Shown here piece by piece: positions 1 through 64,000 of a stretch of 64,000 nt of DNA; within the stretch, counting starts at the first letter, position 1, and each line of letters starts with the position of its first letter. The stretch lies in assembly GCF_000027125.1 (NCBI RefSeq), contig NC_017626.1, one strand, 5' to 3'. The position numbers were made by a program, and so were the translations under genes. The notes below the pieces were generated by a model, which searched no databases, was not told the origin of the DNA, and saw only the letters and a program-made list of their open reading frames with translations. The DNA comes from Escherichia coli 042 (lineage in GTDB: Bacteria > Pseudomonadota > Gammaproteobacteria > Enterobacterales > Enterobacteriaceae).

Positions 1-635
1 TTGCCGCTGAACAGATGTAGCATTCTTTCCAGGTCGACGAGTCGGTCAGTCTGTTGCCCGGTGATAAGATGAAACCCCCACCGGTCCCACCTCACTAGGT
101 TGTTGACGATAATTTTACTGCCAAATTTGCAGGGGCAATTGGTTTTGTAATTCCAGTTCAGTCCCCTGAAGACGTTGATCACCCCTCGCTCAAACACCTC
201 ATCCTTATTCTGGTGTAGTTGTTCAAATGTGCTCAGAATGTTCGCTTCACTGATTTCCGGAAAATTATCGTGCTCCAGTGACCGGTACCATGTATCACGG
301 GCCTGTGCATCCATTAAGGAAAGCATCCCTGAACGTTGCATCAGGTCACGCCAGATTTCGCGATCGAGATTGCGTGTGATGGCTTTCATTGCGGTTTCCG
401 GTTTCTCCATCAGCCAGCAGCCGCAGCGAAAATCCTGTTTCATGGCCCAGTCCGGGGCGGCTTTACCGCCAATACTTTCTGTCATTGCTGATATTTCAGC
501 CAGTTGCCGGATAAGTGTGTCGATTTGCAGCAGTGTACTCTTTCGTACAGCCAGAATGTGGCGGATACTGGTTGAGCAGATAACGTCCGTATGCCCGGTG
601 ACCACTTCCGGACGGGAGATTGTGATGTCTGACAT
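1..635 (-). CDS. Partial CDS (start codon at 633-635, 3' end runs off window start); DUF4942-like putative methyltransferase-like protein
   Basis: Manual reverse-complement translation from ATG at 633-635 gives MSDITISRPEVVTGHTDVICS... with no stop for >200 codons down to position 1; absent from ORF track because the stop lies outside the window. Family name from recalled gene order downstream of yeeW. Confidence 0.45.
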   Translation of the reverse strand, partial: MSDITISRPEVVTGHTDVICSTSIRHILAVRKSTLLQIDTLIRQLAEISAMTESIGGKAAPDWAMKQDFRCGCWLMEKPETAMKAITRNLDREIWRDLMQRSGMLSLMDAQARDTWYRSLEHDNFPEISEANILSTFEQLHQNKDEVFERGVINVFRGLNWNYKTNCPCKFGSKIIVNNLVRWDRWGFHLITGQQTDRLVDLERMLHLFSG

Positions 636-719
636 TATCGGTTTCCCTTTTGGTTTATAAACGAAAACGCCAGCCCTGTTCAGGCTGACGTCAGTGGAAT
701 GAAGTATGGTGAGTGATAT

Positions 720-1142
720 TTACCGGTTCTGGTGCAGAAGCTGCAGATGACGAAGAGTACGGACATCCTCCCGGGCCTGTTCGATACAGGGCAACAGTGC
801 TACCGAATCCGTTTTATCCTCATCGTTGTCAAAGATAATTCCCGATTCGCAGTCGATATTGTCCTGCAGCCACGCAATGAGGATATCCAGCGCTGTTTCA
901 GTGGTTAATGGCATCACGCTCTGTATCACTGTATTGTCTTCCGGCAACTGATGAGGGCTGGCAGAAGTCGCCGGTGTTTCGGTAGCGTCACGTTCATTCA
1001 CCACGCGGAGTGAATAACCGTTTTCAGCGACTTTGTTAATCAGTTCAGCGAGCTCAATACCATCGACGTCAACGACAATGCGCCCCATGTTCAGCGCCTG
1101 CGCATTAATGCTGTCGGCTTCCAGCGTCAGGGCCAGTTTCAT
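720..1142 (-). CDS. yeeW: YeeW-like protein, downstream partner of CbtA toxin
   Basis: 140 aa ORF; ATGA overlap with cbtA stop; position matches yeeU-yeeV-yeeW order of E. coli cryptic prophages. Confidence 0.55.
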   Translation of the reverse strand: MKLALTLEADSINAQALNMGRIVVDVDGIELAELINKVAENGYSLRVVNERDATETPATSASPHQLPEDNTVIQSVMPLTTETALDILIAWLQDNIDCESGIIFDNDEDKTDSVALLPCIEQAREDVRTLRHLQLLHQNR

Positions 1143-1516
1143 TGTTTCGCCCCCGGATGTTTACCCAGGGTAATGTTATTTACCGTTCTGTAGTTGTCGC
1201 GTGTCATCAGGCCGGTTGCCCGGCGTGCCCGGAGAATATCAATGCTGTTGATTAACTGCGACGGGGCTCCTGCGCTGAATCCCGGCTGGTCGGTACGTAC
1301 CAGCGCGTATTTTTCAACGAGAAAGTTCACCGCGTCACACAGTGAAATCCCTGCCTCAATATGCTGCTCAATCACACGTTCATCAGCGAACGGTGTGTCA
1401 TTCAGCGTGAGGCCATAGTGCTGGTCCAGCAGTCGGGTGAGCAGTGTCTGCCAGATGGTGATGGGAGACGGGCAGCCCGATGCCTCCCGTACGTGAGTGT
1501 CGGGTAATGTATTCAT
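1139..1516 (-). CDS. cbtA: CbtA/YeeV-family type IV toxin (cytoskeleton-binding toxin)
   Basis: From internal Met (MNTLPDTHV...); tail ...LLDQHYGLTLNDTPFADERVIEQHIEAGISLCDAVNFLVEKYALVRTDQPGF... matches recalled CbtA/YeeV. Confidence 0.85.
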   Translation of the reverse strand: MNTLPDTHVREASGCPSPITIWQTLLTRLLDQHYGLTLNDTPFADERVIEQHIEAGISLCDAVNFLVEKYALVRTDQPGFSAGAPSQLINSIDILRARRATGLMTRDNYRTVNNITLGKHPGAKQ

Positions 1517-1562
1517 CTTAAGTTCTCTGTAACAGGTGGTTATAAAGGGGAGATATCCGGTG

Positions 1563-1940
1563 TTATACGGTGGTTGCGGGCGCTGCCGGTGTCGGATAAA
1601 CAGCCAGATAAACGTAACCACAGGAGCCGAGGGTGTCGGCTTCGCAGGTCAGCCCTTTCGCATACAGTGTCACGGTATGCTGATGGCGGGGATTCAGTTC
1701 ACCACTGGTGAGCATGAGCTCCAGTTGTTTCATCAGCAGCGGAAAGGCCTGGTCCAGGTGGTATGCATCTGCATCGCTGAACCGGCCTCTGATACCGGCG
1801 CGGTCGGCAAGGTAATGCAACCGGTTACCCTTCTGCACCAGACGTGCCCCGAAACAGGGCGTCACGGTGCAGGGCAGTCCCCACCAGAGGCGGTCGTGAT
1901 TGTCGTCGGGAGGCGTTGTCCCGGGGAGTGTGTCTGACAC
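1563..1940 (-). CDS. cbeA: CbeA/YeeU-family antitoxin
   Basis: MSDTLPGTTPPDDNHDRLWWGLPCTVTPCFGARLVQKGNRLHYLADRAGIRG... matches recalled YeeU/CbeA; immediately upstream of toxin; start codon appears to be GTG. Confidence 0.85.
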   Translation of the reverse strand: MSDTLPGTTPPDDNHDRLWWGLPCTVTPCFGARLVQKGNRLHYLADRAGIRGRFSDADAYHLDQAFPLLMKQLELMLTSGELNPRHQHTVTLYAKGLTCEADTLGSCGYVYLAVYPTPAAPATTV

Positions 1941-2019
1941 GATAAAGTCCTCACAGAAAATCGGTTAAGAATGGTCCGGTAGTGGCGATAATTCTGCTCA
2001 TCAGAATTCCCTTCCAGAC

Positions 2020-2241
2020 TCAGTTCAGGGTGACGCTCATCAGCCGGACATACGGACCAAAACTGTCCTTACGGCGTTCTGCAAACACAGCCAGTACACC
2101 GGGAATATCCTGCACTTCACGGCCGGTATATGTATCCGTGCTACCGTGCCAGCGGTATTTACCGGTACAGAACGGAAAAAGACGGGATGCAGGATGCTGA
2201 CGGTGAATACGCATGGCTTCACCACGGGTGATGATTTTCAT
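2020..2241 (-). CDS. yeeT: YeeT-like DUF987 protein
   Basis: 73 aa, MKIITRGEAMRIHRQHPASRLFPFCTGKYRWHG... matches recalled YeeT. Confidence 0.75.
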   Translation of the reverse strand: MKIITRGEAMRIHRQHPASRLFPFCTGKYRWHGSTDTYTGREVQDIPGVLAVFAERRKDSFGPYVRLMSVTLN

Positions 2242-2327
2242 GAGAATAGTCCTCCTGAATGTGAAAGTAAGAAACAGCTGAGAAAGAGAAACTGAAGTGA
2301 TATGAAGGTGATTGTGACGGTGACGGG

Positions 2328-2804
2328 TTAAAGCAGACCGTGTTCCGCAAAGGAGAAAACCTGGCTGCCACCGACTATCAGATGGTCCGGTACCCGGATA
2401 TCAACCAGGGCCAGTGCCTGTACCAGACGCTCAGTGATAAGGCGGTCTGCCTTGCTGGGGGGGACTTCACCGGACGGGTGATTGTGCGCCAGCACCACGG
2501 CAGCGGCATTGTGGTACAGGGCGCGTTTAATCACTTCCCGGGGATGGACTTCCGTACGGTTGATGGTGCCGGTGAAGAGGGTTTCACCGGCAATCAGCTG
2601 ATTCTGGTTGTTCAGATACAGCACCCGGAACTCTTCACGCTCCAGTCCCGCCATGTTCAGAATCAGCCATTCCCGTGCCGCATGCGTGGAGGTGAAGGCC
2701 ACGCCGGGTTCATGAAGATGGCGGTCCAGGGTTTTCAGGGCCCGCTGAATGAGGCTGCGCTCGCCGGGTGTCATCTCTCCGGGCAGAAAGGAAAGTTGTT
2801 GCAT
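2328..2804 (-). CDS. yeeS: RadC-like JAB-domain protein (YeeS/YfjY family); alternative start at 2819
   Basis: HNHPSG motif (JAMM-like), LIVGG; conserved position between antirestriction gene and yeeT. Confidence 0.8.
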   Translation of the reverse strand: MQQLSFLPGEMTPGERSLIQRALKTLDRHLHEPGVAFTSTHAAREWLILNMAGLEREEFRVLYLNNQNQLIAGETLFTGTINRTEVHPREVIKRALYHNAAAVVLAHNHPSGEVPPSKADRLITERLVQALALVDIRVPDHLIVGGSQVFSFAEHGLL

Positions 2805-2819
2805 TGTGCTTCTCTCCAT

Positions 2820-3293
2820 TCAATCGATGATGCGCATAATGGCGCTGCATTCCGGATGCTGCAGGGCGTAATCCCGCAGCCGGTAATAATGGACCGTCAT
2901 GGCATAACACTCCGTACGACAGGCATGATGACTGTACGTCATCAGACAGGCGGCAATGCCGGCGGCTTCCGGGCTCATTTCAGCGCGGTTACCGTTCATG
3001 GCATTGAACAGTACCCAGTTTTCGCCATCATCGTCATCCGGTTCGGGTGCCATAAATGCCCCGCCGTTGTTCAGGGTGTACAGATTCCAGATACCACCGC
3101 AGTAGTTTTCGCAAAGACGGTCCATCCAGCCGAAGACACGGGGCTCCAGGGTCACCCACTGTGGAATGAGGCCAAAGTGCTGCGGCCAGAAACTGATACG
3201 TTGTTCATCAGGGACGAGGCTGGCAACCAGTTGTTGCAGGTCAGTCTCCGGTGCTGAGACCGAAGAGGTGGTGTTCTGAGACAATGTTTTCAT
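2820..3293 (-). CDS. Antirestriction protein (ArdB/KlcA family, YfjX-like)
   Basis: 157 aa acidic protein (PEPDDDDGENW), recalled similarity to YfjX/KlcA; stop abuts radC-like start. Confidence 0.7.
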   Translation of the reverse strand: MKTLSQNTTSSVSAPETDLQQLVASLVPDEQRISFWPQHFGLIPQWVTLEPRVFGWMDRLCENYCGGIWNLYTLNNGGAFMAPEPDDDDGENWVLFNAMNGNRAEMSPEAAGIAACLMTYSHHACRTECYAMTVHYYRLRDYALQHPECSAIMRIID

Positions 3294-3594
3294 ATGTGAA
3301 ATCCTTGTAGTGTGAATAAATGCGAGGAAGTAAAGGTCGGGTGGCTGATAACATCACGTTCATCACTGACCGTGAGACCCGGTAATATCAGGGATGAATG
3401 ATATTCGGCTGAAATTCCGGACAGCCGTACGCGTAACCGTTCCGGTCACAGACGGATGGCCTGATGCCATTGCCTGTACTCAGTCTGCACAGACTGATTT
3501 CTCCGGGACGGTAAAGCAGACGGGTATACCAGGCGCACAGGTCATCATCAGAAATGGAACGACATCCCGGCAGCGCCTTCAGGGACAGGCTGCA

Positions 3595-4413
3595 TCAGCG
3601 CAGGCTCTCCAGCAGCGTTTCCGCCATCACCCACAATGCGCGGTTGAGCTTAATATCGGTGTCGATGCTGTGAATGGCACGGGTGTGGATACGTTTTCCT
3701 CTGGCACTGCGACCGGAAATCCCGCCTTTCAGCATATTCTCCTGGATGGTCTGATAAGTACTCCACAGGTCCTTACCGTAATCCTCCCTGCGTCGCGGTG
3801 TCAGAATGTCAGCGGTGGTGACGGGCTGATGTTCGTCACCATAACGGTAAGTCAGTGCCGCCTGTGCCAGCGCCTGGCGTGCCGGTGGCGGCAGAATCAG
3901 CGACTGCATGGCATCACGCTTTTCCTCAATCCGGTCAAAAACCCCCACCACCTCGTAAGCCCCTTCAATGACTCTGTCCACCACATTTCCCCGGTGCGGA
4001 ACACGCACTTCCCCCAGAGACTGACCACAGACGCATCCGTTCTGGCAGACGAACCTGAAGTAACCCGGCAGCATCTGGTAGCTGGAGGTACCGTCATGAG
4101 AGTTGAGCAGAATAATTTCAGGGAAATGTTCTCCGTTTATCTCTCCGGCCCGCCGCAGACGCAGCATGTGTTTTGTGTATCCCCGGCGGCCCGGGTCGCG
4201 CACACGGGTCTGGCAGGCGAAGAATGGCTGAAAGCCTTCCCGCTGCAGGCTTTCCAGTACGGTGATGGTGGGGATGTACGTATAGTTCTGGCTTCGGGAC
4301 GTGTGTTTATCTTCCCCGAAAATCCCCGGCACATAGTGCATCAGTTCTTCGTGTGTCAGCGGACGGTCACGGCGTATCTGGTTCGCATAACCAAAACGAC
4401 TGGCTAGTCGCAT
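3595..4413 (-). CDS. DUF932-family protein (YfjQ/YafZ-like)
   Basis: 272 aa; recalled similarity to YfjQ-type proteins of CP4-57-like elements. Confidence 0.65.
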   Translation of the reverse strand: MRLASRFGYANQIRRDRPLTHEELMHYVPGIFGEDKHTSRSQNYTYIPTITVLESLQREGFQPFFACQTRVRDPGRRGYTKHMLRLRRAGEINGEHFPEIILLNSHDGTSSYQMLPGYFRFVCQNGCVCGQSLGEVRVPHRGNVVDRVIEGAYEVVGVFDRIEEKRDAMQSLILPPPARQALAQAALTYRYGDEHQPVTTADILTPRRREDYGKDLWSTYQTIQENMLKGGISGRSARGKRIHTRAIHSIDTDIKLNRALWVMAETLLESLR

Positions 4414-4512
4414 AATTTGCTCCTTATCGGTGGTTAAGATTTACTGGTGTAATAAATGAAAAAGCCACGTCTCCCGGAGAAGACGCGGCCTGATGGGTGA
4501 AATGAATGACGT

Positions 4513-4746
4513 TTATTGTCTGAGAAGACCGTCACTGGCGAGCCGCGTATTAAGCACCTTTCCGGCATCGGGTTCAGAATTCCGGCAGCGCCAGCGTCGC
4601 TGACCTTCCGCGTTGCGGATAACCCGACGGAAATGCATTCCCGGGTCATCCTGGATAAACACATTGCGGTAAGCTGTTATGACAGCAACCGCCTGCCCGT
4701 ATGAGAAAGATCCTTCAGCCAGGACATACTCTGTGTAACCCGGCAT
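4513..4746 (-). CDS. DUF905-family small protein (YkfF-like)
   Basis: 77 aa; ...[29 protein letters not shown]... resembles recalled YkfF motif HFRLVVRD...WRAWNFEPDAG. Confidence 0.55.
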
Positions 4747-4762
4747 ATCTGTTTTCTCCTGA

Positions 4763-4800
4763 TAAATAAAAAGCCTCTGCCACGCGTTGTGACAGAGGCT
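4763..4800 (-). terminator. Putative Rho-independent terminator after the secreted-protein gene
   Basis: Inverted repeat agcctctg...cagaggct (8 bp stem, ~13 nt loop) flanked on the plus strand by an A-run (U-run on minus-strand RNA), ~25 nt past the stop at 4825; coordinates approximate. Confidence 0.4.
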
Positions 4801-4824
4801 GAAGCATGAAACTGACTTCAGGGA

Positions 4825-5280
4825 TCAGTTAACGTTTTTTCCGGAAACGGTAATTAGCAGTGGATGGTAGTCCTGGGGATCGAAAACCGATAACGGCAGA
4901 CTGACACGATGGCCGTTACTTTCTTCAGTTGCTTTAATGATTTCGGTTGTGGCGACATTTTCCACGCACTCCGTTTCCAGAAATGCGTCTGTGGTTCGCG
5001 TGGCATTACTGTCACCAAAAGCTTCCGTTTCCATTTTTCTGGTCACCAGCGTCTGACCATATTTGTCTTTGAGTTGCAGAGTGATGGTGAGGGGGCCAAA
5101 CCCTTCATCGTTTCCGCCATTATCCAGCCGGAACTGGTAAGCACAAATATTTCCCGGGAGCCATATCGTATCTGTATTGCGTATACTGATGTAACGTTGA
5201 TCCTGTGCCCGGAGTGGGGCAGACCACGTTAACCCCAGAATGAAGGCGGTAATCATGCAGGTTTTGAACAGGTGAATCAT
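4825..5280 (-). CDS. Predicted secreted protein with N-terminal signal peptide (YkfB/IrmA-like family suspected)
   Basis: Hydrophobic N-terminus MITAFILGLTWSAPLRAQ then hydrophilic body; family assignment from memory only. Confidence 0.4.
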   Translation of the reverse strand: MIHLFKTCMITAFILGLTWSAPLRAQDQRYISIRNTDTIWLPGNICAYQFRLDNGGNDEGFGPLTITLQLKDKYGQTLVTRKMETEAFGDSNATRTTDAFLETECVENVATTEIIKATEESNGHRVSLPLSVFDPQDYHPLLITVSGKNVN

Positions 5281-5355
5281 GGTATTTACCTCTCTGAATC
5301 ATGACGATGACACTGACAAGTCAGGTGATAAAACGTAAAAGGTGCAGAATACTCG

Positions 5356-7878
5356 TTATGCCGGTAACTCCGGGGGTAATGCTTCTTCCAGCCGGTTAAC
5401 CATATTGCCGAGATGGGATGCATCATATTCCATGACGGGGCGTTGCCTGATGATACTGACCACCAGTGGTTTGATTAACATATTGGTCGCGGCCCGTTGT
5501 TGTATACCGGCGGCGAAAATGATCTCCAGAGCATTCTGATCGATAACACGGGCCAGATTCGCGTTCAGATTTTCTGTTTCATGTCCGGTCAGCAGGAAAC
5601 TGCCGGCAAGCCATGTCACCTGTTCCTGAATCATTGCCAGAATTTTGACGCGATCTTCTTCAACCAGCGCTCCGGCAATTTTTCCTGATACAGCGGAGGC
5701 AATCATTCCCCCCAGAACACCGCCAACCACACGCCCTGTCAGTGCACCAAATGGTCCCAGTGGACTGAACAGTATCCCGCCCGCCACTGACCCGACAGCT
5801 CCACCTGCCACACCGGAAGATGCCACGGCAAGATTCCTGATGAACTGCGTACCGGAGATCCGTCCCCGCAACATTTTGATCATGTCAGGGCCGGTTGTGA
5901 CAGCTACCAGTGCCAGAGATGTCACCAGCGTACCCTTCATCACTTTGTTCAGGGCACTGATATTTCCTGTACCGGTCCCCTTCTGAAGAGCCAGTCGGAC
6001 AGTCGGACTGGCCGTCGAAAAATCAATGTGCTTCAGCATACCCTGAACAACACTGAGCCGGTGAAGTTGCTGGGTTGTGACGTAGACAGCCAGTGTGCGG
6101 GTGAAGGTTTTTCCTGCCTGGACAGCAGCTGTCTGCAGGGCAGCATCGCGATCGCCGGTGCTGAGCCAGAAGACCGATGCCGTCAGGGCAAAACTGATCC
6201 CTCCGGCCGCCAGACTGACAACCGAACCCTCGGCAATATCATAAGTGACCGATTCGATGGTCCCGAACCGGGTGATATTACGGGCCTGGGTATAAGTCAG
6301 ATGTCCCCGACGAATCAGCCGGGACGCTTCTGCGGGATCGGTTACACCAGGTACTTTACCTTCGCGGATCTTATTCCTCATGGTTTCAACAGCGCCGGCA
6401 TACTGATCACGGGGGACTTCCAGTTGCATGGGGCCATGATTTCCCATGTAACGATACTGTCCGTTTTGTCCGTCGAATGCCGCACCGACGCTACGGGCTG
6501 CAGTTGAACAATATTTCGTCTGGATCTCTGTTCCGCTGACCAGTCTGTCTGCTCCATTTCTGGCATTATTATCACCGAGGATCCGTGCGTTTTTCAGACG
6601 GACTCTGTCGACAATATGGTTTCCCCGTTCAGCGGCAAACCCATGTCCCTGCCCTCCGGAAGCAAACATTTTCTCATTTGTACTCCAGGTTTCCGGCAGT
6701 TTCATGAGAATCAGACCATTCGCCGTTGCATCGGAAATAAAACTGTTGTAGGGGCGTTCATAAATTTCCTGACACAGTGTTTCTGTTTCGCGACAAAGAG
6801 AGGAGCAGTACCATTCCGGATCCGGCTTATGATTTTCCGGGGCATGATGTACTTCTGTCAGCCCGCAGGAGGCACAGATACGAAGCTCATCCACGTGATG
6901 GAATGATACAAAACGGCGACCTTCTGAAAAGGGATACCAGTCACCGCCGTCCAGGCAACGATCGAGAAAATCGTCATTCGCTTCCGGTGATAAATTCAGG
7001 CGGTTCCGGAAGAGGGTTTTCAGTTCATCAGGGGTAAATGACAGGCTCTCTCTCAGCTTTTCGTTGAAACCCGCCATGTTTCTTTCATACCAGGCATTGT
7101 CCAGTAGCCAGTTTCCGTCTGCCAGTTCAAATTCCCTCAGTTCTCCCCGGGAAATCCGTTGTGAAATGAGTGTCAGCCAGATGCGCTCCGTCAGCGTTTC
7201 AGGAAGGCTGTAATCGTTTTGCAAACTGCTCAGCCATGATTTACTGTTGAGCACCGGTTGTTCTTCCAGTGTCTGGCTGATGGCACTGGTCAGTCTTTTC
7301 AGCGCCTGGATCTGGCTGGCCGCCCATAGCAGCGTCACTAATGCAGCCAGCCAGTACAACAACCCGCCCCACCACATCAGTGAGGGTGAAATATCGAACT
7401 GCAATGCGATCAATGGTGCGTATGCAGAACACGCCATAAGGAAAAAGGCAGTATAAAAACAGCAGTAATACCCGTTAATTTCCTTGCTGATATCTTCAGG
7501 TGTGAGCCCGTTCTGCTGAATGGTTCTTATCTGCACGGGAAGAGCCAGCAGACCAGCGGCGAGAGCGGTGGTCAGAATAAATTTTACAGAGTCAAAAGTA
7601 TGAGCCTCCAGTGCGATATGTTTACCATCAAGTCCCCACATGAAGCTGATGATCATTCCGGCAATCGTCAGAAATACGCCTGCCAGCCAGCGAATATGGA
7701 ATAACCGGGTTATGCGTTCAGTGATATAGCCAGCCAGTAAAGCCGGACCGAACAGACACAGCAATATGAACCCTGCCAGCGCAGACGCTGTGCTGGTTAA
7801 TGCTCTGAACAAAAGGCGAAGAATGGCAAATCCTGCGATCAGCAGAATCAGCGCGCCGACTATCTGTAACATAGTCAC
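5356..7878 (-). CDS. Large inner-membrane protein, YeeR/YfjW-like
   Basis: 840 aa; multiple hydrophobic helices at N-terminus and Gly-rich hydrophobic C-terminal region; sits where yeeR lies relative to flu in CP4-44. Confidence 0.55.
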   Translation of the reverse strand: MTMLQIVGALILLIAGFAILRLLFRALTSTASALAGFILLCLFGPALLAGYITERITRLFHIRWLAGVFLTIAGMIISFMWGLDGKHIALEAHTFDSVKFILTTALAAGLLALPVQIRTIQQNGLTPEDISKEINGYYCCFYTAFFLMACSAYAPLIALQFDISPSLMWWGGLLYWLAALVTLLWAASQIQALKRLTSAISQTLEEQPVLNSKSWLSSLQNDYSLPETLTERIWLTLISQRISRGELREFELADGNWLLDNAWYERNMAGFNEKLRESLSFTPDELKTLFRNRLNLSPEANDDFLDRCLDGGDWYPFSEGRRFVSFHHVDELRICASCGLTEVHHAPENHKPDPEWYCSSLCRETETLCQEIYERPYNSFISDATANGLILMKLPETWSTNEKMFASGGQGHGFAAERGNHIVDRVRLKNARILGDNNARNGADRLVSGTEIQTKYCSTAARSVGAAFDGQNGQYRYMGNHGPMQLEVPRDQYAGAVETMRNKIREGKVPGVTDPAEASRLIRRGHLTYTQARNITRFGTIESVTYDIAEGSVVSLAAGGISFALTASVFWLSTGDRDAALQTAAVQAGKTFTRTLAVYVTTQQLHRLSVVQGMLKHIDFSTASPTVRLALQKGTGTGNISALNKVMKGTLVTSLALVAVTTGPDMIKMLRGRISGTQFIRNLAVASSGVAGGAVGSVAGGILFSPLGPFGALTGRVVGGVLGGMIASAVSGKIAGALVEEDRVKILAMIQEQVTWLAGSFLLTGHETENLNANLARVIDQNALEIIFAAGIQQRAATNMLIKPLVVSIIRQRPVMEYDASHLGNMVNRLEEALPPELPA

Positions 7879-7992
7879 TCCGTGATGAATATCATGTTAT
7901 TGTGAATGCCAGTGAATGTGGCACTGAAATGTTTTCCCCCGTCCGGGTCCCGGTCATGATGACCGGAACCACAGAGAGGCAATGCAGAATTA

Positions 7993-10900
7993 TCAGAAGG
8001 TCACATTCAGCGTGGCCTGACTGTTATAACCTTCAGCGCTGCTGCCGCTGACGCTGTGGGCATAACCGGCCTGAACGCCCAGGGTGATATTTTCCCGGAC
8101 ACGGGCTTCCAGTCCGGCCTGCAGATCCAGTGAAGTGCCATTCTGTGAGGGAGAGAACGTCATCCCGCTGCCTGCGGTGGAGGTCCCCACACGCATATCA
8201 CCCCGGGAGCTGAAGGTGCGGATAACGGAAGGCTGTACCCACCAGTTCACCGGCAGTTCACGCACACTGTGTTTTGCACTGTCACGCAGGGGGGCACGGG
8301 ATGAGGTGCCTTCACCAAAGGTCATATCGTTGTGGCTGCCCAGACGGAAACCGGCACGCACATGTTGTGCACTGCCATGCCCGAACTTCACATAACCGGC
8401 GTTGTCCTTACCGTCATCCAGCGAAAGCCCCTGCCAGGTGTACTGCAGCCGTGGCTCCAGCATCAGGTTGTCAGTAATACTGAAGGGCAGACCGGTTTCC
8501 AGTGAGCCCAGCCAGCCCCAGCCCCGTGCGCGGAAGTCGTTATTGCCCGATGACGCTTTCATACTGTGGCGGGTTCCCTGTGCCACAATGTCAGCCCACA
8601 GGCCGGAGGAGGTGTGTGTCAGGTTCATATATCCGCCCAGGCTGCCGGCATCATCCCGGACCGTGCCGGCGCGGGAGCCGTCATCATCCTTAACATCAAC
8701 GGAAGAATGGCCTGCAGCACCATACACTCCTGTCGTCAGTGACATACCGGCGACCTCTGTTCTGAGCAGGTCACCCTCCAGACGGACGAAGCCATAGCTG
8801 CCGCTGCTTTCCGGCGTGGCCCCACGGGCAATACCGCCGTTGTTATCGTGACCGAGATGGCCGCCCTGAATGCTGAGACGGACGCTGTTATTTTCACCGT
8901 TTACACCGGTCTGATGGCTGCGTGAGCCTGCCAGAATCCGGTCATAGTCCATTGCCTGTGTCAGCATGGAGGCGTACAGGGGGACTTCAGCACGATAACG
9001 TTCTTCACTGCGCAGATACCAGCTCTCATCACTGTCCCGGTTGAGGGTGTAGTTAAAGGCCCCGGCCTGCAGCATATTCCCCTGGACAAAAGCCCCTTCC
9101 TCCGTGGTGGCACCGTTAATGGCCTCAACCACCTGAATACCCTTACCGGTGGTCGCCAGCCCCGTACCACTGTTGCCGGCGTTCACCAGATTCAGGATGG
9201 TTTTTCCGGTTGCCCTGCCACCGTCAATGACCAGTCTGTCAGCATTGTTCTGCGCCATATCCGGGCGTACACGCAGGCTGATGGTGCCATTCTGCCCGTT
9301 CAGGTTTTTCACCTGCAGGGTTGCCGGTACGAACTTCCCTGTGCGGGTGGAGGTGAAATGAATCTGTCCGGCATGGCTGAGGTCATCCACCACCGACTGC
9401 ACCGTGGCGTTATCAGGGATATTCCAGGTGGCACCGGATGTCAGGGTGACATTCGTGGGGTCAATGGCACCGTTCAGCACTGTGCTGCCGGTCAGCTTCA
9501 GGGCCGTGCCGCGCTGAGCGATGACATCCGTGGTGACGGTACTGTCGTTCAGCGTCAGCGTGCCTTCATTCAGGTTGACGGTTTTCTGGGTGAGTGTGGT
9601 GTTGCTGACAGTGAGTGTGCCACTTCCTGATTTTTCCACCCTGCCGTTACCGGTAAGAGCGCCTCCCTGCAGGAGTGCATCACCTTCACGGATGGTCAGG
9701 GTATCGTTATTCACCGTTTTCCCGGAAAGGGTAAGCGTGGCACCGTTATTCAGCGTGGTGGTGCCCGCCAGCGAGCCCCCTCTGGCAGTGAACAGTCCGC
9801 CATTTACCGTGGTATCCGTGGCCGTATCACCGGCGTTCAGCGTGAATGAACTGCCTTTTTCCAGCATCAGGGCATCCGCCTGACCGCCCCCGATACGGAA
9901 TGCCGTTCCGTCGCTCCGGGTACCACTGACAGCGGCCCCGGAATCGGCCAGCAGTACACCGCCATTCCCCATGGATACGGTGGTGGCGGCACCACCGTTG
10001 CGGACATCCAGCGTTCCGCCATCATCCACACGGGTATTAGTGGCTGTGTGTCCGCTCAGCACATCCAGACGTCCGCCATTTTCCAGTACGACATTATCAG
10101 CCTTACCCGCCAGAACGGAGAATGCTCCCAGGCGGTTTGTGCCGGTGACGGTTGCAGCTGTGCTGGTAACCAGTGCACCTCCCGTGTTCTGGGTGACATC
10201 AGACGCTTTACCGCCGGCATTCACCTGCAGCTTTCCTTTCTGGTTGATGGTGGTATGCGCGGTAGTTCCTCCTTCCTTAATCACCTGCCAGCCCCCCTCG
10301 TTAATTACCGTGTTCAGCGCAAGTCCGTATTTGTGCACATACTGGTTTCCTCCCTCCAGCCGGGTGTTATGTGCCTCGCCGTGTACCGTCTGGTCACCGC
10401 CGGCGTAAATGAGGGTGTCCCGTGCCATCCCCGAAGACCAGATAACCTGCCGGCCATTTTTGTTGATGGTGGTGGATTCAGCCGTCCCTCCGACCATCTG
10501 ACCGCTGGACACATTTTCAGACTCCGGACCACCTTCTGCACCGGTGTTGACGATGGTTCCGGTTGCCTGCCCGCCATGTTTAATGGTCTGGTAGCCAGAC
10601 TGGTTAATCACCGTTCCGGATGCACTGCCGCCTGCATGTATCCATTGTTCACCACCGTTAAGGACAGTACCGTAAGCCTGCCCGCGCAGATTCTGTCCTC
10701 CACCGGCACTGATAACCGTATCCGTGGCACTGCCACCTGCCATGACATCCTGCAGACCGTTTGCGGTGACCGTGGTGTTTCTGGCAGTGCCACCCCGGGC
10801 TATCTGCTGACCGCCGGTGTTGTCATCAGAGTCCGGCCCCAGCTCAAGCCCGGTACTGACAGTCACGCCATCAGCTGTTCCGGATACAAACTGGTTGTCA

Positions 10901-11112
10901 TGGTTTACCAGTGTTCCGCCATTCACTGTTTCACCCGGGTGCACAACGATGTCAGCAGCCAGCACCGGGAGTGACGTGACTGCGGCAAGAGACAGTGCAA
11001 CCGCCACACCGCCACGTTTACCCCGTGCGCGGGCCAGTTCGGAGGCAACCACGAAAGCGCCCGTAATGTGATTCCATACCAGCCTGTAGCAGGTATTCAG
11101 ATGTCGTTTCAT
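7993..11112 (-). CDS. flu: Antigen 43 self-associating autotransporter adhesin
   Basis: N-terminus MKRHLNTCYRLVWNHITGAFVVASELARARGKRGG (extended signal peptide), repetitive beta-helix passenger, C-terminal beta-barrel ending ...TLNVTF; start taken at second Met (1039 aa). Confidence 0.9.
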   Translation of the reverse strand: MKRHLNTCYRLVWNHITGAFVVASELARARGKRGGVAVALSLAAVTSLPVLAADIVVHPGETVNGGTLVNHDNQFVSGTADGVTVSTGLELGPDSDDNTGGQQIARGGTARNTTVTANGLQDVMAGGSATDTVISAGGGQNLRGQAYGTVLNGGEQWIHAGGSASGTVINQSGYQTIKHGGQATGTIVNTGAEGGPESENVSSGQMVGGTAESTTINKNGRQVIWSSGMARDTLIYAGGDQTVHGEAHNTRLEGGNQYVHKYGLALNTVINEGGWQVIKEGGTTAHTTINQKGKLQVNAGGKASDVTQNTGGALVTSTAATVTGTNRLGAFSVLAGKADNVVLENGGRLDVLSGHTATNTRVDDGGTLDVRNGGAATTVSMGNGGVLLADSGAAVSGTRSDGTAFRIGGGQADALMLEKGSSFTLNAGDTATDTTVNGGLFTARGGSLAGTTTLNNGATLTLSGKTVNNDTLTIREGDALLQGGALTGNGRVEKSGSGTLTVSNTTLTQKTVNLNEGTLTLNDSTVTTDVIAQRGTALKLTGSTVLNGAIDPTNVTLTSGATWNIPDNATVQSVVDDLSHAGQIHFTSTRTGKFVPATLQVKNLNGQNGTISLRVRPDMAQNNADRLVIDGGRATGKTILNLVNAGNSGTGLATTGKGIQVVEAINGATTEEGAFVQGNMLQAGAFNYTLNRDSDESWYLRSEERYRAEVPLYASMLTQAMDYDRILAGSRSHQTGVNGENNSVRLSIQGGHLGHDNNGGIARGATPESSGSYGFVRLEGDLLRTEVAGMSLTTGVYGAAGHSSVDVKDDDGSRAGTVRDDAGSLGGYMNLTHTSSGLWADIVAQGTRHSMKASSGNNDFRARGWGWLGSLETGLPFSITDNLMLEPRLQYTWQGLSLDDGKDNAGYVKFGHGSAQHVRAGFRLGSHNDMTFGEGTSSRAPLRDSAKHSVRELPVNWWVQPSVIRTFSSRGDMRVGTSTAGSGMTFSPSQNGTSLDLQAGLEARVRENITLGVQAGYAHSVSGSSAEGYNSQATLNVTF

Positions 11113-11294
11113 CAGCATTTCCTTAATCAGAGTGAGGGTGAATAAAAAAGCCGGTATCCACAGATGTGGATACCGGCAGGTAAAGGGTTACAGTGCCGGA
11201 GGTCCGGCTGACGGAAGTTTCTGACGTGTGGCTCTGTTGTTCCCTGAATCTCATGTCTGTGTGTATCTGCGCACGTTGCTAACAGGAGTTATTA

Positions 11295-11345
11295 TTAGCA
11301 TGACGATCGATATAAACGATCGATAAAATAGGTATCGATCGTTTT
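11295..11345 (-). promoter_or_regulatory. agn43 phase-variation switch: three closely spaced GATC sites (Dam/OxyR region)
   Basis: Sequence acGATCgatataaacGATCgataaaataggtatcGATCg ~190-230 bp upstream of the flu start codon; protein binding not testable from sequence. Confidence 0.65.
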
Positions 11346-11445
11346 ATTCTATTATCAGGCTATTGCACGGACAAGAGAGACAGTAACGAAAACAGCGCTT
11401 TTGTGAGCAGACTCAGAGGCAGGGAGGACATCATCCACAACAGGT

Positions 11446-12318
11446 TCAGAAGAAGATCCAGTTCCATACCGCGCGGGCAACAGAGACCACGGTGTCACGA
11501 ACAGCGCGCAGGGCCGTACGGACAACAGAGGCAACACAGACGCTCTCCGCTGTGTCAAATATCCGGTCCACCGCACCGGTAAACTGTTCACGGGCCTGAG
11601 AGCGGACAGACTCCGTGCGCAGCTCGTCCTGCAGTCGGGTCATCAGGGGGCTGGCGGCATGGTCGGGAAGCGCTGTCATGAGCGCACTGACCAGCGTATC
11701 CAGTTCCCAGCCGGTGCGGGCCGATACGGCAACAACCGGATGTACGGGCCGGAACAGACGGAATACCGCCTCCGTTTTCTCACGAATGTTCTGTTCCTGT
11801 GCGGGAGAAGGCTGAATACCTGCCATATCCCATTCATGGCAGGGTTCCGTTTTGTCAGCCTGCGTCACCACAAACAGCACCTGCTGATGTCCGCACTGCA
11901 GGATGTGTCGCCAGAAATACTCATCCACAGACAGGGCCCGGTCATCGGCTTTAATCAGCCACAGCACCAGGTCCAGTTCAGGCAGAATGTCACGGTACAG
12001 GGCTTCATACTCTGCATCCCTGTCCCGGCTCTCGCCCACCCCGGGCAGGTCAGTGATAACCATGCTGTGACCGTGACCACTCAGACGGAAGCGCTGCACT
12101 TCCCGGGTGCCGGCGTGAACATCACTGACCGGTGTGACCTCCCCCTGAAACAGTGCATTACAGAGTGAAGATTTACCGGCCCCGCTTTTACCCATAATGC
12201 CAATCACGGGTTCGTGACTGGTGAGTTTGCGCAGATGTTCCAGGATGTGACGGGAAAGTGAGTAAGGCAGGGAGGAGAGCGGTTTTTCAATTGCCTCAAT
12301 GGCATCAGACGGATTCAT
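11446..12318 (-). CDS. yeeP: YeeP/YkfA-family GTPase (50S ribosome-binding GTPase domain)
   Basis: P-loop GIMGKSGAGKSSL, DLPG switch; adjacent to flu as in CP4-44; start taken at internal Met MNPSDAIE. Confidence 0.8.
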   Translation of the reverse strand: MNPSDAIEAIEKPLSSLPYSLSRHILEHLRKLTSHEPVIGIMGKSGAGKSSLCNALFQGEVTPVSDVHAGTREVQRFRLSGHGHSMVITDLPGVGESRDRDAEYEALYRDILPELDLVLWLIKADDRALSVDEYFWRHILQCGHQQVLFVVTQADKTEPCHEWDMAGIQPSPAQEQNIREKTEAVFRLFRPVHPVVAVSARTGWELDTLVSALMTALPDHAASPLMTRLQDELRTESVRSQAREQFTGAVDRIFDTAESVCVASVVRTALRAVRDTVVSVARAVWNWIFF

Positions 12319-12427
12319 ACATGTATTCCCGGTGAAAAAAGACAAAACCCCGCGCACCGGAAAGGTGGCGGGGGATTCACGGAGATAATATCTGTCTGAG
12401 ATTATTTAGAATGTAACAGGTAATGAA

Positions 12428-13447
12428 TTACTTCCTTCGCTTGTGTTCAAGATATTTCTCTGTAATCAGCATTTCAAAAAACTCTCCTGTTCTCAGACCG
12501 TAAACAGTTCTGAGCTCATCAAGCATTTCTTTCACATTGCTTCTTATATGTATATTAATGGCCTTTTTACCATCACTCCGATATTTGTCCTTTTGTTTTT
12601 TCTGATGCCAGGCATGATTTATTCGTGTTCTGAACAGTTCAATGGTATCAGGCGCTTCTTTCCATAAAGCAAAGGCGACAAGAGAGGCAAGATAATATTC
12701 TTTCGTTGAAGATGGTATGAACCACCGGGTCACTGGGTTATGTACTGGATGTTTTTCATCCTGTTTTTGTTTCAGTCTTGTCCAGAACCACTGACACATT
12801 TCATCATCGTCAGGAAGGAACCACTTAAACTTTTGACAAGCGCTTTTCTTTTTAAGCCACGCCTGCCTGAGTTCCTCGAGGTATATGCTTTTTGCATTTT
12901 TATTAATTAAAGAATGGCAGGAGTCAAAATATGAAATGATTACTTTTATTCGTTCGTTATGGGATGATGGATTATCCGGAAGGTTACTTTTTTTGTAAGT
13001 ATTTAACGTTTCATCGGTAACTGTTCGTATTTTCCTGACTTCAATTCCGTTTTTTATTCCTGATGAATTATGGTTTATTTTCGGGAATTTTGTATGGTCT
13101 TCCTTCGACAGATAAATAGTAGTCCAGGTAAAGAAAGTCGCAAGTTCGTCAGTTTTCAACCAGAGAAAACTCTCTTCAGGCAGTATTGCCTGCCCTGCAA
13201 TAATTTCAAGTTCATTAATTTCTTTGCTGAGAGCTTCTTCTGCAGTCGAACCAAAAACACCAAAAGAATTGTTTGAAGCTTTATAATACTTTTCTTTTAA
13301 AAACGAATTAACATTTCTGATACAGTTTTGTGGGTTGTCAGGCGCAAACTGAGGGAATTCATTGGGGTATTTGTGATTCAGATATTCGGCATAAAACCGA
13401 CATTTACGGGGATCTTTGCATTTGATAAGCATCTGTTCGTTATTCAT
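12428..13447 (-). CDS. Hypothetical lysine-rich protein, low GC, no recognisable domain
   Basis: 339 aa uninterrupted ORF in AT-rich DNA; followed upstream by ~1.4 kb ORF-poor AT-rich sequence. Confidence 0.45.
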   Translation of the reverse strand: MNNEQMLIKCKDPRKCRFYAEYLNHKYPNEFPQFAPDNPQNCIRNVNSFLKEKYYKASNNSFGVFGSTAEEALSKEINELEIIAGQAILPEESFLWLKTDELATFFTWTTIYLSKEDHTKFPKINHNSSGIKNGIEVRKIRTVTDETLNTYKKSNLPDNPSSHNERIKVIISYFDSCHSLINKNAKSIYLEELRQAWLKKKSACQKFKWFLPDDDEMCQWFWTRLKQKQDEKHPVHNPVTRWFIPSSTKEYYLASLVAFALWKEAPDTIELFRTRINHAWHQKKQKDKYRSDGKKAINIHIRSNVKEMLDELRTVYGLRTGEFFEMLITEKYLEHKRRK

Positions 13448-14941
13448 TATCTCACTCCATGTCGCCTCTCTTATAACAAAATCGTCTCAATTTTATTTTG
13501 TCACTAAGTGATTATCAAATGTTTTTGTTGTGATTTGTTTATGTTTTTAAATGTCTATGTCATGTTATCAGTGTTTTTATATAAAGATACATTGATGTTT
13601 TTATGATGGTGAAAAATCATATTTTCTTTTATATTCATTTGGTTATGATTGTTTGTTCTGCATTTGGGGGATGACAGAAAAGAATGGGCTGTGTTGATCA
13701 CATGCGCCGTATGCGCTGTCCAGGTTACAGCGCACCTCAATATTCAGTGTTTTCCTGTTGACTGGCATTGTTAATCTTATGTTTTTGGTTTTGTTTTATT
13801 GTGTGGTTGTGAATGTTGTGTTTGGTTTGATGGTTGAGAAAGAAAAAAGAAGACTATGATGCACTAATCAGGAAATATTTTCGACGCCGGTTGAGTTAAA
13901 AGAACAGATAGAGTGGACAGGTGTTGTGTTAATAGTTTACGGCTGACAGCATTCTTATTTTAATAACAGGTGTTATTATTTATGGATTTATACAGACGAT
14001 ACTCCCGCTAAATAGTCAGGTGATGATGGTCGTTGAGTGGTTTTATAAGCTACGTATAGCTCTGTAAGACTTATTAATTCAACGATGACTACCGTTTATT
14101 GATATACATGTATTCGGGAAATGTCATAAAAAATGTCACGTTGTTTGCAGAATCTTTTGTTTTTTAGTTTTTGATACGCAATGACTAAGCAGGAGGACTC
14201 ACTTTGTTTGTATGCTGACCGTGATCGTCAGTGGAGATGAACAATTGACTCTTACACTGAAAAATATACTCTCTTGTTTTTTATCGTTTATCTGCATGAA
14301 ATAAATAATCTTCAGCATTTTTCATGTGAATTTCATCATCTTACCCTGAATGTTCATTTTATCAGTATGATATTCCTTTGTTTACTGATAAAATTAACCG
14401 ATAAATGTTCTTGTTAAGATTGCCAGAATGACAGTTTTTGCTGATTCCGTGCAATGGAAGAGATATTATATCATCTATTTAAGCAATAAGTTTAATACAA
14501 ATTTCAGAAGATGTGTTGGTGAGTTGATGACTAATTTTCAGAGGGGGATGGAAAAGTGTATGGAATCCCACAAAGAAAAAATCGTTATTGTTCAGTTGAC
14601 GTTTATTTCTGGGTGATGACTCCAGTCAGCAGAATATGTTTTTTTCGATGAATGACCCAATAACTTTTTCGTGAATTTCCACGGAGCATGAAAAGCAAAT
14701 CGTTTTCCGGTCCAGCCGTTTGATGTGGGAACGGGGGCAGATGGTGGTGCTCAATGCGCCGGGTAAATATCAATACGATTTGAGGAACCATTTGCTGGTT
14801 AATCTCTTTCCGATAGCATTGGATGCAGCAATCACTACATCCAACGTGAATAACCATGAATTGCACAGAAACAATATACCTGCGACCCTCTCCGGAAATT
14901 CCGGTATCACTGACTACGTACCGCCCGGGAGTGATTATGAA

Positions 14942-15514
14942 TCAACAGGCGTATAACAGGTACTCGTCAATCATCAGTTCAAGCTCGCGCTTTTCCCGTT
15001 TGCGCGCCACAGCCCAGCTTTCAAGTTCTGCGTGTGATTTATGCTTTAACTCTTCAGTCCAGGGCTGCATGGAGTGGGCGCACATCAGATCATACCAGCA
15101 CAGCCATATCAGGGTGTGGTAGAGATCGCGATCGTCAAAACGCCGGAGCAGACTGTTCAGCCTGTTTGCCAGTCGGCTTTCTCCCAGACGATGTAGTTCA
15201 CTGAGTAAAACACCACCCAGGTTAAAATGTGTAAGTAACATGATTTCATGAGTCTGAATGCTGGTCATTAACCCTTCCTGAATGGCAGGAATGAACGGTG
15301 GCGTTGCCGGGTTGACTACCTGATAGAGTCCCTGTGGTGCCACCGAGATGATGGTGCCTTTTTCCGGCAGAAAAAAGTGGGCCAGGGTCAGGCGATGATA
15401 ACCATGAAGATGCGGAGAGCCCATTCCGTGAGCGACAATAAACCGGGTTACACTTGCCATCCATTTCTGATGCTGGGTGAGCAGCAGATCACACCGGTTT
15501 TCAAGTTTTTGCAT
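14942..15514 (-). CDS. Hypothetical protein downstream of alpA
   Basis: ORF 14942..15541, start chosen at MQKLENR; same strand and 58 bp downstream of alpA. Confidence 0.4.
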   Translation of the reverse strand: MQKLENRCDLLLTQHQKWMASVTRFIVAHGMGSPHLHGYHRLTLAHFFLPEKGTIISVAPQGLYQVVNPATPPFIPAIQEGLMTSIQTHEIMLLTHFNLGGVLLSELHRLGESRLANRLNSLLRRFDDRDLYHTLIWLCWYDLMCAHSMQPWTEELKHKSHAELESWAVARKREKRELELMIDEYLLYAC

Positions 15515-15599
15515 AATATTCTCTCCTTTAGCACGCAGCAAAATGCCTCCGGAGGCCGGATAGTGTATTCGCTGCGGTTGAACGGGTAATGGTCAGGAA

Positions 15600-15806
15600 T
15601 TACGGACGGGATTGTGCAATACGCGCCTGCAACCAGGCTTCCACTTCACTTTTCAGCCATCGGGAGCTGCGGCCGAGTTTGATGGGGGCCGGAAAGGCAC
15701 CATCCTTGATGAGCTTGTAAAACCACTTATCGGTTAAGCCGGTCAGTTGAGTGATAAACGCCATGTCGACCATCTGGTCATCCATCAGCGAAACTGGGGT
15801 ATTCAT
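15600..15806 (-). CDS. alpA: AlpA-family phage transcriptional regulator (HTH)
   Basis: 68 aa from internal Met; ...ITQLTGLTDKWFYKLIKDGAFPAPIKLGRSSRWLKSEVEAWL... matches AlpA/prophage CP4-57 regulator fold. Confidence 0.8.
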   Translation of the reverse strand: MNTPVSLMDDQMVDMAFITQLTGLTDKWFYKLIKDGAFPAPIKLGRSSRWLKSEVEAWLQARIAQSRP

Positions 15807-16504
15807 GAAAATGTTCCTCCGGATGTTGTTAATCTCAACCGGCGTTGGTGATGAAAAACGCACCACCTTCACTGGCATAACAACCGGGGAGAAACGTAAA
15901 AAATGAGCAGGGGAATATTCCTGTCGGGAGATAAACAGGGAGCATGATGCTGGGATACCCGGTGGCTACCGCGAAACGATGTTTCTCGCGCGTACGCACG
16001 ACAGAGAAGGGATGATTTTCGGGAGGATGAGGGGAAGAACCGTCGTTCTTATAATTGCAGAGTTATTTACGGGGCGGTTACGGTGGGGCAGCTCGTGCCT
16101 TGTGGGCAGGGACAGGTATCACCGATGGGATAAGACTGTCTGATTGGTATTATAAATATATAAGAGAGATCAAACACATGAGTTCATATCTGTGAAATAA
16201 ACACTGTGAGTGTGATCAGTGGGTATGAGAACGCAGTAGCAACAGATTACGTTGTACTCACAGGGCTATCCCTGATAGCTGGCGTATAACCTGCGTATAT
16301 AAAACGTACCTGCAACACACGTGAACAGAGTGCATTAAGCATCCGTCTGAGCGGTAAACGTATCCGACCTGGTGAGTGACAGTCTGAGAGACCGGTTAAG
16401 TGGTGGTGCGGGAGTAATGAGTTTGGGGTGGGTACCAGAATGCCAGTCAGGTGCGGTATGCTGGCAGTATCACGTTAATTGCAGCATAAAGTGATGAGAG
16501 GCTA

Positions 16505-16717
16505 ATGGAAGTTAAAACCAAAGAAGACTGGCTGTATCAGTTCCGTCGTTGTTCATCCCGGGAGACGCTGGAAAAAGTGATTTCCCACACACGTTATAAA
16601 CTTACCCTTGCGGAGCTGGAAGCCTTCAACTCTGCGGTTGATCACCGACTGGCAGAACTAACCATGAACAAACTTTACGATCGCGTTCCGGCTTCTGTCT
16701 GGAAATATGTTACCTGA
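16505..16717 (+). CDS. Hha/YmoA-family nucleoid-associated regulator paralog (H-NS co-modulator)
   Basis: 70 aa; ...[27 protein letters not shown] closely matches recalled Hha C-terminus [27 protein letters not shown]. Confidence 0.85.
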   Translation: [70 protein letters not shown]

Positions 16718-17333
16718 ACGTTCGGTAATCACAGCGGTATTGTGCCGGGCGTTATATGCCTGTGATTCTTTTGCTCTTCTCTGGTTGCTGCAAAGCTGAA
16801 TATGTTCCTGTTGTTGGAGGCCGAGGTAATACCGGGAACGTTAAGCGGTATAGCGACAACAAAGAATTCGAAATCAAAAGGGAATGGTGTACGGAGGTGC
16901 GGGCGGTAATGGGCCGATTTTCGGGCATTACCGACCTCTGCTGAGGTTTTCTCGTATTAGCCGGGGATCCGGTGCGTTGAATATTGACGGCATAAACCGA
17001 CAGGCAGAGTCAGCACCAGCAGTGACGTCAGTAGACAGCGCCGACGATCGGTATTCCGGTAATGGGCAACATCCGTATTATGAGTAATTGCCTTACCACA
17101 ATCCCTGCACACCGTTTTGTGTATCACCATAGCTCCCTCCTCACAGTCTTATCTGTAACCGGTTTTTGGCATTAAAAAAACAACGCTGAAAATTCAGCCG
17201 TCAGTCCGGAGACGACAATCGGGTTATCACAGAGTGCCTGAGATATTGCCCGGTTGGAGGTCACTTCAGGGACTCTGCGCATTTTTTACGGCGTGGTTAT
17301 TCCGTATGAACGAAACCATACGGAGATTTAACC

Positions 17334-17903
17334 ATGACATACGAGTACAACCCCTTCTGGCAACAACGTATCCGTGAGACGGTGCTGCGCGCACTGGATG
17401 TTCATCCCCGTCTGACGGCATTGCGGATTGACCTGCGTCTCCCGGATGTACCGGCAGCAACTGACGCAGCAGTGATATCCCGCTTCATCAATGCCCTGAA
17501 AGCCCGAATCGATGCTTATCAGAAGCGTAAGCGCCGTGAAGGCAAACGCGTGCATCCCACAACCCTGCATTACGTCTGGGCCCGGGAGTTTGGGGAGTGC
17601 AAAGGTAAAAAACACTATCACCTGATGCTGCTGGTCAACCGGGATACCTGGTGTCGTGCCGGCGATTACCGCGCTCCGGGATCACTGGCCGGGATGATTA
17701 AACAGGCGTGGTGCAGTGCCCTGGGAGTGGATACCGGAGATCATACCACGCTGGCGCATTTTCCGGTCAGGCCGGCGGTGTGGCTGGAACGCGATGATGA
17801 CACCGGCTTTCAGCAGGTGCTGGAGCGTGCTGACTATCTGGCGAAGGAGAGTACCAAAGCTTACGGCACCGGTGAGCGCAACTTTGGCTGCAGTCGTGGC
17901 TGA
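17334..17903 (+). CDS. Inovirus Gp2-like protein (YfjJ/YagK family)
   Basis: 189 aa; motif KKHYHLMLLVNRD and context next to alpA as in CP4-57. Confidence 0.7.
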   Translation: MTYEYNPFWQQRIRETVLRALDVHPRLTALRIDLRLPDVPAATDAAVISRFINALKARIDAYQKRKRREGKRVHPTTLHYVWAREFGECKGKKHYHLMLLVNRDTWCRAGDYRAPGSLAGMIKQAWCSALGVDTGDHTTLAHFPVRPAVWLERDDDTGFQQVLERADYLAKESTKAYGTGERNFGCSRG

Positions 17904-18064
17904 GCCCGACAGACGACTTATCTGACCTTAGTGTGATGACGTGTTCACAGCGACCACACTGATTTTCCCTTCTGAGACTGAACTGAAAACCGCCATTCAC
18001 ACCCTGACCACGCTGCCCGTACCGGGACGGCTGTTGCCTGCGTGTCGTCTGGCGGCTGAGGAAT

Positions 18065-18454
18065 ATGACGATGTACGCAAAATCCTTTCTCGCACTTGAT
18101 GGCAACGGACGTCTGACCGGTGCCCGTACCGCACAGACAGCGCCATACGATCGTTACACCTGCCACCTCTGTGGCAGTGCTCTCAGATACCACCCGCAAT
18201 ACGACACTGAACGTCCCTGGTTTGAACACACTGACGACGGGCTGACTGAGCATGGTCATGAGTGCCCTTATGTCAGACCGGAGCGCAGAGAAATACTGTT
18301 GATTAAACGCTTACGGCAATTCGTACCGGACGCCTTACCCGTAGTGCGTAAAGCCAGCTGGCACTGCAGACAATGTCACCACGATTATTATGGGGAGCAG
18401 TACTGCACACACTGTCATACAGGGCGCTTCAGTGAGGAGGTGGTTGCAGAATGA
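18065..18454 (+). CDS. Cysteine/histidine-rich putative zinc-ribbon protein
   Basis: CHLCGSAL...WFEH...HECPY and WHCRQCHHDYYGEQYCTHCH motifs. Confidence 0.45.
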   Translation: MTMYAKSFLALDGNGRLTGARTAQTAPYDRYTCHLCGSALRYHPQYDTERPWFEHTDDGLTEHGHECPYVRPERREILLIKRLRQFVPDALPVVRKASWHCRQCHHDYYGEQYCTHCHTGRFSEEVVAE

Positions 18455-18863
18455 ACGGTATAAAAACGGGGCTGGGATCACGCCGGGTGAGCACATTATC
18501 AGTGCCGATTCTGCGCTCAGCAGAAATATCCGGCATTGTTTCTGTCTTTCCTGTCGTGGCCGGTTGATTTTGCAGACAGATGCTCAGGGGGCGTGGTTTG
18601 AGCACGATTTACATGCCCTGAGCGCGCAACAGAAGGCGGCCTGCGTGGTGCTGAATCCGGAAAAATCCCATCCTTACATTGATGATATGGCGATGTTTTT
18701 ATCGCCATTACCTGTCGTGCTGGAGTGGCATTGTGTGATGTGCGGGCAGCATTTTTCCGGGAAAAAGTTCTGTGAAGCCTGTGGCACGGGGATTTATTGC
18801 AGAGCGGCATGTACGAAGTATGTTTACAGATACCAGCCAGATTTGCTCCGGGACCAGGAGTGA
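18390..18863 (+). CDS. Second Cys-rich zinc-ribbon module in a different frame; possibly frameshifted continuation of the preceding gene
   Basis: Repeats the same motif pattern (CLSCRGRL...WFEH..., WHCVMCGQHFSGKKFCEACGTG); overlaps previous ORF by 65 nt; no good start near the module beginning. Confidence 0.35.
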   Translation: MGSSTAHTVIQGASVRRWLQNERYKNGAGITPGEHIISADSALSRNIRHCFCLSCRGRLILQTDAQGAWFEHDLHALSAQQKAACVVLNPEKSHPYIDDMAMFLSPLPVVLEWHCVMCGQHFSGKKFCEACGTGIYCRAACTKYVYRYQPDLLRDQE

Positions 18864-19135
18864 GGGAGATGCGACATAATTACTTGATCATGCCAGTCAT
18901 GCCCCTGCCGGATCCGGATGTGGTCCGGCGCTTTGTTCCGCGGACGGTGGCTCACTGGCTGTGTCTGCTGATGATCCTCTTTATGCGACATTCAGACAGG
19001 GGAGACATCGATAAACATCATCATCTGCGGGCAAATAGTTACACAGAATGATCATTGCTACCGGTTATGGCAAAACTTGGTGATGACCAGGTGAACCATC
19101 GGTGCTTCCGTTGATTCTTATGGACTGATAAAGTT

Positions 19136-19795
19136 TTGTCAGCTGAATCTTTATACGGAATGCTCTTCAGTATGCGTACACAAATTGACTATCTGGCGGA
19201 TAAATACTGTTTTACAGAACGGAACGAATCGCCCCGTCTTCGCCAGCAGTGGCAGGATGTTCTGGAGGAGTGCCGGCAGACAGAGGCCGGGCCAGAAGAA
19301 CGGCTGCGTATTGCACTGCTGAATGTGGATTACGTCACCAGTTTTGAACTGCCTTTTCGCTTGTTGCTTACCCGTACACCACAACTGATTGCTGCGCTGC
19401 GTGAAGAATGGGGAATCAGCCAGAAAAATGTGGTGTTTAACGATAAACGGTTTGGCTGCGTGTACAGCCTGAAGGCCAGCCTTTCTGGTGTGCCGGATAC
19501 ATTCCGGTATCATCTGTCTCATCGTATTCGTCGCGTGGTTGGGAATGAAAACACATCATTGCCATATCAGCAGGTTGCCCGGGAAGTGAAAGCGCCCCGT
19601 GAACGGCTGAAGTATGCACTGGAGGCGGGTTTACTGGTGACTGCACTGGACGGCCTGTTCTGGTTTGGCAGTCAGCGTATTGCGGCTGATGTTCTGAGGC
19701 TGAGAAAGGCCGGAATGCCGGTGGTGACCACGACCGTGGAGGTGCACGATAACCTGACAGGAACAACCCGCAAAGTACCGGCATACCATCTCTGA
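19136..19795 (+). CDS. Hypothetical protein
   Basis: 219 aa ORF, no recognised motif. Confidence 0.45.
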   Translation: MSAESLYGMLFSMRTQIDYLADKYCFTERNESPRLRQQWQDVLEECRQTEAGPEERLRIALLNVDYVTSFELPFRLLLTRTPQLIAALREEWGISQKNVVFNDKRFGCVYSLKASLSGVPDTFRYHLSHRIRRVVGNENTSLPYQQVAREVKAPRERLKYALEAGLLVTALDGLFWFGSQRIAADVLRLRKAGMPVVTTTVEVHDNLTGTTRKVPAYHL

Positions 19796-19890
19796 TACAA
19801 CCATCAGGGGGAATATTGCTCTGGCAGCAGCAGTACGACATTCTTTATACTTTATCCCCGTGCCTGAAAACATGTGCTAAGGAAACGGGA

Positions 19891-20124
19891 ATGGCAAGGT
19901 CCGATTACGATATTATCAATCTGTCTCTGGAACATGAACTGAATGAGTGGCTGGCAGAGAGAGGTTATGCCGGACTGGTGGATAACCGGAACCGCCTGGC
20001 AGAGGTGGTTACCCGGAAATTGCAGGACAGCTTTTATATCAACGTTTCCTGGGATGCGCTGAACACAGCATACAGTGAACACCCGGAGTGGTTTTCAGGG
20101 CTTGTCTCCGGGGATGAGAATTAA
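19891..20124 (+). CDS. Hypothetical small protein (start uncertain; ORF extends to 19816)
   Basis: ORF only. Confidence 0.3.
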   Translation: MARSDYDIINLSLEHELNEWLAERGYAGLVDNRNRLAEVVTRKLQDSFYINVSWDALNTAYSEHPEWFSGLVSGDEN

Positions 20125-20176
20125 TAAGTGGATTATGCTGCCATCAGGCAATGTGATTGCCGGCAGGGATTTCGTT

Positions 20177-20368
20177 TTATTCTGTTTCTTCCCGGGGTTC
20201 GGGTTTGAATTTTCCCAGGAAGTTGTACATCGGTCGCATGCAGGGATGCGGATAGCCGTCCCGCATAAACACCACCCGGGTTTCCTCAACACTGGTCACG
20301 GTGACAAGCGCACCATGATCGTCTCTGTATCGCTGATTGATTTTCGGTAATGGAATATCTTCTGACAT
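20177..20368 (-). CDS. Small hypothetical protein (DUF4222-like suspected)
   Basis: 63 aa ORF MSEDIPLPKINQRYRDDHGALVTVTSVE...; family from memory. Confidence 0.4.
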   Translation of the reverse strand: MSEDIPLPKINQRYRDDHGALVTVTSVEETRVVFMRDGYPHPCMRPMYNFLGKFKPEPREETE

Positions 20369-20764
20369 AGATTTCAGAACGGTAACAGTTAACTAAATTT
20401 TCATGTGGTAGCACTGAATCAGGAGTCTCTGCCTCCTGATGTGTTTTGTTAATCTTCTGTTTTTACTAGAAATCCCCTCACTCCTTCTTTCATTGCATTT
20501 TGTTGGGCCCTTCCTCCATATCTTTCCCGCTTTCCAGAAATCACGTCAATGCTGCTGAAACTTTACTCATTGTGATTTTCAATGACTGAAATCAAGAAAA
20601 TACAGTGTTTATGTTAACTGGCTGTATCAAAAGTGTTTTGTGGAATAATTTTCTGTATTTTTACATTAACAATGGTTATAAGCTTTGAATATTCATTATT
20701 TTGCGACATTCCATAGAATAAAGTCCTGATTATTTGCATTATATCGATCGATGTATCTGTTATA

Positions 20765-20800
20765 TTGAGATTTTTCAGATCTTCGTCCTATAATGATCAA
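20765..20800 (+). promoter_or_regulatory. Putative sigma70 promoter of the T6SS operon with GATC sites and Fur-box-like sequence over the -10
   Basis: ttgaga (-35-like), ~18 bp spacer, tataat (-10) followed by aatGATCaaaattaa; further GATC at ~20746 and ~20778; ~75 nt upstream of tssB; coordinates approximate. Confidence 0.5.
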
Positions 20801-20874
20801 AATTAAATCAGTGCACAAGGGGAGGCATCTGCGGTGATGGAACCCCTGAGATGCAGGTTTCACAGGAGAGAGCC

Positions 20875-21372
20875 ATGAGCAGTTCGTTTCAGAATGAAAT
20901 CCCGAAAGCAAGGGTAAATCTGAAATTAGACCTACATACGGGTGGTGGGCAGAAGAAAGTGGAGCTTCCGCTCAAACTTCTGGTTGCCGGTGATTTCAGT
21001 AACGGACAGGAAGAGCGTCCACTGTCAGAGCGTGTAAAAACGGATATTAATAAAAACAATTTTAATGATGTTCTGGCAGATATCTCCCCGTCTGTACATC
21101 TGAATGTGGAGAACACGCTTGCCGGTGATGGCTCTGAAGAGAGCATCAGCCTGACTTTCCGCAATATGAACGATTTCACGCCAGAGCAGGTCGCCCGACA
21201 GATTCCCCGTCTTAAAGCCATGCTGGCCATGCGTAGCCTTCTGCGGGACCTGAAAGCCAATCTGCTGGATAACGTGACTTTCCGTAAAGAGCTGGAAAAA
21301 ATTCTGCGTGACCCGGCACTGAGTCAGACGCTGCGTGATGAACTGCGTGCACTGGTGCCGGAAAAGGCGTGA
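20875..21372 (+). CDS. tssB: T6SS contractile sheath small subunit TssB (VipA)
   Basis: AGGAGA RBS before internal ATG; KARVNLKLDLHTGG...ELPLKLLVAGDFS sheath small-subunit pattern. Confidence 0.9.
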   Translation: MSSSFQNEIPKARVNLKLDLHTGGGQKKVELPLKLLVAGDFSNGQEERPLSERVKTDINKNNFNDVLADISPSVHLNVENTLAGDGSEESISLTFRNMNDFTPEQVARQIPRLKAMLAMRSLLRDLKANLLDNVTFRKELEKILRDPALSQTLRDELRALVPEKA

Positions 21373-21393
21373 TTTAACGGATTACGAGAGAAA

Positions 21394-22938
21394 ATGCTGA
21401 TGTCTGTACAGAAAGAAAAGAACGTTGCAGAGAGCGTGGTATCTGAAGCGCATGCCGGCGACAGCGTATATGCTTCCCTGTTTGAAAAAATTAACCTGAG
21501 TCCGGTATCTGCCCTGAGTGCACTGGATATCTGGCAGGATCCACAGGCCATGTCAGAAGCATCTGCAGATGAACGTCTGACGGCAGGGATGCAGGTGTTT
21601 ATGGAGTGTCTGGCAAAAGCCGGCACGCAGGTGGAAAAACTCGATAAAGCGCTGATTGACCATCATATTGCAGAGCTTGATTATCAGATCAGCCGTCAAC
21701 TGGATGCTGTGCTTCATCATCCGGAATTTCAGAAAGTGGAGTCGCTGTGGCGGGGCGTGAAGTCCCTGGTGGATAAAACGGACTTCCGCCGTAATGTGAA
21801 AATTGAGCTGCTGGATCTGTCCAAAGACGATCTGCGTCAGGATTTTGAGGATGCGCCGGAAATTATTCAGAGCGGCCTTTATCTGCAGACCTATGTGGCT
21901 GAGTATGACACGCCGGGTGGTGAGCCCATTGCCGCCCTGGTTTCAGCCTGGGAGTTTGATGCATCTGCACAGGACGTGGCGTTGCTGAAAAATATTTCCC
22001 GGGTGGCGGCATCTGCACATATGCCGTTTATTGGTTCAGTTGGCCCGGCGTTCTTCCAGAAAGAAACCATGGAAGAGGTGGCTGCCATCAAGGATATTGG
22101 CAACCACTTTGAGCGTGCCGAGTACATCAAGTGGAATGCTTTCCGTGAGACGGACGATGCCCGCTATATTGGCCTGGTGATGCCCCGTGTACTGGGACGC
22201 CTGCCGTATGGCCCGGATACCGTACCTGTCCGCAGCTTTAACTATGTTGAAGAGGTGAAAGGACCGGACCACCATAAATATCTCTGGACGAACGCGTCTT
22301 TTGCCTTTGCAGCCAACATGGTGCGCAGTTTTGTCACCAACGGCTGGTGTGTTCAGATCCGTGGGCCTCAGGCCGGTGGTGCGGTGCAGGATTTGCCAAT
22401 CCATTTGTATGATCTGGGAACCGGTAATCAGGTCAAAATTCCGTCAGAGGTGATGATCCCGGAAACGCGGGAGTTTGAATTCGCGAATCTGGGCTTTATT
22501 CCGCTCTCTTACTACAAGAACCGGGATTATGCCTGCTTCTTCTCTGCTAACTCCGCCCAGAAACCGGCGCTGTACGATACGCCGGATGCAACGGCGAACA
22601 GTCGTATTAATGCCCGTCTTCCCTATATCTTCCTGCTGTCCCGTATTGCGCATTACCTGAAGATCATTCAGCGGGAAAATATCGGTACCACCAAAGATCG
22701 CCGTCTGCTTGAGCTGGAGCTGAATAACTGGATCCGGGGACTGGTGACGGAGATGACCGATCCGGGTGATGAACTGCAGGCCTCGCATCCGCTGCGTGAC
22801 GGAAAAGTGGTGGTGGAAGATATCGAAGACAATCCGGGATTCTTCCGCGTGAAACTCTACGCCGTACCGCATTTCCAGGTAGAAGGTATGGACGTCAGCC
22901 TGTCACTGGTTTCGCAGATGCCGAAGGCAAAAGCGTAA
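21394..22938 (+). CDS. tssC: T6SS contractile sheath large subunit TssC (VipB)
   Basis: 514 aa, conserved sheath motifs (FQKVESLWRG, RVAASAHMPFIG, NLGFIPL). Confidence 0.92.
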   Translation: MLMSVQKEKNVAESVVSEAHAGDSVYASLFEKINLSPVSALSALDIWQDPQAMSEASADERLTAGMQVFMECLAKAGTQVEKLDKALIDHHIAELDYQISRQLDAVLHHPEFQKVESLWRGVKSLVDKTDFRRNVKIELLDLSKDDLRQDFEDAPEIIQSGLYLQTYVAEYDTPGGEPIAALVSAWEFDASAQDVALLKNISRVAASAHMPFIGSVGPAFFQKETMEEVAAIKDIGNHFERAEYIKWNAFRETDDARYIGLVMPRVLGRLPYGPDTVPVRSFNYVEEVKGPDHHKYLWTNASFAFAANMVRSFVTNGWCVQIRGPQAGGAVQDLPIHLYDLGTGNQVKIPSEVMIPETREFEFANLGFIPLSYYKNRDYACFFSANSAQKPALYDTPDATANSRINARLPYIFLLSRIAHYLKIIQRENIGTTKDRRLLELELNNWIRGLVTEMTDPGDELQASHPLRDGKVVVEDIEDNPGFFRVKLYAVPHFQVEGMDVSLSLVSQMPKAKA

Positions 22939-22953
22939 GGCAGGTGTCGGGAA

Positions 22954-24291
22954 ATGAAGATTTATCGCCCATTATGGGAAGACGGGGCTTTTCTGATGCC
23001 CCAGCAGTTTCAGCAGCAGGCTGCCTGGGATGTTCATCTGGCAGACAGCGTTGCCAGAATGGGGCTGGCGCATCCATGGGGCGTGGTGGCTGCAGAGTTT
23101 GATGACTCTCTGTTACCGCTTTCACGGTTGAATGCCACCCGTCTGATTGTTCGTTTCCCGGACGGAACGCTTATTGATACGGAACGCGCGGATAATCTGC
23201 CTCCGGTCTGTGATTTATCGACGGTTTCTGATCGTTCCCTGGTGGATATTGTGCTGGCACTACCGTTACTGAATGCTAACGGTGGCAACCTTGATAATGG
23301 CAGTGAGAGCGAGCGTCCGCGTCGCTGGAAATCAGAAAGGGTGAATGTGCAGGAGCTGGCCGGGCATGAGCAAAGCGAAGTGGCGGTATTGCGGCATAAC
23401 CTGACTCTGCGCATGGCTCATCAGGAAAATGCTGCCTGGCTGACCTGTCCCGTTACCCGTCTTGTTCGTGATGCACAGGGACAGTGGTGCAGGGACCCGC
23501 GTTTTATTCCCCCTCTGCTGACGCTGTCTGCCAGTCCTTCGCTGATGACTGAACTTGCGGAGTTGCTTCATCACCTGCAGGCGCGTCGCCAGCGACTGAT
23601 GTCCATGCGTCGGGAGAACAATGCCCGTCTTGCGGATTTTGCTGTGGCGGACGTGTCGTTGTTCTGGTTGCTGAATGCCCTGAACAGTGCGGAGCCTGTT
23701 CTGAAAGAGTTGCTTGACATGCCTTACCGCCACCCGGAACTGTTGTACAGGGAGCTTGCCCGGCTGGCAGGCTCCCTGCTCACATTCTCGCTTGAGCATA
23801 ATGTGGATGCGGTTCCGGCATACCATCATGAAACACCTGAAAATGTTTTCCCACCATTGCTTTCTTTGCTGAACCGGCTGCTGGAGGCAAGCCTGCCTTC
23901 CCGTGTGGTTTTCATTGAACTGAAACAAAAGGGTGTGATGTGGGAGGGGGCATTACATGATGCGCGTCTGCGCGAAGGGGCTGATTTCTGGCTTTCAGTG
24001 CGCTCTTCCATGCCCGGGCATGAACTGCAGACGAAGTTTCCGCAGCTATGCAAAGCCGGGAGCCCCGATGATGTGTCTGAGGTGGTGAATGTGGCGCTGA
24101 GCGGGGTCATTATCCGTCCGGTTACGCATGTACCGGCGGCCATTCCGCTCCGGCTGGAAAACCAGTATTTCGCGCTGGATTTAAGTACGGATGCGGCCCG
24201 GGCGATGCTGGACGCGGGGCGTTGTACTTTCTACACCCCGGCATCGCTGGGAGATGTGAAACTGGAACTTTTTGCGGTGCTGCGGACATGA
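22954..24291 (+). CDS. tssK: T6SS baseplate subunit TssK
   Basis: MKIYRPLWEDGAFLMPQQFQQQ N-terminus typical of TssK; 445 aa. Confidence 0.88.
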   Translation: MKIYRPLWEDGAFLMPQQFQQQAAWDVHLADSVARMGLAHPWGVVAAEFDDSLLPLSRLNATRLIVRFPDGTLIDTERADNLPPVCDLSTVSDRSLVDIVLALPLLNANGGNLDNGSESERPRRWKSERVNVQELAGHEQSEVAVLRHNLTLRMAHQENAAWLTCPVTRLVRDAQGQWCRDPRFIPPLLTLSASPSLMTELAELLHHLQARRQRLMSMRRENNARLADFAVADVSLFWLLNALNSAEPVLKELLDMPYRHPELLYRELARLAGSLLTFSLEHNVDAVPAYHHETPENVFPPLLSLLNRLLEASLPSRVVFIELKQKGVMWEGALHDARLREGADFWLSVRSSMPGHELQTKFPQLCKAGSPDDVSEVVNVALSGVIIRPVTHVPAAIPLRLENQYFALDLSTDAARAMLDAGRCTFYTPASLGDVKLELFAVLRT

Positions 24292-24941
24292 ATAAACCTG
24301 TTATCTCCCGGGCTGAACAGATTTTTTATCCCGGCTGGCTGATGGTCAGCCAGCTGCGCAGCGGGCAACCGGTTGAGGATGGTAAGGCCCTGTATCGCCG
24401 TGCCTGTCAGCTGGTGAAACAGGCGCGTGAAGAGCTGGCCGAAGCAGGATTCAGTCAGAAAAGCAGTGACATCATGTTGTATGCCTTCTGCGCCCTGCTG
24501 GACGAGAGTGTACTGAACCGCGAAAAAACAGACGATGGCTGGCGCACCTGGCAGCAGGACCCGCTGCAGGCTCATTTTTTTGGTACGCTCAATGCCGGTG
24601 AAGAGCTCTGGGAGCGTATTCGTGAACAACTGAAATTACCAGCGCCGGATGTGGCGGTACTGACATGCCTCTGCCGTACGCTTCAGCTCGGTTTTACCGG
24701 TCAGTACCGGTCGCAGGATGATGAGCGTCGCGAAGATGTAATACGCGCACTGACAGCGCGTGTTCCTGCATTTACTTTCGCACAGGATGCGCCGGTGGTG
24801 GTGCGTGCACCGGGTTACCGTGCTGGCAGAACGATGTACTGGTTGTCATGGGGGGCGGGTATTGTGACGCTGGCTGGTCTCTGGTGTGTGCTTTCTTCTG
24901 TGCTTGCAGACCAGGTGGCACGGCTTACCGGGCAGGGATAA
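24288..24941 (+). CDS. tssL: T6SS membrane subunit TssL (DotU-like)
   Basis: ATGA overlap with tssK; cytoplasmic DotU-like domain plus one C-terminal TM helix (WLSWGAGIVTLAGLWCVL). Confidence 0.85.
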   Translation: MNKPVISRAEQIFYPGWLMVSQLRSGQPVEDGKALYRRACQLVKQAREELAEAGFSQKSSDIMLYAFCALLDESVLNREKTDDGWRTWQQDPLQAHFFGTLNAGEELWERIREQLKLPAPDVAVLTCLCRTLQLGFTGQYRSQDDERREDVIRALTARVPAFTFAQDAPVVVRAPGYRAGRTMYWLSWGAGIVTLAGLWCVLSSVLADQVARLTGQG

Positions 24942-24943
24942 CC

Positions 24944-26674
24944 ATGCACGTACGTTCCCGTCTCTGGCTGACAATACTGAGTCTGTTCCTGACACTGTGG
25001 CTGATTTCGGGATTCCTGCCGCTGTCTGCAGTAAACCAGATAATACTGACCCTGGTTTCAGTTGTGGCGGCGGGGCTTGTGCTGTGGTACCAGTGGCGTT
25101 GTCTGTCTTCCCGTCGTGATATCCCGGAGAAGGCCGGCGATGACGGTCTGCCGCCTGAGTATTTTCAGGGACATGTGCTGCTTGTTGCCGGAAACTCAGA
25201 TGCGTGGTTCGAACCCGGTCAGGCATACCGGGAAACAGCATCGGGATGGTATCTTCGTGTGGATACGCCGGAGCAGATGAGAATACTGGCAGAACGGTTG
25301 TCGTACAGCCGTCCGGCCCTGTGTGGCCAGGTCGTGGTCATGCTGGGACTTTTACCGGAGCAGCATACCTCAGATGAAGCTTTCCTGTCGTGGTTGCGGA
25401 ACTGGCAGCGTGCAGTCATGCAGTGCCGGCAGTGGCTGAATACCACGCCACCGGTGCTGGTTACATTGATGGTTTCAGAGCCGTCACCACAAAACACATC
25501 CTTAAATAAGCACTCTACACACTGGTTTACACTGACACCGGACCTGCCGGGAATGCATATACGCCTGACGGAAGCCGGAGCAATTCCGGCAGAGGAATGG
25601 CTGCAGGCGTGTGATGCAGCGTCCAGGCTCCGGTGCGTCAGTGAACTGTTATGGCTGAATGCCATGTTGTCCTGGTACAACCGGGTTACTGATGCCCTGA
25701 CAGCTATTTGCCGGCAGGAGCACTTTTATTTCCGGCCGGTTGCCGTTGGATTCTGTCTGACGTCGGTTGCGGCCCGCCCCGGTAATCTCTGGCAACAACA
25801 ACTGACGTCCCTCACTGCATTGCCACCGCCTGCCGGCGTGTCATCACAGGTATTGCCGTTGCCGGATATTCTGCTGTCCGGTATTCCCCGTCATCGTGGA
25901 CTCAGTCACTGGCACAGACTTTGTCGCCAGACGGGGGCGATTGTCGGTGTTTTTCTTCTGCTGGCTATGCTGGCGTCTTTTATGAATAACCAGCGGCTGG
26001 TTCGCAGCGTGGGGGAACACCTGACGGCCTGGCACCGGATGCGCGGATATTCATCTGAATCGAAAACAACAGCACTGCAACGTCTTCAGGCTGACAGCCA
26101 GTTACTGAACGACTGGCAGCAACGTGGTGTGCCACAGCGTTACGGACTGGGATTGTATCAGGGAATGTGGCTGATACCGCCGGTTGAGCGTGCGACTGGT
26201 GAGTGGGTTGCACCACGGCCTCCCCGTCCGGTGATACAGAAAGTTACTCAGACGCCGAAAACGGTTCGCCTTAACAGCCTGGCACTGTTTGATGCCGGTA
26301 AATGGACGCTGAAGCCGGGCGCCACAAAATGGCTGGTGAATGCCCTGGTGGATATTAAGGCAAAAGCAGGCTGGCTGATTGTGGTCAGTGGTCACACGGA
26401 TAATACCGGTGACCCGCTGCGCAACCAGGCCTTGTCCCTGAAGCGTGCAGAGGCCGTTCGCGACTGGATGCGGGATACCGGCGATATTCCCCAAAGCTGT
26501 TTTGCCGTACAGGGATACGGTGAAAGCCGCCCTGTGGCCCCGAATGACACGGCGGAAGGCCGTGCGCGTAACCGCCGTGTTGAAATCAGTCTGGTACCGC
26601 AGGCCGATGCCTGTCGTCTGCCGGACGTTTCCCCTGCGCCGGAAGAGGGCGCATCAGAAAACATAACGGAGTAA
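24944..26674 (+). CDS. tagL: TagL-like T6SS accessory membrane protein with C-terminal OmpA-type peptidoglycan-binding domain
   Basis: N-terminal TM helices; C-terminus VSGHTDNTGDPLRNQALSLKRAEAV...NRRVEI is the OmpA/MotB motif; position after tssL as in EAEC Sci-1. Confidence 0.78.
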   Translation: MHVRSRLWLTILSLFLTLWLISGFLPLSAVNQIILTLVSVVAAGLVLWYQWRCLSSRRDIPEKAGDDGLPPEYFQGHVLLVAGNSDAWFEPGQAYRETASGWYLRVDTPEQMRILAERLSYSRPALCGQVVVMLGLLPEQHTSDEAFLSWLRNWQRAVMQCRQWLNTTPPVLVTLMVSEPSPQNTSLNKHSTHWFTLTPDLPGMHIRLTEAGAIPAEEWLQACDAASRLRCVSELLWLNAMLSWYNRVTDALTAICRQEHFYFRPVAVGFCLTSVAARPGNLWQQQLTSLTALPPPAGVSSQVLPLPDILLSGIPRHRGLSHWHRLCRQTGAIVGVFLLLAMLASFMNNQRLVRSVGEHLTAWHRMRGYSSESKTTALQRLQADSQLLNDWQQRGVPQRYGLGLYQGMWLIPPVERATGEWVAPRPPRPVIQKVTQTPKTVRLNSLALFDAGKWTLKPGATKWLVNALVDIKAKAGWLIVVSGHTDNTGDPLRNQALSLKRAEAVRDWMRDTGDIPQSCFAVQGYGESRPVAPNDTAEGRARNRRVEISLVPQADACRLPDVSPAPEEGASENITE

Positions 26675-26679
26675 TTTTT

Positions 26680-27171
26680 ATGGCAATTCCAGTTTATCTG
26701 TGGCTGAAAGATGATGGCGGTGCAGATATCAAAGGGTCCGTGGATGTTCAGGACCGTGAGGGCAGCATTGAGGTGGTGGCTCAGGAGCACTGCCTCTACA
26801 TCCCGACGGATAACAATACCGGTAAGCTGACCGGTACCCGTATTCACACGCCGTTTCTGTTTACCAAGGAAATTGATTCTTCCAGCCCGTACCTTTACAA
26901 GGCCGTGACCACCGGGCAGACCCTGAAGTCTGCTGAGTTTAAGTGGTACAAAATCAATGATGCCGGTCAGGAGGTGGAGTATTTCAATACGAAGCTTGAG
27001 AACGTGAAGGTGGTGAAGGTTAACCCGGTCATGCACGACATCAAGAATCCCGCTTACGAGAAGCATAACCACCTTGAGCAGGTGGAACTGCGCTACGAGA
27101 AAATCACCTGGACTTACAAGGACGGCAACATCATTCATTCCGACGCATGGAGTGAGCGTACCACCGCGTAA
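26680..27171 (+). CDS. hcp: T6SS tube protein Hcp (TssD)
   Basis: MAIPVYLWLKDDGGADIKGSVDV... canonical Hcp N-terminus, 163 aa. Confidence 0.92.
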   Translation: MAIPVYLWLKDDGGADIKGSVDVQDREGSIEVVAQEHCLYIPTDNNTGKLTGTRIHTPFLFTKEIDSSSPYLYKAVTTGQTLKSAEFKWYKINDAGQEVEYFNTKLENVKVVKVNPVMHDIKNPAYEKHNHLEQVELRYEKITWTYKDGNIIHSDAWSERTTA

Positions 27172-27179
27172 TTCTGCCG

Positions 27180-27216
27180 GACGGACAGGGCATCCTGTCC
27201 GTCATTTTTATTTTTT
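27180..27216 (+). terminator. Rho-independent terminator downstream of hcp
   Basis: Perfect 10-bp stem gacggacagg/cctgtccgtc with 4-nt loop followed by atttttatttttt. Confidence 0.65.
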
Positions 27217-27339
27217 CTTCAGCATCTGTTGGCGGGTGCTGAAGAAAGAATTCTCAATCCTGAACACAGACCTGATGCGCCTGGGTTACGGCGAAGGGCG
27301 GTAGCGTGCCTGACGGTCTCCTGACAGTGAGTGAATAAC

Positions 27340-29997
27340 ATGGAAAATTCGGCAGCCCTGTTACGTCGTCTTAATCATTACTGTGCCCGTGCACTGGAAG
27401 GCGCAGCCTCCCTTTGCCAGACCCGGGCCCATGCGGAAATCACCCCGGAGCACTGGTTACTGAAACTGCTGGAGCAGGGGGAAGGAGACCTTACCGTGCT
27501 GGGCAGGCGTTATGACTGGGATATGGACGCGATATGGCAGTCGCTGCTCGGCTGGCTGGATAACCAGCCCCGTAGCGTACGCAGTCGCCCGCAGCTTGCG
27601 CAGTCCCTGAATGCTCTGCTGAAACAGGCCTGGATGGTGGCCTCATTACAGGGAGAAGAACATATCCGCAGCGTGCATCTGCTGGGTGCCCTGACGGAAA
27701 ATCCGCACCTGGTTCGCTGTGACGGGCTGTGGCCTCTGCTGACACTGAGTCAGAGCCAGTTGCAGCGTCTGTCCCCGCTGCTGGATGCGCAGTCTGATGA
27801 GTGTCCGGAGACGTTACAGGATGCAGAGCCTGTGCTGCCTCAGGGAGACAGTGTGACCTTTATCGGGCGCCCTGTCGGTGCGGATACGGCAGGTATACCG
27901 TCAGGTGACCTGCCGCCGGTGTTACAGGGTGCGCTGGATAAATTCACCCGGGACATCACGGCCAGCGCGAGAGAGGGGAAAATTGACCCGGTATCGGGAC
28001 GCGATACGGAAATCCGTCAGATGGTGGATATTCTCTCCCGCCGTCGCAAGAATAACCCGATTCTGGTGGGGGACCCCGGTGTGGGGAAAACGGCTCTGGT
28101 GGAAGGGCTCGCCCTGCGTATTGTGGAAGGTAACGTACCAGAATCTCTCAGACCCGTCACCCTGCGCACCCTTGACCTCGGCCTGCTGCAGGCCGGTGCC
28201 GGCGTGAAAGGTGAATTTGAACAGCGTCTGAAAAACGTGATTGATGCCGTGCAGCTGTCACCGGCTCCTGTACTGCTGTTTATAGATGAAGCCCATACCC
28301 TTATCGGTGCCGGTAATCAGGCCGGTGGCGCGGATGCGGCCAACCTGCTGAAGCCTGCGCTGGCGCGAGGCGAACTGCGCACCATTGCTGCCACCACCTG
28401 GTCTGAGTACAAACAATACCTGGAACGTGACGCGGCTCTGGAGCGGCGTTTTCAGATGGTCAAAGTGGACGAGCCGGATGATGAGACGGCCTGTCTGATG
28501 CTGCGCTCCCTGAAATCCCGTTATGCGGAACATCATAACGTGCATATCACCGATGAGGCAGTACGTGCTGCCGTCACACTCTCGCGCCGTTATCTGACAG
28601 AACGTCAGTTACCGGACAAGGCCGTTGACCTGCTTGATACTGCTGCTGCCCGTGTGCGGATGAGCCTCGACACGGTGCCGGAACAGCTGACCCGAATCCG
28701 TTCACAGCTCGCTTCCCTCGGTATGGAAAAACAGGCACTGCTGGAAGATATTGCCGTTGGTCATCAGAATCACGGCGAACGCCTGTCTGCCATTGAGCAG
28801 GAAGAGAACGTGCTGATGACAGCACGTGATGACCTGGAGCAGCAGTACGCCCGTGAGTGCGAACTCACCGGTGAGTTACTTGAAAGCCGCAGCGATATTT
28901 CCCGCCAGAGTGAGACACATCACCTGCAGCAGGCACTGCACGACATTCAGCAGAATCAGCCCCTGCTCAGTGTGGATGTTGACGTACGCACCGTTGCCGG
29001 TGTGGTCGCGGACTGGACCGGAGTGCCGTTATCCTCACTGATGAAGGATGAACAGACGGAACTGCTGCATCTGGAAAAGGATATCGGCAGACGGGTGGTC
29101 GGACAGGACGTGGCACTGGAATCCATTGCACAGCGTCTGCGTGCGGCGAAAACGGGTCTGACATCCGGTAACGGCCCCCAGGAGGTGTTCCTGCTGGTCG
29201 GCCCCAGTGGTGTGGGAAAAACCGAAACGGCACTGGCGCTGGCAGATGTGATGTACGGCGGCGAAAAATCACTGATTACCATCAATCTGTCGGAATATCA
29301 GGAGCCCCATACGGTTTCCCAGCTTAAGGGTTCACCGCCCGGGTACGTGGGATACGGTCAGGGGGGTATTCTGACGGAAGCTGTACGTAAGCGCCCTTAC
29401 AGCGTGGTGCTGCTGGATGAAGTGGAAAAGGCCCACCGGGATGTGCTGAATCTGTTCTACCAGGTGTTTGACCGGGGCTTTATGCGCGACGGTGAGGGGC
29501 GTGAAATTGACTTCCGTAATACGGTCATTCTGATGACCTCCAATCTGGGCAGTGACCTTCTGATGCAGCAACTGAGCGAAAAGCCGGAGACAACGGAATC
29601 GGAGCTGCATGAGCTTATCCGTCCACTGCTGCGCGACCACTTCCAGCCAGCACTGCTTGCCCGTTTCCAGACCGTGATTTACCGTCCGCTGACACCGTCT
29701 GCTATGCGCACCATTGTGGAGATGAAGCTTGCACAGGTCTGCGAACGCCTGCACTGCCATTATGGGCTGAGCACATCGGTTGATGAACGTGTGTACGATG
29801 CCCTGACATCCGCCTGCCTGCTGCCGGATACGGGCGCCCGGAATGTGGAGAGTCTGCTGAACCAGCAACTGCTGCCGGTACTGAGCCGGCAGTTGCTGAG
29901 CCATATGGCCGCGAAGCAGAAACCGCAGGCGCTGGCTCTGGCATGGAGTGACGAAGACGGTATGGTGATTGAGCTGCGGCAGGAATGCGCGTTATGA
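27340..29997 (+). CDS. clpV: T6SS AAA+ ATPase ClpV (TssH); alternative GTG start at 27331
   Basis: Two AAA modules with Walker A GDPGVGKT and GPSGVGKT; Clp N-domain; 885 aa. Confidence 0.92.
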
Positions 29998-30560
29998 CCG
30001 GCTATGGCAGAAATCAGGACGCTGGCGCAGGTAAAAATCAAAGGGAAGAAGGCTCATTGCGGTTACTGACGCCGGGAGAGATTGCGCTGGCGAGGCTGGT
30101 ATTCAGGTTGACAATCCCTTATGAAAAGGTCTGGATCCACCATGACAGTTTTCTGCCTTTTGGTCTTCAGAATAAGCAAACTGCCATGCCCCCCGATGGT
30201 AAGATTTATTTCCGTGAGCACTATCGGGATGATTATTCACTCAGCGTTCCCTTTTATCAGCATATGTTTATTCATGAAATGGCGCATGTCTGGCAGCGTG
30301 AAAAGGGAATGAATGTCATCGGTCGGGGGATGTTCAGTTGGGCGGTGAATTACCGTTATGTTCTGGACGGGCGTCTGTTAAGCGAATATCCCATGGAGCA
30401 GCAGGCACAAATTATTGCTGATCATTTTACTTTGCAGGCTGAAGGATACGGGACATGGTGTGATATGAGAAGGGACGGTGATATCACACTGGACGGAAAT
30501 ATGTCTGAGTATGTTATTCGCAGCCTGTATACCAGCACGTTGCGGGGGTTCCCATGGTAA
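29994..30560 (+). CDS. HExxH zincin-like protein (DUF4157-like), candidate T6SS-associated effector or accessory protein
   Basis: Motif FIHEMAHVWQ preceded by VWIHHD and GKIYFREHY; start overlaps clpV stop (also possible at 29985). Confidence 0.5.
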   Translation: MTGYGRNQDAGAGKNQREEGSLRLLTPGEIALARLVFRLTIPYEKVWIHHDSFLPFGLQNKQTAMPPDGKIYFREHYRDDYSLSVPFYQHMFIHEMAHVWQREKGMNVIGRGMFSWAVNYRYVLDGRLLSEYPMEQQAQIIADHFTLQAEGYGTWCDMRRDGDITLDGNMSEYVIRSLYTSTLRGFPW

Positions 30561-31096
30561 AAATAAGAGCCTTTCGTTATCGTTCTGCTTTACTGCTCTG
30601 TCTGACGTTACTGACAGGATGCCCCGGACGCGGGGATTATTATCGGTTTGATGAAACAGTAACGGTCAGCACAAGAGGCGACAATGTGTGTTTCAGTGTC
30701 CCGGAGCCAGAGGACTACCAGCCAGTCAGCGTTTCCATCGCTCCACGGGGAACCCGATTCAGGGAGCGGCAAATTACATCTGAACCCTCGCTTCGTATCG
30801 TGAACGGCCAGCTGTGCATTCCGCCTTCATTCTGTCTTTTTCCTGATAAAGGCCAGTTCATTGTCAGGTCTGTTCTGCACTCTGAGCGCGATAAGGACAC
30901 ACCGCGCATCATGGTTGCCGGCATAGAGATTGCCGACGGGTGTATTTTCGATATCCCGCTTAATGACATGGAGGTCGTGAGGCCATACGGTGAGCTGAAA
31001 AGCAGTAATGTTCAGACTGACCAGAGCGAACGTCATGGTCCCTGCAAATACCCTTTCAGAGCTGTTCGTGGAGTGATAAATCATGAATCTCACTGA
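30554..31096 (+). CDS. Predicted lipoprotein (possible cognate immunity protein)
   Basis: Signal peptide with lipobox LLTGC; overlaps preceding gene end and vgrG start. Confidence 0.5.
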   Translation: MVKIRAFRYRSALLLCLTLLTGCPGRGDYYRFDETVTVSTRGDNVCFSVPEPEDYQPVSVSIAPRGTRFRERQITSEPSLRIVNGQLCIPPSFCLFPDKGQFIVRSVLHSERDKDTPRIMVAGIEIADGCIFDIPLNDMEVVRPYGELKSSNVQTDQSERHGPCKYPFRAVRGVINHESH

Positions 31097-33608
31097 CTCC
31101 CTGCAAAATGTTTTATCCGGGGTGGGAACCCTGAACCGCTACAGACTGGATATACCTTCCTGCCCGTCATCGCTGGATGTTGAAGATTTCAGCGGAACTG
31201 AAGGCATAAGTAAGATTTACCGGTATGACATCATTTTTACCAGTACGGACAGGTATCCTGATGCTGCCTGGTTCCTGCGTAAATCCGCAACCCTGATAAT
31301 GGGAACCGGATTACTGGAAAGCCTGACTGAACAGAAAAAAGTGCACGGTGTTATTACTGATTTCAGACGTATTTCTGGCTCTGAGGACCAGGCACAATAC
31401 CGGATCACACTTAAACCTTTCATTTCCCTGCTGGATAAACAGTTCCGTACACACCGTTTTTTCGTTAATAAATCAGTGCCTGAGGTGGTGGAGCAAATCC
31501 TGACGGAACACGGGCTGAAAGGCTGGGAGTATGAGTTCAGCCTCAAAAGGACATATCCGAAGCGCGAACAGATTAACCAGTATCAGGAAAGCGATCTGAG
31601 ATTTATCCAGCGCCTGCTGGCAGAAGTGGGCATTTTTTACTTCTTTACGTTGCACCCGGATGCGCAGACAGAGGTGATCCACTTCGGTGACGTCCAGGCG
31701 GCGTTGATATTTGATAAAACACTGCCCGTTAACAGCCCGTCCGGTATGAGTGACAGTGGCACAGACTCAGTATGGGCATTGAATGTGGAGCACCGGGTGG
31801 TGGAAAGCCGTGTTATCACGAACGACTATAACCACCGCGAGGCCCAGAACATACTGATGTCCGTACCGGCGGACATGACCCGTGGAGAAGGTTACGACAC
31901 CAGTTATGGCGAGGTTTATCATTACCGGCCACGCCATACAGAAAGGGGCGATAAAATTGACCCTGCGCCGGAGACGGCTAACTTCTGGGCCCGGCTCGAT
32001 CACGAGCGTTTTCTGGCTGAGCAAACACGTATCACAGGTAAAAGCACCGATGCCAGTCTGTTACCGGCACAGGTGCTGACTATTACTGACAGTACTCCAC
32101 CAGTGTTGCCTGCACCGTTACAGGAGCCGGTTCTGCTCACGCAGCTTCTGTTCACCGGTAGCCGGAAATCTGCGCTACAGGTGATGCTGAGTGCTGTTCC
32201 TTACAGCGAGATTGTCTGCTGGCGACCACCGTTACTTACTCGTCCGAAAATCACCGGGACCATGACGGCCCGTGTGACCAGTGCAAAAGAAGGGGATATC
32301 TACGCCTGGCAGGATGCTTCAGGCATGTACCGGGTGAAATTTGATGCTGACCGTGATGATAAAAATCCGGGACAGGAAAGTATGCCGGTACGTCTGGCCA
32401 AACCCTACAGTGGTGATGCTTATGGTTTTCATTTTCCGCTGATTCAGGGAACGGAAGTGGCCATTGCTTTTGAGGAAGGTGATCCGGATCGTCCCTATAT
32501 AGCGCATGCCCTGCATGATTCACGTCATGTTGATCACGTTACCGATAAGAACGGTACGCGCAATGTTATCCGTACGCCGGCAAATAACAAGTTGCGGATG
32601 GAGGACAAACGCGGTGAGGAGCATATCAAGCTCAGTACCGAGTATGGCGGTAAGACACAACTTAATCTTGGCCATAACGTTGATGCCTCCCGGGAACTCA
32701 GGGGAGAAGGCGCTGAGCTGAGGACTGATGACTGGATAAGTATCCGGGGAGGAAAAGGAATATTTATCAGTGCAGATATGCAGCCTCAGGCACAAGGAAA
32801 GATGCTGGATATGGATGAAGCTATCCGCCAATTGGAGCAGGCATTATCTCTGGCCCGAAGTATGGCGAAGGCCGCAACTGCTGCAAATGCTACTCAGGGA
32901 GATATAAGTTGTCAGCAACGGTTGAATGCATCACTAACAGATCTCACTGCGCCGGGAATGCTGTTGCATGCTCCTGATGGGATTGGCATGGTTAGTGCGC
33001 GGGCGTTACGAATTGCTTCAGGTAGTGAAAGCGTGGGCATAATGTCGGGAGATAACACTGATATTACTGCCGGGCAGTCATTTACAGTTGTAGCAGAAGG
33101 TGCTGTTAGCCTGTTGAGCAGAAACCAGGGGATGCAACTGTTAGCAGCAAAAGGGCGGGTAAATATTCAGGCTCAAAGTGACGATTTGTCAATGAGTTCC
33201 CAACAGAATCTTGATATTCAAAGTTCTGAGGGCAAAGTGACTGTTTCTGCTAATCAGGAACTGATACTGGCATGTGGTGGAGCTTATATCAAACTAAGCG
33301 GTGGAAATATTGAGCTGGGATGCCCGGGACAGATTCTGTTAAAAAGCACGAATATGCAGAAGATGGGACCAACAAGTCTTGATATTGCGTCTGTTGAAAT
33401 GCCGCGAGGGTTTGGGGGCGGTTTTATTCTTACCGATGAAGCGGGAGTGCCGCAACCTTCGACGCCTTATCGATTAACAACGGCTGAAGGTGATATTCTA
33501 CAGGGGATCACCGATGAAAATGGTAAAACAGCGCCAGTCAACACCTCCATTCCGTCAGTAGTAAAAGTTGAGTTTGGGAAGGTAAAAATTCATGGAGAAA
33601 CAGAATGA
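31083..33608 (+). CDS. vgrG: T6SS spike protein VgrG (TssI) with C-terminal extension
   Basis: 841 aa; gp27/gp5-like core and C-terminal extension; followed directly by lipase effector gene. Confidence 0.9.
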   Translation: MNLTDSLQNVLSGVGTLNRYRLDIPSCPSSLDVEDFSGTEGISKIYRYDIIFTSTDRYPDAAWFLRKSATLIMGTGLLESLTEQKKVHGVITDFRRISGSEDQAQYRITLKPFISLLDKQFRTHRFFVNKSVPEVVEQILTEHGLKGWEYEFSLKRTYPKREQINQYQESDLRFIQRLLAEVGIFYFFTLHPDAQTEVIHFGDVQAALIFDKTLPVNSPSGMSDSGTDSVWALNVEHRVVESRVITNDYNHREAQNILMSVPADMTRGEGYDTSYGEVYHYRPRHTERGDKIDPAPETANFWARLDHERFLAEQTRITGKSTDASLLPAQVLTITDSTPPVLPAPLQEPVLLTQLLFTGSRKSALQVMLSAVPYSEIVCWRPPLLTRPKITGTMTARVTSAKEGDIYAWQDASGMYRVKFDADRDDKNPGQESMPVRLAKPYSGDAYGFHFPLIQGTEVAIAFEEGDPDRPYIAHALHDSRHVDHVTDKNGTRNVIRTPANNKLRMEDKRGEEHIKLSTEYGGKTQLNLGHNVDASRELRGEGAELRTDDWISIRGGKGIFISADMQPQAQGKMLDMDEAIRQLEQALSLARSMAKAATAANATQGDISCQQRLNASLTDLTAPGMLLHAPDGIGMVSARALRIASGSESVGIMSGDNTDITAGQSFTVVAEGAVSLLSRNQGMQLLAAKGRVNIQAQSDDLSMSSQQNLDIQSSEGKVTVSANQELILACGGAYIKLSGGNIELGCPGQILLKSTNMQKMGPTSLDIASVEMPRGFGGGFILTDEAGVPQPSTPYRLTTAEGDILQGITDENGKTAPVNTSIPSVVKVEFGKVKIHGETE

Positions 33609-35287
33609 CAAAATATCAGGGATATGACGTAACAGATGCCACCCATAAAACCAGTATTCATAATGACTGGAAAGTTGTTGTTGCAAAGAAAAAACCGGCG
33701 CGGGGTGTGACTTTAACTATTGGCATATTTTTCGATGGTACCGGAAACAATCGGGAGAATACAGCATCTCGCCTGATGAAATTTAATGAGTGTAGTGCAG
33801 CCAGACAGGGGGTAAATCAAAAAGATGCACAAAGCTGTGAGGACTTTCTTAAAGAAATTAACAAGAACAGTATCTCGAATGGCAGTTATCGTGGATATTA
33901 TTCCAATATTCACTGGCTTAATATACTCTATCATCCAGATCAGGTACTTAAAAAAGACCAGACGTCAGCTCAAATTAAGACTTACATTTCCGGGATAGGG
34001 ACTGCGGCTGGTGAAGCAGATTCAGTCATAGGCATGGGATTAGGCACCAGTATTCTGGATATATTTGAAGGTGTGGTGACGAAAACCGACGAGGCAATGG
34101 AACGAATCACCCAGGCGTTATCAGAATTTATGGGGTTCAATTTAAGTCCTGATTTTTGTATCGCAAAAATCCAGTTTGATGTTTTTGGTTTTAGCCGGGG
34201 AGCAGCGGCGGCAAGGCACTTTGCCAATCGGGTTATGGAACAGGATCCTGCTATAGCCAGAGCTATTGCTAAAGGGCTCAGAGGCGATTTTTATGATGGT
34301 AAACCTTCTGGTGAAGTACGTTTTCTGGGGCTTTTTGATACTGTCGCAGCTATTGGTGGAATCAGTAATTTCTTCGATATTAATGGACGTAGCAACCCGG
34401 GAGTAAAGCTGGAGTTGCGTCCTTCAGTCGCGAAGAAAGTTTTCCAGATTACTGCAATGAATGAATACCGATATAATTTCAGCCTGAACAGTATTAAAGG
34501 TATGTGGCCCGAACTGGCTTTACCGGGGGCGCATTCAGATATTGGAGGTGGTTACAATCCGGTAGGTTCACCTCTGCAGGAAAATGAAAGTCTGTTTCTG
34601 AGTTGCCCGGAATTTGAAATTGTCAGTGACGATACCAGAGAAATGGATACGCGAGTATACCGTAAAGCAGAGCAAGTCAGAAAAATGTTGATGACTCTGC
34701 CAGCCTTAAAACATATTTTGCCTCATGGAAAACTAACCACCAAAATTCGTTCCATAGGTGTGAACAACAGCAATCAACGTCGGGCTGGTGTGATACAAAA
34801 GCAGGTGGGAGCCGCAGTATTTTTTGAGCGTATGGCAGTACCTAATGACTGGGCTAATGTTTGCCTGCGTGTGATGCTGGATGCTGCTCAGGAAGCAGGG
34901 GTATTGTTTGAACCAATTCGACAAACAAATACTGAGTTACAACTTCCATCTGAACTAATATTTCTTGCTGACAAAGCCATTGCTCAGGGAAAAGCGGTAC
35001 GTTTGGGGCAAGAGCCTCAGGCTTTTACTGAGGAAGAGTTGTATATTATCGGAAAATACACCCATTGTTCCGCTAACTGGAATATTGAGTCTGATGGTAA
35101 TTTATGGGTGGATCCTACAACGGGAGAGATTTTTATCCATCGCTTTGGTCCTAAAGGTAATAAGGCGTTCGTTTTTCCGAATAAACCAAATGATCGCTGG
35201 ATTCGTTCTGTATGGTACATGGATGATCAGCAGCGATTGAATGATAACGCAGTAAAAAATACTAAAGTTATGATGTCTGGTGTTTAA
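33605..35287 (+). CDS. tle1: Tle1-family T6SS phospholipase effector (DUF2235 alpha/beta hydrolase)
   Basis: IGIFFDGTGNN motif and GFSRG (GxSxG) nucleophile elbow; ATGA overlap with vgrG. Confidence 0.85.
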   Translation: MTKYQGYDVTDATHKTSIHNDWKVVVAKKKPARGVTLTIGIFFDGTGNNRENTASRLMKFNECSAARQGVNQKDAQSCEDFLKEINKNSISNGSYRGYYSNIHWLNILYHPDQVLKKDQTSAQIKTYISGIGTAAGEADSVIGMGLGTSILDIFEGVVTKTDEAMERITQALSEFMGFNLSPDFCIAKIQFDVFGFSRGAAAARHFANRVMEQDPAIARAIAKGLRGDFYDGKPSGEVRFLGLFDTVAAIGGISNFFDINGRSNPGVKLELRPSVAKKVFQITAMNEYRYNFSLNSIKGMWPELALPGAHSDIGGGYNPVGSPLQENESLFLSCPEFEIVSDDTREMDTRVYRKAEQVRKMLMTLPALKHILPHGKLTTKIRSIGVNNSNQRRAGVIQKQVGAAVFFERMAVPNDWANVCLRVMLDAAQEAGVLFEPIRQTNTELQLPSELIFLADKAIAQGKAVRLGQEPQAFTEEELYIIGKYTHCSANWNIESDGNLWVDPTTGEIFIHRFGPKGNKAFVFPNKPNDRWIRSVWYMDDQQRLNDNAVKNTKVMMSGV

Positions 35288-35906
35288 CGCTACAGGATGA
35301 CAATACATGACCAGAGATAAAATCATTTTTATCGCACCATTATTGGCATTGTTAACTGGGTGTAATTCGGTTAGCTCACGGTATGCTGATTTGGATAAGA
35401 CTGAATGGGGTTATAAAAAATTACCCTATGATGAATGGAAATTTCTCTTTATTTATCCAAAGGCTCTGCCTGCGCTGGCCACCCAGGCGTTGATGGTGGA
35501 CGGGGAAGGTTATAAGACGACTTATCAGTATCTTGATAATACCGAGCCGAGTCAGGTCAGTGTAGGGCGCTGGAATGACCATCTGGGCGCGACTGAGTCG
35601 TATTATAACAAGGGGAAAGCATTACCCCTGATGTTGCGTTTTTGCTGGGATTCAATAATTGATAAAAAGAGTTATGAAACTCTGATTTTTTTTAAAAAAG
35701 GGACCTGGGAGCAGATGGTTACGCCTTACGCAGACAACCGCTGGAACGAAACCTATTATCGTTCAACGATGATTATTGGTCTGGCTCCTGAAGGGAAGGT
35801 AAGAGTCTGGCTGGGAGATCGCGGTAATCCGGTGGTACCTCAGTTGGATGCTAAAATTACTACAGTATCGGGTGATAAAATGAAGATGTGTAAGGGGGTT
35901 ACTAAA
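35238..35906 (+). repeat. Direct repeat copy 1 (~669 bp): last ~50 bp of tle1 plus most of tli1-a
   Basis: Matches 36059..36727 at a constant 821-bp offset; encoded proteins identical over ~200 aa. Confidence 0.8.
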
Positions 35907-35984
35907 AGTGATTTCTCATATGGATATGATGAAGATATTAAGGAGTTTATCAGAGATAAAACTTATCCTTACGGTAACTGGTGA
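35307..35984 (+). CDS. tli1: Tli1-like lipoprotein immunity protein, copy a
   Basis: Lipobox LLTGC; immediately downstream of tle1; 225 aa. Confidence 0.7.
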   Translation: MTRDKIIFIAPLLALLTGCNSVSSRYADLDKTEWGYKKLPYDEWKFLFIYPKALPALATQALMVDGEGYKTTYQYLDNTEPSQVSVGRWNDHLGATESYYNKGKALPLMLRFCWDSIIDKKSYETLIFFKKGTWEQMVTPYADNRWNETYYRSTMIIGLAPEGKVRVWLGDRGNPVVPQLDAKITTVSGDKMKMCKGVTKSDFSYGYDEDIKEFIRDKTYPYGNW

Positions 35985-36058
35985 CTCAAACCAGAATAAT
36001 GATGAGCATATAAAAAGAAAATCTAATTTTCATCTGGCGTAAAAAAACGGGCAATAGC

Positions 36059-36727
36059 TGAATGATAACGCAGTAAAAAATACTAAAGTTATGATGTCTG
36101 GTGTTTAACGCTACAGGATGACAATACATGACCAGAGATAAAATCATTTTTATCGCACCATTATTGGCATTGTTAACTGGGTGTAATTCGGTTAGCTCAC
36201 GGTATGCTGATTTGGATAAGACTGAATGGGGTTATAAAAAATTACCCTATGATGAATGGAAATTTCTCTTTATTTATCCAAAGGCTCTGCCTGCGCTGGC
36301 CACCCAGGCGTTGATGGTGGACGGGGAAGGTTATAAGACGACTTATCAGTATCTTGATAATACCGAGCCGAGTCAGGTCAGTGTAGGGCGCTGGAATGAC
36401 CATCTGGGCGCGACTGAGTCGTATTATAACAAGGGGAAAGCATTACCCCTGATGTTGCGTTTTTGCTGGGATTCAATAATTGATAAAAAGAGTTATGAAA
36501 CTCTGATTTTTTTTAAAAAAGGGACCTGGGAGCAGATGGTTACGCCTTACGCAGACAACCGCTGGAACGAAACCTATTATCGTTCAACGATGATTATTGG
36601 TCTGGCTCCTGAAGGGAAGGTAAGAGTCTGGCTGGGAGATCGCGGTAATCCGGTGGTACCTCAGTTGGATGCTAAAATTACTACAGTATCGGGTGATAAA
36701 ATGAAGATGTGTAAGGGGGTTACTAAA
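36059..36727 (+). repeat. Direct repeat copy 2 (~669 bp), including a fossil of the tle1 3' end upstream of tli1-b
   Basis: Sequence tgaatgataacgcagtaaaaaatactaaagttatgatgtctggtgtttaa (tle1 stop region) recurs before second tli1. Confidence 0.8.
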
Positions 36728-36805
36728 CATCCAGATGGATATGTTTATTACGGTGATACACCAGATTTTATCAAAGGGAAAATTTATCCCTACGGCAACT
36801 GGTGA
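36128..36805 (+). CDS. tli1: Tli1-like lipoprotein immunity protein, copy b (divergent C-terminal ~25 aa)
   Basis: Identical to copy a through ...KMKMCKGVTK, then diverges (HPDGYVYYGDTPDFIKGKIYPYGNW). Confidence 0.7.
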   Translation: MTRDKIIFIAPLLALLTGCNSVSSRYADLDKTEWGYKKLPYDEWKFLFIYPKALPALATQALMVDGEGYKTTYQYLDNTEPSQVSVGRWNDHLGATESYYNKGKALPLMLRFCWDSIIDKKSYETLIFFKKGTWEQMVTPYADNRWNETYYRSTMIIGLAPEGKVRVWLGDRGNPVVPQLDAKITTVSGDKMKMCKGVTKHPDGYVYYGDTPDFIKGKIYPYGNW

Positions 36806-36836
36806 CTCAAAGTGAAAATTTATTTTTGAGAGTATT

Positions 36837-37103
36837 ATGTCTAAAGGTTTTGTATTGCTTGGTGATAATACCACACATGGTGGTAAAGTTATTTCTGCAT
36901 CTTCAACCATGATTGTCGATGGTAAAAAAGTAGCTCTTGTTGGAGATATGGTTAGTTGCCCTGTTTCCGGACATGGTACCAATCCTATTGTGGAGGGCTC
37001 TCCTGAATGGATATCTGATGGAAGAGCTGTTGTGATTGATGGATGTAAATGTCTGTGTGGGTGTAAGGTTATATCCAGTGCACCGGAATGTGCAATAGGA
37101 TAA
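36837..37103 (+). CDS. PAAR-domain spike-tip protein
   Basis: 88 aa, Gly/Cys-rich (GDMVSCPVSGHG, CKCLCGCKV) typical of PAAR cone proteins. Confidence 0.75.
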   Translation: MSKGFVLLGDNTTHGGKVISASSTMIVDGKKVALVGDMVSCPVSGHGTNPIVEGSPEWISDGRAVVIDGCKCLCGCKVISSAPECAIG

Positions 37104-37106
37104 AAC

Positions 37107-38255
37107 ATGGGATGGAGCAGAACAAAATCATTATCAACAGAATTACCTCATAAACCATCAATGATGTTGTGGTTTATGACAGGGGCATTTATGGCTGTTG
37201 TTGGTGCTCTGTTGTTTATTATCCGGGCATCAGAATATGTGAAAGCATTAAATAATTTCAGTATCTGGTGGCTTGCATTGACTCCTCCGGGGTGCTGGTT
37301 TTTCCTGTTTTGCCTGCGACACTGGCAGTGGAGCAACCAGATGGATGAACATTTGTTTCTTAAAAAAGAGGGGGAGTATGCTCAGAAACAGTGGGAATCC
37401 TGGGCCGAAAGGTATCTTGTTATTACTGCCAGTTGTGTTTATTTGCCTGATAAAATAACGGTAGCTACTCTTTGTGATGAATTGCCTCTGCAGTACGGCC
37501 TTGTAAAGAAAATAGATTATCTTTCTGACAGTGGGCATAAGGTTGAAGCCTCTTTACGTGTCTTGCTTAGGGAGATAACGGATAAATTTTGTCAGTTACC
37601 TGCCGCTCTCCCTGTAAATGTGACGCTGATAACCGATCAGCCTGATTCTGAAATCAGATCTGCTTTTGTTTCTGCATGGGAAGCGTTATTTCCCCAACGC
37701 GTCGTTCCTGACAATATCGAGGTTACTCCTGACTTTTCCATGGGGTGGGTTGATGAGCGTCTGAAACAACCAGTGCTGACTGTGGATTTGATACTGGTAA
37801 TACAGCTTAATGGGGGAAATACATACTCTGACGGACTGGCTGCACTTTTGTTGACCAGCGATGATGTTGCGCAAAAATATAATCTGTCGCATTCAGCCCG
37901 TCTGCTACGCCCGATGTCGCTGGATATCAACAAGTTTAATGATGAATTCACACTTTTCCTTGAAACCCAGACAGCAGCCTGTCGTACCGCTCGTGTACTG
38001 GGAGACTGTTATCACTGGGAAAAGATTGCTGCACCGCTGATGACTATTGGAAACCAGTATGGTGCCGGATGGGAACCGTCCGGACGTATGTTACTGGAAA
38101 AATGGTGCGGTATCCCGGGACCTGCTGCTCCGTGGCTGCTTACTGCTCTGGCAGCCGATCTGGTCTGTCTTGGTAATGATTCTCTCCTGACTTTATTCTC
38201 ATCCGGAGAAGAACATTTTATCAGTACTGTTACATCAGGAAACCAGAATGAATAA
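37107..38255 (+). CDS. Hypothetical membrane protein between PAAR and tssM
   Basis: 382 aa; two N-terminal TM helices; tightly packed with flanking genes. Confidence 0.5.
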   Translation: MGWSRTKSLSTELPHKPSMMLWFMTGAFMAVVGALLFIIRASEYVKALNNFSIWWLALTPPGCWFFLFCLRHWQWSNQMDEHLFLKKEGEYAQKQWESWAERYLVITASCVYLPDKITVATLCDELPLQYGLVKKIDYLSDSGHKVEASLRVLLREITDKFCQLPAALPVNVTLITDQPDSEIRSAFVSAWEALFPQRVVPDNIEVTPDFSMGWVDERLKQPVLTVDLILVIQLNGGNTYSDGLAALLLTSDDVAQKYNLSHSARLLRPMSLDINKFNDEFTLFLETQTAACRTARVLGDCYHWEKIAAPLMTIGNQYGAGWEPSGRMLLEKWCGIPGPAAPWLLTALAADLVCLGNDSLLTLFSSGEEHFISTVTSGNQNE

Positions 38256-41200
38256 ACTGGCCTGTCTGTCTGGTCGCTTTGGGCGACCGGGGATTGTATT
38301 TATTGGTGTGGCTGCGCTCTGGTGGCTGATAACCCGATATGGAGCATATCTGGGGGCAGAAACACGCCGGGATCAAATACTACTGCTGATATTGCTGAGT
38401 CTGGGGGTGCTCTTTGTCTGTTACCTGCCTGTGATGAAAAAATATGTTCAGGAACTGACATATCGACGCAGGGCCCGTAAGGAGCAAAGGTTACCTGACG
38501 ATGAAGAGCGATTGGCTCAGACGCCACCGCGCTATGTTACTGTTCAGGATATTCGTCATACTCTGCGGCGCCAGTATGGCAGATTCTGGGGACGTAAGAT
38601 ACGCATTCTGTTGATAACAGGTACCGCCTCTGAGGTTGAGTTGTTGACCCCGGGCCTGACAGAACAGTTCTGGCAGGAAGAGCAGGGGACATTGCTTCTC
38701 TGGGGAGGAGACCCCTCGCAGCCGGAAAACGCAGACTGGCTGGCTGCGTTACGCCGTCTGCGTTACCGGCCTGCTGATGGCATTGTCTGGGTAACTTCCG
38801 GACTGAGTGAAACATTATCCGCACCACTGACAGAAGATGCCCTGGACAGGGTTTCCCGTGCGGTCAGTTCATGTTGTGAGCGCCTTGGCTGGCGTCTGCC
38901 GCTGTATGTCTGGTCACTGCAGGAGAGTCCGGATGAGCGAGGGCGTATTACTCAGCCCGTGGGATGCCTTCTGCCAGCAGAATGTAGTTCTGACAAACTG
39001 AAAGCACAACTACAGGCCATGCTCCCCGGGCTTGTTGCTCAGGGGATACAGCAGATATGCTGTGCCCCTCGGTATTATTTTTTGTTGTCGCTGGCAGAGC
39101 GATTCAGACGAAATATTGATGCTGTGGTGGAGCCATTATCCGTATTACTCCGTCCATACCGTCAGTTGTTGCTGGCGGGTATTGTTTTCAGTCCGGCAAC
39201 TGTCGGCGGTGAACGAAGTGTCAGACATCGCTGGCGAATGGATAACCGCTGGGAGGCGTTGCCGGAGACAGTGCAGCAATTACCTGTCCGGCTACAGCCT
39301 TCCCGCACAGGTCATAACTGGCGCAGAAGTCTGGCCGTTATGGCGGCCATACTGATGATGGCTCAGGGAACAGGAATGGTGGTTTCCTTTCTGGCAAACC
39401 GGAGTCTGGTTGCTGAAGTACAGGAACAGATTCGTCCGGCTCAGAACCAGCAACTGTCTCCTGCAGAACGTCTGCAGGCGTTGCTGAATCTGCAGAAATC
39501 CCTGGCCCGCCTTCAGTACCGGGAGGAGCACGGGGCGCCATGGTACCTGCGGGCCGGTATGAATCAGAATGCAGACCTGCTCGCGGTCGTAATGCCCCTT
39601 TATGCACAAAATGCACATCTTTTACTGCGTGATGCCGCTGCTGCTCATCTTGAGCAGCAGCTCAGGACATTTATTCGTCTTCCTCCGGACAGCCCGCAGC
39701 GGGGGAAAATGGCAAAAGCCGCATATGACCAGCTCAGACTGTATCTGATGCTGGCGCAACCGCAACATATGGAGCCCGCCTGGTTCAGTCGTACGCTCAT
39801 GCGGGAATGGCCACAGCGTGACGGTGTGAGTGCCGTTTTCTGGCAGGCTAATGGCCCGACGTTGCTGGCGTATTATGCCTCCGGGATTATTACTCATCCT
39901 CAGTGGAAGCTGACGGCTGATGAAGAGCTGGTCAGCCAGAGCAGAACTCTGCTGCTTCGCCATCTGGGAACACAGAACAGCGATGCCATGCTGTATCAGA
40001 AAATGCTGGCACGGGTGGCACATCAGTTTGCGGATATGCGTCTGACGGATATGACCGGTGATACTGATGTCTCCCGCCTCTTTTTTACGGATGAAGTGGT
40101 TCCCGGTATGTTTACCCGCCAGGCCTGGGAAGAGGCCGTATTGCCGTCGATAGACACCGTGATTAATGAGCGTCGTGAAGAAATGGACTGGGTACTGACG
40201 GATGGCAGGCAGAAGGCACCGTCACCGGTATCGCCGGAAGCACTCAGACAGCGCCTGACAACGCGCTATTTTGCTGATTTTGGTAATGCCTGGCTGAATT
40301 TTCTGAACAGTCTGCACTTGCGTAAAGCTCAGACGCTGTCTGATGTGACAGAGCAACTGACGCTTATGGCTGATGTGCGCCAGTCCCCCCTGGTTGCTCT
40401 GATGAATACGCTGGCGGTTCAGGGGTGTACTGGCCAGCCCCGGGAAGCGGTTACTGATTCACTGGTTAAATCTGCCAGAAACCTGCTTTCACAGGAAAAA
40501 CAGCCAGTGGCAGTACCGGAAAGCCGGCTTCACGGTCCTCTGGCGACGACTTTCGGGCCGGTGCTTGCACTGATGGATAATCAGAACAACAGTGCGGATA
40601 TGCTGAATCTGCAGACATATCTGACCCGGGTGACACAGGTTCGTCTGCGTCTGCAACAGATTGCCGGCTCTTCTGACCCGCAGGCCATGATGCAGTTGCT
40701 GGCACAGACAGTATTGCAGGGGAAATCGGTTGATTTAACCGATACCCGGGATTACGGCAGCCTGACCGCTGCCGGACTCGGACAGGAGTGGTATGGCTTC
40801 GGACAGACGGTCTTTGTTCGCCCGATGGAGCAGGCGTGGCAGCAGGTTCTTACGCCCGCGGCAGAAAGTCTGAATGCCCGGTGGCGTACTGCGGTGGTGG
40901 ATGGCTGGAATAATGCATTTTCCGGGCGTTATCCGTTTAAAAATGTCAGCAGCGATGCTTCGCTTCCCCTGCTGGCAAAATACCTGAATACGGACACGGG
41001 ACGTATTGCCCGTTTCCTGCAGAATAACCTGAGTGGTGTGTTGCACAGGGAAGGCAGTCGCTGGGTACCTGATACCATTAATACCCGGGGACTGACATTC
41101 AACCCTGCGTTTCTGAAAGCCATCAATACCCTGAGTGAAATAGCGGATGTGGCGTTCACCACAGGTAACGCGGGGCTGCATTTTGAGCTGCGCCCGGGAA

Positions 41201-41637
41201 CTGCTGCCGGTGTGATGCAGACGACGCTGATAACCGATAATCAGAAACTGATTTATGTTAATCAGATGCCGGTATGGAAGCGATTTACCTGGCCGGCTGA
41301 TACGGAAGCACCTGGCGCCAGTTTAAGCTGGGTAAGCACTCAGGCCGGTACCCGTCAGTATGCAGACCTGCCGGGAAGCTGGGGGCTGATACGTCTGCTT
41401 GAGATGGCCCGACGGAAAGCCGCACCGGGCGTTGCCAGTGGCTGGAGCCTGAGCTGGCAGGCGCAGGACGGTCGTATGCTGAATTACACACTGCGAACTG
41501 AAGCGGGGGAAGGGCCGCTTGTATTGCTGAAACTCCGCAATTTTGTTCTGCCGGAAACGGTTTTCGAACTCTCCGGCACGTCAGCGTTTACAGGCAATGA
41601 CGAAGATGCCGGGGATACCGTGGAGGAGACTGACTGA
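38248..41637 (+). CDS. tssM: T6SS membrane complex subunit TssM (IcmF-like)
   Basis: 1129 aa; N-terminal TM helices, large periplasmic domain. Confidence 0.9.
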   Translation: MNKLACLSGRFGRPGIVFIGVAALWWLITRYGAYLGAETRRDQILLLILLSLGVLFVCYLPVMKKYVQELTYRRRARKEQRLPDDEERLAQTPPRYVTVQDIRHTLRRQYGRFWGRKIRILLITGTASEVELLTPGLTEQFWQEEQGTLLLWGGDPSQPENADWLAALRRLRYRPADGIVWVTSGLSETLSAPLTEDALDRVSRAVSSCCERLGWRLPLYVWSLQESPDERGRITQPVGCLLPAECSSDKLKAQLQAMLPGLVAQGIQQICCAPRYYFLLSLAERFRRNIDAVVEPLSVLLRPYRQLLLAGIVFSPATVGGERSVRHRWRMDNRWEALPETVQQLPVRLQPSRTGHNWRRSLAVMAAILMMAQGTGMVVSFLANRSLVAEVQEQIRPAQNQQLSPAERLQALLNLQKSLARLQYREEHGAPWYLRAGMNQNADLLAVVMPLYAQNAHLLLRDAAAAHLEQQLRTFIRLPPDSPQRGKMAKAAYDQLRLYLMLAQPQHMEPAWFSRTLMREWPQRDGVSAVFWQANGPTLLAYYASGIITHPQWKLTADEELVSQSRTLLLRHLGTQNSDAMLYQKMLARVAHQFADMRLTDMTGDTDVSRLFFTDEVVPGMFTRQAWEEAVLPSIDTVINERREEMDWVLTDGRQKAPSPVSPEALRQRLTTRYFADFGNAWLNFLNSLHLRKAQTLSDVTEQLTLMADVRQSPLVALMNTLAVQGCTGQPREAVTDSLVKSARNLLSQEKQPVAVPESRLHGPLATTFGPVLALMDNQNNSADMLNLQTYLTRVTQVRLRLQQIAGSSDPQAMMQLLAQTVLQGKSVDLTDTRDYGSLTAAGLGQEWYGFGQTVFVRPMEQAWQQVLTPAAESLNARWRTAVVDGWNNAFSGRYPFKNVSSDASLPLLAKYLNTDTGRIARFLQNNLSGVLHREGSRWVPDTINTRGLTFNPAFLKAINTLSEIADVAFTTGNAGLHFELRPGTAAGVMQTTLITDNQKLIYVNQMPVWKRFTWPADTEAPGASLSWVSTQAGTRQYADLPGSWGLIRLLEMARRKAAPGVASGWSLSWQAQDGRMLNYTLRTEAGEGPLVLLKLRNFVLPETVFELSGTSAFTGNDEDAGDTVEETD

Positions 41638-43235
41638 TGGCTTCCATTCATTCGCTCCTCAGTGCATGCCAGACGACACCCCGGGATGTGGCTGAACCGG
41701 CTCAGGTGCGTATTGCGCTGTGGGATAAATGGCTTGCTCCCGTGACGCCAGATAATCCCGCAGGTGATGATGCGGGGTACGATGATGATTTTCAGCAGAT
41801 GCGTGAAGAGGTCAATAAACTCTCCGGAGCCGATGCCGGAATTGTCAGCCAGCTTGCAGAAAAATTACTGACCACCAGAACCAAAGATATCCGGGTGGCG
41901 ACCTGGTATATCTGGGCCCGTCTGCGGCAGGATGGTGAAAAAGGTCTGGCCGACGGTCTGGAGCTGCTGACCGGTTTGTTGCAGCGTTTTGGAGAGCACC
42001 TGCATCCACAACGGTCACGGGCCAGGAAGGCGGCGCTGGAGTGGTTATGCAGCGCCCGCATACTGGACAGTCTGTCTCTGTATCCGGAGGTGGTGAAGGC
42101 GGATACCCTGCGCATTGCCGGGGCGCTGTGGCTGGCAGAACAGACCTTTACGGATGAGGCTTCCGCCCCGGTGCTGAACGGGTTATATCAGGCACTTGAA
42201 AATCGCCTGATGAAGGCCGGTGGTGTTGATGCAGTGGTGCCTCAGGAGGCTGCCGCGCCGGCACCGACGGTAACATCCGGCAGCGTCATGGCATTATCTG
42301 CCATCACCTCCGGACAGGAACTGCTGTCACAGGCCCGTGTTCTGGCAAAATATCTGCGTGACCAGCCTGAGGGCTGGCTGGCGGCTCATCGACTGATGAA
42401 AAGCGTCCGGCATGACACGCTGCATCAGTTACCGCCGTTATCTGCTGATGGACGGACCCGTATTGCCCCACCGGGGCCGGACCGGCGTGCGTCACTGAAA
42501 CGGTTGTATCTGCAGCAGAACTGGTTGTCACTGCTTGAACAGTGTGACGATATGTTTGCCCGGGGAGCCAGTCATCTGTGGCTGGACCTGCAGTGGTATA
42601 TTCATCAGGCGCTGTTGCAGACCGGAAAAGAAAATTATGCTGCCATTATTCAGTATGACCTGAAAGGATTGCTTCTGCGCCTGCCGGGGCTTGAGACACT
42701 GGCTTTTAACGACGGCATGCCGTTTGCCGATGACGTGACGCTGAGCTGGATACAGCAGCAGGTGATGGAGTGTGGTGAACGCTGGGCGGAAGAACCTTCT
42801 GTAACGATAACGGCAGCTCCCGGAGATAACGACATTTTATCTCTTGAGCCGGAAGCCCTGCAGATTGCGGATAATGAAGGAACAGAAGCCGCTTTAAGCT
42901 GGTTACAGGCACGTCCCGGTATTCAGTCTGACCGCAGCAACTGGCTACTGCGCCTGTTGATGGCCCGTGTTGCCGAACAGACAGGAAAAAATGACCTTGC
43001 CCTGCACCTGCTTGCGGAGCTGGATGAACGTGCAACCCGGCTGACCCTGTCACAATGGGAACCTGAACTGGTATTTGAGGTAAAAGCCCGCCGCCTGAAA
43101 CTGTTGCGTATGAAGTCCGCAAAAACTGAAAGTGACAGGGTGCGTCTGCAGCCTGATATGGAACATCTTCTTGCCGGGCTCATCGCCATTGATGCTGCCA
43201 GAGCTGCTGTGTTGTGCAATTCGGGAAGTTCATGA
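41637..43235 (+). CDS. tssA: T6SS protein TssA (ImpA N-terminal domain)
   Basis: ImpA_N pattern VTPDNPAGDDAGYDDDFQQMREEV...WYIWARL; ATGA overlap with tssM. Confidence 0.88.
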   Translation: MASIHSLLSACQTTPRDVAEPAQVRIALWDKWLAPVTPDNPAGDDAGYDDDFQQMREEVNKLSGADAGIVSQLAEKLLTTRTKDIRVATWYIWARLRQDGEKGLADGLELLTGLLQRFGEHLHPQRSRARKAALEWLCSARILDSLSLYPEVVKADTLRIAGALWLAEQTFTDEASAPVLNGLYQALENRLMKAGGVDAVVPQEAAAPAPTVTSGSVMALSAITSGQELLSQARVLAKYLRDQPEGWLAAHRLMKSVRHDTLHQLPPLSADGRTRIAPPGPDRRASLKRLYLQQNWLSLLEQCDDMFARGASHLWLDLQWYIHQALLQTGKENYAAIIQYDLKGLLLRLPGLETLAFNDGMPFADDVTLSWIQQQVMECGERWAEEPSVTITAAPGDNDILSLEPEALQIADNEGTEAALSWLQARPGIQSDRSNWLLRLLMARVAEQTGKNDLALHLLAELDERATRLTLSQWEPELVFEVKARRLKLLRMKSAKTESDRVRLQPDMEHLLAGLIAIDAARAAVLCNSGSS

Positions 43236-43236
43236 G

Positions 43237-43929
43237 ATGTCTGTCATGCATTATCTTCAGGACAAAACATTTCAGGATATAGTCAAAAATCTGGTGTTAC
43301 CGCTTCTGTCGGGCATTATTATTCCTCTTGTCAAATGGTTTGTGCAGCATTATGGCTATGCGCCGAATATCAGGAAATACAGATTTGAAAAAATTCCTGT
43401 ATCTGAAAAGGAGTCCATTCTTGCCCGTATTGACAAACTGACAAAAGAACCAGCAACGAAAAATACACTGGTAAGAATAAAATACTGTTATGAACAGATG
43501 GGGATATATCTCCCGACGTGGTGTTGTAATAAGCTGATTTGTTTTATATCCGACAGAAATATCAGCTCAGTGGATAACAGACTGCATTGTTTTCTTAAAT
43601 ATTCTTTTGTCGGTATATTTTTAGATGGCAAATTTACTGTTAATACTCGTCGTGTGCATAAAAGTTACTGGATGATAGCAGTGTTTTCGGTGTTTTCTTT
43701 ATGTGTTCAGTTTACGGGAGGGATACTTACAACCATGCCATTTCTGTCGGGGAGTAATACAGTTTTATTTATGTTATTTTCTCTCGTTTATTTTATCATG
43801 ATATTTCTGACAGTTATATTCACATGTAATCTGATTAATGAAATCCGGCTTGCCGTTCAGTTCGGGCGATTGTTTGAGGCATGGCTGAAGTCAGAGCGCG
43901 AGTCTCCGGAACAGTTAGCTTTATTCTGA
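43237..43929 (+). CDS. Low-GC hypothetical multi-pass membrane protein inserted between tssA and tssF
   Basis: 230 aa from MSVMHYL; C-terminal half strongly hydrophobic; local GC clearly below flanking T6SS genes. Confidence 0.5.
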   Translation: MSVMHYLQDKTFQDIVKNLVLPLLSGIIIPLVKWFVQHYGYAPNIRKYRFEKIPVSEKESILARIDKLTKEPATKNTLVRIKYCYEQMGIYLPTWCCNKLICFISDRNISSVDNRLHCFLKYSFVGIFLDGKFTVNTRRVHKSYWMIAVFSVFSLCVQFTGGILTTMPFLSGSNTVLFMLFSLVYFIMIFLTVIFTCNLINEIRLAVQFGRLFEAWLKSERESPEQLALF

Positions 43930-43936
43930 GAAGATA

Positions 43937-45700
43937 ATGGACGATTTAACCCTGCGTTATTTTGACGCTGAAATGCGTTATCTGCGTGAAGCCGGAAAGG
44001 CGTTTGCACAGGCTCATCCCGATCGGGCGGCGATGCTGGATCTCGATAAAGCGGGTACGCCTGATCCCTGCGTGGAACGCCTGTTTGAAGGTTTCGCCTT
44101 TTCCATGGGACGACTGCGCCAGAAAATCGACGATGATTTGCCGGAGCTTACTGAAAGTCTGGTCAGTATGCTCTGGCCTCATTACCTGCGTACTATCCCG
44201 TCCCTGTCGGTGGTGGCACTGACTCCCCGGTTATCCGTCATGAAAATGGCTGAAACCGTACCAGCCGGACTGGAAGTGACTTCCCGCCCTGTTGGCCCCG
44301 GAAATACAGTCTGTCGTTACCGTACCACCCGGGCCATACCACTGAATCCACTGGCAGTGGAGAAGGTTGTTATGACGACGGAGCCGGACGGGCGTTCAGT
44401 GTTGAAAATAGGTTTTGCCTGCAGTGAACTGGCTGACTGGTCTCAGGTCGATTTGCATCGTCTGAGCCTGTATCTGGCAGCAGAAGCCCCGGTCAGCAGC
44501 ACCCTTCATCTGATGATGACAAAGCGTCTGGCTGCGCTGTATCTGAGGCTGCCGGGAAATGATGAGCGGATCCGCATTGACGGATGGTTTTCACCCGGTG
44601 GTTTTGCAGAAGAAGATCGGCTGTGGCCGAAAGGTGACAGTGCTTTCAGTGGGTATCAGTTATTGCTGGAATATTTCACCTTTCGGGAAAAGTTTATGTT
44701 TGTTCATCTGAACGGACTGGAGAATGTTTCTCTGCCGGCAGGTATTTCCGGATTCGATCTTGAGGTGGTGCTGAGTCAGCCCTGGCCAGCAGATTTACCT
44801 GTGACAGACGATGCCCTGTGTCTGCATTGTGTGCCGGTGATTAACCTTTTTACGCTTGAAGCCGATCCACTCATCATCAATGGGCTGGAGAGCGAATACC
44901 TGCTGCGCCCGAAGCGTCTGCAGGATGGGTATACGGAGATATATTCAGTGGATGCGGTGACGGGCTCCGGGCGGACCGGCAGTGCAGAGTACGTGCCTTT
45001 TACCAGCTTCCGTCACCGTGGGGGAATGCTGCGCCATGATGCACCCGAACGTTATTATCATACCCGGGTGAAGCGGGGTGTCACGGGGATGTATGACACA
45101 TGGCTTATCCTTGGCGGTCAGCGGTGGGAGGCGGATCGGATGCCGGAGCGGGAAACGCTTTCATTACGTATTACAGGTACCAATGGTCAGCTTCCCCGTC
45201 GTGCGTTGCAGAGTACGCTGCTTGATCGGTGTGAACAGGTACTGCAGGCCCCGGTCAGTGTACGTAATCTTTGTAAACCCACGCTACCGGTTTATCCGCC
45301 GACAGAAGATCGTTTTCACTGGCGGGTGATGAGTCATCTGGGGACAGGATTTCTTAACATGCTGAGCAGTGCGGAAGTGCTGCGTGGCACGCTGGCGCTT
45401 TATAACTGGCGGGACGATGAACTTAATCACCGTCGGCTTGATGCCATTCTGGCTGTACAGCATCATCGTATTCAGCGTTTTGAAAAGGGTTTTCTGCTCC
45501 GGGGGCTTGATGTGGAGGTAACTCTTGATGGCAACGGGTTTGCCGGAGAGGGAGATATTCACCTGTTTGGCGAAATGCTCAACCGTTTCCTGGCCCTGTA
45601 CGCCGATATGAATCAGTTCAATCAGCTCACACTGATTGTTCAGCCTGAAGGAAAATGCATCCGGTGGAAAGAAAATCACAATCCGCGCCTGCCCGGTTAA
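43937..45700 (+). CDS. tssF: T6SS baseplate subunit TssF
   Basis: 587 aa; N-terminus MDDLTLRYFDAEMRYLREAGKAFAQAHPD typical of TssF. Confidence 0.9.
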   Translation: MDDLTLRYFDAEMRYLREAGKAFAQAHPDRAAMLDLDKAGTPDPCVERLFEGFAFSMGRLRQKIDDDLPELTESLVSMLWPHYLRTIPSLSVVALTPRLSVMKMAETVPAGLEVTSRPVGPGNTVCRYRTTRAIPLNPLAVEKVVMTTEPDGRSVLKIGFACSELADWSQVDLHRLSLYLAAEAPVSSTLHLMMTKRLAALYLRLPGNDERIRIDGWFSPGGFAEEDRLWPKGDSAFSGYQLLLEYFTFREKFMFVHLNGLENVSLPAGISGFDLEVVLSQPWPADLPVTDDALCLHCVPVINLFTLEADPLIINGLESEYLLRPKRLQDGYTEIYSVDAVTGSGRTGSAEYVPFTSFRHRGGMLRHDAPERYYHTRVKRGVTGMYDTWLILGGQRWEADRMPERETLSLRITGTNGQLPRRALQSTLLDRCEQVLQAPVSVRNLCKPTLPVYPPTEDRFHWRVMSHLGTGFLNMLSSAEVLRGTLALYNWRDDELNHRRLDAILAVQHHRIQRFEKGFLLRGLDVEVTLDGNGFAGEGDIHLFGEMLNRFLALYADMNQFNQLTLIVQPEGKCIRWKENHNPRLPG

Positions 45701-46755
45701 TTACCCGTTACCGGAAACAGCTTCCGTATATTAATTTTTACCGCTTCTGTCAGTTGCTGGAACAAAGCCAGCCAGACCAGCCTCCCATTGGCAGTGGCTG
45801 GCAGGCCCGTCAGGAAGCGGTTCGCTTTTGTCCATACCCGGGAATGGGGTTTCCTGCGAGTGAAATAAAAGACGCTGTAATTCCTGAAGAATCCCATCTG
45901 CCACCCATTGTACATGTGACGTTTATGGGACTTTACGGGGTCACGTCTCCGTTGCCGGCACACTATATCAGTGATATTGCACAGCAGCGGGAAGGCCATG
46001 AGGCCGCAGCGGATTTTCTCGATATATTCAGTCATCGTCTGATCACCCAGTATTACCGTATCTGGCGTAAATATTCGTACCCGGCCACCTTTGAGGCGGG
46101 AGGACAGGATAAAACATCCCAGTATCTGCTCGGTCTGGCCAGACTGGGGATCCCCGGATGTGCACAGAATATTGCCACGCCGGTATCGCGTTTTCTGGCG
46201 TTATTGCCCCTGATGTTGTTACCCGGAAGAACAGCTGAAGGGCTGACATCACTGGTAACGCTGCTGGCTCCCGGAACACAGGCCCGTGTCTGGCATCATG
46301 ACCGACGACGGATCCCGCTGAAAACACCGCTGACCATGCGTGTTCATCACCCGGTCAGTCTGAAGAGTCGCCCGGTGATGGGCGATCATGCCACGGATGT
46401 GAACGGACAGGTGTTATTACAGCTTTCAACACAGACGGGCAGCGAGGTACAGGGCTGGTTACCAGGCGGGCATCTGTATTCTGATTTGTTGGCGTTGTTG
46501 CATGTTTATCTGGGAAGCCGTCTGGATGTACGTCTGCAACTTTGTGTTGAGCGTTCACTGTTACCGGATGCCCGGCTCAGTTGCCGACCGGCAGCCGGTA
46601 GTCCGCAACTGGGGCGCACGGCAGTAATGAGAACACAGGCAAAGATAGCGACTTCAGCGGCACGCGTCATGACCATCAGTCTGGGGCGTTATCAGCGGGT
46701 TCAGGAACATTATCAACGTAAGGAGACTCAGGAAAATGGCGATTATCGCTGGTAA
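45655..46755 (+). CDS. tssG: T6SS baseplate subunit TssG
   Basis: 366 aa, overlaps tssF end; conserved position. Confidence 0.85.
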   Translation: MHPVERKSQSAPARLITRYRKQLPYINFYRFCQLLEQSQPDQPPIGSGWQARQEAVRFCPYPGMGFPASEIKDAVIPEESHLPPIVHVTFMGLYGVTSPLPAHYISDIAQQREGHEAAADFLDIFSHRLITQYYRIWRKYSYPATFEAGGQDKTSQYLLGLARLGIPGCAQNIATPVSRFLALLPLMLLPGRTAEGLTSLVTLLAPGTQARVWHHDRRRIPLKTPLTMRVHHPVSLKSRPVMGDHATDVNGQVLLQLSTQTGSEVQGWLPGGHLYSDLLALLHVYLGSRLDVRLQLCVERSLLPDARLSCRPAAGSPQLGRTAVMRTQAKIATSAARVMTISLGRYQRVQEHYQRKETQENGDYRW

Positions 46756-47272
46756 GGCTGGTTACGGTCTGATTATTGCGTTGTTTTCCCTGTCGTTATC
46801 AGGATGCGGTCTGACGCAAAGAGTGGCAGACGGTACGGTATCTGCCACGAAATCCCTGTTTTACCGACAGATAAAAACACTTCACCTGGATATTCGTGCC
46901 AGGGAGGCCATTAACACCAGTGCTGCCGGTATTCCCCTGTCGGTTGTGGTGCGGATTTATCAGCTTAAAGACAACCGGAGTTTTGACAGTGCGGATTATC
47001 AGGCGCTTTTTACAGGGGACAATGAAATTCTGGCAGGCGATATCATTGCACAGAAAGATGTATGGCTGCAGCCAGGTGGTTCAGTAGCCGTGGATATGCC
47101 TCTGGATGATGCGGCGAAATTTACCGGTGTGGCAGCAATGTTTCTGGAGCCTGACCAGAAGAAAAATACCTGGCGGGTGGTGCTGGGCCGGGATGAGCTT
47201 GAGCCGGACACGCCCCGTCTTATTGAAGTATCCGGTAACACCCTGACCCTGTTACCGGTGAAGGATAAATAG
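46736..47272 (+). CDS. tssJ: T6SS outer-membrane lipoprotein TssJ
   Basis: Lipobox LSLSGCG; 178 aa; AGGAG RBS. Confidence 0.85.
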   Translation: MAIIAGKAGYGLIIALFSLSLSGCGLTQRVADGTVSATKSLFYRQIKTLHLDIRAREAINTSAAGIPLSVVVRIYQLKDNRSFDSADYQALFTGDNEILAGDIIAQKDVWLQPGGSVAVDMPLDDAAKFTGVAAMFLEPDQKKNTWRVVLGRDELEPDTPRLIEVSGNTLTLLPVKDK

Positions 47273-47274
47273 TG

Positions 47275-47706
47275 ATGCCGCGTCCTTCCCTTTATGAAAT
47301 TCTCTATGGCAATTTCACTGGCGGGCTGGAGTTAAACCAGGTCGGTGAGGAAGAGCAGGTTATTCTTTCGGTGCTCGATAACATGCAGCGTATTCTGAAT
47401 ACCCGTGCCGGAAGCCTTAAGCATCTTCCGGATTATGGTCTGCCGGATATAACAACCATTCTGCAGGGAATGCCGGGGACGGCGCATCAACTGATGCGCG
47501 TGCTTTCAGACGTTCTGCTGAAGTATGAGCCACGTATTAAGCGCGTCGACGTGACGATGCAGGAACAGACTCAGCCTGGTGAGTTGCATTATGTCATTGA
47601 TGCAGAACTTAAAGATGCCGGGCTGGTTCGTTACGGAACAACATTTATACCGGAGGGCAGGGTGTTGTTGCGCCATCTGAAACAGCAGCGCTACGTGCAG
47701 ACGTGA
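47275..47706 (+). CDS. tssE: T6SS baseplate protein TssE (gp25-like)
   Basis: MPRPSLYEILYGNF...; gp25-like size (143 aa); follows tssJ. Confidence 0.88.
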   Translation: MPRPSLYEILYGNFTGGLELNQVGEEEQVILSVLDNMQRILNTRAGSLKHLPDYGLPDITTILQGMPGTAHQLMRVLSDVLLKYEPRIKRVDVTMQEQTQPGELHYVIDAELKDAGLVRYGTTFIPEGRVLLRHLKQQRYVQT

Positions 47707-47862
47707 GCCGGAGCAGGGAGGGCAGAACAGAAATAAATAAACAGCGATGGATATATGTCAGGTGTGAATGTGACATTATTCTGGCTTATGACAACGCTGG
47801 CTGAATGTTTCATCATCCTGATAACTCGGGCATATCAGCAATAACAATGTATGAGTTTTAAA

Positions 47863-48264
47863 ATGAAGAAAATTATCTTTTTTCTGTTCGTGGGGCTTTT
47901 ATTTTCGGTTCAGGCAGATGCTGCGCGGGGAAGAAAACCCTGCTCGGGTGCTAAAGGTGGTATTTCACACTGTACGTCAGACGGACGTTTTGTCTGCAAT
48001 GACGGAAGTCTGAGTCAGTCGAAGCGCCTTTGTTCTGGTTATGGCGTGGCACCCGGCAAACGTCAGGTGAAATCACCGGTCACCACGAAGCCGGTTCAGA
48101 AGGAAAAATCAGCGGCTGTCCGGAAGGTGTCACAACCGTCGGTGGCTGAGAAAAATGAGGCTGTGCCGGTCACTGAACCCCGCAACCCTACCTGTGCGCC
48201 GCTTTATATGGCCAGCAAACCCGGATTTACGCATCTGCCCATTTGTTCCGGTAATCAGTATTAA
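47863..48264 (+). CDS. Predicted secreted Cys-containing protein
   Basis: Signal peptide MKKIIFFLFVGLLFSVQADA; Cys pairs; low-GC. Confidence 0.45.
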   Translation: MKKIIFFLFVGLLFSVQADAARGRKPCSGAKGGISHCTSDGRFVCNDGSLSQSKRLCSGYGVAPGKRQVKSPVTTKPVQKEKSAAVRKVSQPSVAEKNEAVPVTEPRNPTCAPLYMASKPGFTHLPICSGNQY

Positions 48265-48419
48265 TCTGACACTGAAATAGCAGAGGAATCTGTGCTCAGC
48301 CTGCAGTTAATCCTGTAGTGGCTGGCATCATAAAGCCGGACAACCTTCCGGGTATAAATATTTCCGGAGGGCGTTAATCAAAGATATTCAGTTACTGAGA
48401 AGGAAAATAAAGGAAAGTC

Positions 48420-49664
48420 ATGGCAGGAGGAAAAAAAGATGATAATGCAGCGGGATTTGTCCTGATTTTAGTTTGCGTTATTCTCTGGGGGATTTATGTG
48501 GCGGTCAGGGCGCTGATAAATCTTAATGAGCGCTTTATTGATGCAGTATCGAATCCGGCAGGTATTATTGGTTTGTTTTTTGGTTTGCTTACTGTATTTG
48601 CAATTTTACTTCGTTTTTTTATTTACCGGAGACTCAGAAAGAAAACAGCAGCCTTTGAGCAGGCCGTTTCAGAGCTGGTTCAGAGAGAGCGGGGTTTTAA
48701 TGAAACTGTCAATGCCGCGATAGCCCGGGGAATACGACAGGAAAAGGAGCAACTGGCCAGACGTCGTGAGGAATTTCATACCGCCAGACAGAAGGCCAGC
48801 CGTGCAATGCAACGGATTGTTGATTCCGCCTGGAAATTTAAGGCGAAGACTCTGCTGGCTGGTGTAACGATTAATAACTGGCAAAGCAAATATGACCAGC
48901 TTCGTAAGGAAAGAGAGGCTTACGCTGCTGTCAGTGAGAAAATAGCCTTTCTTAACCTGGAAGATAATTCTGACCGGGAGAGTATCAGGCAACAGTTTCT
49001 GGACAAAGTGGCATTGCTGGAAAAAGCGCAGGAAGAGAAGGAATATCAGGCAGAGCTTAAGCGTCAGATGCGTGAAGAAAAAGAGCGTCAGGATGAACCT
49101 GAACGGCGCCAGCGGGAAGCGGAAGAGGAAGAACGGCGTCTTGCTGAGCAGCAGAAACTGATTGAGGAGGCGCTGCGCGCAGCAGAAGGGGCTCACAGGG
49201 AGGAGTTAGAGAAACAACGCCTGGAGCTGGAACAGAAAATTCAGGAAGCGCATGCGCAGTATGAACGTGCTAAATCCATGGCTCAGCTTACGAAACAGGG
49301 GCATGTTTATATCATTTCGAATATTGGTTCGTTTGGTGAGGATGTCTTTAAAATTGGCATGACCCGACGGCTGGAACCCATGGACAGGGTCAAAGAGTTA
49401 AGTGGTGCTTCTGTTCCGTTTGATTTTGATGTTCACGCCATGATTTCCTGTGATGATGCGCCTGCGCTGGAAAAAACACTTCATGACAGTCTGGAAAAAT
49501 ACCGCATTAACAGGATTAACCTGCGTAAAGAATTTTTCCGCGTGAAGCTTGAGAAAATCATTAATGAAGTGGAGCGTCACCACGGGCAGGTGGAATATGT
49601 GGCTGACCCGGCGGCGCTGCAGTACCTGCAGAGTCTGGAATACGCGGAAAATGAAGCTGCCTGA
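48420..49664 (+). CDS. Membrane-anchored coiled-coil protein with C-terminal T5orf172/GIY-YIG-like nuclease domain (DUF4041-type architecture)
   Basis: Two N-terminal TM helices; long charged (E/R/K/Q) coiled-coil; C-terminus GHVYIISN...FKIGMT... resembles GIY-x10-YIG. Confidence 0.65.
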   Translation: MAGGKKDDNAAGFVLILVCVILWGIYVAVRALINLNERFIDAVSNPAGIIGLFFGLLTVFAILLRFFIYRRLRKKTAAFEQAVSELVQRERGFNETVNAAIARGIRQEKEQLARRREEFHTARQKASRAMQRIVDSAWKFKAKTLLAGVTINNWQSKYDQLRKEREAYAAVSEKIAFLNLEDNSDRESIRQQFLDKVALLEKAQEEKEYQAELKRQMREEKERQDEPERRQREAEEEERRLAEQQKLIEEALRAAEGAHREELEKQRLELEQKIQEAHAQYERAKSMAQLTKQGHVYIISNIGSFGEDVFKIGMTRRLEPMDRVKELSGASVPFDFDVHAMISCDDAPALEKTLHDSLEKYRINRINLRKEFFRVKLEKIINEVERHHGQVEYVADPAALQYLQSLEYAENEAA

Positions 49665-49857
49665 CAGTCAGTGTTCTGATTTTACCCCGGCCGGATATAA
49701 CAGAAGGGATATCTGCAGATACCCTGCAGCATGGTTCACAGTATTCTGGTCATGTTAATGATTCTGTTTTTTATTTCTGAATAAAGCGATACCCACGATA
49801 TAACATCCGTGGATGTCGGTGGTGATTATTTTTTTGTTCACAGATTAAGGTGCGTTT

Positions 49858-51645
<1,788 letters not shown>

Positions 51646-51706
51646 TACCGGACCATTTCTTTATTCTGGTTTTCCACTATATTTTATTATCAGGTGTATT
51701 TTATTT

Positions 51707-52015
51707 ATGATGAATCCATTATTCAGTGACATTCAGATGCGTCTTTTTCATCTTAATCATTCCCCGTATTCCTGGTACTGGAATGTCAGATTCAGACCCC
51801 AGGAAGCCGTATATATTGGCAACGATACCTGTCATATCACCATTACCTGTAATCAGTCAGGTTTTCATTTAACCAGGGACGGACAACGGCTGTTCACTGA
51901 GCGTTATATCAGAAACCTTAATGAGCTGTTGCCGGTTCTGAAACGGCGGTGGGATGTGACACCGGCAATTATCCGCGCGGTGGAATACCTTTCCCGGGTA
52001 CCGGTATCACACTGA
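51707..52015 (+). CDS. Hypothetical small protein upstream of tagA-like gene (start uncertain)
   Basis: ORF 51605..52015; internal Met chosen because upstream part overlaps helicase 3' end. Confidence 0.3.
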   Translation: MMNPLFSDIQMRLFHLNHSPYSWYWNVRFRPQEAVYIGNDTCHITITCNQSGFHLTRDGQRLFTERYIRNLNELLPVLKRRWDVTPAIIRAVEYLSRVPVSH

Positions 52016-52069
52016 TGTTCTTTTCGTCACTGTTAATCATGATTTAATACAGCAACACCGAATCTGCCG

Positions 52070-53437
52070 ATGACTTCTGAAGTGAAACTGAAAACCGGTG
52101 GTGACCCCCGGTCATTACCGGATTATGCTGCCCTGCGCGATGAAATCAGCAAACTGACTCACCCGGCACGCCCGGATGTGGACTGGCGTTACGTGGAAAC
52201 ACTCTGCCTGCGTCTGTATGAACACAATGGCGTGGAATTACAGACGGCATCCTGGTACACCATCGCCCGGATGCATACAACAGGGTTAAGTGGTCTGAAT
52301 GAAGGGCTGGCTCTGATTGTGGCGCTGACCCGGCATCACTGGTCAGTGATGTGGCCGCTGAATACCCACGCCCGGCTGGAAATTATTACCGGTCTGTTCA
52401 ACCATCTGCAAAAAACGCTTCGGGCCATGCCTCCGGACGACCGTGACAACCTGCCCCTGCTGTATCAGACCGAAACATTCCTGAAGGCACTGAGTGACAC
52501 ACTGGCCCGGCACGAACTTAAACAGAGCAGTAAAGTGGCTTTACCGGAAGCCATGGTGAAGGGATATATCACCCGCCTGGAGAACCAGCCTGTGCAGGGT
52601 GAAGTATCGTCTCCGGTAACCCTTCCGGCGCAGGCACTCCGGTCTGATGCTCCGGACGTACAGGAACATCAGACCCTGCCGCACTCCCGTCTGGTGTATG
52701 TTGTTTCTGAAACAAAAGCAGAGAGCGGAAAAGAAAACACACATTCCCTTCAGAAATCCCCGCCCACGTTTCTGAAACCGTTTGTAACTGGTGTCTGTGC
52801 GGCATTGCTGGCGGTCAGCGTGGCCATTCCGGGATGGCAGTTTCTGACACAGCCATCACCGGCGGAGCAGCAACTCAGGGCGTTGCTGACACCACCACCG
52901 GATGTGCTTTCAGCAGGCCAGATGACACAGCTCAGCAGAACACCTTCACTGCTAAATCATGCGTCAGAGTGGATAACCCTTTCCGGTCAGCAGATAACAC
53001 GACTGGCAGAACTACCCCCGGCATACAACCTGCAACGCAGTGCGCAGCTGCTGCAGCAACTGAGGGTACTTTTTCCCGACAATCCCCGTGTTCAGGAAAT
53101 GGTGGATAACTGGCAGAAGAGTGTAAGGAGTCGTGCGCTCCCGGAAGAGGCGATGGCGGGCTGGAACGAAGGCATGACCCGCTTACAGCAGCTGGCTGAG
53201 CGCCTGAACCGTCTGGATGAGCAGCGGGGAAAATACATGACGGTCAGTGAACTGAAAACGGAGGTGTTTGGCATCATGCAGGCTTTTAACCGGCATATCC
53301 CGGCAGAAGAGCAGTTACGTCGCTATGATGAAGTTCGTAACCAGAATAGCAGTGAACAGCAGCAAAAAAAGGTGGAAAATGGTCTTGTCGAGCTGGTGAG
53401 TCGTTACTGGGTTTTGACGCAAGGGGACATGAAGTGA
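52070..53437 (+). CDS. ImpA_N-domain T6SS accessory protein (TagA/VasL-like)
   Basis: N-terminal DPRSLPDYAALRDEISKL...DWRYVETLCLRLYEHNGVELQTASWY parallels TssA ImpA_N; central TM helix. Confidence 0.6.
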   Translation: MTSEVKLKTGGDPRSLPDYAALRDEISKLTHPARPDVDWRYVETLCLRLYEHNGVELQTASWYTIARMHTTGLSGLNEGLALIVALTRHHWSVMWPLNTHARLEIITGLFNHLQKTLRAMPPDDRDNLPLLYQTETFLKALSDTLARHELKQSSKVALPEAMVKGYITRLENQPVQGEVSSPVTLPAQALRSDAPDVQEHQTLPHSRLVYVVSETKAESGKENTHSLQKSPPTFLKPFVTGVCAALLAVSVAIPGWQFLTQPSPAEQQLRALLTPPPDVLSAGQMTQLSRTPSLLNHASEWITLSGQQITRLAELPPAYNLQRSAQLLQQLRVLFPDNPRVQEMVDNWQKSVRSRALPEEAMAGWNEGMTRLQQLAERLNRLDEQRGKYMTVSELKTEVFGIMQAFNRHIPAEEQLRRYDEVRNQNSSEQQQKKVENGLVELVSRYWVLTQGDMK

Positions 53438-53651
53438 TATTCCATCTTTTGGAGAATAATTTTCTAAAGGCACTGCAGAGTATAGTGCTTCTCTTCTTCA
53501 GCGGAGCATTAATGTGGTCTTACGCATTGATAGTATAGTTATTTAAATACTGGGCTTGGGTAGCAATAACTGAGTTATATTGTTATGGTTATTCATAATG
53601 CAAATTGTGTGATATGACGCATGATTTTTAGATGTCCAGGAACCAGATATC

Positions 53652-64000: not shown

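Follow-up and report, generated by a model that had tools for sequence, protein, structure and literature searches.

The open reading frame (ORF) at positions 43,237 to 43,929 (plus strand, 230 amino acids) of the window, by which we mean the whole 64,000-nucleotide stretch of Escherichia coli 042 DNA that was analysed, lies between tssA and tssF in the core operon of a Sci-1-type T6SS cluster and is a genuine gene of an uncharacterised family. It is predicted to encode an inner-membrane protein with three transmembrane (TM) helices and, as judged by comparison across strains, it evolves like the cargo of the cluster and not like the machine. Its distribution suggests that it is an ancestral occupant of the slot upstream of tssF in the Sci-1-like T6SS lineage of the Enterobacterales, and its fast evolution relative to the machine suggests that it serves in bacterial conflict and not in the construction of the apparatus. 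The explanation that we favour, with a probability of roughly 0.35, is that it acts as an immunity-like protective membrane protein. The family is old in its slot. Within E. coli, no part of the cluster other than the effector cargo is hypervariable in the way that this gene is. Sci-1 of enteroaggregative E. coli is among the best-dissected T6SS models, and the ORF stands to reveal a new immunity or identity determinant of it, or a new accessory protein.

A low-GC gene in the core operon

The cluster has a Sci-1-type gene order, running tssB-C-K-L, tagL, hcp, clpV, two small ORFs, vgrG, tle1, two copies of tli1, PAAR, a gene for a 382-amino-acid membrane protein (here up382; positions 37,107 to 38,255, 5' of tssM), tssM, tssA, the ORF studied here and tssF-G-J-E, with an effector pair that is named Tle1-EAEC and Tli1-EAEC by NCBI. 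This order confirms the location inside the core operon that had been given in the initial annotation, which also correctly described the gene as sharply AT-rich and as starting 1 nt after the tssA stop codon. The TGA of tssA (41,637 to 43,235, plus strand) occupies positions 43,233 to 43,235 and the ATG of the ORF begins at 43,237 (junction 43,233 to 43,239, plus strand), a spacing that suggests translational coupling; similarly tight or overlapping junctions are seen at orthologous loci (L004, L009, L015, L021 and L034). At the other end the stop codon of the ORF (43,927 to 43,929) is followed 7 nt later by the ATG of tssF at 43,937 (tssF, 43,937 to 45,700, plus strand). The GC content of the ORF is 37.4% (38.5% at third codon positions), compared to 51-56% for its neighbours tssM, tssA, tssF, tssG, tssJ and tssE, and within the T6SS cluster no 693-bp stretch is lower in GC than the ORF (0.23 percentile of windows from 20,851 to 47,706).

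That this is a genuine gene follows from the retention of reading-frame length by alleles that are 22% apart in nucleotides, together with a dN/dS below 1, a family of 27 clusters of relatives and an AlphaFold2 model with a pLDDT of 84.7. For E. coli 55989, RefSeq lists its product under WP_000115357.1 with the description ‘hypothetical protein’. In published work EC042_4540 is TssA and EC042_4542 is TssF, and no mention was found in the searchable literature of EC042_4541, the locus tag expected for the slot in strain 042. A regulatory insertion, which had been offered as one explanation of the gene, found no backing, as neither promoter-like sites (3 compared to 2.6 expected) nor terminator-like sites (2 compared to 1.3 expected) were in excess, and a search against Rfam gave no match.

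Occupation of the slot across lineages and loss within E. coli

Family members in T6SS clusters always lie directly 5' of tssF, with adjacent or overlapping codons, and do so in at least 8 lineages over which TssF identity ranges from 48 to 100%. Homologues in this slot were found in Cedecea neteri (loci L012 and L009) and in the lineages P0007 (L004), P0015 (L015), P0011 (L036 and L037), P0009 (L008), P0022 (L021) and P0023 (L034). In the P0022 and P0023 clusters, where TssF shares only ~50% identity with the 55989 protein, the gene order is tssM, ORF homologue, tssF, with no intervening tssA, and across the T6SS contexts the upstream neighbour is always tssA or tssM and the downstream neighbour tssF. 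In every case the slot homologue is of low GC (36-45%, compared to 57-64% for its neighbours), a deficit of ~20 points, and this constancy of low GC in the family across all hosts gives no sign of a recent arrival. Pairwise identities of the ORF product and of TssF are correlated (Spearman 0.86), suggesting that at a coarse scale the gene travelled with the cluster.

These observations bear on the earlier idea that the gene is a foreign insert in the core operon, which we do not uphold. A recent horizontal acquisition by the E. coli Sci-1 operon would account for a GC of 37% beside genes of 51-56% and for the variable presence of the gene among E. coli Sci-1 clusters, but it is highly improbable given that orthologues fill the same slot in Cedecea and the other lineages, some of them with a TssF that is only about half identical, that the ORF-less state is a repeat-mediated deletion which leaves a remnant, and that mobility genes and insertion scars are absent.

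The Sci-1 lineage to which this cluster belongs is present in 67 of 5426 complete E. coli genomes. Variable presence among E. coli clusters, which the initial annotation had proposed to check, is borne out: 65 complete genomes have any ORF sequence, with the gene intact in 39, carrying a 566-bp deletion in 24 and frameshifted in 2 (a count of 41 full-length ORFs thus includes the two frameshifted genomes). Alignment with the deletion strain A30 places the left end of the deletion at TCATGAGATGTCTG (43,230 to 43,243, plus strand) and the right end at TCATGATATTTCTG (43,796 to 43,809, plus strand), which are 14-bp imperfect direct repeats. After the deletion 117-134 bp remain at the 3' end of the ORF, and the remnant (43,796 to 43,929) is kept in the 24 E. 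coli genomes and also on a Citrobacter plasmid. A clean empty site was not found in relatives, where the ORF-less clusters carry the remnant, and hence the ORF-less state is a derived one and not an empty site. Since 26 of the 65 E. coli clusters have lost the ORF while their core genes appear intact, it is not essential for retention of the cluster. The gene might have been expected, were it no insert, to prove universally conserved at this position with a defined structural role; it is indeed widely conserved there, but it is not universal and no defined structural role has emerged.

A related and commoner E. coli T6SS (1361 genomes), with a tssF that is ~68-70% identical in nucleotides, carries in its tssA-tssF slot a low-GC PAAR-toxin gene with an HEMGH motif, and the same slot also holds two ORFs for paralogous lipoproteins that resemble immunity proteins. 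The presence of these PAAR-toxin and lipoprotein genes indicates that the slot admits cargo in this T6SS family.

Architecture, divergence and stand-alone relatives of the protein

The ORF product is predicted to consist of TM1 (aa 15-37, by hydropathy; 43,279 to 43,347), a cytoplasmic domain of four helices and a beta-hairpin (aa 45-136; 43,369 to 43,644), a hypervariable module made up of TM2 (aa 145-165), a loop (aa 166-174) and TM3 (aa 175-197; module at 43,669 to 43,827), and a cytoplasmic C-terminal amphipathic helix (aa 198-230; 43,828 to 43,926), all encoded on the plus strand. The hydrophobic C-terminal half that had been remarked upon earlier corresponds to TM2 and TM3, and the N-terminal segment had been missed. 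Nineteen lysine and arginine residues lie in the loop 38-144 and none in the short, uncharged and putatively periplasmic loop 166-174, a distribution that predicts an outside N-terminus and puts both the central domain and the tail in the cytoplasm, on either side of a TM hairpin; this positive-inside topology and the three predicted TM helices place the protein in the inner membrane. The AlphaFold2 model (pTM 0.71) has a long N-terminal helix, a domain of four helices plus a beta-hairpin and a long helical hairpin.

A word-indexed protein search returned solely E. coli relatives at 70-100% identity, and an exhaustive HMM search with alignment gave 27 representative clusters of proteins of 200-270 aa that align end to end. 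The cytoplasmic domain is the best-conserved part of the family, with the motifs RFxK(V/I) and LYEQ(I/M)GIxLPVW..HxLI...FLK; the C-terminal helix also carries common motifs and, within E. coli, has a normal GC content and is identical among alleles. TM2-loop-TM3 is the least conserved block of the alignment. Searches of Pfam, NCBIfam, PADLOC and PHROGs with the query and up to 27 relatives gave nothing significant (in Pfam and NCBIfam the ORF product matched no described Tss or Tag family), and profile searches of PDB sequences gave nothing, whether the query was the full-length protein or its cytoplasmic domain. Foldseek returned weak matches to a ‘SMODS and SLOG-associating 2TM effector’ (E 9e-5, TM-score 0.59) and to a protein annotated ‘MotA/TolQ/ExbB’ (E 3e-3), and beyond these there was no fold match to a known family. 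What is new here is an uncharacterised family with no known fold; variable, cargo-like membrane genes in T6SS clusters are of a known general kind.

The ORF diverges far faster than its downstream neighbour at every depth that we compared. Where TssF is 99.8% identical the ORF product is 65% identical, and at TssF identities of 93-96%, 76-81% and 48-53% the corresponding values are 38-43%, 27-35% and 20-22%. Over the 30-kb cluster, strains 55989 and STEC308 are 95-100% identical outside two divergent islands, one being the cargo of vgrG, effector and immunity genes (29,970 to 36,850) and the other the ORF, and their other cluster genes are 96.7-99.8% identical. Between ORF allele classes dS is 0.31-0.41 and dN/dS 0.62-0.78, compared to 0.02-0.07 and 0.02-0.24 respectively for tssA and tssF, and in TM2-loop-TM3 the E. 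coli alleles A and B differ by a dS of 0.81 and a dN of 0.63. No region of the ORF has a dN/dS clearly above 1, save for one exception based on ~6 substitutions. A TM1 patch (aa 22-41) and a patch in the body of the gene exist in two variants each and all four combinations were found, indicating intragenic recombination, with mosaic alleles seen in 55989, STEC308, RM14721 and CFIA0511; the alleles are thus old and mosaic.

Strict linkage of the ORF allele to the type of VgrG-linked effector was ruled out, because allele A accompanies Tle1 cargo in some clusters and ‘ATPase’ cargo in others, and because each of the three cargo types was seen beside the deletion; allele B was found solely with ‘lipase’ cargo (6 of 6), probably representing one lineage. 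Co-evolution with up382 was likewise rejected, as an ORF identity of 65% coincides with one of 98.4% for up382. Other cluster proteins also evolve fast at greater distances, TagA being 32% identical where TssF is 66% identical, and up382 36-40%.

The family also has members outside T6SS clusters, and a scan of metagenomes gave 71 loci, 12 of them T6SS-slot copies and ~58 stand-alone, none with an adjoining vgrG or hcp. Stand-alone copies in general have no vgrG, hcp, PAAR or Rhs neighbour. Those of Klebsiella oxytoca and K. grimontii lie beside symE-like and hsdS/hsdM genes, and the copy of a probable Salmonella lineage (P0008) has SNF2/DEAD helicases next to it together with genes resembling Mrr and QueD. 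A probable Raoultella lineage has a stand-alone copy too; a widespread lineage of the family (218 aa) sits among metabolic genes, one copy is flanked by housekeeping genes, and an ICE-like island holds a copy plus a 51-aa tssF remnant. The stand-alone gene of the K. oxytoca complex is as conserved as its upstream flank (94-98%), has a dN/dS of ~0.25 and sits exactly at the edge of a region without sequence common to the strains. Stand-alone copies in Klebsiella, and probably in Salmonella as well, are under purifying selection, which indicates that the protein works without an adjacent T6SS, and hypervariability is confined to the T6SS-embedded copies. A phage origin of the family was rejected, as neither 50,697 phage genomes nor IMG/VR yielded a copy. 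A plasmid origin was rejected too, the sole plasmid match being a Citrobacter IncF plasmid that carries an entire Sci-1 cluster, in which the ORF is deleted and the core genes are intact.

Possible functions of the ORF product

A protective, immunity-like function is the reading to which we give the probability of about one in three stated above. It draws on the cargo-like evolution of the gene with its old alleles, intragenic mosaics and persistent rate gap, on the cargo found in the related slot, on the stand-alone copies and the dispensability of the ORF for the cluster, and on an analogy with colicin immunity proteins in the pattern of variable TM and conserved soluble parts. Inner-membrane immunity proteins against membrane-inserting toxins include the colicin immunity proteins Cai, Cei and ImmE1 and, in a T6SS, TsiV2 which acts against VasX; those against pore-forming colicins recognise the toxin within the bilayer, a mode with which variable TM helices and conserved soluble parts would agree. 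The ORF product is likewise small, polytopic and located in the inner membrane, with its variation concentrated in TM helices. On this proposal specificity would reside in the surface of the TM hairpin, directed against an antagonist that inserts into membranes, most plausibly a pore-forming or membrane-active toxin delivered by a T6SS, and the conserved cytoplasmic domain and tail would serve in folding, oligomerisation or docking. Since coupled start and stop codons appear to link the ORF with tssA and tssF, its product would be made with the machine, alongside the baseplate proteins. Low GC, extreme divergence relative to the machinery and scattered orphan copies are further likenesses to effector/immunity modules. 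According to a passage of PMC6730261 that cites Unterweger 2014, effector modules have a GC content 6-13% lower than that of structural genes and, across strains, share <30% DNA identity, compared to >95% for structural components.

Several observations fit a protective protein poorly. The ORF has no toxin gene beside it, and no cognate effector adjoined a family member in ~16 distinct contexts or in the 71 metagenome loci; its product has no sequence or fold similarity to a known immunity family. The slot 5' of tssF is fixed across genera, and such constancy over TssF identities of 48-100% would be unusual for an immunity gene and would fit an accessory protein better. A simple in-membrane immunity protein would not be expected to have the additional conserved cytoplasmic domain of ~90 aa that this family possesses. 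Cargo type and ORF allele are not strictly linked, and a dN/dS clearly above 1 is missing from every region but the one with ~6 substitutions.

A variant that would combine an old place in the apparatus with allelic specificity is that the family is a hitherto unrecognised ancestral component of Sci-1-like T6SSs which functions as an allele-specific membrane determinant, though we think this rather unlikely. Such a determinant might be a self-identity or exclusion factor that decides if a T6SS hit, incoming or from a sibling, does harm. IdsE of Proteus mirabilis is a T6SS-linked self-identity membrane protein, and its partner IdsD is encoded adjacently, co-varies with it and is T6SS-delivered. 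By description the ORF product resembles IdsE in being an inner-membrane protein encoded with T6SS genes that has an allelic variable region in or near its membrane-spanning part, but it differs in having no IdsD-type partner encoded next to it. A bolder version is that it might form a TolQ/ExbB-like membrane module that partners the MotB/OmpA-like TagL. Were an allele-specific determinant to prove correct, it would represent a layer of T6SS conflict that is independent of toxins or relies on toxins encoded in trans, built on a fold without known relatives.

The protective reading competes chiefly with a non-essential, Tag-like accessory role, which we consider possible though doubtful, in which the cytoplasmic domain and tail would tether TssF, TssG, TssK, TssA or another core component to the inner membrane while the TM anchors drift. 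Here the missing adjacent effector and the fixed position count in its favour, as do the strict placement with adjacent or overlapping codons in all the lineages listed, the correlation of ORF with TssF divergence, the conservation of the cytoplasmic domain and C-terminal helix, and the similarly fast evolution of TagA and up382 in the cluster. Like TagL and TagA, the ORF is part of the operon, syntenic in its T6SS subfamily, membrane-associated and apparently non-essential, and a passage of PMC6730261 citing Santin 2018 gives TagA as not essential for T6SS activity, with a tagA mutant at ~12% antibacterial activity. Unlike TagL and TagA, the ORF product has no peptidoglycan-binding, ImpA_N or VasL domain, and the ORF is hypervariable within the species where other cluster genes are not, and has stand-alone copies. 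Relaxed membrane anchors would not lift dS 10-20 fold over the flanks, nor would they yield small mosaic patches of recombination confined to the ORF, and an accessory role is also hard to square with intact stand-alone copies under purifying selection far from T6SS genes, with loss from E. coli clusters and the Citrobacter plasmid cluster that retain their core genes, and with the failure to match any known Tss or Tag family.

The remaining two explanations set the T6SS apart from the function of the gene or place that function in the DNA. It is unlikely that the ORF product is an autonomous membrane-active protein in a permissive slot, whether a SLATT-type effector that acts in abortive infection or forms pores (SLATT reportedly being 2TM effector domains, treated by Burroughs and colleagues in 2015) or a channel resembling TolQ/ExbB, even though the two weak Foldseek matches point in these directions. 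Its likeness to SLATT proteins lies in a two-TM hairpin flanked by cytoplasmic helices and in some stand-alone copies that lie at the edge of variable or defence-type regions (next to symE and hsdSM for K. grimontii, and next to Mrr and the SNF2/DEAD helicases for P0008). That to TolQ lies in an equal length of 230 aa and in the same predicted three-TM topology, in which a cytoplasmic loop of ~100 aa separates TM1 from the TM2-TM3 hairpin and the C-terminus is a cytoplasmic helix. However, neither the SLATT Pfam models nor PF01618 (MotA_ExbB) matched any of the 27 family members, PADLOC gave no match, and homology to TolQ/ExbB was rejected on an hhalign probability of 0.08% against TolQ and ExbB (validated sequences, that of TolQ having been checked against PDB entry 8odt). 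In TolQ and ExbB conservation is highest in the TM hairpin, whereas the hairpin of the ORF family, the would-be channel or pore, is its least conserved part. No gene for a TolR/ExbD/MotB-type partner was found in the slot or beside stand-alone copies, no nucleotide-signalling partner gene adjoined family copies in the contexts surveyed, nor did these copies form operons with defence genes there (the ORF is not associated with SMODS, SLOG or TIR genes), and the family's absence from the phage genomes and IMG/VR also speaks against this explanation. A role for the AT-rich DNA itself, as an H-NS-binding or regulatory tract that throttles transcription or translation into tssF-G-J-E, seems to us quite unlikely as a full account, because the protein is under selection (a dN/dS below 1, conserved motifs, a confidently predicted fold and the lower dN/dS of 0.25 in stand-alone copies) and because of the ordinary numbers of promoter- and terminator-like sites and the lack of an Rfam match; a DNA-level role could, though, co-exist with a function of the protein. 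In its favour, the GC deficit of ~20 points includes third codon positions, is more than amino-acid composition alone can explain and persists in every lineage, which is a compositional puzzle for a gene that seems to have descended vertically along with a GC-rich operon, and the natural deletion takes out almost exactly the low-GC part of the ORF.

The low-GC gene between tssA and tssF

A GC deficit of about 20 percentage points was found in every lineage, both in the gene between tssA and tssF of the window (43237-43929, + strand) and in all of the orthologous slots directly upstream of tssF in other T6SS clusters (loci L004, L012, L015, L021, L034 and L036), and it is shared by the third codon positions of the gene (36-46% as against 68-72%). 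The slot gene seems to diverge in step with the cluster that contains it, and yet the deficit persists; amelioration of its GC content is absent, and none of the explanations tested for the lasting deficit accounts for this. In one metagenome contig (L008, 258-716) tssA has been cut down to an N-terminal piece of approximately 87 amino acids and a C-terminal piece of 46, and the slot gene family member downstream of it remains intact.

At argA/amiC, E. coli has a related and commoner T6SS, whose tssA-tssF slot (E. coli CD306, L027, 3602-5925; also L026) holds a 474 amino acid PAAR protein with a metallopeptidase-like HEMGH motif at its C-terminal end, followed by two paralogous lipoprotein ORFs of 141 and 135 amino acids, the latter unannotated, and this whole PAAR and lipoprotein segment has a GC content of 29-40% throughout.

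A plasmid-borne cluster and the genes beyond tssE

A complete Sci-1-type T6SS segment, spanning vgrG to tssE, is borne by the 171-kb IncFIB/IncFII plasmid NZ_CP053574.1 of Citrobacter sp. TSA-1 (L038, 16678-40791); beyond tssE it is followed by a GIY-YIG nuclease gene and by genes that encode a VasL/TagA-like protein, a PerC regulator and a ParB-like protein. This plasmid copy carries the same remnant of the deleted slot gene that is seen in 24 E. coli chromosomes, and therefore the entire Sci-1 island moves between genera.

The GIY-YIG gene is shared with the window, where it lies together with a gene for a NERD/UvrD-like "3'-5' exonuclease" directly 3' of tssE (48420-51645); a NERD/UvrD-like gene follows tssE in Cedecea too (L009, 10780-12606), and these defence-like genes accompany the Sci-1 cluster. 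Also downstream of tssE is a continuous, TagA-like ORF of 455 amino acids with a TssA/ImpA-like N-terminus (52070-53437), comparable to the ImpA_N plus VasL genes of 458-466 amino acids in other loci, which RefSeq splits in three (an ImpA_N pseudogene, a POTRA fragment and a VasL-domain protein), so that it is either a chimeric gene or an intact TagA broken up by annotation.

Genes upstream of tssM

Between the PAAR gene and tssM lies a gene for a 382 amino acid protein with N-terminal transmembrane helices (37107-38255), for which searches of Pfam and NCBIfam gave no match. Its position is kept in all Sci-1-like clusters examined, with 36-40% identity across genera and 98% within E. coli, and it is a second syntenic, uncharacterised membrane protein in this T6SS type.

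Otherwise near-identical Sci-1 clusters were seen to carry three alternative VgrG-linked cargo modules (compared over 29985-36805 of the window, L028 9304-15422 and L031 6792-14823), namely Tle1 and two copies of Tli1 in 42 genomes, a "lipase family" protein paired with a 253 amino acid protein in 7 genomes, and, in 3 genomes, a 775 amino acid "ATPase" together with two proteins of the formylglycine-generating-enzyme family. The vgrG gene is itself only about 70% identical from one module to another.

Stand-alone copies in the Klebsiella oxytoca complex

The stand-alone family member of the K. oxytoca complex, away from any T6SS gene, is the boundary of a genomic hotspot. In the metagenome loci L059-L109 it sits at the exact border of two regions (approximately 5700-5800), with a conserved chromosomal flank, 94-97% identical, on one side and a region without sequence common to the strains on the other, which in K. 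grimontii is occupied by hsdS and hsdM.

Follow-up and report, generated by a model that had tools for sequence, protein, structure and literature searches.

The tagA gene of a Sci-1 type VI secretion cluster in Escherichia coli 042 and the defence-like cassette in the tssE-tagA slot

[quoted passage not shown] In enteroaggregative E. coli (EAEC), TagA binds TssA, is located distally on the sheath once this is fully extended and recruits TssA to the cell envelope (PMC6450956). When TagA is missing, the sheaths keep elongating and slide along the membrane with no static extended phase, and non-canonical contractions become fewer (PMC6450956). According to the passage of PMC6730261 that cites Santin et al. 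(2018), a tagA mutant retains about 12% of antibacterial activity. The pheU-type island of EAEC has been described as well (PMC6730261). The TagA protein, its role and the island are already known; what may be new in the present analysis is a recurrent cassette slot beside the gene, a native 101-aa partner ORF and a systematic mis-annotation of tagA in RefSeq.

The window, that is the whole stretch of 64,000 nucleotides of E. coli 042 that was analysed (contig NC_017626.1), is an E. coli island of the pheU type with both Sci-1 and Sci-2, and E. coli HH35 has the same region with 100% identity. The Sci-1/T6SS-1 cluster is complete, with tssB, tssC, tssK, tssL, tagL, hcp, tssH, vgrG, tle1-EAEC, two tli1 genes, a PAAR gene, tssM, tssA, tssF, tssG, tssJ and tssE. 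A second T6SS cluster (aaiC/Sci-2) begins at about 61 kb. The genes tssM and tssA overlap by one base, and both this overlap and the length of TssA match those of the EAEC T6SS-1 (PMC6450956). From the stop of tssE to the start of tagA the distance is 4,363 bp, in keeping with the 4.4 kb given in a preliminary description of this DNA, and four ORFs lie within this interval (Table 1).

Table 1. Coordinates of the features discussed in the text (positions in the window).
Feature	Position	Strand	Details
TssA (ImpA_N + VasJ, class A)	41637-43235		532 aa
tssE, last Sci-1 core gene	47272-47706	+	TIGR03357 E 4e-26; Pfam GPW_gp25; PGAP tssE
Block missing from empty-site alleles	47690-51706	.	4,017 bp; blastn breakpoints
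Small protein, signal-peptide-like N-terminus	47851-48264	+	137 aa; first cassette gene; PGAP start 47863
PD-Lambda-1-like GIY-YIG/T5orf172 protein	48420-49664	+	414 aa; Pfam MUG113, T5orf172; PADLOC
NERD nuclease-like + UvrD-type helicase	49858-51645	+	Pfam NERD, UvrD-helicase, UvrD_C; PADLOC C3a187
Conserved 101-aa ORF, native to the tssE-tagA junction	51710-52015	+	Outside the insert
tagA, type VI accessory protein	52070-53437	+	455 aa, ATG start; 100% identical in EAEC 55989
ImpA_N domain of TagA, aa 8-109	52091-52396	+	Pfam PF06812, E 2.4e-17
Single hydrophobic helix of TagA, aa 235-260	52772-52849	+	Kyte-Doolittle + AlphaFold2 (AF2)
VasL domain of TagA, aa 306-449, all-helical	52985-53416	+	Pfam PF12486, E 1e-37
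Kiwa-like pair, KwaA (53652-54212) + KwaB (54215-55045)	53652-55045	+	PADLOC
IbrA/IbrB-like pair (PAPS-reductase/DUF3440 + ParB-like)	55086-56947	+	Pfam, PGAP names

The ORF at 52070-53437 is the sole gene of the island in which an ImpA_N domain is combined with a VasL domain. Both domains score well above their Pfam cutoffs (63.6 bits vs 26.9 for ImpA_N, 129.8 bits vs 27.3 for VasL), which bears out the ImpA N-terminal pattern, as in TssA, and the TagA/VasL-type C-terminus that the preliminary description had attributed to this protein. The TssA equivalog model TIGR03362 of NCBIfam matches aa 9-203 only, at 80.9 vs a cutoff of 230.1, and TIGR03363 reaches 37.7 vs a cutoff of 160.85; since the TIGR03362 match is restricted to the N-terminal part and lies below the cutoff, the C-terminus of the protein is not TssA-like. 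The core component TssA, considered as an identity for this ORF, was set aside for want of a full-length, above-cutoff match to either model. Where a central transmembrane helix was proposed earlier, there is a hydrophobic segment with a Kyte-Doolittle 19-residue mean of 1.99 at aa 235-253 and a predicted helix in the AlphaFold2 model, and the position of this hydrophobic region is conserved across the family alignment.

The AlphaFold2 model of TagA, computed with a 24-sequence family alignment as input (mean pLDDT 79), consists of an N-terminal helical domain that extends to about aa 171 (pLDDT >90), a disordered linker of about 55 residues (aa 177-233), the hydrophobic helix and a helical C-terminal domain (aa 264-452), in which the pLDDT of VasL is about 80-90. 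When the model is compared with the PDB by Foldseek, the top match is 6hs5, the N-terminal domain of a Burkholderia TssA (probability 1.00), which is also recovered from the sequence by phmmer; for the fold of the VasL domain the same Foldseek comparison with the PDB returned generic TPR or 14-3-3-like helical matches only, with E > 0.1. TagA is colinear from end to end with 23 homologues of 26-82% identity, all of about 450 aa. An ImpA_N domain followed by a hydrophobic helix and VasL, without the C-terminus of TssA, fits the published definition of tagA (PMC6745524). The complete Sci-1 cluster 4.4 kb upstream provides the T6SS linkage, and it is very likely that the ORF is tagA, an accessory gene of Sci-1 (T6SS-1), with the block before it long settled in a fixed slot. 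It can be equated with the published EAEC TagA by its 100% identity to the protein of strain 55989, by the identity of the island and by its being the only ImpA_N+VasL gene there; we take its locus tag to be EC042_4550.

TagA is described as a cytosolic protein, tightly associated with the membrane, whereas one transmembrane helix would place ImpA_N and VasL across the membrane from each other. By analogy with the EAEC protein, the TagA of this island would bind, from its tight association with the membrane, the TssA that caps the sheath distally, where it grows; polymerisation would thereby be stopped at the far side of the cell, and the sheath would be held extended until contraction. Its loss would lower the efficiency of killing, not abolish killing.

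In RefSeq, the PGAP annotation splits tagA into three pseudogene fragments, namely ImpA_N (C-terminus missing), ShlB/POTRA and VasL (N-terminus missing), and does so throughout the E. coli genomes examined, even where the sequence is 100% identical to the window (HH35, 55989). Taken at its word, the annotation makes the ORF a decayed, non-functional remnant, and in many E. coli genomes without a neighbouring T6SS core tagA is indeed truly frameshifted (L003, L007) or truncated (L004, L010). The tagA of the window is nevertheless an uninterrupted frame of 455 aa, colinear with family members of 24 lineages, and its dN/dS is 0.2-0.3 (0.20-0.31 vs 0.15-0.27 for tssE, in comparisons with E. coli, with Salmonella and with a relative further away). 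An unbroken ORF of 454-463 aa is also present in the E. coli loci L002, L005, L006 and L098, where PGAP fragments it nonetheless. The exact TagA protein is present on at least 1000 contigs. As for the ShlB/POTRA label on the stretch of the hydrophobic helix, it derives from a chimeric reference protein, WP_001345400.1 (strain 97-3250), which carries ShlB-type POTRA domains at aa 65-180 and whose aa 286-339 are 78% identical to aa 216-269 of TagA. That tagA is a dead remnant is therefore hardly credible, and the three-pseudogene annotation is, as judged from sequence comparison, an artefact laid over a gene that is intact and under selection. Automated T6SS surveys will miss TagA as a consequence of this mis-annotation.

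Between tssE and tagA, three of the four ORFs belong to the block that is missing from the empty-site alleles described below. The product of the first one matches NCBIfam PRK10040 below the cutoff and has homologues with 61-65% identity in the same slot of other genera. The second product is matched by the PD-Lambda-1 model of PADLOC with an E of 5e-88, over aa 201-412 only (model positions 264-476 of 491), the N-terminal half having no PD-Lambda-1 match in PADLOC; 414-aa homologues of this protein, with 76-79% identity, are encoded upstream of tagA in five other loci. The third is matched by the PADLOC candidate C3a187, “NERD+UvrD”, with an E of 9e-140. PGAP names this last product a 3'-5' exonuclease and places its start at 49900. 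With these HMM matches, the earlier description of the intervening genes as defence-like is sustained, and the cassette genes may be called phage-defence-like, with a PD-Lambda-1 match that covers half of the protein.

A different view of the same three genes would make them cargo linked to the T6SS, that is a nuclease effector with accessory or immunity proteins, or regulators, rather than passengers with a role in phage defence. Across genera they turn up in just this tssE-tagA slot, they share the orientation of the cluster, the GIY-YIG fold is one of nucleases, and the limitation of the PD-Lambda-1 match to the C-terminal half is in line with such a role too. By contrast, the defence models match strongly (5e-88 and 9e-140), Pfam gave no PAAR, MIX, Rhs or VgrG-adaptor domain, a block of NERD/UvrD, small ORF and tagA is kept in E. 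coli devoid of the T6SS core, and the neighbourhood is that of a typical defence island (Kiwa, Qat and others). A T6SS cargo is thus quite improbable, and the genes are treated here as defence-like.

The fourth ORF has another standing. It is found in the empty-site alleles L098 and L009 with 85-92% aa identity, and its dN/dS of 0.08 corresponds to strong purifying selection. It has no family match in Pfam or NCBIfam, and neither tblastn nor blastp found a homologue in the distant TagA loci, where the small genes upstream are unrelated to it. Its conservation beside tagA where the block is missing shows that it belongs to the junction itself and lies outside the insert.

The empty sites themselves were found in two species. 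In E. coli 04-00955, the Sci-1 core of which is 98.1% identical over positions 40001-47689 of the window, 84 bp stand in place of the 4,017 bp, and the 101-aa ORF and tagA come next (92.5% identity); in Salmonella enterica (L009, with a TagA that is 82% identical) 95 bp are found in the same place. Compared directly, the two empty alleles form one alignment across the junction, at 82.6% over 2,334 bp, and they share the tssE C-terminus QQQFVD..., whereas the tssE of the window ends in QQRYVQT. Since the junction is colinear and the tssE C-terminus is shared, the empty alleles represent one inherited state and not independent deletions. The identity of the window to the empty allele drops from 99% to 93% towards the junction. 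At the ends of the 4,017-bp block no terminal inverted repeats, target-site duplication or recombinase gene were found.

Two further observations concern the composition of the block. An imperfect direct repeat of 16 nt at 49765 and 51695 flanks the NERD/UvrD module and could be due to chance. The GC content was also considered as a marker of foreignness and discarded as uninformative, the insert (48.7%) being only 3 points below the core (51.7%).

The preliminary description had proposed that defence genes were inserted into an originally contiguous T6SS locus, and had suggested a synteny comparison. The two empty alleles agree with this proposal, as does the finding that tssE lies at most 800 bp from tagA in 61 of 79 species loci. 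Its picture of a tagA separated from the core by the cassette holds for the 4,017-bp block and needs amending in three respects: the 101-aa ORF next to tagA is native, tagA is followed by defence genes too, and the cassette recurs in this slot elsewhere.

The order with the cassette is also present in other genera (L036, L055, L044, L053 and others), and it may be asked whether it is the older one in E. coli and Salmonella, the contiguous alleles having arisen by deletion with nothing ever “inserted”. In L008, a divergent relative (TagA 70%), the small ORF and tagA are already preceded directly by NERD/UvrD; six genera with eroded remnants of the cassette indicate that loss does occur; the GC content of the cassette is near that of the core, and the cassette is carried by about 57 of the 65 genomes of E. 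coli in which this Sci-1 3' end is present. The two empty alleles, however, have a homologous junction and the same tssE C-terminus, where independent deletions would differ, and most Enterobacterales, together with all sampled distant TagA loci, are contiguous or hold a different small gene. Deletion from an ancestral cassette order is therefore unlikely, and gain of the block in a contiguous locus is preferred. The NERD/UvrD module of L008 does imply that both alleles are old within the lineage of E. coli and Salmonella, and there the cassette allele may match the empty allele in age.

To see the slot in a wider frame, 79 further TagA loci across Enterobacterales were surveyed, with one genome per species. 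The gap between tssE and tagA is at most 260 bp in 39 of these 79 loci and 261-800 bp in another 22, 18 of which carry a conserved 156-aa ORF. Cassette homologues or remnants occupy the slot in 13/79 loci, other content in 1/79, and in 4/79 tssE is absent nearby. In distant TagA homologues from metagenomes, tssE or tssA is directly upstream. An Enterobacteriaceae MAG (L036) has all the cassette genes, arranged as in the window. The small protein and the PD-Lambda-1-like gene occur together in Salmonella enterica subsp. arizonae, Pluralibacter and an Enterobacteriaceae strain, and the PD-Lambda-1-like gene occurs alone in Serratia inhibens; eroded remnants of the cassette are seen in Cedecea, Pantoea, Rosenbergiella, Dryocola and Serratia.

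In all comparisons, identity to the window follows the same ranking, from the PD-Lambda-1-like protein (about 78%) through TssE (about 75%) and the small protein (about 63%) to TagA (about 43%). The arizonae locus (L055) is a mosaic, in which a window-type TssF (81%) is joined to a 3' module like that of L036 (TssE 91%, PD-Lambda-1-like protein 94%, TagA 80%). The constant ranking and this mosaic fit an old tssE-cassette-tagA module that is swapped as a whole by homologous recombination. Rather than a recent one-off, the cassette is, from the comparison of these loci, an old and recurrent polymorphism in the slot. In the shared and commonest state, the 3' end of the cluster reads tssE-(small ORF)-tagA. 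The block between tssE and the small ORF would be an old occupant of a fixed slot, which probably spreads or disappears through homologous recombination in the tssE 3' end and tagA on either side and not by transposition.

Downstream of tagA, the analysis enters a second group of defence genes. KwaA (E 3e-10) and KwaB (E 2.4e-12) are adjacent and co-oriented, as expected of a Kiwa pair, in the PADLOC results; Pfam DUF4868 was not reported for KwaB at E <= 0.01, and the support for Kiwa is moderate. With a GC content of 34.6% the pair is clearly foreign. Other E. coli have Qat, an ATP-dependent nuclease or a large AAA protein in place of Kiwa downstream of tagA, while the IbrA/IbrB-like pair that follows is conserved as the block on the right-hand side of the island and is colinear in L003 and L005. 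tagA would thus form the left border of a second, more variable defence region, occupied here by Kiwa; the gene lies within a defence island that has a T6SS cluster on either side.

The distribution of tagA within the species was followed in 5,426 complete E. coli genomes. This Sci-1 3' end is present in 65 of them and the arrangement with the cassette in 57. Some tagA sequence is found in far more, 1,507 genomes, of which 436 hold at least 80% of tagA, so that tagA sequence is kept in 28% of complete E. coli genomes vs about 1% for the Sci-1 core. In genomes without the T6SS core, tagA, often together with NERD/UvrD and the small ORF, stands beside CDI toxin arrays or a grp island.

Regulatory signals were sought around the gene. 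In a Fur-box scan with the 19-mer consensus on both strands, the site at 52026, upstream of tagA, scores 13/19, equal to the site at 20789 near the sci-1 promoter; as 25 such sites are found vs about 11 expected by chance, a Fur box before tagA was dismissed as uninformative. Between 47600 and 53700, promoter-like sites for sigma-70 are fewer than in shuffled sequences, with none before tagA, and a terminator scan of the same stretch gave none that is convincing between the helicase gene and tagA. In most Sci-1 E. coli tagA is 4 kb away from the operon, which raises the question of its co-expression with the Fur-controlled cluster.

Taken together, these data allow a broader proposal, which we put forward tentatively and as somewhat short of an even chance: in Enterobacterales the slot between tssE and tagA is conserved, being empty or filled by the 156-aa ORF or by the cassette, in which NERD-UvrD is present only at times, the 3' module with the cassette recombines between T6SS clusters that otherwise differ, and tagA with its flanks survives the loss of the T6SS and anchors a defence island. 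If true, this would be a specific and previously undescribed coupling of a T6SS accessory gene with anti-phage cargo; a search of the accessible literature for defence genes at tssE-tagA found nothing relevant. The tssE-tagA junction and the 3' flank of tagA, as slots for defence genes across genera, could also serve as landmarks in the mining of defence systems.

Among described systems, the nearest is the Sci-1 TagA of EAEC (Szwedziak and Pilhofer, 2019, PMC6450956), from which no difference was found, the comparison being made through strain 55989. The island is of the same type, with a Sci-1 cluster bearing Tle1/Tli1-EAEC and then Sci-2/aai, and the gene has the same ImpA_N domain, hydrophobic region and VasL domain, with 100% nucleotide identity to 55989. 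The TagA/VasL protein of V. cholerae (VCA0121; class B TssA-like; PMC6745524, PMC7545191) likewise has ImpA_N followed by a hydrophobic region, is localised at the membrane and, like the EAEC protein, limits or terminates sheath assembly via TssA. It is distant in sequence and, unlike the gene of the window, is encoded directly inside the cluster; as to the phenotype, the published emphasis is on its preventing excessive sheath assembly, and for the EAEC protein on clamping the extended sheath. With TssA, TagA has the N-terminal ImpA_N fold in common; the C-terminal domain of TssA is VasJ/oligomerising, whereas TagA lacks it and bears a hydrophobic helix and VasL instead.

The locus as a whole is comparable to the defence islands at recombination hotspots, in which variable cargo recognisable by HMMs is held between conserved flanks, here tssE|tagA and tagA|ibrAB, and in which presence or absence is polymorphic among strains without genes for mobility, as is the case here. 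It differs from them in that its flanks are T6SS genes and not housekeeping genes, and in that what fills the upstream slot is essentially a single recurrent cassette or the 156-aa ORF, not a diversity of systems.

The 3' flank of the T6SS accessory gene tagA is occupied in the window by a Kiwa-like KwaA/KwaB pair with a GC content of 34.6%, while in other E. coli the same position carries Qat, an ATP-dependent nuclease or a gene of 2.7 kb for an AAA protein, and this flank is therefore a defence hotspot with variable content. Beyond this variable region, on its right side, lies a block that is 94-96% conserved in other E. coli and serves as the region's right-hand anchor.

Features around tagA and at related loci (window coordinates unless a locus is named)
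Feature	Location	Strand	Remark
Imperfect direct repeat, left copy	49765-49780		flanks NERD/UvrD module
Loss of homology, several E. coli loci	49767-49856		coincides with left repeat copy
Imperfect direct repeat, right copy	51695-51710		flanks NERD/UvrD module
101-aa ORF	51710-52015	+	directly upstream of tagA
Middle tagA "pseudogene" feature	52739-52870		labelled ShlB/POTRA by RefSeq/PGAP
Kiwa-like KwaA/KwaB pair	53652-55045	+	directly 3' of tagA
IbrA-like PAPS-reductase/DUF3440 protein, IbrB-like ParB-domain protein, PerC-family regulator, two hypothetical genes	55086-58349	+	conserved block
Locus of chimeric protein	L010 6116-7162		tied to ShlB/POTRA label
~156-aa ORF	L024, L030, L033, L035, L042, L043 and ~12 further loci		between tssE and tagA

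On the other side of tagA, the 101-aa ORF has no match in Pfam or NCBIfam; it is kept in E. coli, in Salmonella (85% amino acid identity) and in one more distant relative, is retained also by alleles without the defence cassette, and has a dN/dS of about 0.08. Its product is possibly a so far unrecognised partner of TagA. A 2.2-kb contig binned in a "Collinsella sp." MAG (JAIJJM010000548.1) bears NERD/UvrD, the small ORF and tagA with 93% amino acid identity to E. coli, and is almost certainly E. coli contamination. The 16-nt repeat bracketing the NERD/UvrD module (TGTTTTTTATTTCTGA and TGTATTTTATTTATGA) could be a module junction, or could have arisen by chance.

The tagA ORF is intact, yet it is split into three "pseudogene" features in the RefSeq/PGAP annotation. 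The middle piece is labelled as it is because the label derives from WP_001345400.1, a chimeric reference protein of 348 aa in which POTRA domains are followed by a segment matching TagA residues 216-269.

In three tagA-bearing loci of E. coli M1 and E62 (L002, L006, L007) the Sci-1 core is absent. Here the block of cassette, small ORF and tagA directly follows CDI (cdiA) orphan toxin/immunity arrays, and in one case the first two cassette genes have given way to a pseudogene of tssE together with an Ail/Lom gene; tagA remains intact in L002 and L006 despite the missing core. In about 18 of the 79 Enterobacterales species, the slot between tssE and tagA is filled by a conserved ORF of ~156 aa (MSVKSQFLKKLQ...ADIAEFRLRM...), which has no Pfam match and appears to be an alternative occupant to the PD-Lambda-1-like cassette.
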